A stretch of DNA of 36,715 bases, from NCBI GenBank assembly GCA_964416925.1, contig CAYQFQ010000005.1, forward strand, positions 1-36,715. The letters run 5' to 3'. Under the pieces are notes generated by a model that saw nothing but the letters and a program-made list of their open reading frames with translations, was not told where the DNA came from and ran no database searches. This stretch comes from an uncultured Candidatus Saccharibacteria bacterium. Lineage in GTDB: Bacteria > Patescibacteriota > Minisyncoccia > Phycocordibacterales > GWA1-40-21. Shown here in pieces: positions 1-36,715 of the stretch (positions are counted from its first letter, which is position 1; the number at the start of each line of letters is the position of its first letter). Both the position numbers and the translations under genes were made by a program.

Positions 1-8
1 TGTATTTT

Positions 9-1277
9 TTGGTTGCGAAAGAGCCAACCAGAAAATATTTTTGTAAATGGAATTACTTGGCCATATTTAAAAATAATCAATTGTTGGGTTATAACTCAAG
101 GTCAATTTCAGTAATGGGTGATAAAATCGTTCAAGATTTGTTGTCTGGGAATCGAGAGTATTTTGATGTTCTCAAGAAGATTTTGAATGATATCGAGTTT
201 GCCACGGAGCGCTGTTTAAATACTCGAAAGGAAAACAAGCTTGAGGATCTTGATTATTGGTGGAAATATGGGCAACAGGCTTTTAGTGACGGAGCGAATC
301 TGATTTTTGGATTTGATAACGCACTTAACGAATATCTTGAATCTCTTAAAATCAGTGACATTGGATTATATGAGGGTATAAAATCAAATATTGTTGAATC
401 AAGTGAGTCATTTATGACTTCAGCTCAGAAGGATTTGATAAGGCTTGTAGGAGAAAATCCTGGTGATTTCACTGAAGCCCATAGAAAGTTTATAGAGAAG
501 TATTCTTGGTTACAGAACTCTTACTTAGGCAAATTTGATATTACTGAGGAGTGGTGCAAAAAGATATATGAAGATAATAAGAATAAAAACGCCGTCAAAA
601 CTGAAGCTGAAAAACTACCTTTCGATAATAAATATAGCTTGCTTGTAGAGACTGCTATTTTTGCAATCACTTTCCGTGATGAAAGAAAAAAGATGTTTTT
701 GATGTTGATTGATTTGATGGATGAATGGTTAAAGAGAACTTGTGAAAAGAAGGGTTGGGAATACGACGATATGAAATGGCTATCTATGGGTGAAGTTCAG
801 CTATGTCTTGAAGGTAACATTGACCTTTTGGAAAGGGCAAAGAAATACTCTAAAGAAGAAAAAAGAATTGGTCTTATGAATGAAATAGGATTACTTGATA
901 TTGATGAAAAAACCTTTAAAGAAATAGAAGACTTGAATTCTCCAGAAAAAAACATTACTGAATTTAGAGGGACGATAGCAAGTAAGGGGGTGGTGAGAGG
1001 AATTGCCAGAATTGTTTTAGATGTAAATAATGATAGTGATAAATTAAAAGATGGGGATATTTTGGTTACTTCTATGACTCGACCGGAATATCTATCTCTT
1101 ATGGGTAAGGCTGCAGCTTTTGTCACAGATGAAGGTGGTTTAACTTGTCATGCCGGAATTGTAGCGAGAGAAATGAGGAAACCTTGTATTATCGGAACTA
1201 AAACTGGCACAAAAATTCTTAAGGACGGTGACTTTATTGAGGTTGATGCAAATAACGGAATAGTAAGAATTATTTAA
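9..1277 (+). CDS. PEP-utilizer phosphohistidine swivel-domain protein, paralog 1 of 7 (divergent helical N-domain); start at or just beyond window edge
   Basis: The C-terminus, TSMTRPEYLSLMGKAAAFVTDEGGLTCHAGIVAREMRKPCIIGT..VDANNGIVRII, matches the PpsA/PPDK/RPH swivel domain including the catalytic His. The frame is open to nt 3 and the ORF track starts at TTG 9. No ATP-grasp or TIM-barrel motifs were seen. Confidence 0.85.
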   Translation: MVAKEPTRKYFCKWNYLAIFKNNQLLGYNSRSISVMGDKIVQDLLSGNREYFDVLKKILNDIEFATERCLNTRKENKLEDLDYWWKYGQQAFSDGANLIFGFDNALNEYLESLKISDIGLYEGIKSNIVESSESFMTSAQKDLIRLVGENPGDFTEAHRKFIEKYSWLQNSYLGKFDITEEWCKKIYEDNKNKNAVKTEAEKLPFDNKYSLLVETAIFAITFRDERKKMFLMLIDLMDEWLKRTCEKKGWEYDDMKWLSMGEVQLCLEGNIDLLERAKKYSKEEKRIGLMNEIGLLDIDEKTFKEIEDLNSPEKNITEFRGTIASKGVVRGIARIVLDVNNDSDKLKDGDILVTSMTRPEYLSLMGKAAAFVTDEGGLTCHAGIVAREMRKPCIIGTKTGTKILKDGDFIEVDANNGIVRII

Positions 1278-1296
1278 ATAAAGTAATATATTAAGT

Positions 1297-2661
1297 ATGA
1301 ATGAAAATCCAGAAAATAATATTGAAGCTGTTTCTAAAGAAGCTCAGATAATAAGACTCAAAGAACGACTGGCTGAAATGATGCCTGTGATGTTAGAGCA
1401 ATATAAAACTCTTCATGAAAATCCTGAATTGGGTGGGGAAGAGTTTGAGACGGCAAAATTTATTAAAGATGCACTTGAGAAAATGGGGGTAAAGATTCTC
1501 GCAGAGGGTCTTGGGGGTGCTGGTATCATTGCTGAAATTGAGGGAAACAAGGAAGGACCGACGGTTGCGCTTAGAGCTGATATTGATGCATTGCAGATGT
1601 CAGAAAATCCTAATCATGAAGTTAAATCTAAAGTGCCAGGTAAAATGCACGCTTGCGGGCATGATATGCATACTGTTGGTTTATTAGGAGCTGCACAAGT
1701 ATTAAAAGAGATGGCTGATGGTGGAAAATTAGATGGAAATGTTGTTTTGATTTTCCAATCTAATGAAGAGAAGGCTGTTGATAAAAAAAGTGGATCTATC
1801 CCCGTTATTAAGTATTTAGAAGAAAGTGGAATACGAGATAGGATACAAGCCTTTTTTGCATTGCATGTGCTTGCTCTATTGGAAAGAGGCACTGTCGTAC
1901 TTACGAACCGTCTTCAATGGGCTGGTTCTAGCTTTGTCGAGGTTAAAATGAAAACAATTGGCGGTCACGGTAGTCAAGTAAAAGTACTACCAGATATTGA
2001 CTATATGCTTTCTGATATTAAGACAAAAGTTTCTGATACAATGGTTGAATATTGGGAGAAAGACGAAGCCGTCGTGGATTCTATGGCTCCAAAAACTACT
2101 TATGAAGCAGATAATATAATTTTGTCTTCTGGTGGTCGCTCTTGGGCAATACGTATTCTCTCAGAGGACTATAAAAAGATCTCAAGTGATATTCAGGATA
2201 AGATTAAGAAAATAATCCAGGAATCAGTCTCTTCTCATATTAAAAAGACAATTGAAAGGGCCGAGAAAAAAGGCGAAAAGAGAAAACCTTCTGACTACGA
2301 TGTAGATCTAGATATTTCCATTAGACCAAACACAAGACCGACCATTCATCGCGATATTAATATGGTTAATATAGTTGGTGACTCCGCGTCGGAAACTTTA
2401 GATAACTTTAAGAGAGTGGATATGAAAAGTTTGGCAACAGATGATTTTTCGTATTTTCTTGAGGAATTTAGAGGTTTAGAGATACCTGGTGTTTATATGG
2501 CAATAGGTGGTGCAAATAGTGAAAAAGGTTTTCCTAATACCCCACAACATTCACCTAACTTTGCAGTTGATCCGAACTCAATGGCTGATTTAGCCTCTGT
2601 TCATGTTGAGACAGTAAAAAATGCTTTAGATTATTTTAATTTTAAAAATAAAACGGTTTAA
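1297..2661 (+). CDS. M20D-family amidohydrolase (aminoacylase / hippurate hydrolase-like)
   Basis: Contains the MHACGHDMH metal-ligand motif, LRADIDALQM and PELGGEEFETAKFI. A Lys-rich insert (KKTIERAEKKGEKRKP) makes it longer than typical. It sits 19 nt after paralog 1. Confidence 0.8.
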   Translation: MNENPENNIEAVSKEAQIIRLKERLAEMMPVMLEQYKTLHENPELGGEEFETAKFIKDALEKMGVKILAEGLGGAGIIAEIEGNKEGPTVALRADIDALQMSENPNHEVKSKVPGKMHACGHDMHTVGLLGAAQVLKEMADGGKLDGNVVLIFQSNEEKAVDKKSGSIPVIKYLEESGIRDRIQAFFALHVLALLERGTVVLTNRLQWAGSSFVEVKMKTIGGHGSQVKVLPDIDYMLSDIKTKVSDTMVEYWEKDEAVVDSMAPKTTYEADNIILSSGGRSWAIRILSEDYKKISSDIQDKIKKIIQESVSSHIKKTIERAEKKGEKRKPSDYDVDLDISIRPNTRPTIHRDINMVNIVGDSASETLDNFKRVDMKSLATDDFSYFLEEFRGLEIPGVYMAIGGANSEKGFPNTPQHSPNFAVDPNSMADLASVHVETVKNALDYFNFKNKTV

Positions 2662-2681
2662 ATTTGCTGAATAATAACCAT

Positions 2682-4073
2682 ATGCAAGGAAGATACTTTA
2701 AAAAATTTGTCGGAATGAATAGTATTTTTTCTGTTCAAACAAACGCTATAATAGCCATTAATAATTTGGCTGATACCCCGTTTGTTATAGACGAGAAAGT
2801 TTTTTATAAAGAAGGATCTATCGTCGCTTATATGTTTCAAAGCGATATTGATAGAATTAGGAAATTTGTATTTACGAATTTATCGACAAATCCAAGCTAT
2901 CTAAATGATATTTATAAAAATACAACAATTAAGTTTGACGATTTTAACGAGAAACATGATCAAAGGTTAGCAGAAATTGATGGTATTAATGAGGCTCGAG
3001 AACTCCGAAAATGGATCAAAAAATTTTTAGATGAGATAATCGACATGCAAAGTCCTGCATACCTTGCAGAGCTTTTTGTTGGTTATGATGAATTCTGGCC
3101 AAATTATGTTGGTATATCAAAAAATGATTTTGATATTTTAATGACACCAGAGGAACTAAGCTACTCAAAAGAATATGATTTTGCTTTATCGTGTATCAAA
3201 TTGGGTAAGTCAAAAATGACGATTAAAGAGCTTATTTCAAAATATTATTGGGTTCGTGGTAATTATTCTGAAGTAAAGCCTTTGATTGAAAGTGATATTG
3301 TTTTTGATTTAGAAAAAATGACAGTTTCTGAAGCAGAAAATCATTATAAAGAAACTCAAGATTATATTCCAAGTATTATAGAGAAGAAAAAAGATATATG
3401 GAATAAAATAAAAGATGATAGCTTAAGATCTTTGGTGTCTGCCATATCTTCTTTTATTGTTTTACAAGATAAGAGAAAAGCCATAATACAGAAAACGAGT
3501 TTTATTTTTCTTAAGGCTGTTAATAAATTACTAGATCTATATGATTGTGATGATGAAGAGAAGAAGATAATTGTTTCTGCTGGATATCCACCATGGTTTG
3601 TCGAGATGGAAAAAGGTGAACTACTTGAGATGAGCAGAGAAGCATTCAAATGTTTTTATTTGCCTTTTTCTGGAAAAATATTGGTTGGTGATGAGGCTTT
3701 AAAAATATATAAAGAAGAAGAGGAAAAAGAATTTAGAAATGATAATTTGGTGAAAGGGAAAACTGCCTTTGCTGGCGTCGCGACGGGGAAAGTTAGAATT
3801 ATTTTGGCGACCACTGATTTTGATAAATTTGTTGAAGGAGAGATATTGGTTACTTTTATGACGCGACCCGAATTTGTGCCACTAATAAAAAAGTCTGCTG
3901 GTGTAATTACTGATGAGGGTGGAATAACATGTCACGCTGCCATTGTTACAAGGGAACTTAAAAAGCCTTGTATAATCGGGACAAGAAATGCTACTAGTAT
4001 TTTGAAGGATGGTGATCTTGTAGAAGTTGATGCAAATAATGGAGTAGTGAAAATATTAAAGAAAAATGAATAA
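2682..4073 (+). CDS. PEP-utilizer swivel-domain protein, paralog 2
   Basis: The C-terminus is VTFMTRPEFVPLIKKSAGVITDEGGITCHAAIVTRELKKPCIIGTRNAT..VDANNGVVKIL. I chose ATG 2682; TTG 2664 is the alternative start. Confidence 0.85.
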   Translation: MQGRYFKKFVGMNSIFSVQTNAIIAINNLADTPFVIDEKVFYKEGSIVAYMFQSDIDRIRKFVFTNLSTNPSYLNDIYKNTTIKFDDFNEKHDQRLAEIDGINEARELRKWIKKFLDEIIDMQSPAYLAELFVGYDEFWPNYVGISKNDFDILMTPEELSYSKEYDFALSCIKLGKSKMTIKELISKYYWVRGNYSEVKPLIESDIVFDLEKMTVSEAENHYKETQDYIPSIIEKKKDIWNKIKDDSLRSLVSAISSFIVLQDKRKAIIQKTSFIFLKAVNKLLDLYDCDDEEKKIIVSAGYPPWFVEMEKGELLEMSREAFKCFYLPFSGKILVGDEALKIYKEEEEKEFRNDNLVKGKTAFAGVATGKVRIILATTDFDKFVEGEILVTFMTRPEFVPLIKKSAGVITDEGGITCHAAIVTRELKKPCIIGTRNATSILKDGDLVEVDANNGVVKILKKNE

Positions 4074-5499
4074 TTTAAATCAGAAAAATTTGGTTGAACA
4101 GTTTATAGATGGAATTGATGGCCAGCAAATTATTATGTTTGATGCTGCTTTTTTACCGTTTACCATTTTTTTTTATTGTTTGTCATATTATGATTCTTTG
4201 GGAAATATTAATGAAGTTAAACCTCTATTTCTACATAAAATGCCCAATGGTATGTCCAAAGGCTACATTAATGATTCGCAATACTCTAGAGCTGCTGAGG
4301 AGGGATTGAAATCGTATCTAAATGATAATAAATATATTGTCCGTGTTGAGAGTAGATATCATGAACTAACTTCTGATATAGATTTTGAGTATGTATCTAT
4401 TTTTGAAAATAACCCCGTGATGTCTGAAGAGGAAACAATGCTACTGGTCAAAAAACTTCATAAAGAGCTTGTAGAGATGACAGTTATAACATTACCGATT
4501 GAAAGAGTTGATAAGGCAATAATATCAAAAATTTGCGGGTCATCTGTGGATTTAGAAAAAGTTTGGAAAATATCAGAACTACCATCATTTGAGTCTTTTG
4601 AAATTAAAAATTCTAGGTATATATTAGAGGTCTTAAATAATAAAAAAAATATAGATTTACTTAGATATATACATTCAAGTTATACGTTTTTGCCATCGAA
4701 GCAGGATGTTGAGTCAGAAGTATTGAAAGTTAATCAGAATGATTTAGTCCAGAGAATTAAAGAATCGGAAGAGCTTGTCTTGGAAAATAAAGAAAAAAGA
4801 GATTTAGAAATAAAGTCTCTTAATGATAAGGAGAGAGAAATATTGCAATATATTGATTGGGTTATGCAGACCAGAGATGATAGAAAAGCATATATTTGTA
4901 AATCAGAAATTCAATTAGCCGTCTTGTGCCAAAAATTGTTCTTGATTTGGGGCTTAGACCCAAATTTAGTCGCTTATGCAAGTATTTTAGAAATCGTAAA
5001 AGGAAAAGACTATGTTGTTGCGAATATTAATAAGATAAAAGCAAGGATGAGTCCTCTGGGCTATACTTTGTTATACCTCGGCGATAATTCAGAGATTGTT
5101 CAATCAACTGATGATTTGTCCGCGGATATTAAGAGGCTTGATGATATTGTAATGAAACAGCATGTAAGTGAGGAAGTAAACATTTTAAAAGGAGAAGTCG
5201 GATCACGTGGAAAGGTAACTGGAACTGTTCGTATTATTTTATCTCCAAGTGAATTTGGTAATTTCAAAAAAGGAGAAGTGCTAGTTGCGCCCATGACACG
5301 ACCTGAGTATGTTCCGCTTATGAGACAATCAATAGCCATAGTTACAGATGAGGGAGGTATAACATGTCACGCAGCTATTGTGTCTCGAGAGCTAAAATTG
5401 CCTTGTATTATTGGTACAAAGATTGCAACAAAGGTGTTGAAAGATGGTGATCTTGTGGAAGTGGATGCGAACTTAGGTGTTATAAAGATAATAAAATGA
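4066..5499 (+). CDS. PEP-utilizer swivel-domain protein, paralog 3
   Basis: The C-terminus is VAPMTRPEYVPLMRQSIAIVTDEGGITCHAAIVSRELKLPCIIGTKIAT..VDANLGVIKIIK. It overlaps the upstream gene by 8 nt. Confidence 0.88.
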   Translation: MNNLNQKNLVEQFIDGIDGQQIIMFDAAFLPFTIFFYCLSYYDSLGNINEVKPLFLHKMPNGMSKGYINDSQYSRAAEEGLKSYLNDNKYIVRVESRYHELTSDIDFEYVSIFENNPVMSEEETMLLVKKLHKELVEMTVITLPIERVDKAIISKICGSSVDLEKVWKISELPSFESFEIKNSRYILEVLNNKKNIDLLRYIHSSYTFLPSKQDVESEVLKVNQNDLVQRIKESEELVLENKEKRDLEIKSLNDKEREILQYIDWVMQTRDDRKAYICKSEIQLAVLCQKLFLIWGLDPNLVAYASILEIVKGKDYVVANINKIKARMSPLGYTLLYLGDNSEIVQSTDDLSADIKRLDDIVMKQHVSEEVNILKGEVGSRGKVTGTVRIILSPSEFGNFKKGEVLVAPMTRPEYVPLMRQSIAIVTDEGGITCHAAIVSRELKLPCIIGTKIATKVLKDGDLVEVDANLGVIKIIK

Positions 5500-6611
5500 T
5501 TAGTTTTGAGGGAATCGATAATATTTTGGAATCAAATGGTTTGAATCCTGTTTCCCAAAGAGAGATGCCACTCTATTCACTTTCGTGTACATTTTTCGGT
5601 TATACAAAATTACTAAAAGAAATATTAGGCTATTCTTATGATGTCGTTGCGGCTATTGGGGGAGAAGGAAAATTCCATTCTTTATTTAACGAATCACAAA
5701 TATCACAAGAGACCGGAAAATATGTTGATAGACACTACGTGTCACTTAATAAGCTAGTTATTGAACCGGCGGAAAATATTTTTAATAATTGTCTTGTTGA
5801 GTTTGCTGAGATTGATGGCAAGGATGTTGAACCAATAGATGGATTGAGAATTATTAACCGTGTTTATCCTCAATATATATCTTGTATGGCAATATATAAT
5901 TGTTTTTGGAGATATATTGGTAATGAATCTACAAAAGGTAAACTCACTGAACAAGATGTAAAAAATATTTCAGGGCTAAGAGATAGGACGGCCAAATTTT
6001 ATCCGAAAATTGAGAAGTTAATTAAAGATTATAGCGAACAACTTGGTACTAGAGAAAATTTTGATGGTGATTTGTTAAGATATTTTACTTACTCTGAAAT
6101 GACTAAATTTTTGGATGGGGAATTAAAGATTACGGAGGAAATTTTAAAAGAATTATTAAAGAGAAGAGAAAAATATTTTTATTTATATACAATAGATTCA
6201 CGGGAGGAATTAATTACAGATAAAACAGTTATTGAAAAGATTTATAATAAGTTCTACTTAGTTAAAGAGGAGGTAAAAGAAATTAAAGGTTTTTCTGCTT
6301 ACAAAGGCATTGTCAGAGGGGAGGTTTTTAATTTACAAAATCATAAAAAGGAGGAATCTCTGGGTCTATCAAAAGGTTGTATACTAGTAACTAGTATGAC
6401 CCATCCAGACGATGTTGCGATGATTAAAGATTGTGTCGCCATTGTTACGGATGAAGGGGGAATTTTGAGTCATGCAGCTATTGTTGCAAGAGAACTAAAG
6501 AAACCATGTATAATTGGTTCAAAGATTTCGACTCAATTACTTCGGGACGGAGATTTTGTTGAAGTTGACGCAAATTTAGGTATTATAAAGATAATTAAGA
6601 AAAATGAGTAA
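5496..6611 (+). CDS. PEP-utilizer swivel-domain protein, paralog 4 (short N-domain, LSH variant)
   Basis: The C-terminus is VTSMTHPDDVAMIKDCVAIVTDEGGILSHAAIVARELKKPCIIGSKIST..VDANLGIIKII. An ATGA overlap of 4 nt joins it to paralog 3. Confidence 0.88.
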   Translation: MISFEGIDNILESNGLNPVSQREMPLYSLSCTFFGYTKLLKEILGYSYDVVAAIGGEGKFHSLFNESQISQETGKYVDRHYVSLNKLVIEPAENIFNNCLVEFAEIDGKDVEPIDGLRIINRVYPQYISCMAIYNCFWRYIGNESTKGKLTEQDVKNISGLRDRTAKFYPKIEKLIKDYSEQLGTRENFDGDLLRYFTYSEMTKFLDGELKITEEILKELLKRREKYFYLYTIDSREELITDKTVIEKIYNKFYLVKEEVKEIKGFSAYKGIVRGEVFNLQNHKKEESLGLSKGCILVTSMTHPDDVAMIKDCVAIVTDEGGILSHAAIVARELKKPCIIGSKISTQLLRDGDFVEVDANLGIIKIIKKNE

Positions 6612-8043
6612 GATAATAGAACAATTTGCAAAATATAATAAGGGTAGGGAGATAACTAAACAGGAGGGAAATTTCTCTTTGTGTATTTGGGGTTCTTCTC
6701 CAATAGGGTGTTATCCTCCGTATTCTAATCTATATTACAGTCAAGATTTTGGTCATATCATTTTTTTAATGAAAGATGACTTTGGTGCGGGGTTCTTTAG
6801 TCTTGATGATTATAAAAAACCTACAAGAGAGACTTTTGAAAAATATTTACTTTTGGAGTCAGGACAACAACTTCTGGTGTTGAAAGATTTTTATCTGCTT
6901 CAAGAACAAGTCGATCTAATGTATAGAGAGATTGGACCGAGTGTGCTTTCCGAGATGGATACTGATTTACTCATTGAAAAGATAAAAATATTATTTAATC
7001 TTTGGTTCAGATTTGAAACAACAACCTTATTTTCAGAATCATTGGATGAAAAATTAGTTAAAGAATTATATTTTAATCTTAACGGTGATGAAAAAGAATT
7101 TGATACTTTCTTTCATAATAGCTCACTCTTAACTTTTAGATCTTTTGCTTCAAGGTATGATGAAGCACTACTGAAATTTAATAAAGATTCAATTTATGAT
7201 ATCCAGTGGATTCTTGGTAATTACTTAGCCACACCCAATTTAAAAGATTGTGCAAAGCAAATACAAAATCTAATTTCTGAAAGAGGTGGCACATCCGCTA
7301 TTCTTTTTGATATGGCCAAACTTGATGCACAAATAAATATTAATCAAAAAATTACGAGTGGTTATAAAACAAACCTAAATGACGAGCTCGCGAAGCTTTT
7401 TGAATTTGATCAGTTGTGTATGTATATAAGGGATATTAGAAAGGACCATCTTATGAAAGGAATTACAATCATTTCAAATTGTTTGCGAGAGTTGTTTCCA
7501 CGTTTAGGTTTGAAAGAGGAAGAAATAGTTTTTTTCTTTTATCCTGACCTTATAGATGGAAGTTTAAAATCTGATAATTATATTCATATTATTAATAAGC
7601 GAAAGAAAGGTTTTCTGGTGGATTTTGACAAAGAGGGTATCAAGACTGAGTATGGCGATGGGCAAGAACTCTTGAGTGAACTGTATGCAGTTATGGATAA
7701 TAGTTTTGCTGCTCACGAGAAAAATACTATTCACGGTAATATTGGATGTAAAGGAAAGGTACAAGCTGAAGTCTGTGTTGTTTTAGATAAAAAAGATTTT
7801 GATAAATTTAAAGATGGGGATGTTCTTGTCACAAGTATGACTCGTCCAGAATTTGTTCCTCTTATGAAGAAAGCGAGTGCGGTCATTACAGATGAGGGCG
7901 GAATAACATGTCACGCGGCAATAATAAGTAGAGAGCTTTGTATTCCTTGTATTATAGGGACCAGGAACGCCACTCGTTTACTTCATGATGGAGATTTGGT
8001 TGAGGTTGATGCGGAAAAAGGAATCGTGACAATTGTAAAGTAA
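6604..8043 (+). CDS. PEP-utilizer swivel-domain protein, paralog 5
   Basis: The C-terminus is VTSMTRPEFVPLMKKASAVITDEGGITCHAAIISRELCIPCIIGTRNATRLLHDGDLVEVDAEKGIV. It overlaps paralog 4 by 8 nt. Confidence 0.88.
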   Translation: MSKIIEQFAKYNKGREITKQEGNFSLCIWGSSPIGCYPPYSNLYYSQDFGHIIFLMKDDFGAGFFSLDDYKKPTRETFEKYLLLESGQQLLVLKDFYLLQEQVDLMYREIGPSVLSEMDTDLLIEKIKILFNLWFRFETTTLFSESLDEKLVKELYFNLNGDEKEFDTFFHNSSLLTFRSFASRYDEALLKFNKDSIYDIQWILGNYLATPNLKDCAKQIQNLISERGGTSAILFDMAKLDAQININQKITSGYKTNLNDELAKLFEFDQLCMYIRDIRKDHLMKGITIISNCLRELFPRLGLKEEEIVFFFYPDLIDGSLKSDNYIHIINKRKKGFLVDFDKEGIKTEYGDGQELLSELYAVMDNSFAAHEKNTIHGNIGCKGKVQAEVCVVLDKKDFDKFKDGDVLVTSMTRPEFVPLMKKASAVITDEGGITCHAAIISRELCIPCIIGTRNATRLLHDGDLVEVDAEKGIVTIVK

Positions 8044-8057
8044 TAATCTTTAATTTT

Positions 8058-9134
8058 ATGAATGAAAAATATGAAAAAAGCTTGGAACGAAAGAATTATC
8101 TTTTTACATTTGTGATTTCATTATGGTCTCATGGATTACTGCTCAAGAATAATCTCGGTGTCGGTTTTATGAAGTCCATTGTTACATACAAGGACGATAT
8201 GGGGATTTTATATCACAGCACAGAGGATATAAAAGAGGTAGAAAATGCACTATGGAAATTAGTTAAGAAGGGTGATCCTTTTTTAGATGCTTGGTACAAA
8301 AAAGCTATTGATTTAAATTCAAAATCTGATTTGTTAATTAGCACTAACAGTTTTACTACTGACGCTGAATCACTTGATGCGTTCATCGGTCATTTTAAGG
8401 AAACCTTTTTATATTCAACAGTTATTCCATATTGGGTACTTGCAGTTTTTAATAAACAAATTGAATTAGGACAGGATGTCTCTATCTATAGTGAGATAAT
8501 GAATAAGTTTGAAGAATTGAGAGGGCAGACACGATACCCTCAGCTTGTTTCTTCGGTTCTTGATAGATATTTTGATAAGGTATTTGAGATGACCAATATT
8601 GAAATTGCGCTACTAAGGTTACTTGCCCCAGAAGAACTGTTGAATTTTTTCTTAGGTAAGACAAAAATTGACGAAAAAGCTCTAAAGGAGAGACAAACAT
8701 GGTGTCTTTTAAAAAACGATTCAACTGATTTTGGTCTACTTTTTGATTACGATAAAGCAGGATTGTTTTCAACTTTAATTCCTAAAAGCGAAGATATTAA
8801 TGATGTTAAATCACTTAAAGGAAGTATTGCTTTTCGTGGTTACACTAAAGGTACTGTGAAAATTATTAATACCTTGAGTGATATAGAAAAGTTTAACGAT
8901 GGCGATATTCTTGTTTCAATAAATACAAATCCATCATTGATGCCTGCGATTATAAAATGCTCAGGAATAATAACTGATGAGGGTGGAGTAATGTGCCATG
9001 CTTCCATTATTGCTCGAGAATTGAAGAAGCCATGTATTATCGGTACAAAAAATGCCACTCGTGTACTTCACGATGGTGACTTAGTTGAGGTAGATGCCGA
9101 AAAGGGGATAGTAAGAATAATTAAACAGGAATAA
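8058..9134 (+). CDS. PEP-utilizer swivel-domain protein, paralog 6 (short N-domain)
   Basis: The C-terminus is VSINTNPSLMPAIIKCSGIITDEGGVMCHASIIARELKKPCIIGTKNATRVLHDGDLVEVDAEKGIV. It is the last gene of the co-directional run. Confidence 0.85.
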   Translation: MNEKYEKSLERKNYLFTFVISLWSHGLLLKNNLGVGFMKSIVTYKDDMGILYHSTEDIKEVENALWKLVKKGDPFLDAWYKKAIDLNSKSDLLISTNSFTTDAESLDAFIGHFKETFLYSTVIPYWVLAVFNKQIELGQDVSIYSEIMNKFEELRGQTRYPQLVSSVLDRYFDKVFEMTNIEIALLRLLAPEELLNFFLGKTKIDEKALKERQTWCLLKNDSTDFGLLFDYDKAGLFSTLIPKSEDINDVKSLKGSIAFRGYTKGTVKIINTLSDIEKFNDGDILVSINTNPSLMPAIIKCSGIITDEGGVMCHASIIARELKKPCIIGTKNATRVLHDGDLVEVDAEKGIVRIIKQE

Positions 9135-9186
9135 AAAAAGACCTAGCAGTAGGGATGAACTTGCGTTCATATACTTACTAGGTCTT
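9133..9186 (-). terminator. Compound hairpin between convergent genes; T-run only on the minus strand
   Basis: The outer stem pairs AAGACCTAG (9138-9146) with CTAGGTCTT (9178-9186). The inner hairpin is ATGAAC-ttgc-GTTCAT (9155-9170). The A-run at 9133-9139 reads as a U-run for the minus-strand transcript. Confidence 0.6.
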
Positions 9187-9241
9187 CCGTCGCATTTTGC
9201 AACGGCTTGGTTTATTATTCTTGTTTTCTTGGCCCTGTAAC

Positions 9242-9787
9242 TTACAGGACCTGGGCCGTGGCGTGGCCGTCATCATCGATCTGCACCCGGACGATGTCGC
9301 ATTCCTTGAGGTTGGTGTCCAGCATCAGGTTCCGAACCTGTTCGTCTGTGAACATCTCGTGGACGAGGCAGTTGATGAGGACGGCGTGGGCGACGACGAG
9401 TGTGTTCGGCGCGTCGCTTTTGATTGCGGCGCCCGCGACCTGACCGAAGCGGTGAAGCGTTTCCGCGTCCCCGTGCTTGTAGTAGTCCCGTAAGCTCGCG
9501 TAACCGAGCTGCTTGAACATCGCGTTACAAACCGCCCGGCCCTCGGCGTCGGGGAGCTCGAACAGCTCCGGAACCTGGACGATATCCAACTCGTCCCCCA
9601 ACATGTTCGTGGCCGTCTGCACCGTCCTCTGTGCGGACGAGCAGAATACCGCGCCGAACGTGATCCCCTTGAGCTTGAAGCCGGCATTCATTGCCTGCTC
9701 GCGACCCAGATCCGTCAGAACGCGGTTGGCGTCGATCGGATCCTTGGTCGTGTTCCCGTGCCGTACGAAGTACATTTCCTTCTTCAT
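9242..9787 (-). CDS. Histidine phosphatase superfamily protein (PGAM/SixA-like), G+C-rich foreign-looking gene
   Basis: Motifs MYFVRHGNT (RHG), CSSAQRTVQTA and VVAHAVLINCL are present. I chose ATG 9787, which is preceded by GAGGAG 8 nt upstream. Third codon positions are strongly G/C-rich, and nt 9241-9300 is 39/60 G+C by hand count. Confidence 0.8.
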   Translation of the reverse strand: MKKEMYFVRHGNTTKDPIDANRVLTDLGREQAMNAGFKLKGITFGAVFCSSAQRTVQTATNMLGDELDIVQVPELFELPDAEGRAVCNAMFKQLGYASLRDYYKHGDAETLHRFGQVAGAAIKSDAPNTLVVAHAVLINCLVHEMFTDEQVRNLMLDTNLKECDIVRVQIDDDGHATAQVL

Positions 9788-9843
9788 CGCGTACTCTCCT
9801 CTTTCTCTTCTTTCGAAGTTGTAACTCCGCCTATTCTCAAACA

Positions 9844-9902
9844 TTATGAGATAAGCATACTGAAAACGAATGTGATTCGCGCTCAATATGCTTATCTCAT
9901 AA
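9844..9902. repeat. Perfect 16-bp inverted repeat with 27-nt spacer in the divergent intergenic region
   Basis: TTATGAGATAAGCATA (9844-9859) is the exact reverse complement of TATGCTTATCTCATAA (9887-9902). It lies 57-115 nt upstream of the 9787 start. Confidence 0.9.
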
Positions 9903-10089
9903 ATGACTATATTATTGGCCCTAGAATCAAAGTACTGTATCTAACTAGTAGTAGTATAGCAAATTATAGACTATTTGTCAATGGGTAAACATTGTTTATA
10001 ATAATATGCCTAATTATATAGATATATTGATTATGGATTGATGGCTTAAGATTGTTTCAATATATTCATATTTTTGTTATGCTTTTGAT

Positions 10090-10479
10090 ATGAAAACTCA
10101 TGCCTTTAGATTATGCAGAGGTCAGGACTTAAGAAAAGAAATAGAATTATTTGCTACGAACAAAGAGATTACTGCTGGTCTGATTTTAACTTGTGTAGGA
10201 AATCTGGAAAAAGTCACAATAAGAATGTCGGATGGTAAAACGATAAAAGACTTTACCGGATCTTTTGAAATTGTTTCTTTGGTTGGTACATTAGAAAAAA
10301 ATAATTCGCATTTACATATTTCTTTCTCTGACTTAGAAGGAAAAGTATTTGGTGGACATTTAAAGATTGGGTCTATTGTTGGAACAACAGCAGAGATTGT
10401 CATGGGTGAACTTGAAGACAGTACTTTTTCTAGAAAGCTTGATCCGCAGACTGGGTATGATGAATTATTTGTTGAATAA
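10090..10479 (+). CDS. PPC (DUF296) domain protein
   Basis: 129 aa. The pattern AGLILTCVGNLEKVTIR..FEIVSLVGTL..HLHISFSD.EGKVFGGHL..GSIV.TTAEIVMGEL is typical of the PPC/DUF296 fold. Confidence 0.7.
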   Translation: MKTHAFRLCRGQDLRKEIELFATNKEITAGLILTCVGNLEKVTIRMSDGKTIKDFTGSFEIVSLVGTLEKNNSHLHISFSDLEGKVFGGHLKIGSIVGTTAEIVMGELEDSTFSRKLDPQTGYDELFVE

Positions 10480-10629
10480 ATTTTATTTGAAACAAAGTAA
10501 AATTGTGGTTTTTGTTTTTTTTGTAACAAAAGAATTGGATTAAATATTTCTTTGTTGATATAATAATATTATTACTAGAATAATTAATTGATCTCAAACC
10601 AAAATATTTTTGGTCAGACAAATAAAATT

Positions 10630-10689
10630 ATGGCAAAAGGTAACAATAGACAGCAGAAGAATAAGAAGAAACCAAAGAAAGCAAAATAG
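10630..10689 (+). CDS. Candidate 19-aa highly basic micro-ORF (MAKGNNRQQKNKKKPKKAK)
   Basis: ATG 10630 to TAG 10687-10689. A clean intrinsic terminator follows 13 nt later. There is no SD, but most backbone genes here also lack one. Confidence 0.3.
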   Translation: MAKGNNRQQKNKKKPKKAK

Positions 10690-10702
10690 TTTCTTTTAAA
10701 AA

Positions 10703-10725
10703 ATCACCCAACAGGGTGGTTTTTT
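10703..10725 (+). terminator. Rho-independent terminator
   Basis: Hairpin AUCACCC-aaca-GGGUGGU followed by TTTTT. Confidence 0.7.
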
Positions 10726-10792
10726 AATACATTGACAAATTGATTTCCGTCTGGCATTCTTAATATAGATTTTTCAAACAAAAGGAGCTTAG

Positions 10793-11359
10793 GTGAAAAA
10801 CAAGTATGAGACCATGAGTGTAGTGATCGGTGCGTGCGTTTATCTGTACATTATTATTTCGACGATTCTGCAGACGGGCGAAGGTTTTTCTTTTGCAACA
10901 TATGCGTTGTGGTCCGCTCTCGCGTGGATTACTGGTTACACAACCATGAAGAAGAAAGGGCCTTTCGGAGTCCCGATGATGTATGGGGTGGGTGCCACAT
11001 CTATGGCGGCGATTCTTCTTTTTAAAGGGCGTTTTTCATGGAACATGATGGACACCATAGTTGCAATTCTAGTATTCGTTTGTTTGTTTCTTCTGGTTAC
11101 TAGTGGAACCAGATGTGCGCTAGTCATGTCCGTTATTGGGGCAGTAATAGCAAGTGTTCCTTTTACGATAATGACTTGGGAAAACCCAGAAGCAAGTCCG
11201 ATAATCGCCAATGCAGGCTTTTTGGTATCTAACTTCCTGCTTCTACTTTCTGCTGGTAAACCGAGGGAGTGGACGATTGAGAACAGTTTATACGGAGGAG
11301 TAAACACTATTTCCTGCGGTTCACTTGTTCTTCCGTGGTTGCTGAATCTTGTTAAATGA
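10793..11359 (+). CDS. Multi-pass membrane protein, function unknown (moderately G+C-rich)
   Basis: GTG start preceded by AAAAGGAG. There are about 6 hydrophobic segments (VVIGACVYLYIIISTIL, YALWSALAWITGY, GVGATSMAAILLF, IVAILVFVCLFLLV, VMSVIGAVIASVPF, GFLVSNFLLLLSA). It has its own terminator. Confidence 0.65.
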   Translation: MKNKYETMSVVIGACVYLYIIISTILQTGEGFSFATYALWSALAWITGYTTMKKKGPFGVPMMYGVGATSMAAILLFKGRFSWNMMDTIVAILVFVCLFLLVTSGTRCALVMSVIGAVIASVPFTIMTWENPEASPIIANAGFLVSNFLLLLSAGKPREWTIENSLYGGVNTISCGSLVLPWLLNLVK

Positions 11360-11369
11360 GTTTTTTAAG

Positions 11370-11409
11370 GGGGTCGCTGTGTGCATTGCACCAGCGACCC
11401 CTTTCTGTT
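11370..11409 (+). terminator. Rho-independent terminator
   Basis: A 10-bp stem pairs GGGGTCGCTG (11370-11379) with CAGCGACCCC (11392-11401), followed by TTTCTGTT. Confidence 0.7.
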
Positions 11410-11455
11410 ATCTTATTGATTTTAAAATACGTTACTTTTTGTTATAGTTAGTTAT

Positions 11456-12007
11456 ATGAAGACTGAAATAGAAACACGATTTCTAGAAATTAATAAAGAA
11501 GATTTGATATCAAAACTTCAAGCACTAAAGGCTGTTAATATGGGAGAAGTTAAACTTGATGAAATCATTTTTTACGATAAAGATCTCAAGTGTCTTGAAA
11601 ATAATAGTTTTGTTCGTCTTAGAAAGAAGAACGATAAAATAGTACTAACTTACAAGAAAAACAAAGCACAAGGAATTGACACAGCAAGAGAAATTGAATT
11701 TGAAGTTTCGGATATGGATGAAGCGAAGCAATTTATAGAAGTCATGGGGTTGATTGCCTATAGGGTTGTGGAAAAATATAGGCATACATTCGAGATTGAC
11801 GGTGTAACGCTCGATATAGATACCTGGCCAAAAATACCAGTGTATGTTGAGTTTGAAAGTGATTCGATTGAAAAAATGAAATCAGTTGCAAATAAGCTTG
11901 GATTAGTTTGGGAAGATAGATTTGATGGTGATGCGAAATATGTTTTTAAACATTACGGTTTTGATTTTGATAATATTAGAACGGTTACTTTTGATAAATT
12001 TGAATAA
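11456..12007 (+). CDS. CYTH-domain protein (CyaB-type class IV adenylyl cyclase / triphosphate tunnel metalloenzyme)
   Basis: The N-terminal EIETRFL fits the ExExK-type motif. VRLRK, LTYK and PVYVEFES are strands typical of CYTH. 183 aa. Confidence 0.7.
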   Translation: MKTEIETRFLEINKEDLISKLQALKAVNMGEVKLDEIIFYDKDLKCLENNSFVRLRKKNDKIVLTYKKNKAQGIDTAREIEFEVSDMDEAKQFIEVMGLIAYRVVEKYRHTFEIDGVTLDIDTWPKIPVYVEFESDSIEKMKSVANKLGLVWEDRFDGDAKYVFKHYGFDFDNIRTVTFDKFE

Positions 12008-12008
12008 T

Positions 12009-12518
12009 ATGGAAACACCAAAGTTTGAAGCTGAACGCATAGAAAATTTGATAAAAACGTCAGATATTGCAATCGATCAAAAGAGCGGGTTAGCCATTGT
12101 GGTTATAAAGCCAGATGCTTTTTTAAAACGTGATTTGATAATAAAGAAGCTTGAGAATTCTGGTTTGTATGTTGTTAAAAAAGTGGAAAAAAGATTGCCA
12201 GATAATTTTGTTGTTGGTTCATTGTATAAAGATTTACCTAAAAGTATCGAAGATAAAACTCTTGAACATTTTAATATTGGGCCTTCTGAAATTGTTTTAC
12301 TTGAAGGTGGTGTAGACTTACTCGATAAAATAACGGCTTTAACAGGTGAAAAGACAAATCCTGCAGAGTGTGACGAATCTAGTATTAGATATTTATTTGG
12401 TGAGCATTTTGGGAGAGAGACTGAGGATGGAAAAACCTATTTTAGAAATGCTGTTCATAGGGGAAAAGATACAAAAGAAAGGGAGGAAGATTTAGATAAG
12501 TTTGAGTCGTTTTTTTGA
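12009..12518 (+). CDS. Divergent nucleoside diphosphate kinase-like protein
   Basis: LAIVVIKPDAF resembles NDK IIKPD, GPSEIVLLEGG resembles GPVVAMVLEG, LTGEKTNP resembles GATNP, and RNAVHRGKD sits at the position of the NDK phosphohistidine motif N..HGSD. ATG 12009 lies 1 nt after the CYTH stop, so I rejected the 11922 start. Confidence 0.65.
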   Translation: METPKFEAERIENLIKTSDIAIDQKSGLAIVVIKPDAFLKRDLIIKKLENSGLYVVKKVEKRLPDNFVVGSLYKDLPKSIEDKTLEHFNIGPSEIVLLEGGVDLLDKITALTGEKTNPAECDESSIRYLFGEHFGRETEDGKTYFRNAVHRGKDTKEREEDLDKFESFF

Positions 12519-12554
12519 TACAATAGAAGTTGTATATATGTTAGTATTAATACC

Positions 12555-13394
12555 ATGGAAAAACCAAATTTAGATAAAATAAATTTATCAGAGTCAATTG
12601 AAACTGGCAAGAATGTCACGATGTCTATTGATCTAATAAGACATCCTGAAAAAGATCCGGCAACAGGCAAATTAACACAAGCCGGCAAGGATGCTTTTTT
12701 TAAACAGTTGAGTGAAGATTTTATTGATAGGGGTGACTACGATTTAATTAAATTTTATGTCAGTCCACTATCACGTGGACAGGAAGCAAAAGAATCAATT
12801 GGTAGATTTATGGAAGCGTCTGGTGTTAATACAAGTATAAGAAATAGAAAGGAGTTGGTTGGGAGATTTTTAGAAGTTGGGCCTAATTTTAAGAAAGAAA
12901 TGACTGCTATTCTTGAACGCAATGAACTTATAACTAAAGAACAGGCAGACACAGCAAGAGAAAAGGATCAAACTATTCCGGCATACGAACCTGCAAATAA
13001 GGACTTTGAAACTAAATCTAACGAATTACTCATAAGGGATTATTTTGAAGAAAATCTCCCAAGCGCTTCTTTTTCAGGTAGAGAACATGCAGAAGCCTTA
13101 AAGGAACTTATTGATCATTTTTCAAGGTTGTCTTCTAGACTTAAGTCTGGTAGTAAAGTTAAACTTGTTTTAGTTGGTCACAGTGGGGTGATCGAATATC
13201 TAACTAAATATGTTTATCTTCAGAATCATCCTGAAATTAAGGCTGGGGATGTTTCTGTTGATGATATTGGGGGTCTAGTTGATTTCTCTAAGGGTCCAGA
13301 AATATTAATTAAGTCAGACGAGGGAGGAGAGCAAAAAATTAGATTTAAATTTAAAGATCTTGATTTGGATTATACCCTAGAAGATACAAAATAG
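12555..13394 (+). CDS. Histidine phosphatase superfamily protein
   Basis: Contains IDLIRHPEKD (RH motif), VSPLSRGQEAKES (SPLxRxxQT-like) and LVLVGHSGVIEYL (second catalytic His). Confidence 0.7.
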   Translation: MEKPNLDKINLSESIETGKNVTMSIDLIRHPEKDPATGKLTQAGKDAFFKQLSEDFIDRGDYDLIKFYVSPLSRGQEAKESIGRFMEASGVNTSIRNRKELVGRFLEVGPNFKKEMTAILERNELITKEQADTAREKDQTIPAYEPANKDFETKSNELLIRDYFEENLPSASFSGREHAEALKELIDHFSRLSSRLKSGSKVKLVLVGHSGVIEYLTKYVYLQNHPEIKAGDVSVDDIGGLVDFSKGPEILIKSDEGGEQKIRFKFKDLDLDYTLEDTK

Positions 13395-13405
13395 TAAAAA
13401 TATTG

Positions 13406-14503
13406 ATGAATATTGATCAAATAAATAAAAATAGATATCAAAGAGCTTTTTTCTTCAAAAAGCTCGGTTATCTTATGACTTGTTTTGTTCATTTTCATTA
13501 CAGGAAAAGGAATTTTTTGTGGATATACAGAGATGAAATGATGGGGTCATATATAGAAAATTCTGCAGCAGAAAAAGCTTCAAAAATTGGATTTGATATA
13601 TTTTCAAATGAATCAAATTTTGCTTTGTTTGAAAAAGGTTTTCGTCAGATAATCGTAGATTCTGAGATATATATAAAAAAGACAAAGGCTCTTAATTCTA
13701 TTACTGTTGGTGATCTTTACGATCTCCGAGGTATGATCTGTAGGATGTATTATTATTTTGAGAAAACCGAGTTCTTTTTTACGGATGGATGCTATAAGAA
13801 AGAGATGGGTCCTGTACTAAAAAAGAATTTGTTTATTCTTGGCGACGACCTAAAAATGAAAAGCCGACCATTGATAGTGGAACTTTTAACAACGATGGTT
13901 TATCATTTGGCAGATATAGTCGCAAAGTCCCACAATTTAGATTTAGAAGATGTAAAATTTTACAGTTTTGATGAATTGGTTGCTTTGCTAGAATCAGGTA
14001 TTAGAGTTAGTCAGGATGTGATTATTTATCGCCAGAAATCTTTTGTACTTTATTCTGAGGACGAAAATGTTATTGAAATTCAAGGAAAAGAAAAAGAAAA
14101 TATTTTGGAAAGATTTAAAGAAGACGATCATACCCAGAAGACAGAGTTTAAAGGAACAATAGCAAATAAAGGACATGTTATTGCAAAAGTTCGGGTAATT
14201 TTGGCTGAACTTGATCAAGACTACAATCTTTTTATAAAAAAATTGCATTCAATGGAGATGGAACCTGGTGATATTTTAGTTACCGAAACAACTTCGCCGG
14301 ATTTTGTGCCACTTATGAAGAAGGCCGGAGGTATAATTGCAAATCAGGGAGGTCTTAATTCTCACGCGGCAATAATATCTAGAGAACTTGGTGTTCCGTG
14401 TTTGGTTGGAACATATCATGCTACTGATATTTTGAAGACAGGTGATTTGGTTGAACTTGACGCTAATAATGGTATTGTTAGGATAGTTGAAAAAAGTAAA
14501 TAA
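13406..14503 (+). CDS. PEP-utilizer swivel-domain protein, paralog 7 (detached copy, ANQGG/NSH variant)
   Basis: The C-terminus is VTETTSPDFVPLMKKAGGIIANQGGLNSHAAIISRELGVPCLVGTYHAT..LDANNGIVRIV. The pre-swivel helix DLEDVKFYSFDELVALL is present. I chose ATG 13406; TTG 13403 is the alternative. Confidence 0.85.
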   Translation: MNIDQINKNRYQRAFFFKKLGYLMTCFVHFHYRKRNFLWIYRDEMMGSYIENSAAEKASKIGFDIFSNESNFALFEKGFRQIIVDSEIYIKKTKALNSITVGDLYDLRGMICRMYYYFEKTEFFFTDGCYKKEMGPVLKKNLFILGDDLKMKSRPLIVELLTTMVYHLADIVAKSHNLDLEDVKFYSFDELVALLESGIRVSQDVIIYRQKSFVLYSEDENVIEIQGKEKENILERFKEDDHTQKTEFKGTIANKGHVIAKVRVILAELDQDYNLFIKKLHSMEMEPGDILVTETTSPDFVPLMKKAGGIIANQGGLNSHAAIISRELGVPCLVGTYHATDILKTGDLVELDANNGIVRIVEKSK

Positions 14504-14547
14504 CGTTTTGTTGGTTTTATTTATTAGAATTAAAAGTAATTATAAAA

Positions 14548-16602
14548 ATGTCTAACGAAAATCCTTGGGGTAATTTCACACCAGCAATAGAAGATGAAGA
14601 AGCACTAAAGGCGCTTCAAGAAATTGCTGAAAATCCTCAAAAGGGTGAACAACCTGTAATTGATAGTTCCACAACTCAGGAAAATCCTTGGGGAAATTTT
14701 ACACCAGCACCTGAAGACGACATATCACTGCCAGTAGCACAAAGTCAGGAAGTTGAGGGGGCTGTAGTTGATAGTCCGACAGAAGGTTTAGAAGAAGATG
14801 GTATCCACGTAAAACCGTTAGTATTAAAACCTGAGACTGATTTTCTTGCGGATATTGTTGCTCCGACTGCGATTTCTCAAGATCAAAAATTGAATGAGAC
14901 TGAACCAAATGATGAGACAGGGGCGGATTCACTTAATTCTGTTAATACGGAAGAAAGTGTAATTGAAAATTCAGCACCTATTTTAACTGATGGAGAAGAT
15001 GTTCCCGGAGAGCTAGTTGCACAAAGTCCGGAAGTGATAGAACCTGAAATCGTAAAGCCAAAAAGCACTTCGATGGCAGATCTTGTAGCTCAAGCAGTAT
15101 TTTCGCCAGATAAAAAACTGGACCTGCCCGTGGTGGAGGATGAAACCGGAGCCGATTCACTAATGTCAGATGTATTACCTAATAAAGCACCGGAGGGACC
15201 AGAAGAACCGCTGTCTGTAGAAGTTTTGCCTCCTGCACCAGAAGTTCATCCTGTTGTCCTAACTGAAAAACCAGTAGATTATGATTTAAATCCAGAAGGA
15301 GAGTCTGAACTTACGTTTGTTCCTGGGGAAAGGATTGTAATCCCAGTGGAAGTTTTGAATGGAGAAAATAAAAGTCTTTTTAGTAAACTTTCAGAGTCTG
15401 CAAAAAATATTTTCAGCAAAGCTTACGAAAGTACAGTGAGAGCTACGGGCGCTGATATTGCAATGGACAAAATGCAGATTGCTTTTAATCAGTCATGGGC
15501 TGATAAGAGTGAAAAGCAGGCAATAGAACTAAAGGGTCAAATCGATGATTTGGATATTAAGAGTGGTGCCATAGAGACAGCAAAAAAAGCGCTAGAGGAA
15601 GTAATAGAAGATATGAAAGCTAATAACTCTCCAGGTGTAGAAAAATATCTATTAAAGGTTAGGGATTTAGACAATGAAAGAGACGCAATATTAAATAAAA
15701 GAGATATTGTACAAACAAAACTTGAGGCAAGAGACGCTAAGACTAAGTTGTTCATAAACGAAAGAGACAGGATTGCTGACAAGGTAATTGATCGTTACAG
15801 CGAAATTCTTAAACCTATGGAAGCGGAGCTAGAAAACCTTCAAGGATTAAGAGATAAATTGGAATATGATACTGCTGTAGTTGAAGTCAAAAATGATGAA
15901 CAATTAGAAAGATATAAAAGTCTCGAACAGCAGAAGAAATTAGTTGAGGGTTCTTTGAAGTTGTTGAATAAGTCAGATAGGGAAATTAAAAAATATGTTG
16001 CTGGAATAGATGACGAGCTTTCAGAAATCGCTTCAAATGTGAAGAAAGAGAAGGAAGATTTAGCTAGAAGGGGTGATGAGATCAACAAAAAAATTGCCGC
16101 AGCTGATGAAAAGGCAAATCCATATAGAGATAAGAAAGAACAGTTTGTACGCATAAAGAGCGGTAGGCCGATACTTATAAATATGAAGACAAGGGAGAAA
16201 GGGCCTGAATTTACTGGCAGTGAGGAAGTGAGTTCTACGTCTAGAGAAGAATCTGAGGCGGTTGAAGCTGGTGCTGAGGCTGTTGATGAATCTAGCAAAG
16301 AAACTACAACTACAGAGAAAATTCCAACGGTAGAAAAAAGTAAAGAAAGACAAAAAATATCTGAATTTATTTCAACTTGGAATGCATACCTTCAGGAAAA
16401 AGGAATAAAAAGTGACTCTCCTGAAATTCTAAATCAAAAAGAATTTCTGAAGATATCAAAAATGGTACCTAGCCAAGAAATGGCATTCAAGAATTTTAAG
16501 ACCATTATTGAGAAATATTATAAGCTAAGAAAGATTCAGGTTGATAAGTTTACTGCAAAAATTACTGGTTTTTACGAAAGTAAAATTAAAGCTAAAAAAT
16601 AA
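14548..16602 (+). CDS. Large acidic, Pro-rich repeat plus coiled-coil protein (cassette copy A), function unknown
   Basis: 684 aa. The N-terminal third has low complexity with an internal repeat ENPWGNFTPA (14557-14586 and 14680-14709) and ETGADSL twice. The C-terminal ~400 aa is clearly homologous to the C-terminus of 17032-19566. Confidence 0.8.
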   Translation: MSNENPWGNFTPAIEDEEALKALQEIAENPQKGEQPVIDSSTTQENPWGNFTPAPEDDISLPVAQSQEVEGAVVDSPTEGLEEDGIHVKPLVLKPETDFLADIVAPTAISQDQKLNETEPNDETGADSLNSVNTEESVIENSAPILTDGEDVPGELVAQSPEVIEPEIVKPKSTSMADLVAQAVFSPDKKLDLPVVEDETGADSLMSDVLPNKAPEGPEEPLSVEVLPPAPEVHPVVLTEKPVDYDLNPEGESELTFVPGERIVIPVEVLNGENKSLFSKLSESAKNIFSKAYESTVRATGADIAMDKMQIAFNQSWADKSEKQAIELKGQIDDLDIKSGAIETAKKALEEVIEDMKANNSPGVEKYLLKVRDLDNERDAILNKRDIVQTKLEARDAKTKLFINERDRIADKVIDRYSEILKPMEAELENLQGLRDKLEYDTAVVEVKNDEQLERYKSLEQQKKLVEGSLKLLNKSDREIKKYVAGIDDELSEIASNVKKEKEDLARRGDEINKKIAAADEKANPYRDKKEQFVRIKSGRPILINMKTREKGPEFTGSEEVSSTSREESEAVEAGAEAVDESSKETTTTEKIPTVEKSKERQKISEFISTWNAYLQEKGIKSDSPEILNQKEFLKISKMVPSQEMAFKNFKTIIEKYYKLRKIQVDKFTAKITGFYESKIKAKK

Positions 16603-16619
16603 TCTTTAATTTAAAATAT

Positions 16620-16889
16620 ATGGATAATACAAATATTAACTCAAAAACAGCGGACACAGAACTTTTGGAGAGAGAACTTGATGGTTTACTGGCGAGTGCA
16701 AAGAAATTAAGATACGAAATCGATTTCTCAAATAAGCAATCTCGAGAGAATGTTGAACAGATTAGCATCGATGTAGACAATTCTATCAACAAAATTCAAA
16801 AATTGTGTGGAGACTTGGATTTAGTTGAAAAAACAGCTGGAGATGAGCTGGATGCTCTGGTTTTAAAGCAAGTTGAGGATGTGGCTTAA
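16620..16889 (+). CDS. 89-aa helical partner protein (cassette copy A)
   Basis: It is a paralog of 19585-19854 (same 89-aa length, GDELDALVLKQVEDVA vs GDEFDAIVLKQVEEVA) and occupies the same position after the large gene. Confidence 0.75.
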   Translation: MDNTNINSKTADTELLERELDGLLASAKKLRYEIDFSNKQSRENVEQISIDVDNSINKIQKLCGDLDLVEKTAGDELDALVLKQVEDVA

Positions 16890-16921
16890 CATCAAGATTT
16901 TTATAAGGTCTGTATATTACT

Positions 16922-16947
16922 AAAAGCCTCTTAAAAGAGGCTTTTTG
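16922..16947 (+). terminator. Rho-independent terminator
   Basis: Hairpin AGCCTCT-taaa-AGAGGCT followed by TTTTT. Confidence 0.75.
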
Positions 16948-17031
16948 TGTTGTTAAAGATTATGGCTATGTGATATTATATATGGAGCTAATTTATTTAT
17001 AAGCTTTATTAATTTCTAAGATAAAAATAAA

Positions 17032-19566
17032 ATGTCTAACGAATCACACCCAGGTAATAATGAATCACCAGAATTTCAGACTGGTGCAGGTCCTATTTCA
17101 GGAGAAAATCCTTCGTCTCAATTTGAAAATGGAGAAGGAGGTTCCGCATATGCAAAATTGCAAAGAGCAATAAGAATAATGAAAGATAAAATGACTGGAA
17201 GAACTGAAGAATCAAATTCACCGGTAACTCCCCCCGTGAGACAAATTTTTCATCAAGAATCAAGAATTCCCGACGCGCCTTTAACACAAAGACCTCCTGT
17301 CAGACAGATCTTTGGTTCTGAACCAAGAATGCCTCAGACTCCTCCATCACATGAATCTAGTGAAAAAAAGGAACATGCTAAAATTGTTTTAAGGTTCTCT
17401 CGTCACGATGAAAAAGGTAAGGGTGCTGATGACACTGAAGTTAGATTGACTGAACAAGGAAGACTCCATGCCGCAGGACTTTCTCGAGATGGTGTTGATT
17501 TGACAAATACTGTCGCTTTTGGTTCGCCAAGAAAAAGAACACAAGAAACAGCTGGCTTGATAATGGCTGGTGGACAAGAAGGTGTCTTGGGTACAGAGTC
17601 TCTTGAAGATCTAAAAAATATTGTAAATAAAGACATTGGGTTTGGTTCAAAAATTACTCAAGATAAGAGACTAGACTTTATTATGCCTCCAAAGGGTCCA
17701 TATCTTGATGAGATGATGGTTGCTTTTAAGGAAGGAAGACTTCTTAAATATCTCGTCGAAGAAAGTGATGCAAAGGCAAAGCAAATGGGTGGTGGAAGAG
17801 ATTTAATGTCATATAGTAGCCAGGCTTCCAAGATTGCTGAAATCGTTGCAAAATACTTAAAGATTATGCCTCGTTGGGAGAAGATCGTGAATGATGATGA
17901 AAAAGATGTGGCTCCAGTAATGGAAAGAATTTTAGCTTCTCACCAGTCTGTTACAGAATCATTTTTAGCAAAGGTTATTGAAATGACAAAGGGAGTTGAT
18001 GAAAGAGACGCTTTTGTCGAATCTTTGGGAGACCAAGGGTTTGGTTTTGCTGAAGGTTTTAAGATCGAAATTGAAAAGGACGATAAAGGTGAAGACCAGC
18101 TTAGAATCTCTTTCAAGAAAGAGAAAGATGGTGAAGTAATTTTTGATTTTGATGAGGTAGTTTCAAAGAAACTAATAAAGAGGATGATAATGCCACCTGG
18201 TCCAAAAGTTCCTTATGCTGCGAAAGAAAAGAAAGCCGATAAACCAAAAGCTGAAAAACCCGCAGAATCAGCTCCTAAAAAAGAAGCTGTAAAACAGCTA
18301 GAGCCTTCGGAGAAAGTTCCTGCTGGGGCATTAAGTTCAGAAAATGAGCGTCTCTTTAGAAAGTTAGCGGAGCCTAAAAAGGGTTTTTTCCGTAAGCTTT
18401 ACGATAGCGCTCTCAGATTCACCGGAGCTGATGTCTATTTTGCAAAAATGGAAGCAGCTCATCAGCAATCACTCGCTGATATGAACGAAAAGAAAGCTGT
18501 GGGCTTCAAAGAGGAGATGAGCAGAATTGATTTAAAAAACGAGGCTCTAGATACAGCAAAGAAAGAATTGGAATCTGCTATTTCGGCTCTGAAGGATAGT
18601 AATTCCCCTGGTGTAGAGAATTTACTTCTAAAAGTAAGAGAGATAGATATTAAAAAAGCTGAATTGATGAATGAAAGAGATATCGCTCAAACTCAATTTG
18701 AGGCTTTTGATGCAAAGAAAAAACTTTTCATTAATGAGAGAGATAAGGTTGCGGATAAATTAATTGGTAGCTATAACGAATTTCTAGCTCCAATGGAGGG
18801 TGATCTTGAAAAATTGCAGACACTTAAGGATCAGCTTGATTTAGACGTATTCACTACCGGAGTAAGACATGAAGAAAAATTGACACAGCTAAATGCCCTT
18901 GAGAAGAGAAAAAGTACTGTCGAAGCAGCATTGAAACTTGCAGGAGATGCAGATGATGAAATCAAAAAAACAACTCAAGTTTTAGAAGATATGTTACAAC
19001 AGGGACTGGCAGAAATTAAAAAAGAAAAGGAAGAGCTTGCTAAGAGGAAAATTGAAATAGATAAAAAAGTTGCAGCTGTTGATGAATTGGCAAATCCTTA
19101 TAGAGATAGGAGAGAACAGTTTGTTCGTATTAAAGCCGGAAGACCTATAGAGATGAATGTAAAGGCCAGAAAGGAGACTCCTGTGTTTAGTGGTAGTGAG
19201 ATAGTTACTCCTGGTACTAGGATAGAAGGCACAGGAAACGTAGAAGTAAAAAAAGAATCTAAAATTGAAGCTAAGAATTCTACACCCGAGACGGGCGAGA
19301 AAGACCCAGAGAGAAGAAAGATTTCTGATTTTATAACTGAATGGAATGCTTTCATCATTAAAAAAGGTACAGCTAAAGATTCCGTTGAAGTTATTAACGC
19401 CAAGGATTTATTGTCAGTTTCAAAAATGTCTGCAAATTTAGTAATGAACTTTGATAACTTTAAAGCAATTCTTGAGAAATACTATAAATTTAAGAAAATA
19501 CCAGTTGAAAAGTTTTCTGACAAAGTTTCTAGTTTCTATTTTAACAAGATCAAGGTTAAAAATTAA
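17032..19566 (+). CDS. Histidine-phosphatase domain fused to coiled-coil protein (cassette copy B)
   Basis: 844 aa. The N-terminus has a Pro-rich tandem repeat, PPVRQIFHQESRIP / PPVRQIFGSEPRMP. It is followed by VLRFSRHDEKGKG, AFGSPRKRTQETA and ILASHQSV (histidine phosphatase motifs). The C-terminal half is homologous to 14548-16602 (NSPGVE..LLKVR, KLFINERD, ANPYRD..EQFVRIK.GRP, EKYYK). Confidence 0.8.
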   Translation: MSNESHPGNNESPEFQTGAGPISGENPSSQFENGEGGSAYAKLQRAIRIMKDKMTGRTEESNSPVTPPVRQIFHQESRIPDAPLTQRPPVRQIFGSEPRMPQTPPSHESSEKKEHAKIVLRFSRHDEKGKGADDTEVRLTEQGRLHAAGLSRDGVDLTNTVAFGSPRKRTQETAGLIMAGGQEGVLGTESLEDLKNIVNKDIGFGSKITQDKRLDFIMPPKGPYLDEMMVAFKEGRLLKYLVEESDAKAKQMGGGRDLMSYSSQASKIAEIVAKYLKIMPRWEKIVNDDEKDVAPVMERILASHQSVTESFLAKVIEMTKGVDERDAFVESLGDQGFGFAEGFKIEIEKDDKGEDQLRISFKKEKDGEVIFDFDEVVSKKLIKRMIMPPGPKVPYAAKEKKADKPKAEKPAESAPKKEAVKQLEPSEKVPAGALSSENERLFRKLAEPKKGFFRKLYDSALRFTGADVYFAKMEAAHQQSLADMNEKKAVGFKEEMSRIDLKNEALDTAKKELESAISALKDSNSPGVENLLLKVREIDIKKAELMNERDIAQTQFEAFDAKKKLFINERDKVADKLIGSYNEFLAPMEGDLEKLQTLKDQLDLDVFTTGVRHEEKLTQLNALEKRKSTVEAALKLAGDADDEIKKTTQVLEDMLQQGLAEIKKEKEELAKRKIEIDKKVAAVDELANPYRDRREQFVRIKAGRPIEMNVKARKETPVFSGSEIVTPGTRIEGTGNVEVKKESKIEAKNSTPETGEKDPERRKISDFITEWNAFIIKKGTAKDSVEVINAKDLLSVSKMSANLVMNFDNFKAILEKYYKFKKIPVEKFSDKVSSFYFNKIKVKN

Positions 19567-19584
19567 TTCTAAAATAATAAAACT

Positions 19585-19854
19585 ATGAACGACAATAAAA
19601 ACGATTCAAGTGTGTCTAATATAGAAAACCTCAAAGTAGAACTAGCAAACCTTCTTGCAGAAGCGAAAAAAATAAATTTTGAAATTGAAGTCATAAACAA
19701 GCAATCTAGAAACGACATACAAGAACTTGATTCTAAAATAGAGACCACAGTGAAGTCGATAGAGAGACTTGTCTCTAAAATAAATTATGTTGAAAAAGAA
19801 GCTGGTGATGAGTTTGATGCTATTGTTTTAAAACAAGTCGAAGAAGTAGCGTAA
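19585..19854 (+). CDS. 89-aa helical partner protein (cassette copy B)
   Basis: Paralog of 16620-16889. It starts 18 nt after the large gene. Confidence 0.75.
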   Translation: MNDNKNDSSVSNIENLKVELANLLAEAKKINFEIEVINKQSRNDIQELDSKIETTVKSIERLVSKINYVEKEAGDEFDAIVLKQVEEVA

Positions 19855-19867
19855 CCCGAATTAATAA

Positions 19868-20260
19868 TTACATCTTTTCACCTGTCGACTGCATTAAACC
19901 GAACATGTTGCCTTCGGTGTCTATTGCTTTTGCAAACCAACCTACTTTTGGTATTTCCATTTTTTCACCATCTATCCTTCCTCCATGCATTTTTATCTTT
20001 TCGATTGTTTCGTCAAGATTCTCGACTTCGATTGTGCAATCAAAAGTGTAAATTTTTTTGTCCTCTGGACGTTTATACATACCACCATTAATGCCAGTGA
20101 CTTTATCACTGCCAGTAGTTAAACCCCAGTAATCAATGCTGCCCTTGTCATCTGCTGTCATGATTTGGCTTATATTCCAACTAAAAGCTTTTGTATAAAA
20201 GTTCTTTGCTCTCTCTATATCATCCGCTTGAATCTCAAAATGTATAACTCTATTTTTCAT
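19868..20260 (-). CDS. VOC (glyoxalase/bleomycin-resistance/dioxygenase) family protein
   Basis: VIHFEIQADDIERAKNFYTKAFSW and GGRIDGEKMEIPKVGWFAKAIDTEGNMFGLMQ are typical of the family. I chose ATG 20260 (MKNRVIHFEI) over 20302. Confidence 0.75.
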   Translation of the reverse strand: MKNRVIHFEIQADDIERAKNFYTKAFSWNISQIMTADDKGSIDYWGLTTGSDKVTGINGGMYKRPEDKKIYTFDCTIEVENLDETIEKIKMHGGRIDGEKMEIPKVGWFAKAIDTEGNMFGLMQSTGEKM

Positions 20261-20432
20261 AAGATATTTTTTGTTATATGTTAATAATTCGTCCGTCAGC
20301 AATTGTAGCAGGGGGTTATTAAAATATAATTAATTCATCTGTAATTTCTTATGTTATTAATATTGTTTTTATGAAATAAGAAGTATAATACATATCTACT
20401 ATTATCAATAAGCAAAATAATAATTAAATTTT

Positions 20433-21095
20433 ATGAATAGAATATATAGGACTATTGTTTTTGTTATTGTGTTGATTGTACTCATTGTGTTGGGTGTGCT
20501 CTTAATAAAAAATAATACAGTAAAAACTTTAGTTGAATACAAAAATGCGACCTATGTAATTGAAGGACAATTAATTAAGCTAACAAACGGAAGATCTGAA
20601 GTTGTGACGACACCAGGATCAACCTCTAAAACTATAACTCAGTATTTTGGCAACCTTGCAGAGGGGGATCTAAATGGTGATGGTAAAAACGACGTTGCTT
20701 TTTTAGTATCACAGACAAATGGTGGTAGTGGCACATATTATTATGTTGTTGCCTCTCTTAATACAACAGTTGGTTATGTCGGAACAAATGCTATATTGCT
20801 TGGTGATAGAATTTCCCCACAGACTACGCAGATAAAAGACGGACAAATTATTGTGAATTATGCAGATAGAAAGTCAGGAGAAGCTATGACAGTACGACCA
20901 TCTGTTGGAGTAAGTAAATATTTAACAGTTCAGGGTACGACCCTTGTGGAGTCACCTCGCGTTGTAGGTGCGGGTGAACACTGCGGAGGAAATATTCTAA
21001 ACGCCCCAGTATGTTCTAAAGGTTTTCATTGTGCACCCGTTGCCGGATCAAAACTACCATTTGGAGATGTGGGTGGATCGTGTGTTTCTGATTAG
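20433..21095 (+). CDS. Membrane-anchored/secreted hypothetical protein with FG-GAP/VCBS-like motif and Cys-rich tail
   Basis: It has an N-terminal hydrophobic anchor (IVFVIVLIVLIVLGVLLI), a DLNGDGKNDVAF motif and a C-terminal GEHCGGN..VCSKGFHC..GGSCVSD. Confidence 0.6.
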   Translation: MNRIYRTIVFVIVLIVLIVLGVLLIKNNTVKTLVEYKNATYVIEGQLIKLTNGRSEVVTTPGSTSKTITQYFGNLAEGDLNGDGKNDVAFLVSQTNGGSGTYYYVVASLNTTVGYVGTNAILLGDRISPQTTQIKDGQIIVNYADRKSGEAMTVRPSVGVSKYLTVQGTTLVESPRVVGAGEHCGGNILNAPVCSKGFHCAPVAGSKLPFGDVGGSCVSD

Positions 21096-21259
21096 ATAGT
21101 TTTAAATAGTCTAATTTGTCATAACTCCATTTTAATGGTATTGTTTTTTGGAATTCTCTAATTGTTAAAATTTAGGTCACAAAAGGAGGTACAGTACTTT
21201 AAAATAAGAGGTCTTTTTGGTTGGGTGTAAGAGATTTGATATAACAAATAGGTGAGAAA

Positions 21260-22435
21260 ATGCATAAACCGAGGTTGAAATTGTTGGTTGGAAGTTGGCA
21301 TCTACTGAAGCAGATCATGGGGTTCGGCAATCCCACGGCGGGCGGTTTTACCACAATGGCGGAAGCGCTCTGGGCGGTGGGAAAACTGAGCAAGGAACTC
21401 AAGTCGAGATTCGACATTGAGCTTGCTGTTTCGGCTCACTGGTGGCACGAACTTATCGTGCAAAGTGATGACCGTGACTTCGGCTATAGCGCCAAGTGGA
21501 ACAATCCGCGCGCTATCGATATCGATCAGTGGGCTGAAGGTGTTCTTTGTGGACACTATCCGCGCATTGGCAGAATCATTCCCCCTGGGTTTGGCCTGCC
21601 GGGAAGCGACGATGGCGCGTTCATCAATCCTGATCCGGAAAGGAAGAAGCTTGCTCGTGACATGATGGTTCACAGCTTTTTGACTTCTGATCGAGTGGTC
21701 TCGGAAGGCGTCGGTGAAGGCAATGTCATTTACTGGACAGGTCCCGATGGCATCCGTTGGAATCGCGTCGTTGGTGGTGACAATGTTCTCTTGGGACATG
21801 ATCTCAATCCGAATCTCCAGGAATGGAAGCTCATCGTTTCTGGTCTTTGTTCCGCTTTGGAAGAATCGAAGAAGCGGGGTCTGCTTGAGAATTCGAAATT
21901 ACTCATTGAAGGAAAGCCAGCTGGTGATCCCTGTTATCTCGATGTCTTTACGGACACCACCCTTGAGATAGAGGTAATCAACCGGATCAATGGGTATTTC
22001 GGTACCAAGCTTGCATGGTGGCAAGGGGAACTTTGTCACAGTCGTGGAAGTGGTCAGACATTCCACAGCGCGATGAATCAAGCGATCGACGCGGATGTTT
22101 TCGATGGTCAGATTCACCTGAATTCGGGAGGTCTCGGCGCAGTAAACTTCACCAAGATGCTCTCAATGCCTGGTGGTACGCCAATCGGCGCTTTTCCACA
22201 ATATGTGGACCCTGACTATCTTCCTGGTGAAGGTCTTCCTGAATGGGTTGAAGACCAGATCCTCACGATACGTCGTGGCGCTCTGTGGTCAGCCCAGACC
22301 GGCCTGCCGTTTGAGGTCGAGTTCGACGCTCGCTTCTGTCGGTATGCCGATACGGTCGGTAAGCTCCAGTGGTCGGCTGAATGGGTGATCGCCCTCTTCA
22401 ATGAGGAAGTGAAACGGCTCGAAAAGAGCAAATAA
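21260..22435 (+). CDS. Xylose isomerase-like TIM-barrel protein (divergent sugar isomerase family), G+C-rich island
   Basis: VIYWTGPDGIRW resembles XylA F/WGGREG, LLIEGKPAGDP resembles IEPKPxEP, GELCHSRGSGQTFHSA resembles ANHATLAGHTF, and QIHLNSGG resembles the DxN metal site. Nt 21421-21480 is 31/60 G+C by hand count. Confidence 0.55.
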   Translation: MHKPRLKLLVGSWHLLKQIMGFGNPTAGGFTTMAEALWAVGKLSKELKSRFDIELAVSAHWWHELIVQSDDRDFGYSAKWNNPRAIDIDQWAEGVLCGHYPRIGRIIPPGFGLPGSDDGAFINPDPERKKLARDMMVHSFLTSDRVVSEGVGEGNVIYWTGPDGIRWNRVVGGDNVLLGHDLNPNLQEWKLIVSGLCSALEESKKRGLLENSKLLIEGKPAGDPCYLDVFTDTTLEIEVINRINGYFGTKLAWWQGELCHSRGSGQTFHSAMNQAIDADVFDGQIHLNSGGLGAVNFTKMLSMPGGTPIGAFPQYVDPDYLPGEGLPEWVEDQILTIRRGALWSAQTGLPFEVEFDARFCRYADTVGKLQWSAEWVIALFNEEVKRLEKSK

Positions 22436-22450
22436 GTCTGGATTAATAAA

Positions 22451-22497
22451 CGCGTGGTGTTTGGATGCGAGTGCACAAACACCACGCGGTTTTTTTT
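22451..22497 (+). terminator. Rho-independent terminator
   Basis: A 13-bp stem pairs CGCGTGGTGTTTG (22451-22463) with CAAACACCACGCG (22476-22488), followed by G and T8. Confidence 0.85.
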
Positions 22498-22538
22498 ATC
22501 CCTTTCTATTTTGACTAAAATACAGTATTCTCTACTGC

Positions 22539-23999
22539 ATGGCCAAAGATGAGTCAATACTGAGATTTGAAAAAGTATCCTTTGGATATTCAGAGAACAA
22601 GCCCCTTTTAACTGAGGTGGATTTTTCTATTAGACGCGGAACGAAGACGACTATCATGGGACAGAATGGTTCTGGTAAAAGCACCTTGTTTAAGCTCATC
22701 TCAGGTGATCTTAGCCCTACAGATGGATCGATTAATGTTGTAAATGGAGTATCTATTGCTGTCTCTCGTCAAGTTATACCTCGTAACGAACTTGATTTAA
22801 CTGTGCGTGAATTTTTTGAAAAATGTTTTAAGGATAAAATTTATGATATTGATGTAAAGATTGATGATATTTTGGAAGTTGTAAATCTTAAAGGACACAC
22901 TAAAGTTCACGAAAGAATTATAAAATCTTTCTCTGGGGGCCAACAAGCAAGACTTCTTTTGGCATCTGCTTTGGTTCAAGCACCAGATTTGCTTTTACTT
23001 GATGAGCCGACAAATAATCTTGATAAAGATGGGATTGAACATCTGACAAATTTTTTAATTGAATATAAAAAGACATGTATTGTAATTTCTCACGACGCAG
23101 ATTTTTTAAATAGTTTTACAGATGGTGTTTTATACTTGGACGTCTTTACTAAGAAAGTTGAGCAATATGTTGGAAACTACTTTGACGTTCGTGAGCAGAT
23201 TGTAATCCGACAGGAAAAAGAAAACAGAAAAAATGCCCAGCTGGCAAAGGAAATCATAGAAAATAAAGAAAAAGCGAACTTCTTTGCGATGAAGGGAGGG
23301 CAAATGCGTATGGTCGCGAAGAGAATGAGAGAAAAGGCAGAGGAACTTGAGGAAGAAAAAGTAGATACAAGAAAAGAAGACAGAACTATCCGTCCGTTTA
23401 TTATTCCAGCTCAAAAAGATATTATTGGAGATATTATTAAGATTTCAGAATTTAAAACAATAAAGAATTGTAAGTTTTTAAGTAGAAAAACAAACATAAA
23501 ACTAAGACGTAATCAGCACTTATTATTGAAGGGTCCAAACGGAATAGGTAAGAGTACACTTCTTGAAGCTATTGCTAAAAATGAAGCATGCGGGTCAGTC
23601 ATAACCAAAGGTGTTGAAGTAGGTTATTATCGTCAAGATTTTTCAACGTTAAATTTTGAGGACACAGTCTATAAGTCACTTTCTTCAGTTAGGGCTGATA
23701 TTGGTGAGGAAACGATAAGAGCAACTGCTGCCGGCTTTCTTATAACCGCCGAAAGTATGAATTTAAAAATTGGTAATTTATCTGAAGGCCAAAAGGGACT
23801 CGTTGCTTTTGCAAGGTTGGTATTACAGAAGCCAGGTTTACTTATTTTAGATGAGCCTACTAACCATATTAACTTTCGTCACTTACCTGTTATTGCTGAA
23901 GCACTTGATAAATATGAAGGTGCTATGATTATAGTAAGTCACGTTCCAGACTTTTTAAGTCAAATTCGAATTGACTATACTTTGGATTTAGATAAATAA
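22539..23999 (+). CDS. ABC-F family ATPase (two ABC cassettes, no TM domain)
   Basis: Cassette 1 has GQNGSGKST, FSGGQQ and LLLDEPTNNLD. Cassette 2 has GPNGIGKST, LSEGQKG and LILDEPTNHI. The inter-domain linker is charged. Confidence 0.9.
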   Translation: MAKDESILRFEKVSFGYSENKPLLTEVDFSIRRGTKTTIMGQNGSGKSTLFKLISGDLSPTDGSINVVNGVSIAVSRQVIPRNELDLTVREFFEKCFKDKIYDIDVKIDDILEVVNLKGHTKVHERIIKSFSGGQQARLLLASALVQAPDLLLLDEPTNNLDKDGIEHLTNFLIEYKKTCIVISHDADFLNSFTDGVLYLDVFTKKVEQYVGNYFDVREQIVIRQEKENRKNAQLAKEIIENKEKANFFAMKGGQMRMVAKRMREKAEELEEEKVDTRKEDRTIRPFIIPAQKDIIGDIIKISEFKTIKNCKFLSRKTNIKLRRNQHLLLKGPNGIGKSTLLEAIAKNEACGSVITKGVEVGYYRQDFSTLNFEDTVYKSLSSVRADIGEETIRATAAGFLITAESMNLKIGNLSEGQKGLVAFARLVLQKPGLLILDEPTNHINFRHLPVIAEALDKYEGAMIIVSHVPDFLSQIRIDYTLDLDK

Positions 24000-24006
24000 A
24001 GTTGAT

Positions 24007-24258
24007 ATGAAATATTTCGTCTATATTTTACTTTGTAAAGATAAGACTTTTTATACTGGTTATACAAATAATCTTGAAAAAAGAGAATTTGCTCACAATA
24101 CTTTAAGTACAGGAGCAAAGTATACTAGAGGACGCCGACCAGTAAAGCTAGTATATTCAGAAAAGTTTAAAACAAAAAGTGATGCGATGAAGAGGGAAGT
24201 AGAATTAAAGAGAATGACCAGGGAAAAGAAAATTGCTATAATAGGATCGTTGTTTTAA
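24007..24258 (+). CDS. GIY-YIG nuclease superfamily protein (UPF0213-like)
   Basis: YFVYILLCKDKTFYTGYTNNLEKREFAHN followed by RPVKLVYSE..A...E..LK. 83 aa. Confidence 0.85.
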   Translation: MKYFVYILLCKDKTFYTGYTNNLEKREFAHNTLSTGAKYTRGRRPVKLVYSEKFKTKSDAMKREVELKRMTREKKIAIIGSLF

Positions 24259-24278
24259 TATAAAGAAAACTCAATAAT

Positions 24279-24992
24279 ATGGCTCAACAATTCTTTTTCT
24301 CGATAGTAATTCCAGCTCACAATGAAGAGAAGTATCTCAAAGACACCTTAGATGGTATAAATGGCTTTAATTATCCTAAAGATAAATTTGAAGCAATTGT
24401 TGTAGAGAATGGTTCTACTGATAAGACTCTTGAAATCGCTCAAAATAATAAAGGTGAAAAGATATCGGTTTATTCTTCTTCAGCAAAAGGGGTATCTTTG
24501 GCCAGAAATTTTGGTATGGAGAAGATTAGTTCTCTAAGCGATTGGACGGTTTTCTTGGATGCAGACACAATTTTGAAAGAGAATTTTTTAAATGAATTAA
24601 ACAAGTTTCTACAGGATAATACAAATGAATATTATACCATTGGGACAACATCGGTTGAACCATATCCAATATCAAGAGTTGCAAGATTTTGGTTTAGTTT
24701 TTGGAATCTTTGCCATAAAATATTTAAAGTCTCATATTCTATTCAAATTGCAAAAAGTTCATTATTAAAAGACATTAAATATGATGAATTACTTGAGATG
24801 GGAGAAGATTTGAAGTTTATAAAAGATGCGAGAAAGTATGGCAACTTTTTCTTTTTTGATACACGGTCTGTTTATTCATCAACAAGACGTTTTGAACAAA
24901 TTGGCTGGGTCACAATTTTCTTTCAATGGACAATAGTTGCTAATTTACCATTCTTTTTTCAGAAGAAATCAAAATATAAGGTTGTAAGATAA
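24279..24992 (+). CDS. Family 2 glycosyltransferase
   Basis: SIVIPAHNEEKYL, VVENGSTDKT and FLDADT are present. Confidence 0.8.
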   Translation: MAQQFFFSIVIPAHNEEKYLKDTLDGINGFNYPKDKFEAIVVENGSTDKTLEIAQNNKGEKISVYSSSAKGVSLARNFGMEKISSLSDWTVFLDADTILKENFLNELNKFLQDNTNEYYTIGTTSVEPYPISRVARFWFSFWNLCHKIFKVSYSIQIAKSSLLKDIKYDELLEMGEDLKFIKDARKYGNFFFFDTRSVYSSTRRFEQIGWVTIFFQWTIVANLPFFFQKKSKYKVVR

Positions 24993-27397
24993 TGGAATAC
25001 ACTTTGCAGAAAAAAGCTGACATATACAAGATTAAATTCAAAGAGCTTTTGTATATAATCTCTCGAAATGTCTTTTTGTTCACCAATGGAATAATTTTTA
25101 CAGTTGTAATTCTTCTTTTTGTTTTCGGTGATAGACAATCATCTTTGTTTTTGGGTATTTTTACTTTTTTAAATATCATTTTTGGTCTTATTCAGGATAT
25201 TAATGCGTGGATTCAACTTGAAAAGCTTCAACTACTAACTGCACCGCACGTTATACGTATAAAATCTGATGGAACAGAAGAGTTAATTTTAAATGAGCTT
25301 ATTCAAAAGGGTGACATAATCAAGCTTAAAATTGGTGATCAAGTTCCTTGCGATAGTTTGCTTGTTACATCACATAGTTTTGAAATAAATGAAGGGTTGA
25401 TAACTGGTGAGTCGGATTCGGCGTTGAAAACAAAAGGAGAACATCTACTCGCGGGAAGTGTCGTTACTTCTGGTTTGGGCACCGTAAAAACCGAAAGCGT
25501 ATTTAATGAAAGCCGTATTGCGAGAATGACAGAGGGAATAAAAAAATATTCTGTAAAGATGAGCCCTATTCAGAAAGATGTTAATTTGTTTATTAGATAT
25601 TCTGGGTATGTTCTAGCTGTTGTACTTTGTGTTGTTATTGTGCGTGGAGAAATAGTTCATGAAAGCGCTATTACGATTATTAAAAATATTGGTGCTTTAA
25701 CTAGTGCACTTATGCCTGTTGGGCTTGTTTTTGCTATAGCACTATTTTTTGCTTACGGAGCTGCACATCTATTTCGTCGTCATGTCTTGTTACAAGAAGT
25801 GAATGCGACCGAAAAGCTGGGTAGAATAAAAAATCTTTGCATGGATAAGACTGGAACCCTGACAGAAAATACGCTCGTTGTAGAAGATATCTATGTACCA
25901 CCAAAAATTGATATCAATACCGCACAAGAGTTAACTATGTCATATATTCAAGGGACTGGTGATTCTTCTCAAACTCTTAACGCTGTAAGAAAGTTTTTAG
26001 GTATAAAGTATGAGGAAAATATTATTGAATGCTTATCATCTCTTTCTTTCTCATCGTGGAGGAGATATGGTGCTGTCTGTATTGAAAATAAAGGTGAAAG
26101 TTTAGTTATTTTTGGTGGAGCACCAGATGTCTTTCTATCAAAGATCAAAAATGATGAAGAAAAGGTTTGGCTTGAAAGATTTTTACATGAGTATGCGAAA
26201 AGCGGTAAACATGTCTGGTGCGTTATGCAAGCGGTTGGAGATAAGATTCCAGAAGACCTGAAAAATACAAAGTTTTCAATTATTGCTGTGTATGTTTTTT
26301 ATAATAATCTAAGAGAGGGAATTCAGCACACTATCAATTTCTTCCAAGACAGAGGTGTAAGTATAAGGATCATTTCCGGTGATAATCCAGAAACAGTTCA
26401 TACTGTAGCAAAACTGGCCGGCATAAATAGCACTGACAAAATAATAACTGGTGAGGAAATGGAATTGTGGACCAAAGAAGATTTCGAAAATAAAGTAAGC
26501 TCCTATACAATTTTTGCTAGGATTGTCCCAGAGCAAAAAGAGAAAATTGTTGAAGCATTTAAAAAAGATGGTTTTACGGCTATGGTTGGTGATGGTGCAA
26601 ATGATGCACTTGCAATAAAGAAAGCGGATTTAGGTATTGCTATGTTTGATGGAGCTCCCGCAACACGACAACTTGCTTCCATTGTACTTACAAATAATAG
26701 TTTTACGGCTCTGCCTGGTGGAGTAACGCTTGCCGACAGTATCATAAGAAACGTGGAGATTTTTGGAAGTATATTCTTGAATATGTCGATTGTTGGTTTT
26801 CTGCTTTTTGTAGTGACAAGTATTTTTGGTTACGCGTATCCACTTACACCTCTTAACATTACGTTGATTAATTATTTTACTGTCGGTATTCCAGGAATGT
26901 TGATTTCATATTGGACGATAATGTATTCAGGAAAAGTTGATTTTCCAAGTACTAAGCCATATTTAAAAAAGATCTTACCCTTTGCAGTCTGTTCGTCTAT
27001 TATTCAAACTATTTTTATATCAATAATCTTTGCGCTTAGTCCACAGTATCTGAAGTTAGCAGAATCGAACATACTAGTTGTCTTAGCATTTTGTTTTGCT
27101 GGTTTTGTATTCTTTATGTTTACTCCATATGTGTACAGGGGGATAGTAACAAGATTTCAGAAAATGCAGATTCTTGGTTTTGCTTTGTTTGAGATTGTAT
27201 TGCTGTTTTTCATCTTGAAAATTCCGATCATTACAAATTTCTTCGACACAACTAATATTATCCCAGCTTTTTCTAAGAGAAACATTGCAATAATTTTGAT
27301 TTCATCCTGTGTATTGATCATATTACAATACGGTATTGCAAGATGGTTCGTACATAAAAAAAGTGATAGTATCAAAGAAAAACATGACGCAAAATAG
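24992..27397 (+). CDS. Cation-transporting P-type ATPase
   Basis: Motifs ITGESDS, CMDKTGTLT, MPVGL (M4) and MVGDGANDALAIKKADLGIAM are present, with multiple TM segments. It is joined to the upstream GT2 gene by a 1-nt TAATG overlap. Confidence 0.9.
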   Translation: MEYTLQKKADIYKIKFKELLYIISRNVFLFTNGIIFTVVILLFVFGDRQSSLFLGIFTFLNIIFGLIQDINAWIQLEKLQLLTAPHVIRIKSDGTEELILNELIQKGDIIKLKIGDQVPCDSLLVTSHSFEINEGLITGESDSALKTKGEHLLAGSVVTSGLGTVKTESVFNESRIARMTEGIKKYSVKMSPIQKDVNLFIRYSGYVLAVVLCVVIVRGEIVHESAITIIKNIGALTSALMPVGLVFAIALFFAYGAAHLFRRHVLLQEVNATEKLGRIKNLCMDKTGTLTENTLVVEDIYVPPKIDINTAQELTMSYIQGTGDSSQTLNAVRKFLGIKYEENIIECLSSLSFSSWRRYGAVCIENKGESLVIFGGAPDVFLSKIKNDEEKVWLERFLHEYAKSGKHVWCVMQAVGDKIPEDLKNTKFSIIAVYVFYNNLREGIQHTINFFQDRGVSIRIISGDNPETVHTVAKLAGINSTDKIITGEEMELWTKEDFENKVSSYTIFARIVPEQKEKIVEAFKKDGFTAMVGDGANDALAIKKADLGIAMFDGAPATRQLASIVLTNNSFTALPGGVTLADSIIRNVEIFGSIFLNMSIVGFLLFVVTSIFGYAYPLTPLNITLINYFTVGIPGMLISYWTIMYSGKVDFPSTKPYLKKILPFAVCSSIIQTIFISIIFALSPQYLKLAESNILVVLAFCFAGFVFFMFTPYVYRGIVTRFQKMQILGFALFEIVLLFFILKIPIITNFFDTTNIIPAFSKRNIAIILISSCVLIILQYGIARWFVHKKSDSIKEKHDAK

Positions 27398-28691
27398 CAG
27401 TAATTTAAAAATAAGTCTTGTAATTCCAGCCTATAACGAAGAGTTATATCTTCCAGAGTGCTTGGAAAAAGCCATAAAATATTCTGATGGAAAGTTTTAT
27501 GAAATAATCGTTGTTAATAATAATAGTACTGATAGAACTAAAGAAGTTGCATTAAAATTTCCGGGAGTCAGAGTTGTTGATGAGCCGATAAAAGGTCTTA
27601 CAAAAGCAAGACAAAAAGGTCTTGATGAGGCAAGAGGTGATTATTTAGCCTATATAGATGCAGATACTCGTCTTCATCCTATGTGGTTTAACATTGTTGA
27701 AAAGTTCTTTAGAAAAAACCCCGAGGCAGTTAGTTTGAGTGGTCCTTATAGATATTATGATGGATCAAAGATTAAAAACTTTTTCATGCATATGGTGTGG
27801 TGGGTGAATGCTCCTATTGGTTATATGCTCGCTGGATACATGATACTCGGTGGTAACTTTGTTGCAAAAAAGAAAGCCCTTTTAGAAATTGGTGGTTTTG
27901 ATAAAAGTATACAGTTTTATGGAGAAGATACGGATCTATCTCGTCGTCTGAGTAAACTTGGCAAGGTGGTGTTTAAAATGAATTTTTTTATATTTTCATC
28001 TAGTCGAAGGTTCCAAAAGGAGGGGTTAATAAGAACTAATATTGTTTACGCATTAAATTTTGTTTGGGAGGTTTTGTTTAAACGCCCATTTACGAAATCT
28101 TATAATGACTGTAGATTAGAACCCACGATTGATGAAAAAGTCATAAGAGAAAGCGAAAAAAGAGGTGCTGAATTAAAAGCTTGGATTGTGAGCGGATTAT
28201 TTACGCTGGCTTTTATATTTGCTCTTGTATTTGAACAATTTGATTGGCATAGGGTAATACCCTTGATAATTTTTTATGCAATTTTTGTGTTTAATACTTT
28301 CTTTTCGATCAGAAGTTTCTCTCGTCTCGCACCTGCAAATAATTTGATGCATAACCTATTCGACTTACTTTTGGTTTTCTTATTTATGATGATGGCGTTT
28401 AGTATTAACAACGCTACATATTTTATTTTCTTTAACTTATTAATTTTTGCAATCTCTTCTATTAAGTACACGATGCTTTTGGGTAATCTAGAATATGATG
28501 TGATTTTAAAGAGAAAAATTCTTATAGATATCTTAGGGGTGTTTTCAACTGGTATTGTTATTGGGGGAATACTGGCTGGCTATGTAATGTGGAGCATTTG
28601 GTCATGGGTAATATTATTTTTTGTTACTAATATTGTTCTATTTATTCTCTGGCCATTTTATAGACTGGACCCAAAGAAGGAGTGTTTATAA
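27384..28691 (+). CDS. Family 2 glycosyltransferase fused to a C-terminal polytopic membrane domain
   Basis: SLVIPAYNEELYL, VVNNNSTDRT and YIDADT are followed by about 5 hydrophobic segments. I chose ATG 27384, which overlaps the ATPase stop, over 27336. Confidence 0.8.
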   Translation: MTQNSSNLKISLVIPAYNEELYLPECLEKAIKYSDGKFYEIIVVNNNSTDRTKEVALKFPGVRVVDEPIKGLTKARQKGLDEARGDYLAYIDADTRLHPMWFNIVEKFFRKNPEAVSLSGPYRYYDGSKIKNFFMHMVWWVNAPIGYMLAGYMILGGNFVAKKKALLEIGGFDKSIQFYGEDTDLSRRLSKLGKVVFKMNFFIFSSSRRFQKEGLIRTNIVYALNFVWEVLFKRPFTKSYNDCRLEPTIDEKVIRESEKRGAELKAWIVSGLFTLAFIFALVFEQFDWHRVIPLIIFYAIFVFNTFFSIRSFSRLAPANNLMHNLFDLLLVFLFMMMAFSINNATYFIFFNLLIFAISSIKYTMLLGNLEYDVILKRKILIDILGVFSTGIVIGGILAGYVMWSIWSWVILFFVTNIVLFILWPFYRLDPKKECL

Positions 28692-28733
28692 TTTCGATTT
28701 TATCCTTATCTATAGGCATAATTTTATGTAACA

Positions 28734-29708
28734 TGCAACATCATATCTGACACTCTCTTAGTTTCTGTATTGGCGTTAAGCCATTTATGCCCAAATGTTC
28801 ACGTTCATTGTTGTACCAATCGACATACATTTTTTGTTTTTCTTCTACCTGTTCAAGTGAATTAAACCTCGTTCTGTTCCAAAATTCTTCTCGATCAGTA
28901 CGATGACTCCTTTCAACTTTTCCATTCTGCGCAGGCTTGCCTGGTTGTATGAGATAGTGAAGAATATTGTGAGATGAACATGTTTGATCAAACAAATGTC
29001 TTTTTCTGTATCCCAAACTTTTGTATGCTCCAGAATATCTATTAGTAAAGATTGAACCATTGTCAGTTTTTACTCCACGAACCTTGAATGGAGCATTTTC
29101 AATTAGTGATTCCAAGAAACGTGCTGCGTTTAGTGAATGTTGTTCTGAATATATCTTTAGAAATCTCCATCTAGTACAACAATCAATCGCTGTGAACTGA
29201 TATATCCATTTACCCTTGAATCTCTTCATCAAAGCAACGTCAATCTCTACAAGCTCTCCTGGGACAGTACTCTTTGGTATCCAGATATTGTCTCTCTTGA
29301 GTCTTTTTCTTGTTCTCACAAGCTGTTCTCTTTTCAATATCTTGTGTATTCCTCGTACACTCATGGTAATTCCTTCTTTCTTTAATCTCATCTGAATCTT
29401 TACTGCACAAAAATTGTGAGCTGTTCTGATATCTCTGATACGAGAAACAACCAAAGGTGATGTGGTATTAGGATGGTAGTGATGAGCCCTAGACTTTTCT
29501 TTGAGACCATTCAGTCCATATTTGATATATTCTTTTTTCCATCTATGTGGGGTATCTCTTGAGAATCCAGACTTCTTTGAGAGTTCTGTAATGGTCAATT
29601 CACCCTCTGTGTGAAGTTTGAGCCATCTTTCTCTTTCTGTGGCTATCAATATTGCATTGTTGTGAGTCATTGTATTCATATCCTTGCACTGTCAGATATG
29701 ATTGTACA
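28734..29708 (-). mobile_element. IS481-family-like insertion sequence (approximate ends)
   Basis: A single DDE transposase ORF is bracketed by imperfect terminal inverted repeats. The left repeat is TGCAACATCATATCTGACA (28734-28752). The right repeat, read as reverse complement, is TGTACAATCATATCTGACA (29708-29690). They match at 16/19 positions, and the inner 12 are perfect. I saw no target-site duplication. Confidence 0.65.
28741..29679 (-). CDS. IS481-family DDE transposase (HTH + rve integrase core)
   Basis: The N-terminal HTH region is ITELSKKSGFSRDTPHRWKKEY..GLNGLKEKSRAHH. The DDE residues lie in VEIDV, VKTDNGSIFT and QPGKPAQNGKVERSHRT. Confidence 0.85.
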   Translation of the reverse strand: MNTMTHNNAILIATERERWLKLHTEGELTITELSKKSGFSRDTPHRWKKEYIKYGLNGLKEKSRAHHYHPNTTSPLVVSRIRDIRTAHNFCAVKIQMRLKKEGITMSVRGIHKILKREQLVRTRKRLKRDNIWIPKSTVPGELVEIDVALMKRFKGKWIYQFTAIDCCTRWRFLKIYSEQHSLNAARFLESLIENAPFKVRGVKTDNGSIFTNRYSGAYKSLGYRKRHLFDQTCSSHNILHYLIQPGKPAQNGKVERSHRTDREEFWNRTRFNSLEQVEEKQKMYVDWYNNEREHLGINGLTPIQKLRECQI

Positions 29709-29709
29709 C

Positions 29710-29919
29710 ATTACCGTCTGCCTTTCACCATACATTACTTACGATGATGGAGCTTACGACGCGGAAGAAAACTACATCTTCTTCCAGTCAGTATCCATCG
29801 CCTATTCCATAGGCAATTTCGAACTCTCACCATCTTTCCTTTTCAGTTGTCCCATACTGGAAGATGAAGGAAGGGAGAATGAGACATTCTTCGGACTTTC
29901 GCTCTCGGGCGAATACTGA
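29710..29919 (+). pseudogene. Orphan 3' fragment of a beta-barrel (outer-membrane-protein-like) gene abutting the IS end
   Basis: The in-frame 70 codons end ..NYIFFQSVSIAYSIGNFELSPSFLF...ETFFGLSLSGEY-stop. They show an alternating beta-strand pattern and a terminal aromatic residue. There is no plausible 5' part, the fragment is G+C-richer than the backbone, and it has its own terminator. Confidence 0.4.
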
Positions 29920-29932
29920 GGATTAAAAAACG

Positions 29933-29982
29933 AAACGCGTGGTTCTAGAAAGCGAAAGCAATCTTGAACCACGCGTTTTTTA
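29933..29982 (+). terminator. Rho-independent (bidirectional-looking) terminator
   Basis: A 13-bp stem pairs AAACGCGTGGTTC (29933-29945) with GAACCACGCGTTT (29966-29978). A T-run follows and an A-run precedes it. Confidence 0.8.
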
Positions 29983-30106
29983 ATTGTGTGTTTTTCTTAT
30001 TAAATAATATTTTTTATATCTTTTATTTAATAAATTAAATATCAGATGTGTTTTTTATAAAGTTATTAGTTGATATATTTTTCTTGAAGACTTATAATAT
30101 GCTCCT

Positions 30107-30559
30107 ATGTCAGAAGAAAAAAAGAAAGTTGGTGCAGGCTTTGGTGTTGTCCTTGAGAAAGATGAGAAAATACTTCTAGGCCTAAGACATCCAGATCCAG
30201 AAAAAGCGGATTCAGCTTTTAAAAGTGCAGGAGAATGGACTCTTCCAGGAGGGAAACTTGATTGGGGAGAGACTTTTGAAGAAGGAGCTGTTCGTGAGGT
30301 GAAAGAAGAAACAGGAATAGATATCAAAAATCCAGAAGTTATCTCCGTTCATAATTGTAAAAATCAGCATGCCCACTATATGACCATTGGACTCACTGCA
30401 AAAGAATGGAGTGGTGAAGCCAATGTCATGGAGCCTGATGAAATCGTAAAATGGGATTGGTTTGAATTGGACAATCTTCCTAATCAAATATATTTTCCAA
30501 GTTTTGAGGTTATTGAAAATTACTTACAGAAAAAATTCTATATCAAAAGGAGTTGTTGA
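30107..30559 (+). CDS. NUDIX hydrolase
   Basis: The Nudix box GGKLDWGETFEEGAVREVKEETGI is present. Confidence 0.9.
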   Translation: MSEEKKKVGAGFGVVLEKDEKILLGLRHPDPEKADSAFKSAGEWTLPGGKLDWGETFEEGAVREVKEETGIDIKNPEVISVHNCKNQHAHYMTIGLTAKEWSGEANVMEPDEIVKWDWFELDNLPNQIYFPSFEVIENYLQKKFYIKRSC

Positions 30560-30577
30560 GAGATTTGAATAGAAAAA

Positions 30578-30621
30578 AGACTGAATTTTCATCTTCAAGG
30601 ATAAAAATTCAGTCTTTTTTT
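30578..30621 (+). terminator. Rho-independent terminator
   Basis: A 12-bp stem pairs AGACTGAATTTT (30578-30589) with AAAATTCAGTCT (30604-30615), followed by T-run. Confidence 0.8.
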
Positions 30622-30640
30622 AGTCTTAAAATTAATAAAA

Positions 30641-31792
30641 ATGCATAAAAAGAAAACAATTATAATTTACGAACCGGAGAAAAGCTGTATCAAGATAGAA
30701 ACAATGATAGAAAATGGCTCTGTTTGGCTGACCCAAAAACAGATTGCCTTGGCTTTTGGAACACAGAGACCTGCAATAACTAAACATTTAGACCATATAT
30801 TTAGAACGGGGGAATTAAAAGAGAGCTCAGTTAGTTCCAAAATAGAACTGACTGCCAGGGATGGCAAGAAATATATAGTCAAAATCTATAATTTAGATGT
30901 CATTATATCTGTTGGATATAGGGTAAATTCCAAAAAAGCAACACGATTTAGAATGTGGGCAACAAATGTTCTAAAGAAACACATTGAAGATGGGTATTCT
31001 ATAGATGAGAATAGACTACTTGAATCAAGTGATAAATTGAAAGAACTTCAAAGTAAAATAGCTGAAATACAAGAAGCAAATGGGGAATTAAAGAAAATTA
31101 ACCATTTAAAAAATGAATATATTTCTCTTGCTACTCATCAGATACGTGGGCCACTTGGTGCTATAAAGGGTTACATCTCTTTAATCATTGAAGGAGATTA
31201 CGGAAAAGTTCCAAAAGAATTTATTGAACCTCTAGACATAATATTTAAATCAACAGATTCATTAAGTAAAACAGTGAGTGATTTCTTGGATATATCTCGT
31301 ATAGAACAAGGAGAAATGAAATATTATCTGAAAGATTTTGATGTGGCTGATCTAATAAATGAGGTTCTGAATGAATTTAAAATAAATATAGAGAGAAGTG
31401 GATTGAAGTTGAAAACAGATATTTTAAAAACAAAATGTATCGTTCACGAGGACAAGACAAAGTTAAAACAAGTTTTCGCAAACTTGCTTGATAATGCTCA
31501 CAAATATACGAAGACTGGTTGGATAGAGGTTGGGCTTAGTAAGAAAAATAATAATAAGGTTATTTTTAGTGTAAAAGATAGTGGCGTCGGTATTTCAAAA
31601 GATACATTACCAATGTTGTTTAAAAAGTTTAGCCGTGCCAAAGATGCAAGTGGCGCAAATATTTTAGGAACAGGTTTGGGTCTCTATGTTGCAAAAAAAT
31701 TACTTGAAACAAGAGATAATCATGTTTGGGCGGAATCTCAGGGAGAGGGTAAGGGCTCTCAGTTTTATGTTGAGTTAAACTTAATTAATTGA
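30641..31792 (+). CDS. RhuM-like N-terminal domain fused to a cytoplasmic histidine kinase (HisKA + HATPase_c)
   Basis: The N-terminus VWLTQKQIALAFGTQRPAITKHL..YNLDVIISVGYRVNSKKATRFRMWATNVLK is RhuM-family-like. It is followed by a coiled coil, the H-box LATHQIRGPL, the N-box LLDNAHKYT, G1 DSGVGI and G2 GTGLGLYVAKK. There is no TM segment. Confidence 0.8.
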   Translation: MHKKKTIIIYEPEKSCIKIETMIENGSVWLTQKQIALAFGTQRPAITKHLDHIFRTGELKESSVSSKIELTARDGKKYIVKIYNLDVIISVGYRVNSKKATRFRMWATNVLKKHIEDGYSIDENRLLESSDKLKELQSKIAEIQEANGELKKINHLKNEYISLATHQIRGPLGAIKGYISLIIEGDYGKVPKEFIEPLDIIFKSTDSLSKTVSDFLDISRIEQGEMKYYLKDFDVADLINEVLNEFKINIERSGLKLKTDILKTKCIVHEDKTKLKQVFANLLDNAHKYTKTGWIEVGLSKKNNNKVIFSVKDSGVGISKDTLPMLFKKFSRAKDASGANILGTGLGLYVAKKLLETRDNHVWAESQGEGKGSQFYVELNLIN

Positions 31793-31795
31793 AAA

Positions 31796-32641
31796 TTACA
31801 TTTTCTTTCCTAAGACTTCGCCGAGTGTGACATATTTTTCTTCACCATTTATCGATAGTTCTTTGATGTCGTCCCTGAGAGAGATTTTATTCTTTTCAAA
31901 TAACAGAAAAACTGTTGAACCGCCAAATTTAAATAAGCTTTTTTTGTCTCCATATTTAACTATGTCTCCAATTTTATTATTCTGAATAATTGTTCCGACA
32001 AAAGTCGCTCCCACCTCAACATAATAGACTGTACCAAAGTTTTTTGTTTCAACTTTCATGACATGCCTGTGGCTCTTGCAGTACATTTTTTTAATCTTTT
32101 TCACTGAAGCAAAATCTGATGTGTAGTAACTTCCTTTAACATCTTTAAAATCAACAATTTTTCCATTATCAAAATAATGAGCGTGGTGATACTCTTTTGG
32201 AGTTAAACGTAATTTAATCAACGTTCCACCACTAAAATTATGCCCAGGGTTACTTCCAATAAACTCAGATAAGGAATATGTAAAACCTTTCGCTTGAACA
32301 ATACTTTCTGGATTAATATTCGTCTGTAGACTCAAGAAACACTCAACAGGTGAGTGAAATGCGCCGTGTGGATTTGACGGATAGGCTTTCTTGATAATCT
32401 TGTCTAAATAATCACGCGTAAAAAAATCGTTAAGTGTACGGAATCGCCCTTTTGGTGGAAGTTTAAACAGCGACCGATCAATTCCGAAATCCTTTTCAAA
32501 GTTCTTTATGAAGATTTTACTAATTGGATTATCAGCTATCTTTCCTACAATTTTGTTTGAAATTTTTCTTTTAACAAAAGTATCAAGGAAAATCTTCTGT
32601 AAGGGCTCGTGGTAGAGCATATTTTTAATCGGGATTTTCAT
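31796..32641 (-). CDS. psd: Phosphatidylserine decarboxylase proenzyme
   Basis: The self-cleavage motif FKFGGSTVFLL lies near the C-terminus, with GATFVGTI upstream. 281 aa. Confidence 0.8.
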   Translation of the reverse strand: MKIPIKNMLYHEPLQKIFLDTFVKRKISNKIVGKIADNPISKIFIKNFEKDFGIDRSLFKLPPKGRFRTLNDFFTRDYLDKIIKKAYPSNPHGAFHSPVECFLSLQTNINPESIVQAKGFTYSLSEFIGSNPGHNFSGGTLIKLRLTPKEYHHAHYFDNGKIVDFKDVKGSYYTSDFASVKKIKKMYCKSHRHVMKVETKNFGTVYYVEVGATFVGTIIQNNKIGDIVKYGDKKSLFKFGGSTVFLLFEKNKISLRDDIKELSINGEEKYVTLGEVLGKKM

Positions 32642-32751
32642 GGCTCAAATTATAGCATAAAACAGCCTGGTTATAACTCACATATACAGGAGTATTTTTT
32701 GGTGCTAATCTAATATTAGAGATACGTAACAGCTTAAATAGGGAGGAAAAG

Positions 32752-33081
32752 ATGAAAAAGGTTCACGTAACGAGTAATTTCATGCTTATGGAACTTCTGG
32801 CGTCTTGCTCTGTGGAAAACAAGCAGGATATTATGCAGGCGATTGTCGTCTGGCATAAACTGGTGAGTTTAGAGGATTTTCGGGATCACTTTGTAAATGA
32901 CAAGAAAAAGAGGATCTTGTACGAAGAATTGGATGCTCGAATCTCGCAGTTCATCGTCGAATGCGATAATAAGGCTCGCGAGTTGATGGATATCTACAGG
33001 GATATCCGTCGCGCTGTTGGTCCGGACAAAAACATTATTACTCCCATGAGGAGACTGAAAAAGCATTATTCTGATCTTTAG
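32752..33081 (+). CDS. Hypothetical protein (G+C-richer, strong SD)
   Basis: GGGAGG lies 6 nt upstream of the ATG. 109 aa with no recognisable motifs. Its composition differs from the backbone. Confidence 0.55.
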   Translation: MKKVHVTSNFMLMELLASCSVENKQDIMQAIVVWHKLVSLEDFRDHFVNDKKKRILYEELDARISQFIVECDNKARELMDIYRDIRRAVGPDKNIITPMRRLKKHYSDL

Positions 33082-33326
33082 TTTTTTAAAAAAAGGGAAT
33101 CTTAGGTAAGTACTGAATAAGTGTGCATTAAGTTGTACACCAACTTCTGAAAATCGGTTTGTGCGATGAGTCTTTCGAAAGGCTACCCTGTGAAAAAAAG
33201 CAGGCGCTAAGTAAATGTGATGGCAAAGCACTTAAACGATGGCCGACTACCATCCCGAAGAAGTTGAGGAAAATCTAGAGTCCTTAACCAAAAGAAAGGA
33301 AAGTGAGAGTCATCTTTTCTAACGTA

Positions 33327-33372
33327 AGCGCCACCAACGGTCTCGAGCAACCGGAAGTGTGGCGCTTTTTTT
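33327..33372 (+). terminator. Rho-independent terminator ending a ~250-nt non-coding stretch
   Basis: Stem AGCGCCAC (33327-33334) pairs with GTGGCGCT (33359-33366), with an inner CGGT/ACCG pairing, followed by T7. Confidence 0.8.
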
Positions 33373-33453
33373 ATGTAGTAAGGACAGTTATATGTAAAAA
33401 GTAATGCGAAATTAATGTTATTTGTTATAATATAGTTATTATTAATTAATTAG

Positions 33454-33538
33454 CCCGAAAAAGATTTTGGCTTATGTAGAATTAAAGATTTTACAAGTAT
33501 CAACATTAGGTTGATACGTAAGCCAAAACTTTAACGGG
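33454..33538 (+). repeat. Extended nested hairpin immediately upstream of the SPFH gene
   Basis: The outer stems pair CCCG (33454-33457) with CGGG (33535-33538) and TTTTGGCTTA (33465-33474) with TAAGCCAAAA (33519-33528). The inner perfect 8-bp stem pairs GTATCAAC (33497-33504) with GTTGATAC (33510-33517). Confidence 0.6.
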
Positions 33539-33548
33539 TAAAAATCAT

Positions 33549-34289
33549 ATGTGGTATTTTATTTTTATAATTGTTTTCTTTTTAGTAATAACAAGTGTTC
33601 GACAGATTAATCAGTATGAGAGAGGAGTTAAATTTACACTTGGTAAATTTACTTCCATTATGGAACCAGGATGGAGAATTGTGTGGCCTATCTTTCAGTC
33701 TTTTCAGAGAGTAGATGTCAGAACTAAAGCTGTTGATGTTCCGGATCAAAACGCCATAACAAGAGACAATGTTTCGGTTAGAGTTAACGCAGTTATCTAT
33801 TATAAGGTTAGTAATGCAAATATGGCAATTATTGAAGTTGAAGATTTCAGATATGCAATATCTCAGTATGCTCAGACTACTATGAGAAATATTGTCGGAG
33901 AGGTAACCCTAGATGAACTTCTTTCAAGTAGAGATAAAATTGCAGATAGGATTAGGGAAATAGTTGATAAAGAGACAGATGCTTGGGGGTTAAAAGTTCA
34001 GAATGTAGAACTAAAAGATGTAAGTCTCCCTGCTGATATGGAGAGAACGATTGGTAAGCAAGCTGAAGCAGAAAGAGAAAAGAGGGCTGTGATTATAAAT
34101 TCCGAAGGAGAGCTTGCTGCATCTGAAAATATCTCTAAGGCAGCAGAGATGCTTGCAAAAACTCCAGGAGCATTGCATTTGAGAACGTTGCAATCAATTA
34201 ATGATATGGCTTCAGACCAGAGCAATACTGTTGTATATATGGTTCCTGTTGAAGCGCTAAAGGCTCTTGAGGGTTTTATAAAGAAATAG
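33549..34289 (+). CDS. SPFH/Band 7 (stomatin-like) protein
   Basis: It has an N-terminal TM segment followed by VRQINQYERGVKFTLGKF, DVPDQNAITRDNV, TLDELLSSRDKI and EAEREKRA. Confidence 0.9.
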   Translation: MWYFIFIIVFFLVITSVRQINQYERGVKFTLGKFTSIMEPGWRIVWPIFQSFQRVDVRTKAVDVPDQNAITRDNVSVRVNAVIYYKVSNANMAIIEVEDFRYAISQYAQTTMRNIVGEVTLDELLSSRDKIADRIREIVDKETDAWGLKVQNVELKDVSLPADMERTIGKQAEAEREKRAVIINSEGELAASENISKAAEMLAKTPGALHLRTLQSINDMASDQSNTVVYMVPVEALKALEGFIKK

Positions 34290-34291
34290 AT

Positions 34292-34540
34292 ATGGAAGAA
34301 GAAAAAAACTTAAAGTTAGATGAAATAAAATCTATCCTGAATGATATACTCAAGGTTTTAAAACCTACTCGTTATCAATTGTTTATTCAAGGTCTCTGGA
34401 GGGCAGTAGGATATCTTGTGGGTTTAATTGTGGCAATTGTAGTTATAGGTTGGCTCTTGAACATTTTGGGTTTCATTCCATTTTTGAGTAACATCACTGA
34501 GACTTTAAAAGAAATACTTGAAGCTGTTAAAGGGAGATAG
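34292..34540 (+). CDS. Small membrane protein, function unknown
   Basis: 82 aa with a hydrophobic core, GLWRAVGYLVGLIVAIVVIGWLLNILGFIPFL. It starts 2 nt after the SPFH gene. Confidence 0.6.
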   Translation: MEEEKNLKLDEIKSILNDILKVLKPTRYQLFIQGLWRAVGYLVGLIVAIVVIGWLLNILGFIPFLSNITETLKEILEAVKGR

Positions 34541-34551
34541 ATAATTATATT

Positions 34552-35262
34552 ATGCAAAAATTAATTTTTCTTGATACAGAGACAACCGGTAATGAAATAG
34601 GCAAAGATCGACTTTGTCAAATTTGTTATAAATACAACGGAAAGGTAAAAACAAATTACTTCAAACCGCCTGTTCCTATCTCTGTTAAAGCGATGAGTGT
34701 TACTCATATTACGAACAAGATGGTGGCCGACAAAGAAATATTTGCTGGCAGTGATACTGCGGAGGAATTACAATCATTACTCACTGACGGTATTCTCGTT
34801 GCTCATAATGCCAAGTTTGATATTGGCATGCTAGAAGCTGAAGGATTGTCCGTACCGAAATTTATTTGTACGTATAGAGTCTCAAGACATCTTGATGAAG
34901 AAGATAAAATCCCAGAATACAGTTTGCAGTTTTTGAGGTATTTTCTTGACCTTGATGTCTTAGGTGGTGCACATGATGCAGAAAGTGATGTTAATACTTT
35001 GTTTGCTTTGTTTGACAGACTACTGATAAAAATTAAAGAAAACGGTATGAGCGATAAAGATTCAATTGAAAAAATGGTAGAGATATCAAAGAATCCTGTA
35101 ATCTTTAAGAGATTTAACTTTGGAAAGCATAAAGGTAAAACTGTAGAGGAAATATCAAAAGAAGATAAAGGATATCTAGAATGGCTATTGAAAACAAAGC
35201 TTGAAGACGGAACTCAAGATGAAGATTGGATTTATACTTTAAAACATTATCTTGGAAAATAG
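34552..35262 (+). CDS. DEDDh 3'-5' exonuclease (DnaQ/ExoX-like) with DUF3820-like C-terminal domain
   Basis: ExoI is FLDTETTG, ExoII is VAHNAKFDIGML and ExoIII is HDAESDV. The C-terminus is FNFGKHKGKTVEEISKEDKGYLEWLL. Confidence 0.85.
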   Translation: MQKLIFLDTETTGNEIGKDRLCQICYKYNGKVKTNYFKPPVPISVKAMSVTHITNKMVADKEIFAGSDTAEELQSLLTDGILVAHNAKFDIGMLEAEGLSVPKFICTYRVSRHLDEEDKIPEYSLQFLRYFLDLDVLGGAHDAESDVNTLFALFDRLLIKIKENGMSDKDSIEKMVEISKNPVIFKRFNFGKHKGKTVEEISKEDKGYLEWLLKTKLEDGTQDEDWIYTLKHYLGK

Positions 35263-35265
35263 TTT

Positions 35266-35817
35266 ATGCATGGGAATCCTTTTTCATGCGAAGTGAAATA
35301 TAATTTAAAAAGAAGTAAAAGAGCAAAAAGAATGAGAATTGCCGTCTTTTGTGATGGACGAGTAGATGTTACTGTTCCAATATTTATAAAAGATAATATC
35401 GTAGATGAGTTTATAACTCAGAAAAAGAATTGGATATTAGATAAGGTTAATAATTTTCTTCAATATCCACAAAAAATGGTAGTGGTTAGAACAAAAAGAG
35501 ACTTCAAGAAATATAAAGATGAGGTATTAAATCTTGTGATAAATAGATTAAAACATTTTAACCAGTTTTATAACTACAAATACAATAGAGTAAGTGTTAA
35601 AAATCAAAAATCTAGGTGGGGAAGTTGTTCAAGAAAGGGAAACTTAAATTTTAATTACAAAATTCTCTTTTTGTCTGAGGAAGCTAGAGACTATATTATT
35701 GTTCACGAGCTATGTCACATTGAGGAATTTAACCATTCAAAGAATTTTTGGGATTTAGTGGAGAAAACAATACCAAACTTAATCGAAATTCGAAAAAGTC
35801 TCAAGATTTTTAGTTAA
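35266..35817 (+). CDS. YgjP/DUF45-type (M48-like) zinc metallopeptidase
   Basis: Contains YNLKRSKRAKRMRI, RWGSCS and the HExxH motif in IVHELCHIEEFNHSKNFW. Confidence 0.8.
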   Translation: MHGNPFSCEVKYNLKRSKRAKRMRIAVFCDGRVDVTVPIFIKDNIVDEFITQKKNWILDKVNNFLQYPQKMVVVRTKRDFKKYKDEVLNLVINRLKHFNQFYNYKYNRVSVKNQKSRWGSCSRKGNLNFNYKILFLSEEARDYIIVHELCHIEEFNHSKNFWDLVEKTIPNLIEIRKSLKIFS

Positions 35818-35911
35818 TTCTATTTTAAGCATGATGTTTGTATAATTCAGATAGATGTACATATTTTCTTATAGTCAAAGAAGATATTGTCGAATAATTC
35901 AAATTTAACTT

Positions 35912-36355
35912 ATGAAAATATCTAGCCAAGCTTTTAAAGATAATGAAAGAATGCCGAAAAAGTACACATGTGATGGAGAGAACATTAATCCACCACTTAA
36001 TATTTCTGGTGTACCCGAAAATGCAAAGAGCCTAGTGTTAATCATGGATGACCCAGATGCGCCAGATGGGACCTGGATTCATTGGGTGGTTTTTGATATC
36101 GACCCAAAGACTACGAGAATTGAAGAAGGTTCTATGCCAGTCGATGCGATAGAGGCAGAAAATAGTTCAGGAGAAGCAGATTACGAAGGCCCTTGTCCGC
36201 CATCTGGTACTCATAGGTATTATTTCAAGCTCTATGCCCTTGATACTAAAATAAATTTGAACGCAGCAGAAGAGAAGGCAAGAATAGATGAGGAGATGGA
36301 GGAACACATTTTGGATTATGCGGAGACCTATGGTGTGTATAGTCGCGAAAAGTAA
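35912..36355 (+). CDS. YbhB/YbcL-family PEBP (Raf kinase inhibitor-like) protein
   Basis: Contains YTCDGENINPPL, LIMDDPDAP, WIHWVVFDI and GPCPPSGTHRYYFKLYALD. Confidence 0.9.
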   Translation: MKISSQAFKDNERMPKKYTCDGENINPPLNISGVPENAKSLVLIMDDPDAPDGTWIHWVVFDIDPKTTRIEEGSMPVDAIEAENSSGEADYEGPCPPSGTHRYYFKLYALDTKINLNAAEEKARIDEEMEEHILDYAETYGVYSREK

Positions 36356-36444
36356 ATTTCGTTTGCTGTTGTGCTAAATGGGGTGTAGGTGGTTTATCAT
36401 GCTTGTTATTCATTTATATGACGCGACATATTAATCATAATTAT

Positions 36445-36466
36445 CCTTATATTATAAGGCTTTTTT
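36445..36466 (+). terminator. Weak candidate terminator
   Basis: Hairpin CCTTAT-att-ATAAGG followed by C and T6. The stem is only 6 bp and AT-rich. Confidence 0.35.
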
Positions 36467-36497
36467 GAGATATTAAATAATTAAATATATAAAACAC

Positions 36498-36525
36498 TTG
36501 ACAATTATGACAGATATGCTATACT
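36498..36525 (+). promoter_or_regulatory. Near-consensus sigma70-type promoter
   Basis: TTGACA (36498-36503), a 16-nt spacer, then TATACT (36520-36525). The downstream sequence is G+C-richer and has no long ORF up to the window end. Confidence 0.55.
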
Positions 36526-36715
36526 GGAAATTAGAAATCCTTATAGAGGTTATGTGCAAGAGATTTCCGCTAGGAGATTACGGTCAAAAAAGGCCATTTG
36601 CACGATATTGAACAAATTCGGCCCCAAAAGCCAAAACGGCGCCAGGAGGTTAAATGCGCAAGCACGAACGATTATGAGGCTTTGAGAATTCAACGCCAAA
36701 CAAAAAAAGTCTACG

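Follow-up and report, generated by a model that had tools for sequence, protein, structure and literature searches.

A multi-gene array of phosphohistidine swivel proteins related to rifampin phosphotransferase in a Candidatus Saccharibacteria contig

Introduction

Two-component small-molecule dikinases have already been characterised: PpsAB (phenylphosphate synthase), CreHI, and HpeHI each carry a rifampin-binding-like domain and a phosphohistidine swivel on one subunit and the ATP-grasp on another, and the catalytic His is essential, its mutation in HpeH abolishing activity (PMC12167813). In all three the genes are paired 1:1, and the enzymes serve aromatic catabolism with phenolics as substrates. 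In single-chain rifampin phosphotransferase (RPH), the R666A and E667A substitutions lose transfer to rifampin but retain the ATP half-reaction, and the RPH family, like the proteins described below, joins a fast-diverging middle domain to a conserved swivel, the ATP-grasp being conserved as well (PMC4844700).

We describe an array of seven H-type genes from an uncultured Candidatus Saccharibacteria bacterium, an organism of the ultra-small Patescibacteria type (contig CAYQFQ010000005.1; the whole stretch of 36,715 nt is called the window below). An earlier note on this DNA treated the loss of the ATP-grasp as unprecedented, which it is not: because PpsAB, CreHI, and HpeHI are already split (PMC12167813), what is new to this enzyme class is not the split itself but the many-to-one stoichiometry.

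Results

All seven ORFs (W1 to W7, Table 1) lie on the + strand, and each joins a distinct N-domain of 250-375 aa to the same swivel, in proteins of 358-479 aa as against ~600 aa for H subunits of the HpeHI, CreHI, and PpsAB type. As the earlier note expected, PF00391 is the single Pfam match, at the extreme C-terminus of each protein (E 4e-22 to 1e-25), and PF01326 and PF02896 are absent from W1-W7. No PEP/pyruvate domain was found anywhere in the window, and the stand-alone PPDK_N ATP-grasp gene which that note would have sought on the rest of the 36.7-kb contig is not there in any frame. Its coordinates for the seven ORFs hold apart from the start of W1, whose frame is open to base 1 and whose orthologs are 448-452 aa long with PF00391 only; W1 is therefore cut by ~27 aa at the contig edge. 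The proposal of one operon is upheld by the start/stop overlaps ATGAATAA at 4066-4073, ATGA at 5496-5499, and ATGAGTAA at 6604-6611, but needs correcting between W1 and W2, where a closely spaced M20 gene intervenes that recurs near arrays only in locus L041.

Table 1. Coordinates of the array and of neighbouring features in the window
Feature	Position (nt)	Strand	Description	Pfam match	Motif, catalytic His codon, and remarks
W1	3..1277	+	swivel-only paralog, long class	PF00391, E 2.4e-24	RDERK 675-689; His 1149-1151
M20-family peptidase/amidohydrolase	1297..2661	+	between W1 and W2, inside operon	PF01546, E 2.3e-29	
W2	2682..4073	+	swivel-only paralog, long class	PF00391, E 3.3e-24	alternative TTG start 2664; variant QDKRK 3465-3479; His 3933-3935
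W3	4066..5499	+	swivel-only paralog, long class	PF00391, E 3.3e-24	RDDRK 4873-4887; His 5368-5370; 8-nt overlap with W2
W4	5496..6611	+	swivel-only paralog, short class, N-domain ~260 aa	PF00391, E 4.1e-22	variant RDRTAK 5979-5993; His 6471-6473; 4-nt overlap with W3
W5	6604..8043	+	swivel-only paralog, long class	PF00391, E 1.2e-25	RDIRK 7429-7443; His 7912-7914; 8-nt overlap with W4
W6	8058..9134	+	swivel-only paralog, short class, last gene of operon	PF00391, E 3.9e-24	no R-[DE]-x-x-K; His 8997-8999
Canonical His_Phos_1 phosphatase gene	9242..9886	-	convergent with W6	PF00300, E 1.2e-15	
Candidate accessory gene	12555..13394	+	279 aa, directly upstream of W7		
W7	13406..14503	+	swivel-only paralog, short class, ~4 kb downstream	PF00391, E 1.2e-25	His 14363-14365; 10-residue insertion in swivel; NQGG replaces DEGG
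His_Phos-like domain	17329..18192	+	N-terminal part of ORF 17032-19566	PF00300, weak, E 6.5e-4	

None of the seven copies departs from the catalytic His, and 26 further swivel columns are likewise invariant, the window swivels sharing 45-65% protein identity. The 3' end of the swivel is also the sole DNA repeat family in the window, with 60-81% nucleotide identity over 53 nt; the array is thus neither chance nor the collapse of strain variants that the earlier note had named as a possible refutation. The nearest swivel sequences are those of PEP synthase (8a8e, E 1.5e-26; RPH at 1e-15), with which the window swivels share the signature GGxT[CS]HAAI[IV]xRE; the PEP-synthase regulatory Thr (GGxTCH) is kept in four of the seven, unlike in HpeHI, CreHI, and PpsAB. 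The swivel of PEP synthase and PPDK is central, however, whereas that of the window proteins is C-terminal, and neither the window proteins nor their fused relatives have the TIM barrel (PF02896), the acceptor domain being RPH-like instead. NCBIfam models of PEP synthase, RPH, PigC, and PRK08296 match only the C-terminal ~100-200 residues of W1-W7; since the PRK08296 model, which represents the characterised H subunits, reaches only the swivel, the window proteins are not close relatives of PpsA or HpeH.

The N-domains, described earlier as mutually very divergent, are so: BLAST between window paralogs detects no N-domain similarity except between W3 and W5 (23%). Sequence identity of the window proteins to RPH is ~15%. 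Profile comparison (hhalign) reaches further. The middle domain of fused enzymes is matched by W3 with a probability of 100% (E 2e-108, 362 columns), by W5 with 100% (E 8.7e-97), and by W1 and W2 with 98-99% (W2, 98.7%); W2 and W1 match each other at 100%, and W4, W6, and W7 connect via W1 and W2 at 96-99% (W4-W1 96%, W6-W1 98.5%, W7-W1 99.1%), with W4-W6 at 99.9%. By these profiles, all seven N-domains share homology with the central domain of RPH-like enzymes of full length, and ~800-aa proteins with full RPH architecture occur among CPR and DPANN relatives. An AF2 model of W5 (pLDDT 92.7, pTM 0.90) finds RPH-Lm as all six of its best Foldseek matches, which cover the query from end to end (E 1e-13, TMq ~0.5), whereas for PPDK, enzyme I, and pyruvate kinase the match is confined to the swivel (TMq ~0.2); the modelled fold of W5 accordingly corresponds to that of the RPH swivel together with the rifampin-binding domain. 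The sole structural model of a short-class paralog, W6, is of low confidence (pLDDT 60.6) and unreliable.

Of the pre-swivel motif that the earlier note thought common to the array, W1, W3, and W5 have the exact form (R-D-x-x-K) and W2 (QDKRK) and W4 (RDRTAK, one residue longer) a variant, but short-class W6 and W7 lack it. The motif precedes the catalytic His by 158, 165, and 161 residues in W1, W3, and W5, respectively, and R666 precedes H825 of RPH-Lm by 159; among the 352 modules of the census described below, R-[DE]-x-x-K peaks 150-169 aa before the His (102 matches versus 1-9 per background bin), and W5 residues R276, D277, R279, and K280 are invariant across a 14-member family. By sequence and spacing, the motif in W1, W3, and W5 is the second-active-site motif of RPH, R666-E667-x-x-K670. 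Of the RPH/PpsA likeness suggested in the earlier note, the RPH half stands, on motif-His distance and Foldseek, and the PpsA half does not, as far as the N-domain is concerned; only the swivel is PEP-synthase-like. The window N-domains have no detectable sequence similarity to the PRK08296/PpsA-type N-domain. The window proteins nevertheless differ from RPH in lacking an ATP-grasp and in their shorter N-domains (~430 aa in RPH).

The survey of related genomes suggested in the earlier note took the form of a census of 83 loci, bacterial (CPR) and archaeal (DPANN), with at most 22 kb per locus and many spans truncated by the end of a contig. Independent MAGs with this arrangement number in the dozens and represent two domains of life, with up to 13 H-type genes per 21 kb. 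The census total of 352 modules, 349 of which keep the His motif (GGxxxH is lost in 3), compares with 39 ATP-grasp ORFs, or ~9 modules per ATP-grasp. Exactly one ATP-grasp was found in 26 of the 48 loci with at least 3 modules, more than one in none, and none in 22 within the fetched span of at most 22 kb; in L073, L030, and L058 a single swivel-only gene stands by itself, its neighbourhood lacking an ATP-grasp. In locus L004, ten swivel-only genes accompany one 322-aa PPDK_N gene (4736-5704; PF01326, E 1e-99), which precedes the W1 ortholog by three genes. The PPDK_N product matches the ATP-grasps of 9goj, RPH, and PEP synthase (E 1e-53 to 1e-75), PEP synthase being nearest (E 1.6e-75). In other genomes one ATP-grasp is fused in frame to 2-10 modules in ORFs of up to 4,768 aa: a single PPDK_N, N-terminal in every case, is followed by ten PEP-utilizer domains in L081 (4,768 aa), seven in L054, and two in L010 (Pfam, ORF listing), with neither PF02896 nor an NDK domain. 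As many as ten modules stand behind one ATP-grasp, in contrast to the 1:1 pairs of HpeHI, CreHI, and PpsAB. In L072, L057, and L017, the module that comes first in an ATP-grasp fusion is a direct homolog of W3, and modules 8 and 10 of the 4,768-aa L081 protein are among the homologs of W7.

Orthologs of the window paralogs in L001, L004, and L005 have N-domains 52-77% identical to their counterparts (in L001, W2 71% to an ortholog fragment, W4 77%, and W6 73%), and because BLAST fails to relate the paralogs of one genome to one another, each window paralog appears to be under purifying selection.

Several neighbouring genes are canonical or putative members of the histidine phosphatase superfamily, genes of which adjoin arrays in ~18 of 82 related loci. 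The His_Phos-like domain downstream of W7 is 73% identical to L001 10237-11115 and 44% identical to L004 3831-4709, the latter immediately preceding the stand-alone ATP-grasp gene, and the family of this domain recurs beside arrays in 12 of the 82. The product of the candidate accessory gene has no Pfam or PDB match, but it has a homolog inside the L009 array (E 2.7e-20) and weakly matches the His_Phos-like family at the position of the second catalytic His, so that it is a candidate for a highly divergent protein of the histidine phosphatase type. The canonical His_Phos_1 gene, with homologs in 8 of the 82, looks foreign in base composition (GC 57.5% versus ~32% in its neighbours). The interval from W6 to W7 also holds an NDK-like gene, but NDK-like and CYTH neighbours recur in only 0 and 1 of the 82 loci, respectively; no recognisable acceptor protein family consistently co-occurs with the arrays in these loci, and PKS, NRPS, and tailoring genes are absent from the window and from the listings of related loci.

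Discussion

W1-W7 are homologous to the two C-terminal domains of RPH, and N-domain homology together with motif spacing therefore makes them, probably, the H-type subunits of a split small-molecule dikinase system of the RPH type; as the N-domains are spread over many ancient families, each conserved in its own right, and the swivels have stayed alike, the array would form a one-donor, many-acceptor battery. The earlier note's main proposal, of split, substrate-diversified RPH-like modules with a partner in trans, is thus favoured by the W5 fold, the profile alignments, the single PPDK_N per array, and the fusions; its alternative of a phosphohistidine relay is less supported. Each protein would pair an anciently diverged homolog of the rifampin-binding domain with a PEP-synthase-like swivel. 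A separate ATP-grasp (PPDK_N) protein, encoded off the contig here and, in relatives, once per array or fused once ahead of 2-10 modules, would bind ATP and phosphorylate the swivel His in trans, releasing AMP and Pi by analogy with RPH and HpeHI. The charged swivel would then return to its own N-domain, where the R-[DE]-x-x-K helix would position His~P for dikinase-type transfer of the phosphate to a hydroxyl or similar acceptor on a bound small molecule, so that one donor could serve a panel of different compounds, perhaps one distinct substrate per paralog. Against this reading stand the missing ATP-grasp gene on the contig, the 22 of 48 arrays with none in the fetched span, the lone swivel-only genes, the lack of the R-[DE]-x-x-K motif in W6 and W7 and its longer variant in W4, the unreliable short-class model, the distance from PpsA and HpeH, and the HTH-bearing paralogs of related arrays.

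There is a functional analogy, and no more than that, with PTS enzyme I, where one phosphodonor likewise feeds many substrate-specific acceptors via phosphohistidine, and the window swivel is homologous to the His domain of EI-N. Here, however, the donor would be an ATP-grasp rather than PEP, HPr, EIIA/B/C, and membrane components are missing, and each module has its own swivel instead of a shared diffusible carrier.

We have weighed the split-dikinase proposal against four others. That the array is functionless, either decaying PEP-synthase/RPH debris or collapsed strain variants, might be read from the extreme divergence of the N-domains and the few modules that have lost GGxxxH, but we consider this scarcely credible reading to be effectively refuted by the seven intact, translationally coupled ORFs, the invariant His, the conserved ortholog of every paralog in other genomes, the low identity of the DNA copies, and the recurrence in independent MAGs. 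It is improbable, too, that the swivels are charged by some other donor, be it housekeeping PPDK or PEP synthase, PEP via an enzyme-I-like protein, or the NDK-like neighbour, with no dedicated ATP-grasp. The missing ATP-grasp on the contig and in 22 of 48 arrays, the lone swivel-only genes, the PEP-synthase-like swivels, and the NDK-like gene itself would all fit; yet the fetched spans were short and often cut, stand-alone PPDK_N genes are embedded in arrays, fusions always begin with PPDK_N and never include PF02896 or NDK domains, and NDK-like and CYTH genes do not recur.

We also think it unlikely that the modules are ATP-dependent ligases or activating enzymes of the PigC/RedH/HapC (prodiginine ligase) type, in which the ATP-grasp would charge the swivel by the same half-reaction but phosphate on a carbonyl or enol oxygen would prime condensation, and the array would be biosynthetic instead of serving as kinase or detoxification machinery. 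These enzymes share the three-domain logic of ATP-grasp, middle domain, and swivel (from NCBIfam names), and in W4 and W7 the matches to the PigC and RedH models reach far past the swivel, 100-170 residues upstream (W4 176-366 to PigC 693-881; W7 183-360 to PigC 714-881). The matches are weak, though, at 54-79 bits against family cut-offs of 1,300; PigC, RedH, and HapC are single-chain proteins of pigment gene clusters, whereas neither the window nor the listings of related loci show biosynthetic genes; and 7-13 different ligases seem unlikely in ~1-Mb genomes of minimal biosynthesis. We give a similarly low chance to the modules being ligand-sensing phosphocarriers, whose His~P is passed to, or read by, proteins or DNA-binding domains and whose state is reset by His_Phos-like proteins. 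The phosphatase-superfamily neighbours, the regulatory Thr, and the short-class paralogs without the RPH transfer motif speak for it; homology of the N-domains to a catalytic substrate-binding domain, retention of the RPH transfer residues in the long class, the lack of a consistent acceptor protein family, and the absence of an HTH or other output domain from all seven window paralogs speak against it. Related arrays do contain swivel paralogs fused to an HTH (HTH_26 in L005 5297-6973; MerR/HTH_17 on contig P0013), and their N-terminal HTH hints at a regulatory, not catalytic, role for at least some modules.

Seven swivel-only paralogs in one array

As the earlier note had claimed from the DNA alone, each of the seven paralogs W1 to W7 carries a phosphohistidine swivel domain (PF00391) at its extreme C-terminus (E 4e-22 to 1e-25; scores of 78-89 bits, above the gathering cut-off of 23.1), and Pfam finds nothing else significant in any of them, neither the ATP-grasp domain PPDK_N (PF01326) nor the PEP/pyruvate TIM barrel (PF02896). 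Matches to the NCBIfam models for PEP synthase, rifampin phosphotransferase (RPH), and PRK08296 are confined to the last ~100-200 residues and score far under the cut-offs. All seven copies share an invariant catalytic His and 26 further invariant swivel columns; W1, W2, W3, and W5 retain GGxTCH with its Thr (His-motif sites 1149, 3933, 5368, and 7912), and in W4, W6, and W7 this Thr, the regulatory phosphorylation site of PEP synthase and PPDK, is replaced by L, M, or N. No gene for a DUF299-type regulator was seen in the window.

The start/stop overlaps reported earlier are real: W2 to W3, W3 to W4, and W4 to W5 overlap by 8, 4, and 8 nt (ATGAATAA, ATGA, and ATGAGTAA, respectively), and 14 nt separate W5 from W6. 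Promoter and terminator scans of the window gave counts no higher than in shuffled controls, so the operon call is based on gene spacing and overlaps. Two features must be added to the operon as originally drawn: an M20-family peptidase/amidohydrolase gene lies inside it, and W1 is cut at the contig edge, because its reading frame stays open up to base 1 of a window that comprises the entire 36,715-bp contig. Since W1 orthologs are 448-452 aa long with PF00391 as their sole domain, just ~27 residues of W1 are missing, and a truncated full-length ATP-grasp enzyme is ruled out. The M20 peptidase is probably not a core partner of the array, because L041 is the only other locus with a homolog close to an array.

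Features of the array, of its neighborhood, and of in-frame fusions in related loci
Feature	Locus	Coordinates	Strand	Remarks
W1	window	9-1277	+	swivel-only ORF, 5′ end cut at contig edge
M20-family peptidase/amidohydrolase	window	1297-2661	+	between W1 and W2; gaps 19 nt and 2-20 nt
W2	window	2682-4073	+	swivel-only ORF
W3	window	4066-5499	+	swivel-only ORF
W4	window	5496-6611	+	swivel-only ORF
W5	window	6604-8043	+	swivel-only ORF
W6	window	8058-9134	+	swivel-only ORF
His_Phos_1 phosphatase	window	9242-9886	-	
CYTH-domain gene	window	11456-12007	+	between W6 and W7
Divergent NDK-like gene	window	11922-12518	+	PF00334 E 5.5e-8; after CYTH gene, between W6 and W7
279-aa protein	window	12555-13394	+	11 nt upstream of W7; no Pfam or PDB match
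W7	window	13406-14503	+	swivel-only ORF
Large protein	window	14548-16602	+	coiled-coil C-terminal half of about 400 aa, paralogous to that of 17032-19566
Large protein	window	17032-19566	+	coiled-coil C-terminal half of about 400 aa, paralogous to that of 14548-16602
His_Phos-like domain	window	17329-18192	+	part of ORF 17032-19566
391-aa ORF	window	21260-22435	+	no Pfam match
rve-type (IS3/IS481-like) transposase	window	28741-29679	-	with HTH domains
Histidine kinase	window	30641-31792	+	HisKA and HATPase_c
Fusion ORF	L081 (Nanoarchaeota)	2027-16333		4,768 aa; 10 modules behind ATP-grasp
Fusion ORF	L044	2252-13537		3,761 aa; 8 modules behind ATP-grasp
Fusion ORF	L054 (Parcubacteria)	3422-13513		3,363 aa; 7 modules behind ATP-grasp
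Fusion ORF	L062	81-9626		3,181 aa; 7 modules behind ATP-grasp

The sole DNA repeat of the array is the 3′ end of the swivel, at 60-81% identity over 53 nt, which rules out recent duplication, gene conversion, or the mis-assembled collapse that had been raised as a danger at the outset; that the array is a decay product or artefact is effectively excluded. As proteins, the swivels are 45-65% identical (mean 53%), whereas the N-domains of W1 to W7 are not detectable pairwise by BLAST, W3 and W5 excepted (23%). Paralogous N-domains within one genome form at least 17 families at E <= 1e-10, and orthologous N-domains between genomes retain 52-77% identity. Such a pattern of conserved orthologous N-domains, divergent paralogous N-domains, and similar swivels fits a shared donor with differing acceptors.

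N-domain fold and candidate second-site motif

The comparison with RPH proposed in the earlier note was carried out for W5 with AlphaFold2 and Foldseek. The model, built with 14 family members, has a pLDDT of 92.7 and a pTM of 0.90, and its best six matches in the PDB are all Listeria RPH (5fbu, 5hv1, and others; E about 1e-13, TMq about 0.5, whole query covered); matches to PPDK, enzyme I, and pyruvate kinase are limited to the swivel (TMq about 0.2). Profiles built from 339 N-domains harvested in related loci align W3 and W5 end-to-end with the middle domain found in relatives that are full-length and include an ATP-grasp (probability 100%, E 2e-108 and 9e-97), and profile comparison joins W1 and W2 to this group at 98-99% (98-100% across W1, W2, and W3). 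The short class, with N-domains of about 250 aa, is connected by links of 99.9% (W4 to W6), 98.5% (W6 to W1), and 99.1% (W7 to W1). The RPH rifampin-binding fold is thus assigned by model for W5, by profile for W1 to W3, and via transitive profile links only (95-99.9%) for W4, W6, and W7; the W6 model (pLDDT 60.6, pTM 0.40), for which the database holds only two homologs, is too poor for a structural test. Judged by the W5 fold and the profile links, all seven N-domains belong to one superfamily homologous to the RPH substrate-binding domain, and W1 to W7 are very probably RPH-type subunits made of a substrate domain and a swivel.

In the second active site of the Listeria enzyme (RPH-Lm), phosphate is held by Arg666, Glu667, and Lys670, and the R666A and E667A mutations abolish rifampin phosphorylation but leave the ATP half-reaction intact (PMC4844700). 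Arg666 of RPH-Lm lies 159 residues upstream of the catalytic His825. Among 339 modules, R-[DE]-x-x-K peaks sharply 150-169 residues upstream of the His, where it occurs 102 times; background bins of 10 residues have 1-9 occurrences. The pre-swivel motif first described as common to the paralogs is shared by some of them: R-D-x-x-K is exact in W1, W3, and W5 (158, 165, and 161 residues before the His), W2 and W4 have the variants QDKRK (at 156) and RDRTAK (at 164), and W6 and W7 have no R-[DE]-x-x-K motif. A phmmer search with the pre-swivel segment alone gave no RPH match, and full-length CPR homologs align with RPH in the ATP-grasp and swivel only; because no residue-level alignment to RPH was obtained, the spacing and enrichment test was used in its place, and equivalence of the motif to the RPH second site rests on fold, spacing, and enrichment.

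At most one ATP-grasp per array in related loci

The window contains no ATP-grasp: tblastn with the PPDK_N protein of the related locus L004 gave no match in any frame at E <= 1, and this search together with Pfam scans of all larger ORFs rules out an ATP-grasp hidden in an unannotated frame. The stand-alone ATP-grasp gene that had been suspected nearby is thus absent from this contig, whose array runs off at base 1, but single genes of this kind are present in the related arrays L004, L009, L018, L028, L034, L041, L043, L060, L070, and L078. L004, a 21-kb contig with a W1 ortholog, has ten swivel-only genes and, three genes upstream of that ortholog, one stand-alone 322-aa PPDK_N gene (PF01326 E 1e-99) closest to the ATP-grasps of PEP synthase (E 1e-75) and RPH (E 1e-60). 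On a 78-kb related contig, the array starts with an 806-aa PPDK_N plus swivel gene followed by six swivel-only genes.

The array recurs in related genomes. A genome scan found at least 583 relatives, almost entirely in Patescibacteria/CPR and DPANN archaea, the closest among the matches listed being a Candidatus Falkowbacteria MAG (65% identity). A census of the window and 82 related loci (83 loci) counted 352 swivel modules, up to 13 per locus and 349 with the His motif, against 39 ATP-grasp ORFs; exactly one ATP-grasp is present in 26 of the 48 loci with at least three modules, and more than one in none. Histidine-phosphatase-type neighbors recur in about 18 of the 82 loci. M20 peptidase, CYTH, NDK-like, and PCC genes, each near an array in 0-1 of the 82, do not recur and were rejected as conserved partners.

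In several independent MAGs, both DPANN and CPR, one uninterrupted ORF encodes one N-terminal ATP-grasp followed by 2-10 modules of N-domain plus swivel. The giant L081 ORF was confirmed by a listing of ORFs. Pfam finds PPDK_N once and PEP-utilizer domains ten times in L081, seven times in L054, and twice in L010, and no PF02896 in the fused relatives. Window paralogs have homologs within these fusions: i) a W5 homolog is the first module of L010 (34%, E 1e-70); ii) W3 homologs are the first modules of L072, L057, and L017; and iii) W7 homologs are modules 8 and 10 of L081. Because relatives fuse both parts in-frame, the fusions are the most telling result, classic Rosetta-stone evidence for swivel-only proteins working with one ATP-grasp. 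Module-only fusions that lack an ATP-grasp also occur (for example, L024 12392-14905 and L064 747-3584).

A probable one-donor, many-acceptor dikinase

PpsAB, CreHI, and HpeHI each pair an H/A subunit, consisting of a rifampin-binding-like domain and a swivel, with an I/B subunit that carries the ATP-grasp; neither subunit is dispensable, nor is the His (PMC12167813). Loss of the ATP-grasp is therefore not unprecedented, contrary to what the earlier note had implied, because split dikinases are established; the note's proposal of split RPH-like modules with a nucleotide-binding partner in trans is nonetheless supported by the W5 fold, the profiles, the one ATP-grasp per array, and the in-frame fusions. 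W1 to W7 resemble the H subunit in joining a substrate-binding domain to a C-terminal swivel with no ATP-grasp. The arrays differ from PpsAB, CreHI, and HpeHI in that i) these pair one H with one I, whereas the window alone has seven H-type genes, and modules far outnumber ATP-grasp ORFs over the census; ii) relatives form mega-fusions, and the window proteins are smaller; iii) the N-domains show no sequence relationship to PpsA or HpeH, PRK08296 matching at profile positions about 484-608, in the swivel, at 48-97 bits against cut-offs of 578-730; iv) the swivel is PEP-synthase-like, with GGxTCH in 4 of 7; and v) the arrays occur almost entirely in CPR and DPANN. Unlike a single-chain RPH-type dikinase, the window ORFs have no ATP-grasp on the same polypeptide by Pfam or tblastn, and the W1 orthologs are swivel-only too; unlike PEP synthase and PPDK, neither these ORFs nor their fused relatives contain PF02896; and only the swivel region aligns with PTS enzyme I, the HPr-binding helical subdomain and PF02896 being absent.

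We conclude that the array is probably a one-donor, many-acceptor version of two-component RPH-type dikinases, widespread in ultra-small symbiotic bacteria and archaea. No earlier description of CPR/DPANN multi-module dikinase arrays was found in the searchable literature, in which one CPR resistome survey tallies "rph" matches without describing arrays; among swivelling-domain dikinases it is new that one nucleotide-binding domain should serve many swivel/acceptor modules, whether in trans or in cis along a chain of up to 4,768 aa.

For the observed architecture, homology, motif and His retention, one-to-many gene ratio, and fusions, the following mechanism is the best supported and, we think, reasonably probable. 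One ATP-grasp protein, with its gene outside this contig, would use ATP to phosphorylate the swivel His in every paralog, in trans in this organism and presumably with dikinase chemistry yielding AMP + Pi; each charged swivel would then swing back to its own RPH-like N-domain, where the R-[DE]-x-x-K helix would place His~P, and the phosphate would pass to a small molecule that this N-domain specifically accepts, so that each paralog may have a distinct substrate. How one ATP-grasp reaches ten swivels is a question that this layout poses.

The modules could instead have a phosphorelay or regulatory role, as the HTH-fused paralogs of relatives, the recurrent histidine-phosphatase-type neighbors, and the short class (W4 lacking the exact R-[DE]-x-x-K motif, W6 and W7 any form of it) would suggest, although we consider this quite unlikely for the array. 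Because HTH domains precede the N-domain and swivel in some relatives (HTH_26 in L005 5297-6973; MerR/HTH_17 in a 560-aa gene on the P0013 contig, JGI 3300072015), there are hints that some modules there may be transcriptional regulators. PigC-type ligase chemistry seems to us similarly improbable; the PigC/RedH model, like the other NCBIfam models, matches only the last ~100-200 residues, far under its cut-off. Because the ATP-grasp of this organism is unseen, the swivels could instead be charged by a housekeeping PPDK, PpsA, or other donor, which we hold to be very unlikely.

CPR bacterial and DPANN archaeal genomes measure about 1 Mb and lack most biosynthesis. In some of them arrays take up 10-20 kb (L071, for example, has 13 genes within 21 kb, and L081 one gene of 14 kb), and so large a share of the coding capacity implies that their function matters for life as an episymbiont. 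A broader scheme, speculative and on balance unlikely, would be a CPR/DPANN hub-and-spoke, ATP-driven phosphohistidine system, a soluble cytoplasmic counterpart of the PTS in which one ATP-grasp charges up to ten or more different swivel modules that each have an acceptor pocket of their own, to trap, activate, or neutralize a broad panel of host-derived small molecules that these episymbionts, with their minimal biosynthesis, have to scavenge or survive, the window being one split version and the His_Phos-like neighbor recycling or editing phosphorylated products. Array genes currently carry the annotation "phosphoenolpyruvate synthase" or "phosphohistidine swiveling domain-containing protein", and resistome surveys may score them as rph-like; both kinds of label are probably misleading. 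Through the arrays it could become apparent what metabolites are handled by these uncultured organisms.

Neighboring genes

The canonical His_Phos_1 gene at the operon end looks like a recent foreign insertion, judging from its 57.5% GC compared with about 32% in the flanking genes; ORFs 9197-9493, 9325-9687, and 9513-9824 overlapping it are probably spurious products of high GC. The His_Phos-like domain embedded in the second large protein is, in relatives, a separate 292-aa gene adjoining arrays, directly upstream of the ATP-grasp gene in L004. The 279-aa protein, which has a homolog inside the L009 array (11971-12780, E 2.7e-20), is possibly a third accessory of phosphatase type, very divergent in sequence, because it weakly matches the His_Phos-like family at the position of the second catalytic His. 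A CYTH gene also occurs near the array on the P0003 contig; neither CYTH nor NDK-like genes recur in the 82-locus census. The 391-aa ORF is another compositionally foreign gene (52% GC on a contig of about 33%), the transposase marks a mobile element on the contig, and the histidine kinase bears, instead of a membrane sensor, an unusual RhuM/Bro-N domain at its N-terminus.

Follow-up and report, generated by a model that had tools for sequence, protein, structure and literature searches.

The locus considered here raises a question of partnership: do the histidine phosphatases, the NDK and the CYTH protein encoded beside an array of phospho-His swivel genes form a single phosphate-transfer system with that array? 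The window, which is the whole of contig CAYQFQ010000005.1 (36,715 nt), has its 5' edge inside swivel gene 1. A first-pass annotation had described six genes around the array (three with a histidine-phosphatase fold, an NDK, a CYTH protein and swivel 7); their coordinates and quoted motifs are borne out by the translations, as is the consecutive arrangement of CYTH, NDK, HP_A1 and swivel 7 on the plus strand, with spacers of 1, 36 and 8 bp. It had further proposed that donor, carrier and eraser may be encoded together. The part of this proposal that survives is the phosphatase-swivel linkage, which conserved loci uphold for two phosphatase families, HP_A1 and HP_A2; the NDK donor and the membership of the CYTH protein are not supported. 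We read the region as a composite of three elements, namely a swivel/phosphatase core, a CYTH-NDK block and a foreign canonical phosphatase (Table 1), and give this reading, jointly with a split-dikinase operon whose phosphatases act on the swivels, a probability of about 0.55.

Table 1. Features of the window discussed in the text.
Feature	Position	Strand	Description
Swivel module 1	9-1277	+	Predicted RPH-like substrate-binding N-domain and C-terminal phospho-His swivel; PF00391, 85 bits
Swivel modules 2-6	2664-9134 (2664-4073, 4066-5499, 5496-6611, 6604-8043, 8058-9134)	+	PF00391, 78-89 bits each
Canonical RHG histidine phosphatase	9242-9787	-	Pfam His_Phos_1, 59 bits (cut-off 21.7)
Membrane protein, CYTH and NDK block	10793-12518 (10793-11359, 11456-12007, 12009-12518)	+	
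HP_A1	12555-13394	+	Divergent histidine-phosphatase fold; motifs RHPEK, SPLSRGQE, GHSG; dedicated swivel-module partner
Swivel module 7, short class	13403-14503 (ATG at 13406)	+	PEP-utilizers swivel domain PF00391, 89 bits; pairs with HP_A1
First tandem two-gene unit	14548-16889	+	Coiled-coil protein (14548-16602) and 89-aa protein (16620-16889)
Second copy of tandem two-gene unit	17032-19854		Coiled-coil/HP_A2 fusion ORF and orf19585
HP_A2 domain	17338-18192	+	Inside 844-aa ORF 17032-19566; widespread Patescibacteria family
C-terminal coiled-coil-rich domain fused to HP_A2	18292-19566	+	Paralogous to 15340-16602

Judged by sequence comparison, the swivel proteins appear to be the substrate-binding and phospho-His half of split dikinases resembling rifampin phosphotransferase (RPH). 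A profile of the modules aligns to residues 447-866 of RPH (5fbs, 5hv1) with an E-value of 2e-37, swivel 7 matches residues 699-866 of 5fbs, and the RPH N-terminus gives a PPDK_N score of 278 bits. The three-domain logic is the same as in RPH, and single-chain versions of about 660-840 aa (PPDK_N, middle domain and swivel), followed by an HP gene, occur in 24 related loci, whereas the window swivel proteins lack an ATP-grasp domain; in some loci the modules are fused into polyproteins of 1,150-2,100 aa. Genes 2 to 6 are tightly packed or overlapping (gaps of -8 to +14 bp), and the ORF of swivel 1, open from position 3 at the contig edge, displays the catalytic TCH motif and an N-domain homologous to those of the other modules. 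Since the binding domains share no more than about 20-27% identity with one another, rifampin is not implied as the substrate; a published survey lists rph-like matches among resistance-like genes of candidate-phyla-radiation genomes (PMC8651080).

HpeHI, CreHI and PpsAB are established two-component RPH homologues, in which the ATP-grasp domain (PPDK_N) forms a subunit of its own of about 310-360 aa and the other subunit bears an RPH-type binding domain and a C-terminal His swivel (PMC12167813), an organization that the modules share together with the catalytic motif GG-x-T-C/S-H-A-A-I. In contrast to these systems, the Patescibacteria operons pair one ATP-grasp protein with 1-10 divergent modules, sometimes as polyproteins, add a dedicated histidine-phosphatase-fold protein, lack carboxylase, P450 or other pathway genes, and belong to metabolically reduced hosts rather than to aromatic-compound degraders. 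We found no description in the literature of an operon type combining split dikinase modules with dedicated histidine phosphatases, nor are we aware that a phosphatase partner has been reported for RPH, for which a literature search likewise gave none.

In ultra-small bacteria (Patescibacteria), HP_A1 and HP_A2 almost always adjoin RPH-like swivel kinase modules. The loci were gathered by searching with the phosphatases, and the linkage counts refer to HP-containing loci rather than to all swivel clusters. A swivel gene adjoins HP_A1 in 11 of 11 informative, non-redundant loci (adjacency is seen in the window, L001, L002/L003, L004, L007-L011, L013, L105 and L106). For HP_A2, usually a stand-alone phosphatase of about 290 aa located 3' of swivel genes, a swivel domain ends at most 350 bp upstream, mostly 8-50 bp, in 41 of 51 non-redundant loci, and of the 23 loci whose upstream sequence extends to 4 kb or more, 22 contain swivel genes. 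HP_A1 tends to be accompanied by one swivel subtype; orthologues of swivel 7 (42-63% N-domain identity) adjoin it in L002/L003, L007 and L011, and in L105 it is followed directly by a swivel gene as long as swivel 7 (365 aa).

Since dozens of independent loci link the two families to swivel genes, their position near the array exceeds chance; assuming that about 1% of genes are swivel genes, 41 of 51 would be astronomically unlikely. It is hardly credible, then, that the phosphatases should be PGAM/CobC-type enzymes of ordinary metabolism standing there by accident, a view that draws on the weak generic matches and seemingly horizontal origin of the canonical enzyme at 9242-9787. We reject it for HP_A1 and HP_A2, the two families to which the recurrent adjacency and the 8-50 bp spacers apply: these form sister subfamilies of their own, apart from the metabolic PGAM/CobC types, and have swivel or PPDK_N neighbours in nearly every locus. 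As for the canonical enzyme, which is convergent with swivel 6, it is compositionally foreign (GC 0.60; GC3 0.84 versus a contig median of 0.26) and appears horizontally acquired, and its NCBIfam matches all fall far below cut-off (cobC 30.8 bits, SixA 25 bits). In L040, L083, L084 and L089, homologues (24-34% identity) lie beside clusters, encoded on the opposite strand. Its link to the array is only suggestive, that of a facultative or accidental neighbour, so that of three phosphatases first proposed to be linked, HP_A1 and HP_A2 are retained.

HP_A1 and HP_A2 are divergent sister subfamilies (hhalign E-value 4.7e-5 over 221 columns) of 280-290 aa, in which RHxEK replaces RHG, with a helical insert of about 100 aa and a C-terminal beta-hairpin extension. 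HP_A1 itself has no Pfam or PDB sequence match; its AlphaFold model (pLDDT 89, pTM 0.86) finds the histidine-phosphatase superfamily only (probability 1.0, E about 1e-6), and R29-H30, R74 and H209 are invariant among 26 aligned members. The window HP_A2 domain scores at the His_Phos_1 cut-off (19.9-21.7 bits), and 37 of 40 homologues reach E<=1e-3 with that profile; R24-H25, R67/R69 and H204 are invariant, and the top fold matches of the model (pLDDT 92) all belong to the same superfamily. Swivel genes 1-7 would then be modules, and HP_A1 and the HP_A2 domain two dedicated phosphatases of the same operon type. Counting against this explanation, the window HP_A2 does not adjoin a swivel gene: it lies 2.5 kb downstream, fused to an unrelated coiled-coil domain that is 46% identical over 465 aa to the 14548-16602 protein. 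The fusion is seen in the window only, and no HP domain was found in the best 150 of 252 representatives of the coiled-coil family. The small genes of the two tandem units, orf16620 and orf19585, are 45% identical.

The usual phosphate donor of the swivel proteins appears to be the PPDK_N ATP-grasp protein of the same operon, not NDK. The ATP-grasp domain had been described as missing, but PPDK_N, as a gene or as a domain, occurs in 8 of 11 HP_A1 loci and in 19 of the 23 HP_A2 loci whose upstream sequence reaches 4 kb or more. No ATP-grasp gene was found in the window; as the contig begins inside swivel 1, where PPDK_N usually lies, the gene may sit beyond the edge, and the subunit is probably encoded just off the 5' end. 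Given its absence from the window, we infer the donor in this organism.

A full version of the annotation's model, in which NDK autophosphorylates and donates in trans to swivels devoid of an ATP-grasp domain, three phosphatases erase and CYTH feeds the chain, could appeal to that absence, to the tight succession of CYTH, NDK, HP_A1 and swivel 7, and to a putative catalytic His kept in NDK. The genes are what they were said to be: the CYTH protein scores 59.4 bits, with a triphosphate tunnel metalloenzyme as best PDB match, and the NDK 33.9 bits (cut-off 27), its family profile matching PDB NDKs and bearing an invariant N147..H150 (RNAxHR) at the site of the catalytic NxxH motif. However, CYTH and NDK lie side by side in L014-L020 and L107-L109, which cover four further contexts lacking swivel and HP_A1/A2 genes, with a homologue of the membrane protein upstream in L014/L015 as in the window; control CYTH-NDK loci contain zero swivel domains in 36.7 kb, and no NDK or CYTH homologue was found in about 95 swivel/HP loci. 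The closest HP_A1 relatives (68-73% identity) carry swivel, HP and PPDK_N genes upstream in place of CYTH-NDK. The membrane protein, CYTH and NDK genes are a separately conserved block between swivel 6 and HP_A1, outside the swivel/HP system and probably concerned with nucleotide phosphates, and we regard the full model as extremely unlikely. Very unlikely too is a local arrangement confined to this organism, in which HP_A1 removes His~P from the NDK encoded before it, as Escherichia coli SixA does with Ndk (PMC12934123): the 36-bp gap holds no convincing terminator, but the adjacency is seen in the window contig only, the conserved partner of HP_A1 is a swivel gene, and NDK family neighbourhoods lack HP_A1/A2.

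What the genes encode, their folds, the catalytic residues they keep and their conserved linkage are observed, whereas the way in which phosphate flows and the target of the phosphatase are inferred. An RPH-like dikinase would be split into one ATP-grasp protein (PPDK_N) and 1-10 substrate-binding/phospho-His modules. By homology with RPH and HpeHI, the ATP-grasp subunit would phosphorylate the conserved His in every swivel at the expense of ATP, yielding AMP and Pi, and the swivel would pass the phosphate to a small molecule held by its RPH-like N-domain. The HP protein may hydrolyse the phosphoryl group on the constant part, most likely the swivel phospho-His, as a reset or proof-reading step; alternatively, it could dephosphorylate the module products.

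We lean towards the swivel as target. One HP serves 1-10 modules in one operon, and no other recurrent gene was found in swivel/HP operons. In pairwise comparisons over 30 loci, HP proteins have a median identity of 48%, swivel domains of 57% and the adjacent N-domains of 24%, and HP identity correlates more with that of the swivel (rho 0.30) than with that of the N-domain (rho 0.15); for HP_A2, this indirect evidence favours the swivel. A functional model is offered by SixA, of the same superfamily and with the same RH...R...H core, which removes His~P from Ndk (PMC12934123) and from NPr, a carrier charged by the swivel-domain enzyme EI-Ntr (PMC7948535). SixA, however, is about 160 aa long and has no cap, HP_A1 and HP_A2 fall short of the sixA model, and it is a distant structural match, 38th for HP_A2.

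That the HP proteins instead dephosphorylate the small molecules phosphorylated by the modules is a tentative and less likely possibility, whether in a phosphorylate-then-release cycle, for instance trapping scavenged metabolites in the cell, or to complete a pathway with its intermediate steps encoded elsewhere in the genome. The nearest structures are small-molecule phosphatases (GpgP, RosC, TIGAR, CobC, PGAM), and the helical insert is typical of substrate-capped metabolite phosphatases; both count against reset, as does the in vitro activity of two-component dikinases without a phosphatase (PMC12167813). The authors of the HpeHI work suggest substrate scavenging by high-affinity dikinases (PMC12167813). 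In acetovanillone catabolism the phosphatase co-encoded with the dikinase, the HAD enzyme HpeD, acts on a downstream product (PMC9618137). Several operons, moreover, have two or three HP subtypes (the window, L105, L009 and L010). Yet a single HP, its cap region conserved too, accompanies up to 10 modules with binding domains about 24% identical, the operons show no recurrent enzymes for intermediate pathway steps, and a kinase and phosphatase alone would form a futile cycle.

A parallel to the preferred reading, with the swivel as target, is found in PEP synthase and PPDK, whose co-encoded dedicated regulator (PSRP/PDRP), a DUF299-fold protein with bifunctional kinase/pyrophosphorylase chemistry, acts on the swivel Thr-x-His motif; the Thr of this motif is nearly invariant in the present modules. 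The HP fold differs from that of PSRP/PDRP, and no DUF299 gene was seen here. Against the preferred reading, the co-occurrence of several HP subtypes in Patescibacteria operons and the favoured swivel subtype of HP_A1 hint that these phosphatases may be module-specific rather than generic partners.

All genes named for this stretch by the first-pass annotation are real, as judged from Pfam matches and, for the divergent phosphatases HP_A1 and HP_A2, from fold and residue evidence. The window, which is an entire contig of 36,715 bp, is AT-rich (GC about 0.33-0.36) and carries nearly all its genes on the + strand; their relatives are found in Patescibacteria MAGs (Paceibacterota, Moraniibacteriota, Falkowbacteria, Azambacteria). 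Its 5' part consists of six swivel genes, with an M20 peptidase gene inserted among them, and a seventh swivel gene closes a run of four consecutive genes (CYTH, NDK, HP_A1 and swivel 7, with gaps of 1, 36 and 8 bp). M20 peptidase genes also lie inside or beside swivel arrays in two other loci. All seven swivel paralogues match PF00391 at their C-terminus (78-89 bits) and carry the T/S/C-H-A motif with the catalytic His; across the swivel family, Thr-x-His is nearly invariant. The N-terminal domains have no Pfam match, yet those of all seven proteins are mutually homologous.

Coordinates of the features discussed (window positions, or positions in loci L from related genomes and metagenomes)
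Feature	Position	Strand	Remarks
M20 peptidase	1297-2661		inside swivel array
Canonical His_Phos_1 phosphatase	9242-9787	-	PF00300, 59 bits (cut-off 21.7)
Inverted repeat	9844-9902		
Divergent promoter-like sites	9953-10002		
Membrane protein	10793-11359		
CYTH	11456-12007		PF01928, 59.4 bits (cut-off 23.2)
NDK, divergent	12009-12518		PF00334, 33.9 bits (cut-off 27)
HP_A1	12555-13394		
Swivel 7	13403-14503		PF00391 at C-terminus
Tandem two-gene unit	14548-16889; 17032-19854		large coiled-coil-rich protein + 89-aa protein
Large protein, first copy	14548-16602		
Large protein, second copy	17032-19566		HP_A2 in N-half
Hairpin	16922-16945		
orf21260	21260-22435		391 aa
IS-type rve transposase	28741-29679	-	
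Histidine kinase	30641-31792		
M20 peptidases, other loci	L090:5084-5473; L088:10495-11088		
RHG phosphatase, 248 aa	L105:861-1607; L106:2936-3682		
Giant ORFs	L009:3602-9907; L036:3999-9302; L056:1-4995; L071:3608-7978; L084:8934-12815; L090:2-4927; L093:418-3864		
Opposite-strand flanking genes	L083:2715-3470; L021:9336-9917; L040:5223-5786		GC3 outliers

The association of HP_A1 and HP_A2 with swivel genes is widespread. When contigs encoding HP_A1 homologues were scanned, with one genome per species, HP_A1 directly adjoined a swivel gene in every non-redundant locus with enough flanking sequence (the window, L001, L002/L003, L004, L007, L008, L009, L010, L011, L013, L105 and L106), and 8 of 11 HP_A1 loci held a gene or domain for the ATP-grasp component PPDK_N in the same cluster. 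In the two HP_A1 relatives of highest identity (73% and 68%), the place of CYTH and NDK is taken by PPDK_N, a further phosphatase and swivel genes. For HP_A2, two look-ups and 80 loci from a metagenome scan were annotated locally with HMMs and dereplicated at 90% identity, leaving 63 loci. A swivel domain ends at most 350 bp before the HP_A2 start, mostly 8-50 bp, in 41 of the 51 loci with at least 400 bp of upstream sequence; where at least 4 kb is available, swivel genes are present in 22/23 loci and PPDK_N in 19/23. Swivel domains number 1-10 per HP_A2 locus: L021, for instance, has at least seven swivel genes followed by HP_A2, and L023/L024 have PPDK_N, two swivel genes and then HP_A2. 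The linkage between phosphatases and swivel proteins proposed in the first-pass annotation is thus borne out for HP_A1 and HP_A2 by recurrent adjacency across non-redundant loci, and we put the probability that this conserved linkage is real at about 0.9.

Two further features of these neighbourhoods deserve mention. A common upstream context (MurJ, LepA, a DivIC-like gene and glutaredoxin) was seen in L005, L023 and L024; it lies ahead of an HP_A1 cluster in one of the genomes and ahead of a PPDK_N-swivel-HP_A2 cluster in the others, which points to equivalent positions for the two types of phosphatase. The two closest HP_A1 relatives also encode a canonical RHG phosphatase of 248 aa, on the same strand as and directly upstream of a 484-aa swivel gene, with which it stays despite a shuffled gene order.

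Recognition of the divergent phosphatases required more than family models. HP_A1 has no Pfam match at E<=0.01, and a precomputed PF00300 match exists for 3 of its 45 homologues. Neither HP_A1 nor the NDK gave a match when searched directly by sequence against the PDB, so that profiles or structure prediction were needed for both. An alignment of 26 HP_A1 homologues shows invariant R29-H30 (RHPEK), R74 (SPLxRGQE) and H209 (GHSG). In Foldseek searches with the AlphaFold model (pLDDT 89, pTM 0.86), all top matches belong to the histidine phosphatase superfamily (probability 1.0, E 1e-6 to 5e-5, target-normalised TM 0.45-0.60), and include PGAM, RosC, GpgP, PGAM5 and MINPP. HP_A1 is therefore, according to its predicted structure, a protein of histidine-phosphatase-superfamily fold with the catalytic residues kept, identifiable from fold and residues and missed by Pfam. 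HP_A2 is a member of the same superfamily on all three counts: PF00300 scores 21.7 bits on the excised domain, which equals the cut-off (19.9 bits in the full protein), and matches 37 of 40 sampled family members; R24-H25, R67/R69 and H204 are invariant; and the model (pLDDT 92) has fold matches exclusively in this superfamily. At least 177 proteins, stand-alone and about 290 aa long, make up the HP_A2 family. Profile alignment of the two families (hhalign, E 4.7e-5) spans 221 columns, including a common helical insert and a C-terminal beta-hairpin, and by this comparison they are two divergent sister families. SixA, a small protein of about 160 aa, has no cap. HP_A1 (279 aa) and HP_A2 (about 290 aa) both carry inserts and are unmatched by the SixA model TIGR00249, to which the canonical phosphatase of the window scores 25.1 bits (cut-off 74.5); all three differ from SixA in equivalog score or in the small, capless form.

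The swivel proteins themselves resemble parts of a dikinase. A profile of 60 modules (A3) aligned with residues 447-866 of rifampin phosphotransferase (RPH; 5fbs/5hv1) at E 2e-37, a region that corresponds to the RIF-binding domain plus the swivel, and swivel 7 alone aligned with residues 699-866. Stand-alone PPDK_N proteins matched the N-termini of RPH and PEP synthase at 278-320 bits. Across the loci we counted 122 ORFs with swivel modules only, 21 that encode PPDK_N alone, and 24 single chains of about 660-840 aa with the order PPDK_N-X-swivel, which is the full RPH architecture. Eight giant ORFs join one PPDK_N to two to four modules, and seven of them are complete or nearly so (1,150-2,100 aa). 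An artefactual origin was rejected, the seven checked being free of stops, N or X; with a binding domain and a swivel per module, such ORFs would in effect encode multi-carrier dikinase polyproteins. Taken together, the loci have the two-component architecture established for the small-molecule dikinases HpeHI, CreHI and PpsAB (PMC12167813), here multiplied. No PPDK_N ATP-grasp was found in the 36.7-kb window. As PPDK_N normally comes first in the cluster and the swivel 1 ORF is open at position 3, this lack is most simply explained by the contig starting inside swivel 1.

HP_A1 and HP_A2 may act on the phospho-His of the swivel, the constant part of the system, as a reset; this is the reading to which we lean, at somewhat less than even odds. 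A constant target of this kind is favoured by four observations. There is one HP protein per 1-10 modules. Pairwise comparison across 30 non-redundant loci gives median identities of 48% (HP), 57% (swivel domain) and 24% (adjoining substrate-binding domain), and HP identity correlates more closely with that of the swivel (rho 0.30) than with that of the N-domain (rho 0.15). No pathway enzyme was found among the other recurrent operon genes near about 95 clusters, where only recombinases, glutaredoxin, LepA/EF-G-type GTPases, MreB-like proteins and toxins recur, in at most nine loci each. Finally, SixA, from the superfamily to which HP_A1 and HP_A2 belong, removes His~P from NPr (PMC7948535) and from Ndk (PMC12934123). 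The HP proteins might instead dephosphorylate the small molecules that the modules phosphorylate, which we regard as somewhat less likely than the reset: their nearest structures are capped metabolite phosphatases, with SixA a distant match, some operons contain two or three HP subtypes, and in the Hpe pathway the dikinase is accompanied by a phosphatase for the product, though a HAD enzyme (PMC9618137). Swivel-directed reset could form part of a broader hub-and-spoke scheme for phosphoryl transfer in Patescibacteria, which we offer tentatively, at clearly less than even odds. A single ATP-grasp enzyme would charge as many as ten distinct phospho-His carrier modules, each aimed at a different small molecule and in some cases joined in one polyprotein of about 2,000 aa. 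Direct editing or resetting of the carrier, in its phospho- or pyrophospho-His form, would fall to a new, dedicated phosphatase subfamily with the RHxEK motif.

The first-pass annotation had further suggested the NDK as a possible donor in trans, with the CYTH gene as part of the same system. The CYTH protein matches the triphosphate tunnel metalloenzyme 7ns8 in the PDB (E 1e-7) and falls under the CyaB equivalog cut-off (48 vs 58). In the NDK family N147 and H150, the catalytic His of NxxH, are invariant, and the family profile matches PDB NDKs at E about 1e-7; the window protein is far under the NCBIfam equivalog cut-off (29.6 vs 155). Neither an NDK nor a CYTH gene occurs in any of the other HP_A1 or HP_A2 loci scanned. 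In NDK family loci, a 183-aa CYTH gene always lies 1-24 bp upstream, in four different contexts, none of which contains swivel or HP_A1/A2 genes; neighbours (L014-L020, L107-L109) include the nucleotide-phosphate enzymes NUDIX, NT5C, HAD, HIT and PPK2. Upstream of CYTH-NDK in L014/L015 lies a homologue of the membrane protein encoded before this pair in the window. In Paceibacterota-type genomes, CYTH followed by NDK thus forms a tightly conserved pair; the NDK has about 170 aa and is extended at its N-terminus by about 25 aa. Since the CYTH-NDK and swivel/HP modules occur separately elsewhere, the window represents a juxtaposition of two independently conserved modules, and the proposed role of NDK and CYTH is rejected.

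The third phosphatase has a canonical active site (FVRHG, SSAQRTVQTA and VVAHA, providing the RHG, second Arg and second His) and an unusual composition: GC is 0.60 and GC3 0.84, against a contig gene median GC3 of 0.26, and the raised GC is confined exactly to the coding sequence. In four other loci, swivel clusters are flanked on the opposite strand by homologues (24-34% identity), some of which are likewise GC3 outliers. The z-scores of opposite-strand flanking genes reach 6.2 (window), 12 (L083) and 5.4 (L021, an ORF without Pfam match). With just four other loci at this identity, the link to swivel clusters is rare, and a regular partnership is no more than suggested. Repeated horizontal acquisition or selection may account for the GC-rich flanking genes. 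An exact-sequence cluster look-up with 9242-9886, orf21260 and the 844-aa protein 17032-19566 returned singletons from the window contig only, and hence gave no hint of where the GC-rich gene came from. Immediately upstream of this gene lies an inverted repeat of 28 nt, with 86% complementarity and a loop of 3 nt.

In the window, HP_A2 has no adjoining swivel gene and shares its protein with a fused coiled-coil-rich domain (about 420 aa). A paralogue of this domain is found in the preceding large protein, and each of the two has an 89-aa companion, forming a tandemly duplicated unit. The fusion was not seen elsewhere: among about 250 representatives of the coiled-coil family, the best 150 all lack an HP domain. 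No Pfam model covers this C-terminal domain family, whose members usually measure 440-500 aa and vary in their N-terminal extensions. In the first copy the N-terminus is acidic and repetitive, with NPWGNFTPA twice.

Other features of the window were also recorded. Promoter and terminator scans gave 40 vs 33.9 and 7 vs 6.4 expected from shuffled sequence, that is, not above expectation, and were therefore not used for operon definition; individual sites include strong divergent promoter-like sites upstream of the GC-rich gene and a good hairpin between the tandem copies. Scans of the 36.7-kb window for tRNAs and Rfam families found no match. PADLOC defence models matched no component, leaving a known defence system unsupported. 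An IS-type transposase is present, as is a compositional outlier, orf21260 (GC 0.52), without Pfam or NCBIfam match. A histidine kinase (HisKA + HATPase_c) has an unusual sensor architecture with an N-terminal Bro-N/RhuM-like domain, normally a component of phage or virulence-associated proteins.

RPH, two-component RPH-like dikinases and phospho-His erasure of the SixA type are already known; to our knowledge, split RPH-like dikinases were known from a few aromatic-catabolism pathways only. Matches to rph reported in candidate-phyla-radiation genomes (PMC8651080) have until now been interpreted as nothing more than resistance genes. Our literature searches found no description of dikinases paired with dedicated RHxEK histidine-phosphatase subfamilies, of multi-module arrays or of polyproteins. 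Across the Patescibacteria loci gathered via the phosphatases, RPH-like dikinases form expandable module arrays with one kind of divergent histidine-phosphatase partner. This offers a concrete way into the abundant 'hypothetical' genes of bacteria with tiny genomes: the components are small, soluble proteins, and the reset and product models make opposite predictions for 32P transfer. If the swivel His is the target, dikinases would join signalling and PTS carriers as objects of enzymatic phosphohistidine erasure; if products are, this would point to ATP-driven capture and release of scavenged metabolites. The hub-and-spoke scheme, if true, would include a phosphohistidine phosphatase that, for the first time, is dedicated to a dikinase, and these host-dependent bacteria may use such a system for scavenging metabolites or for detoxification.
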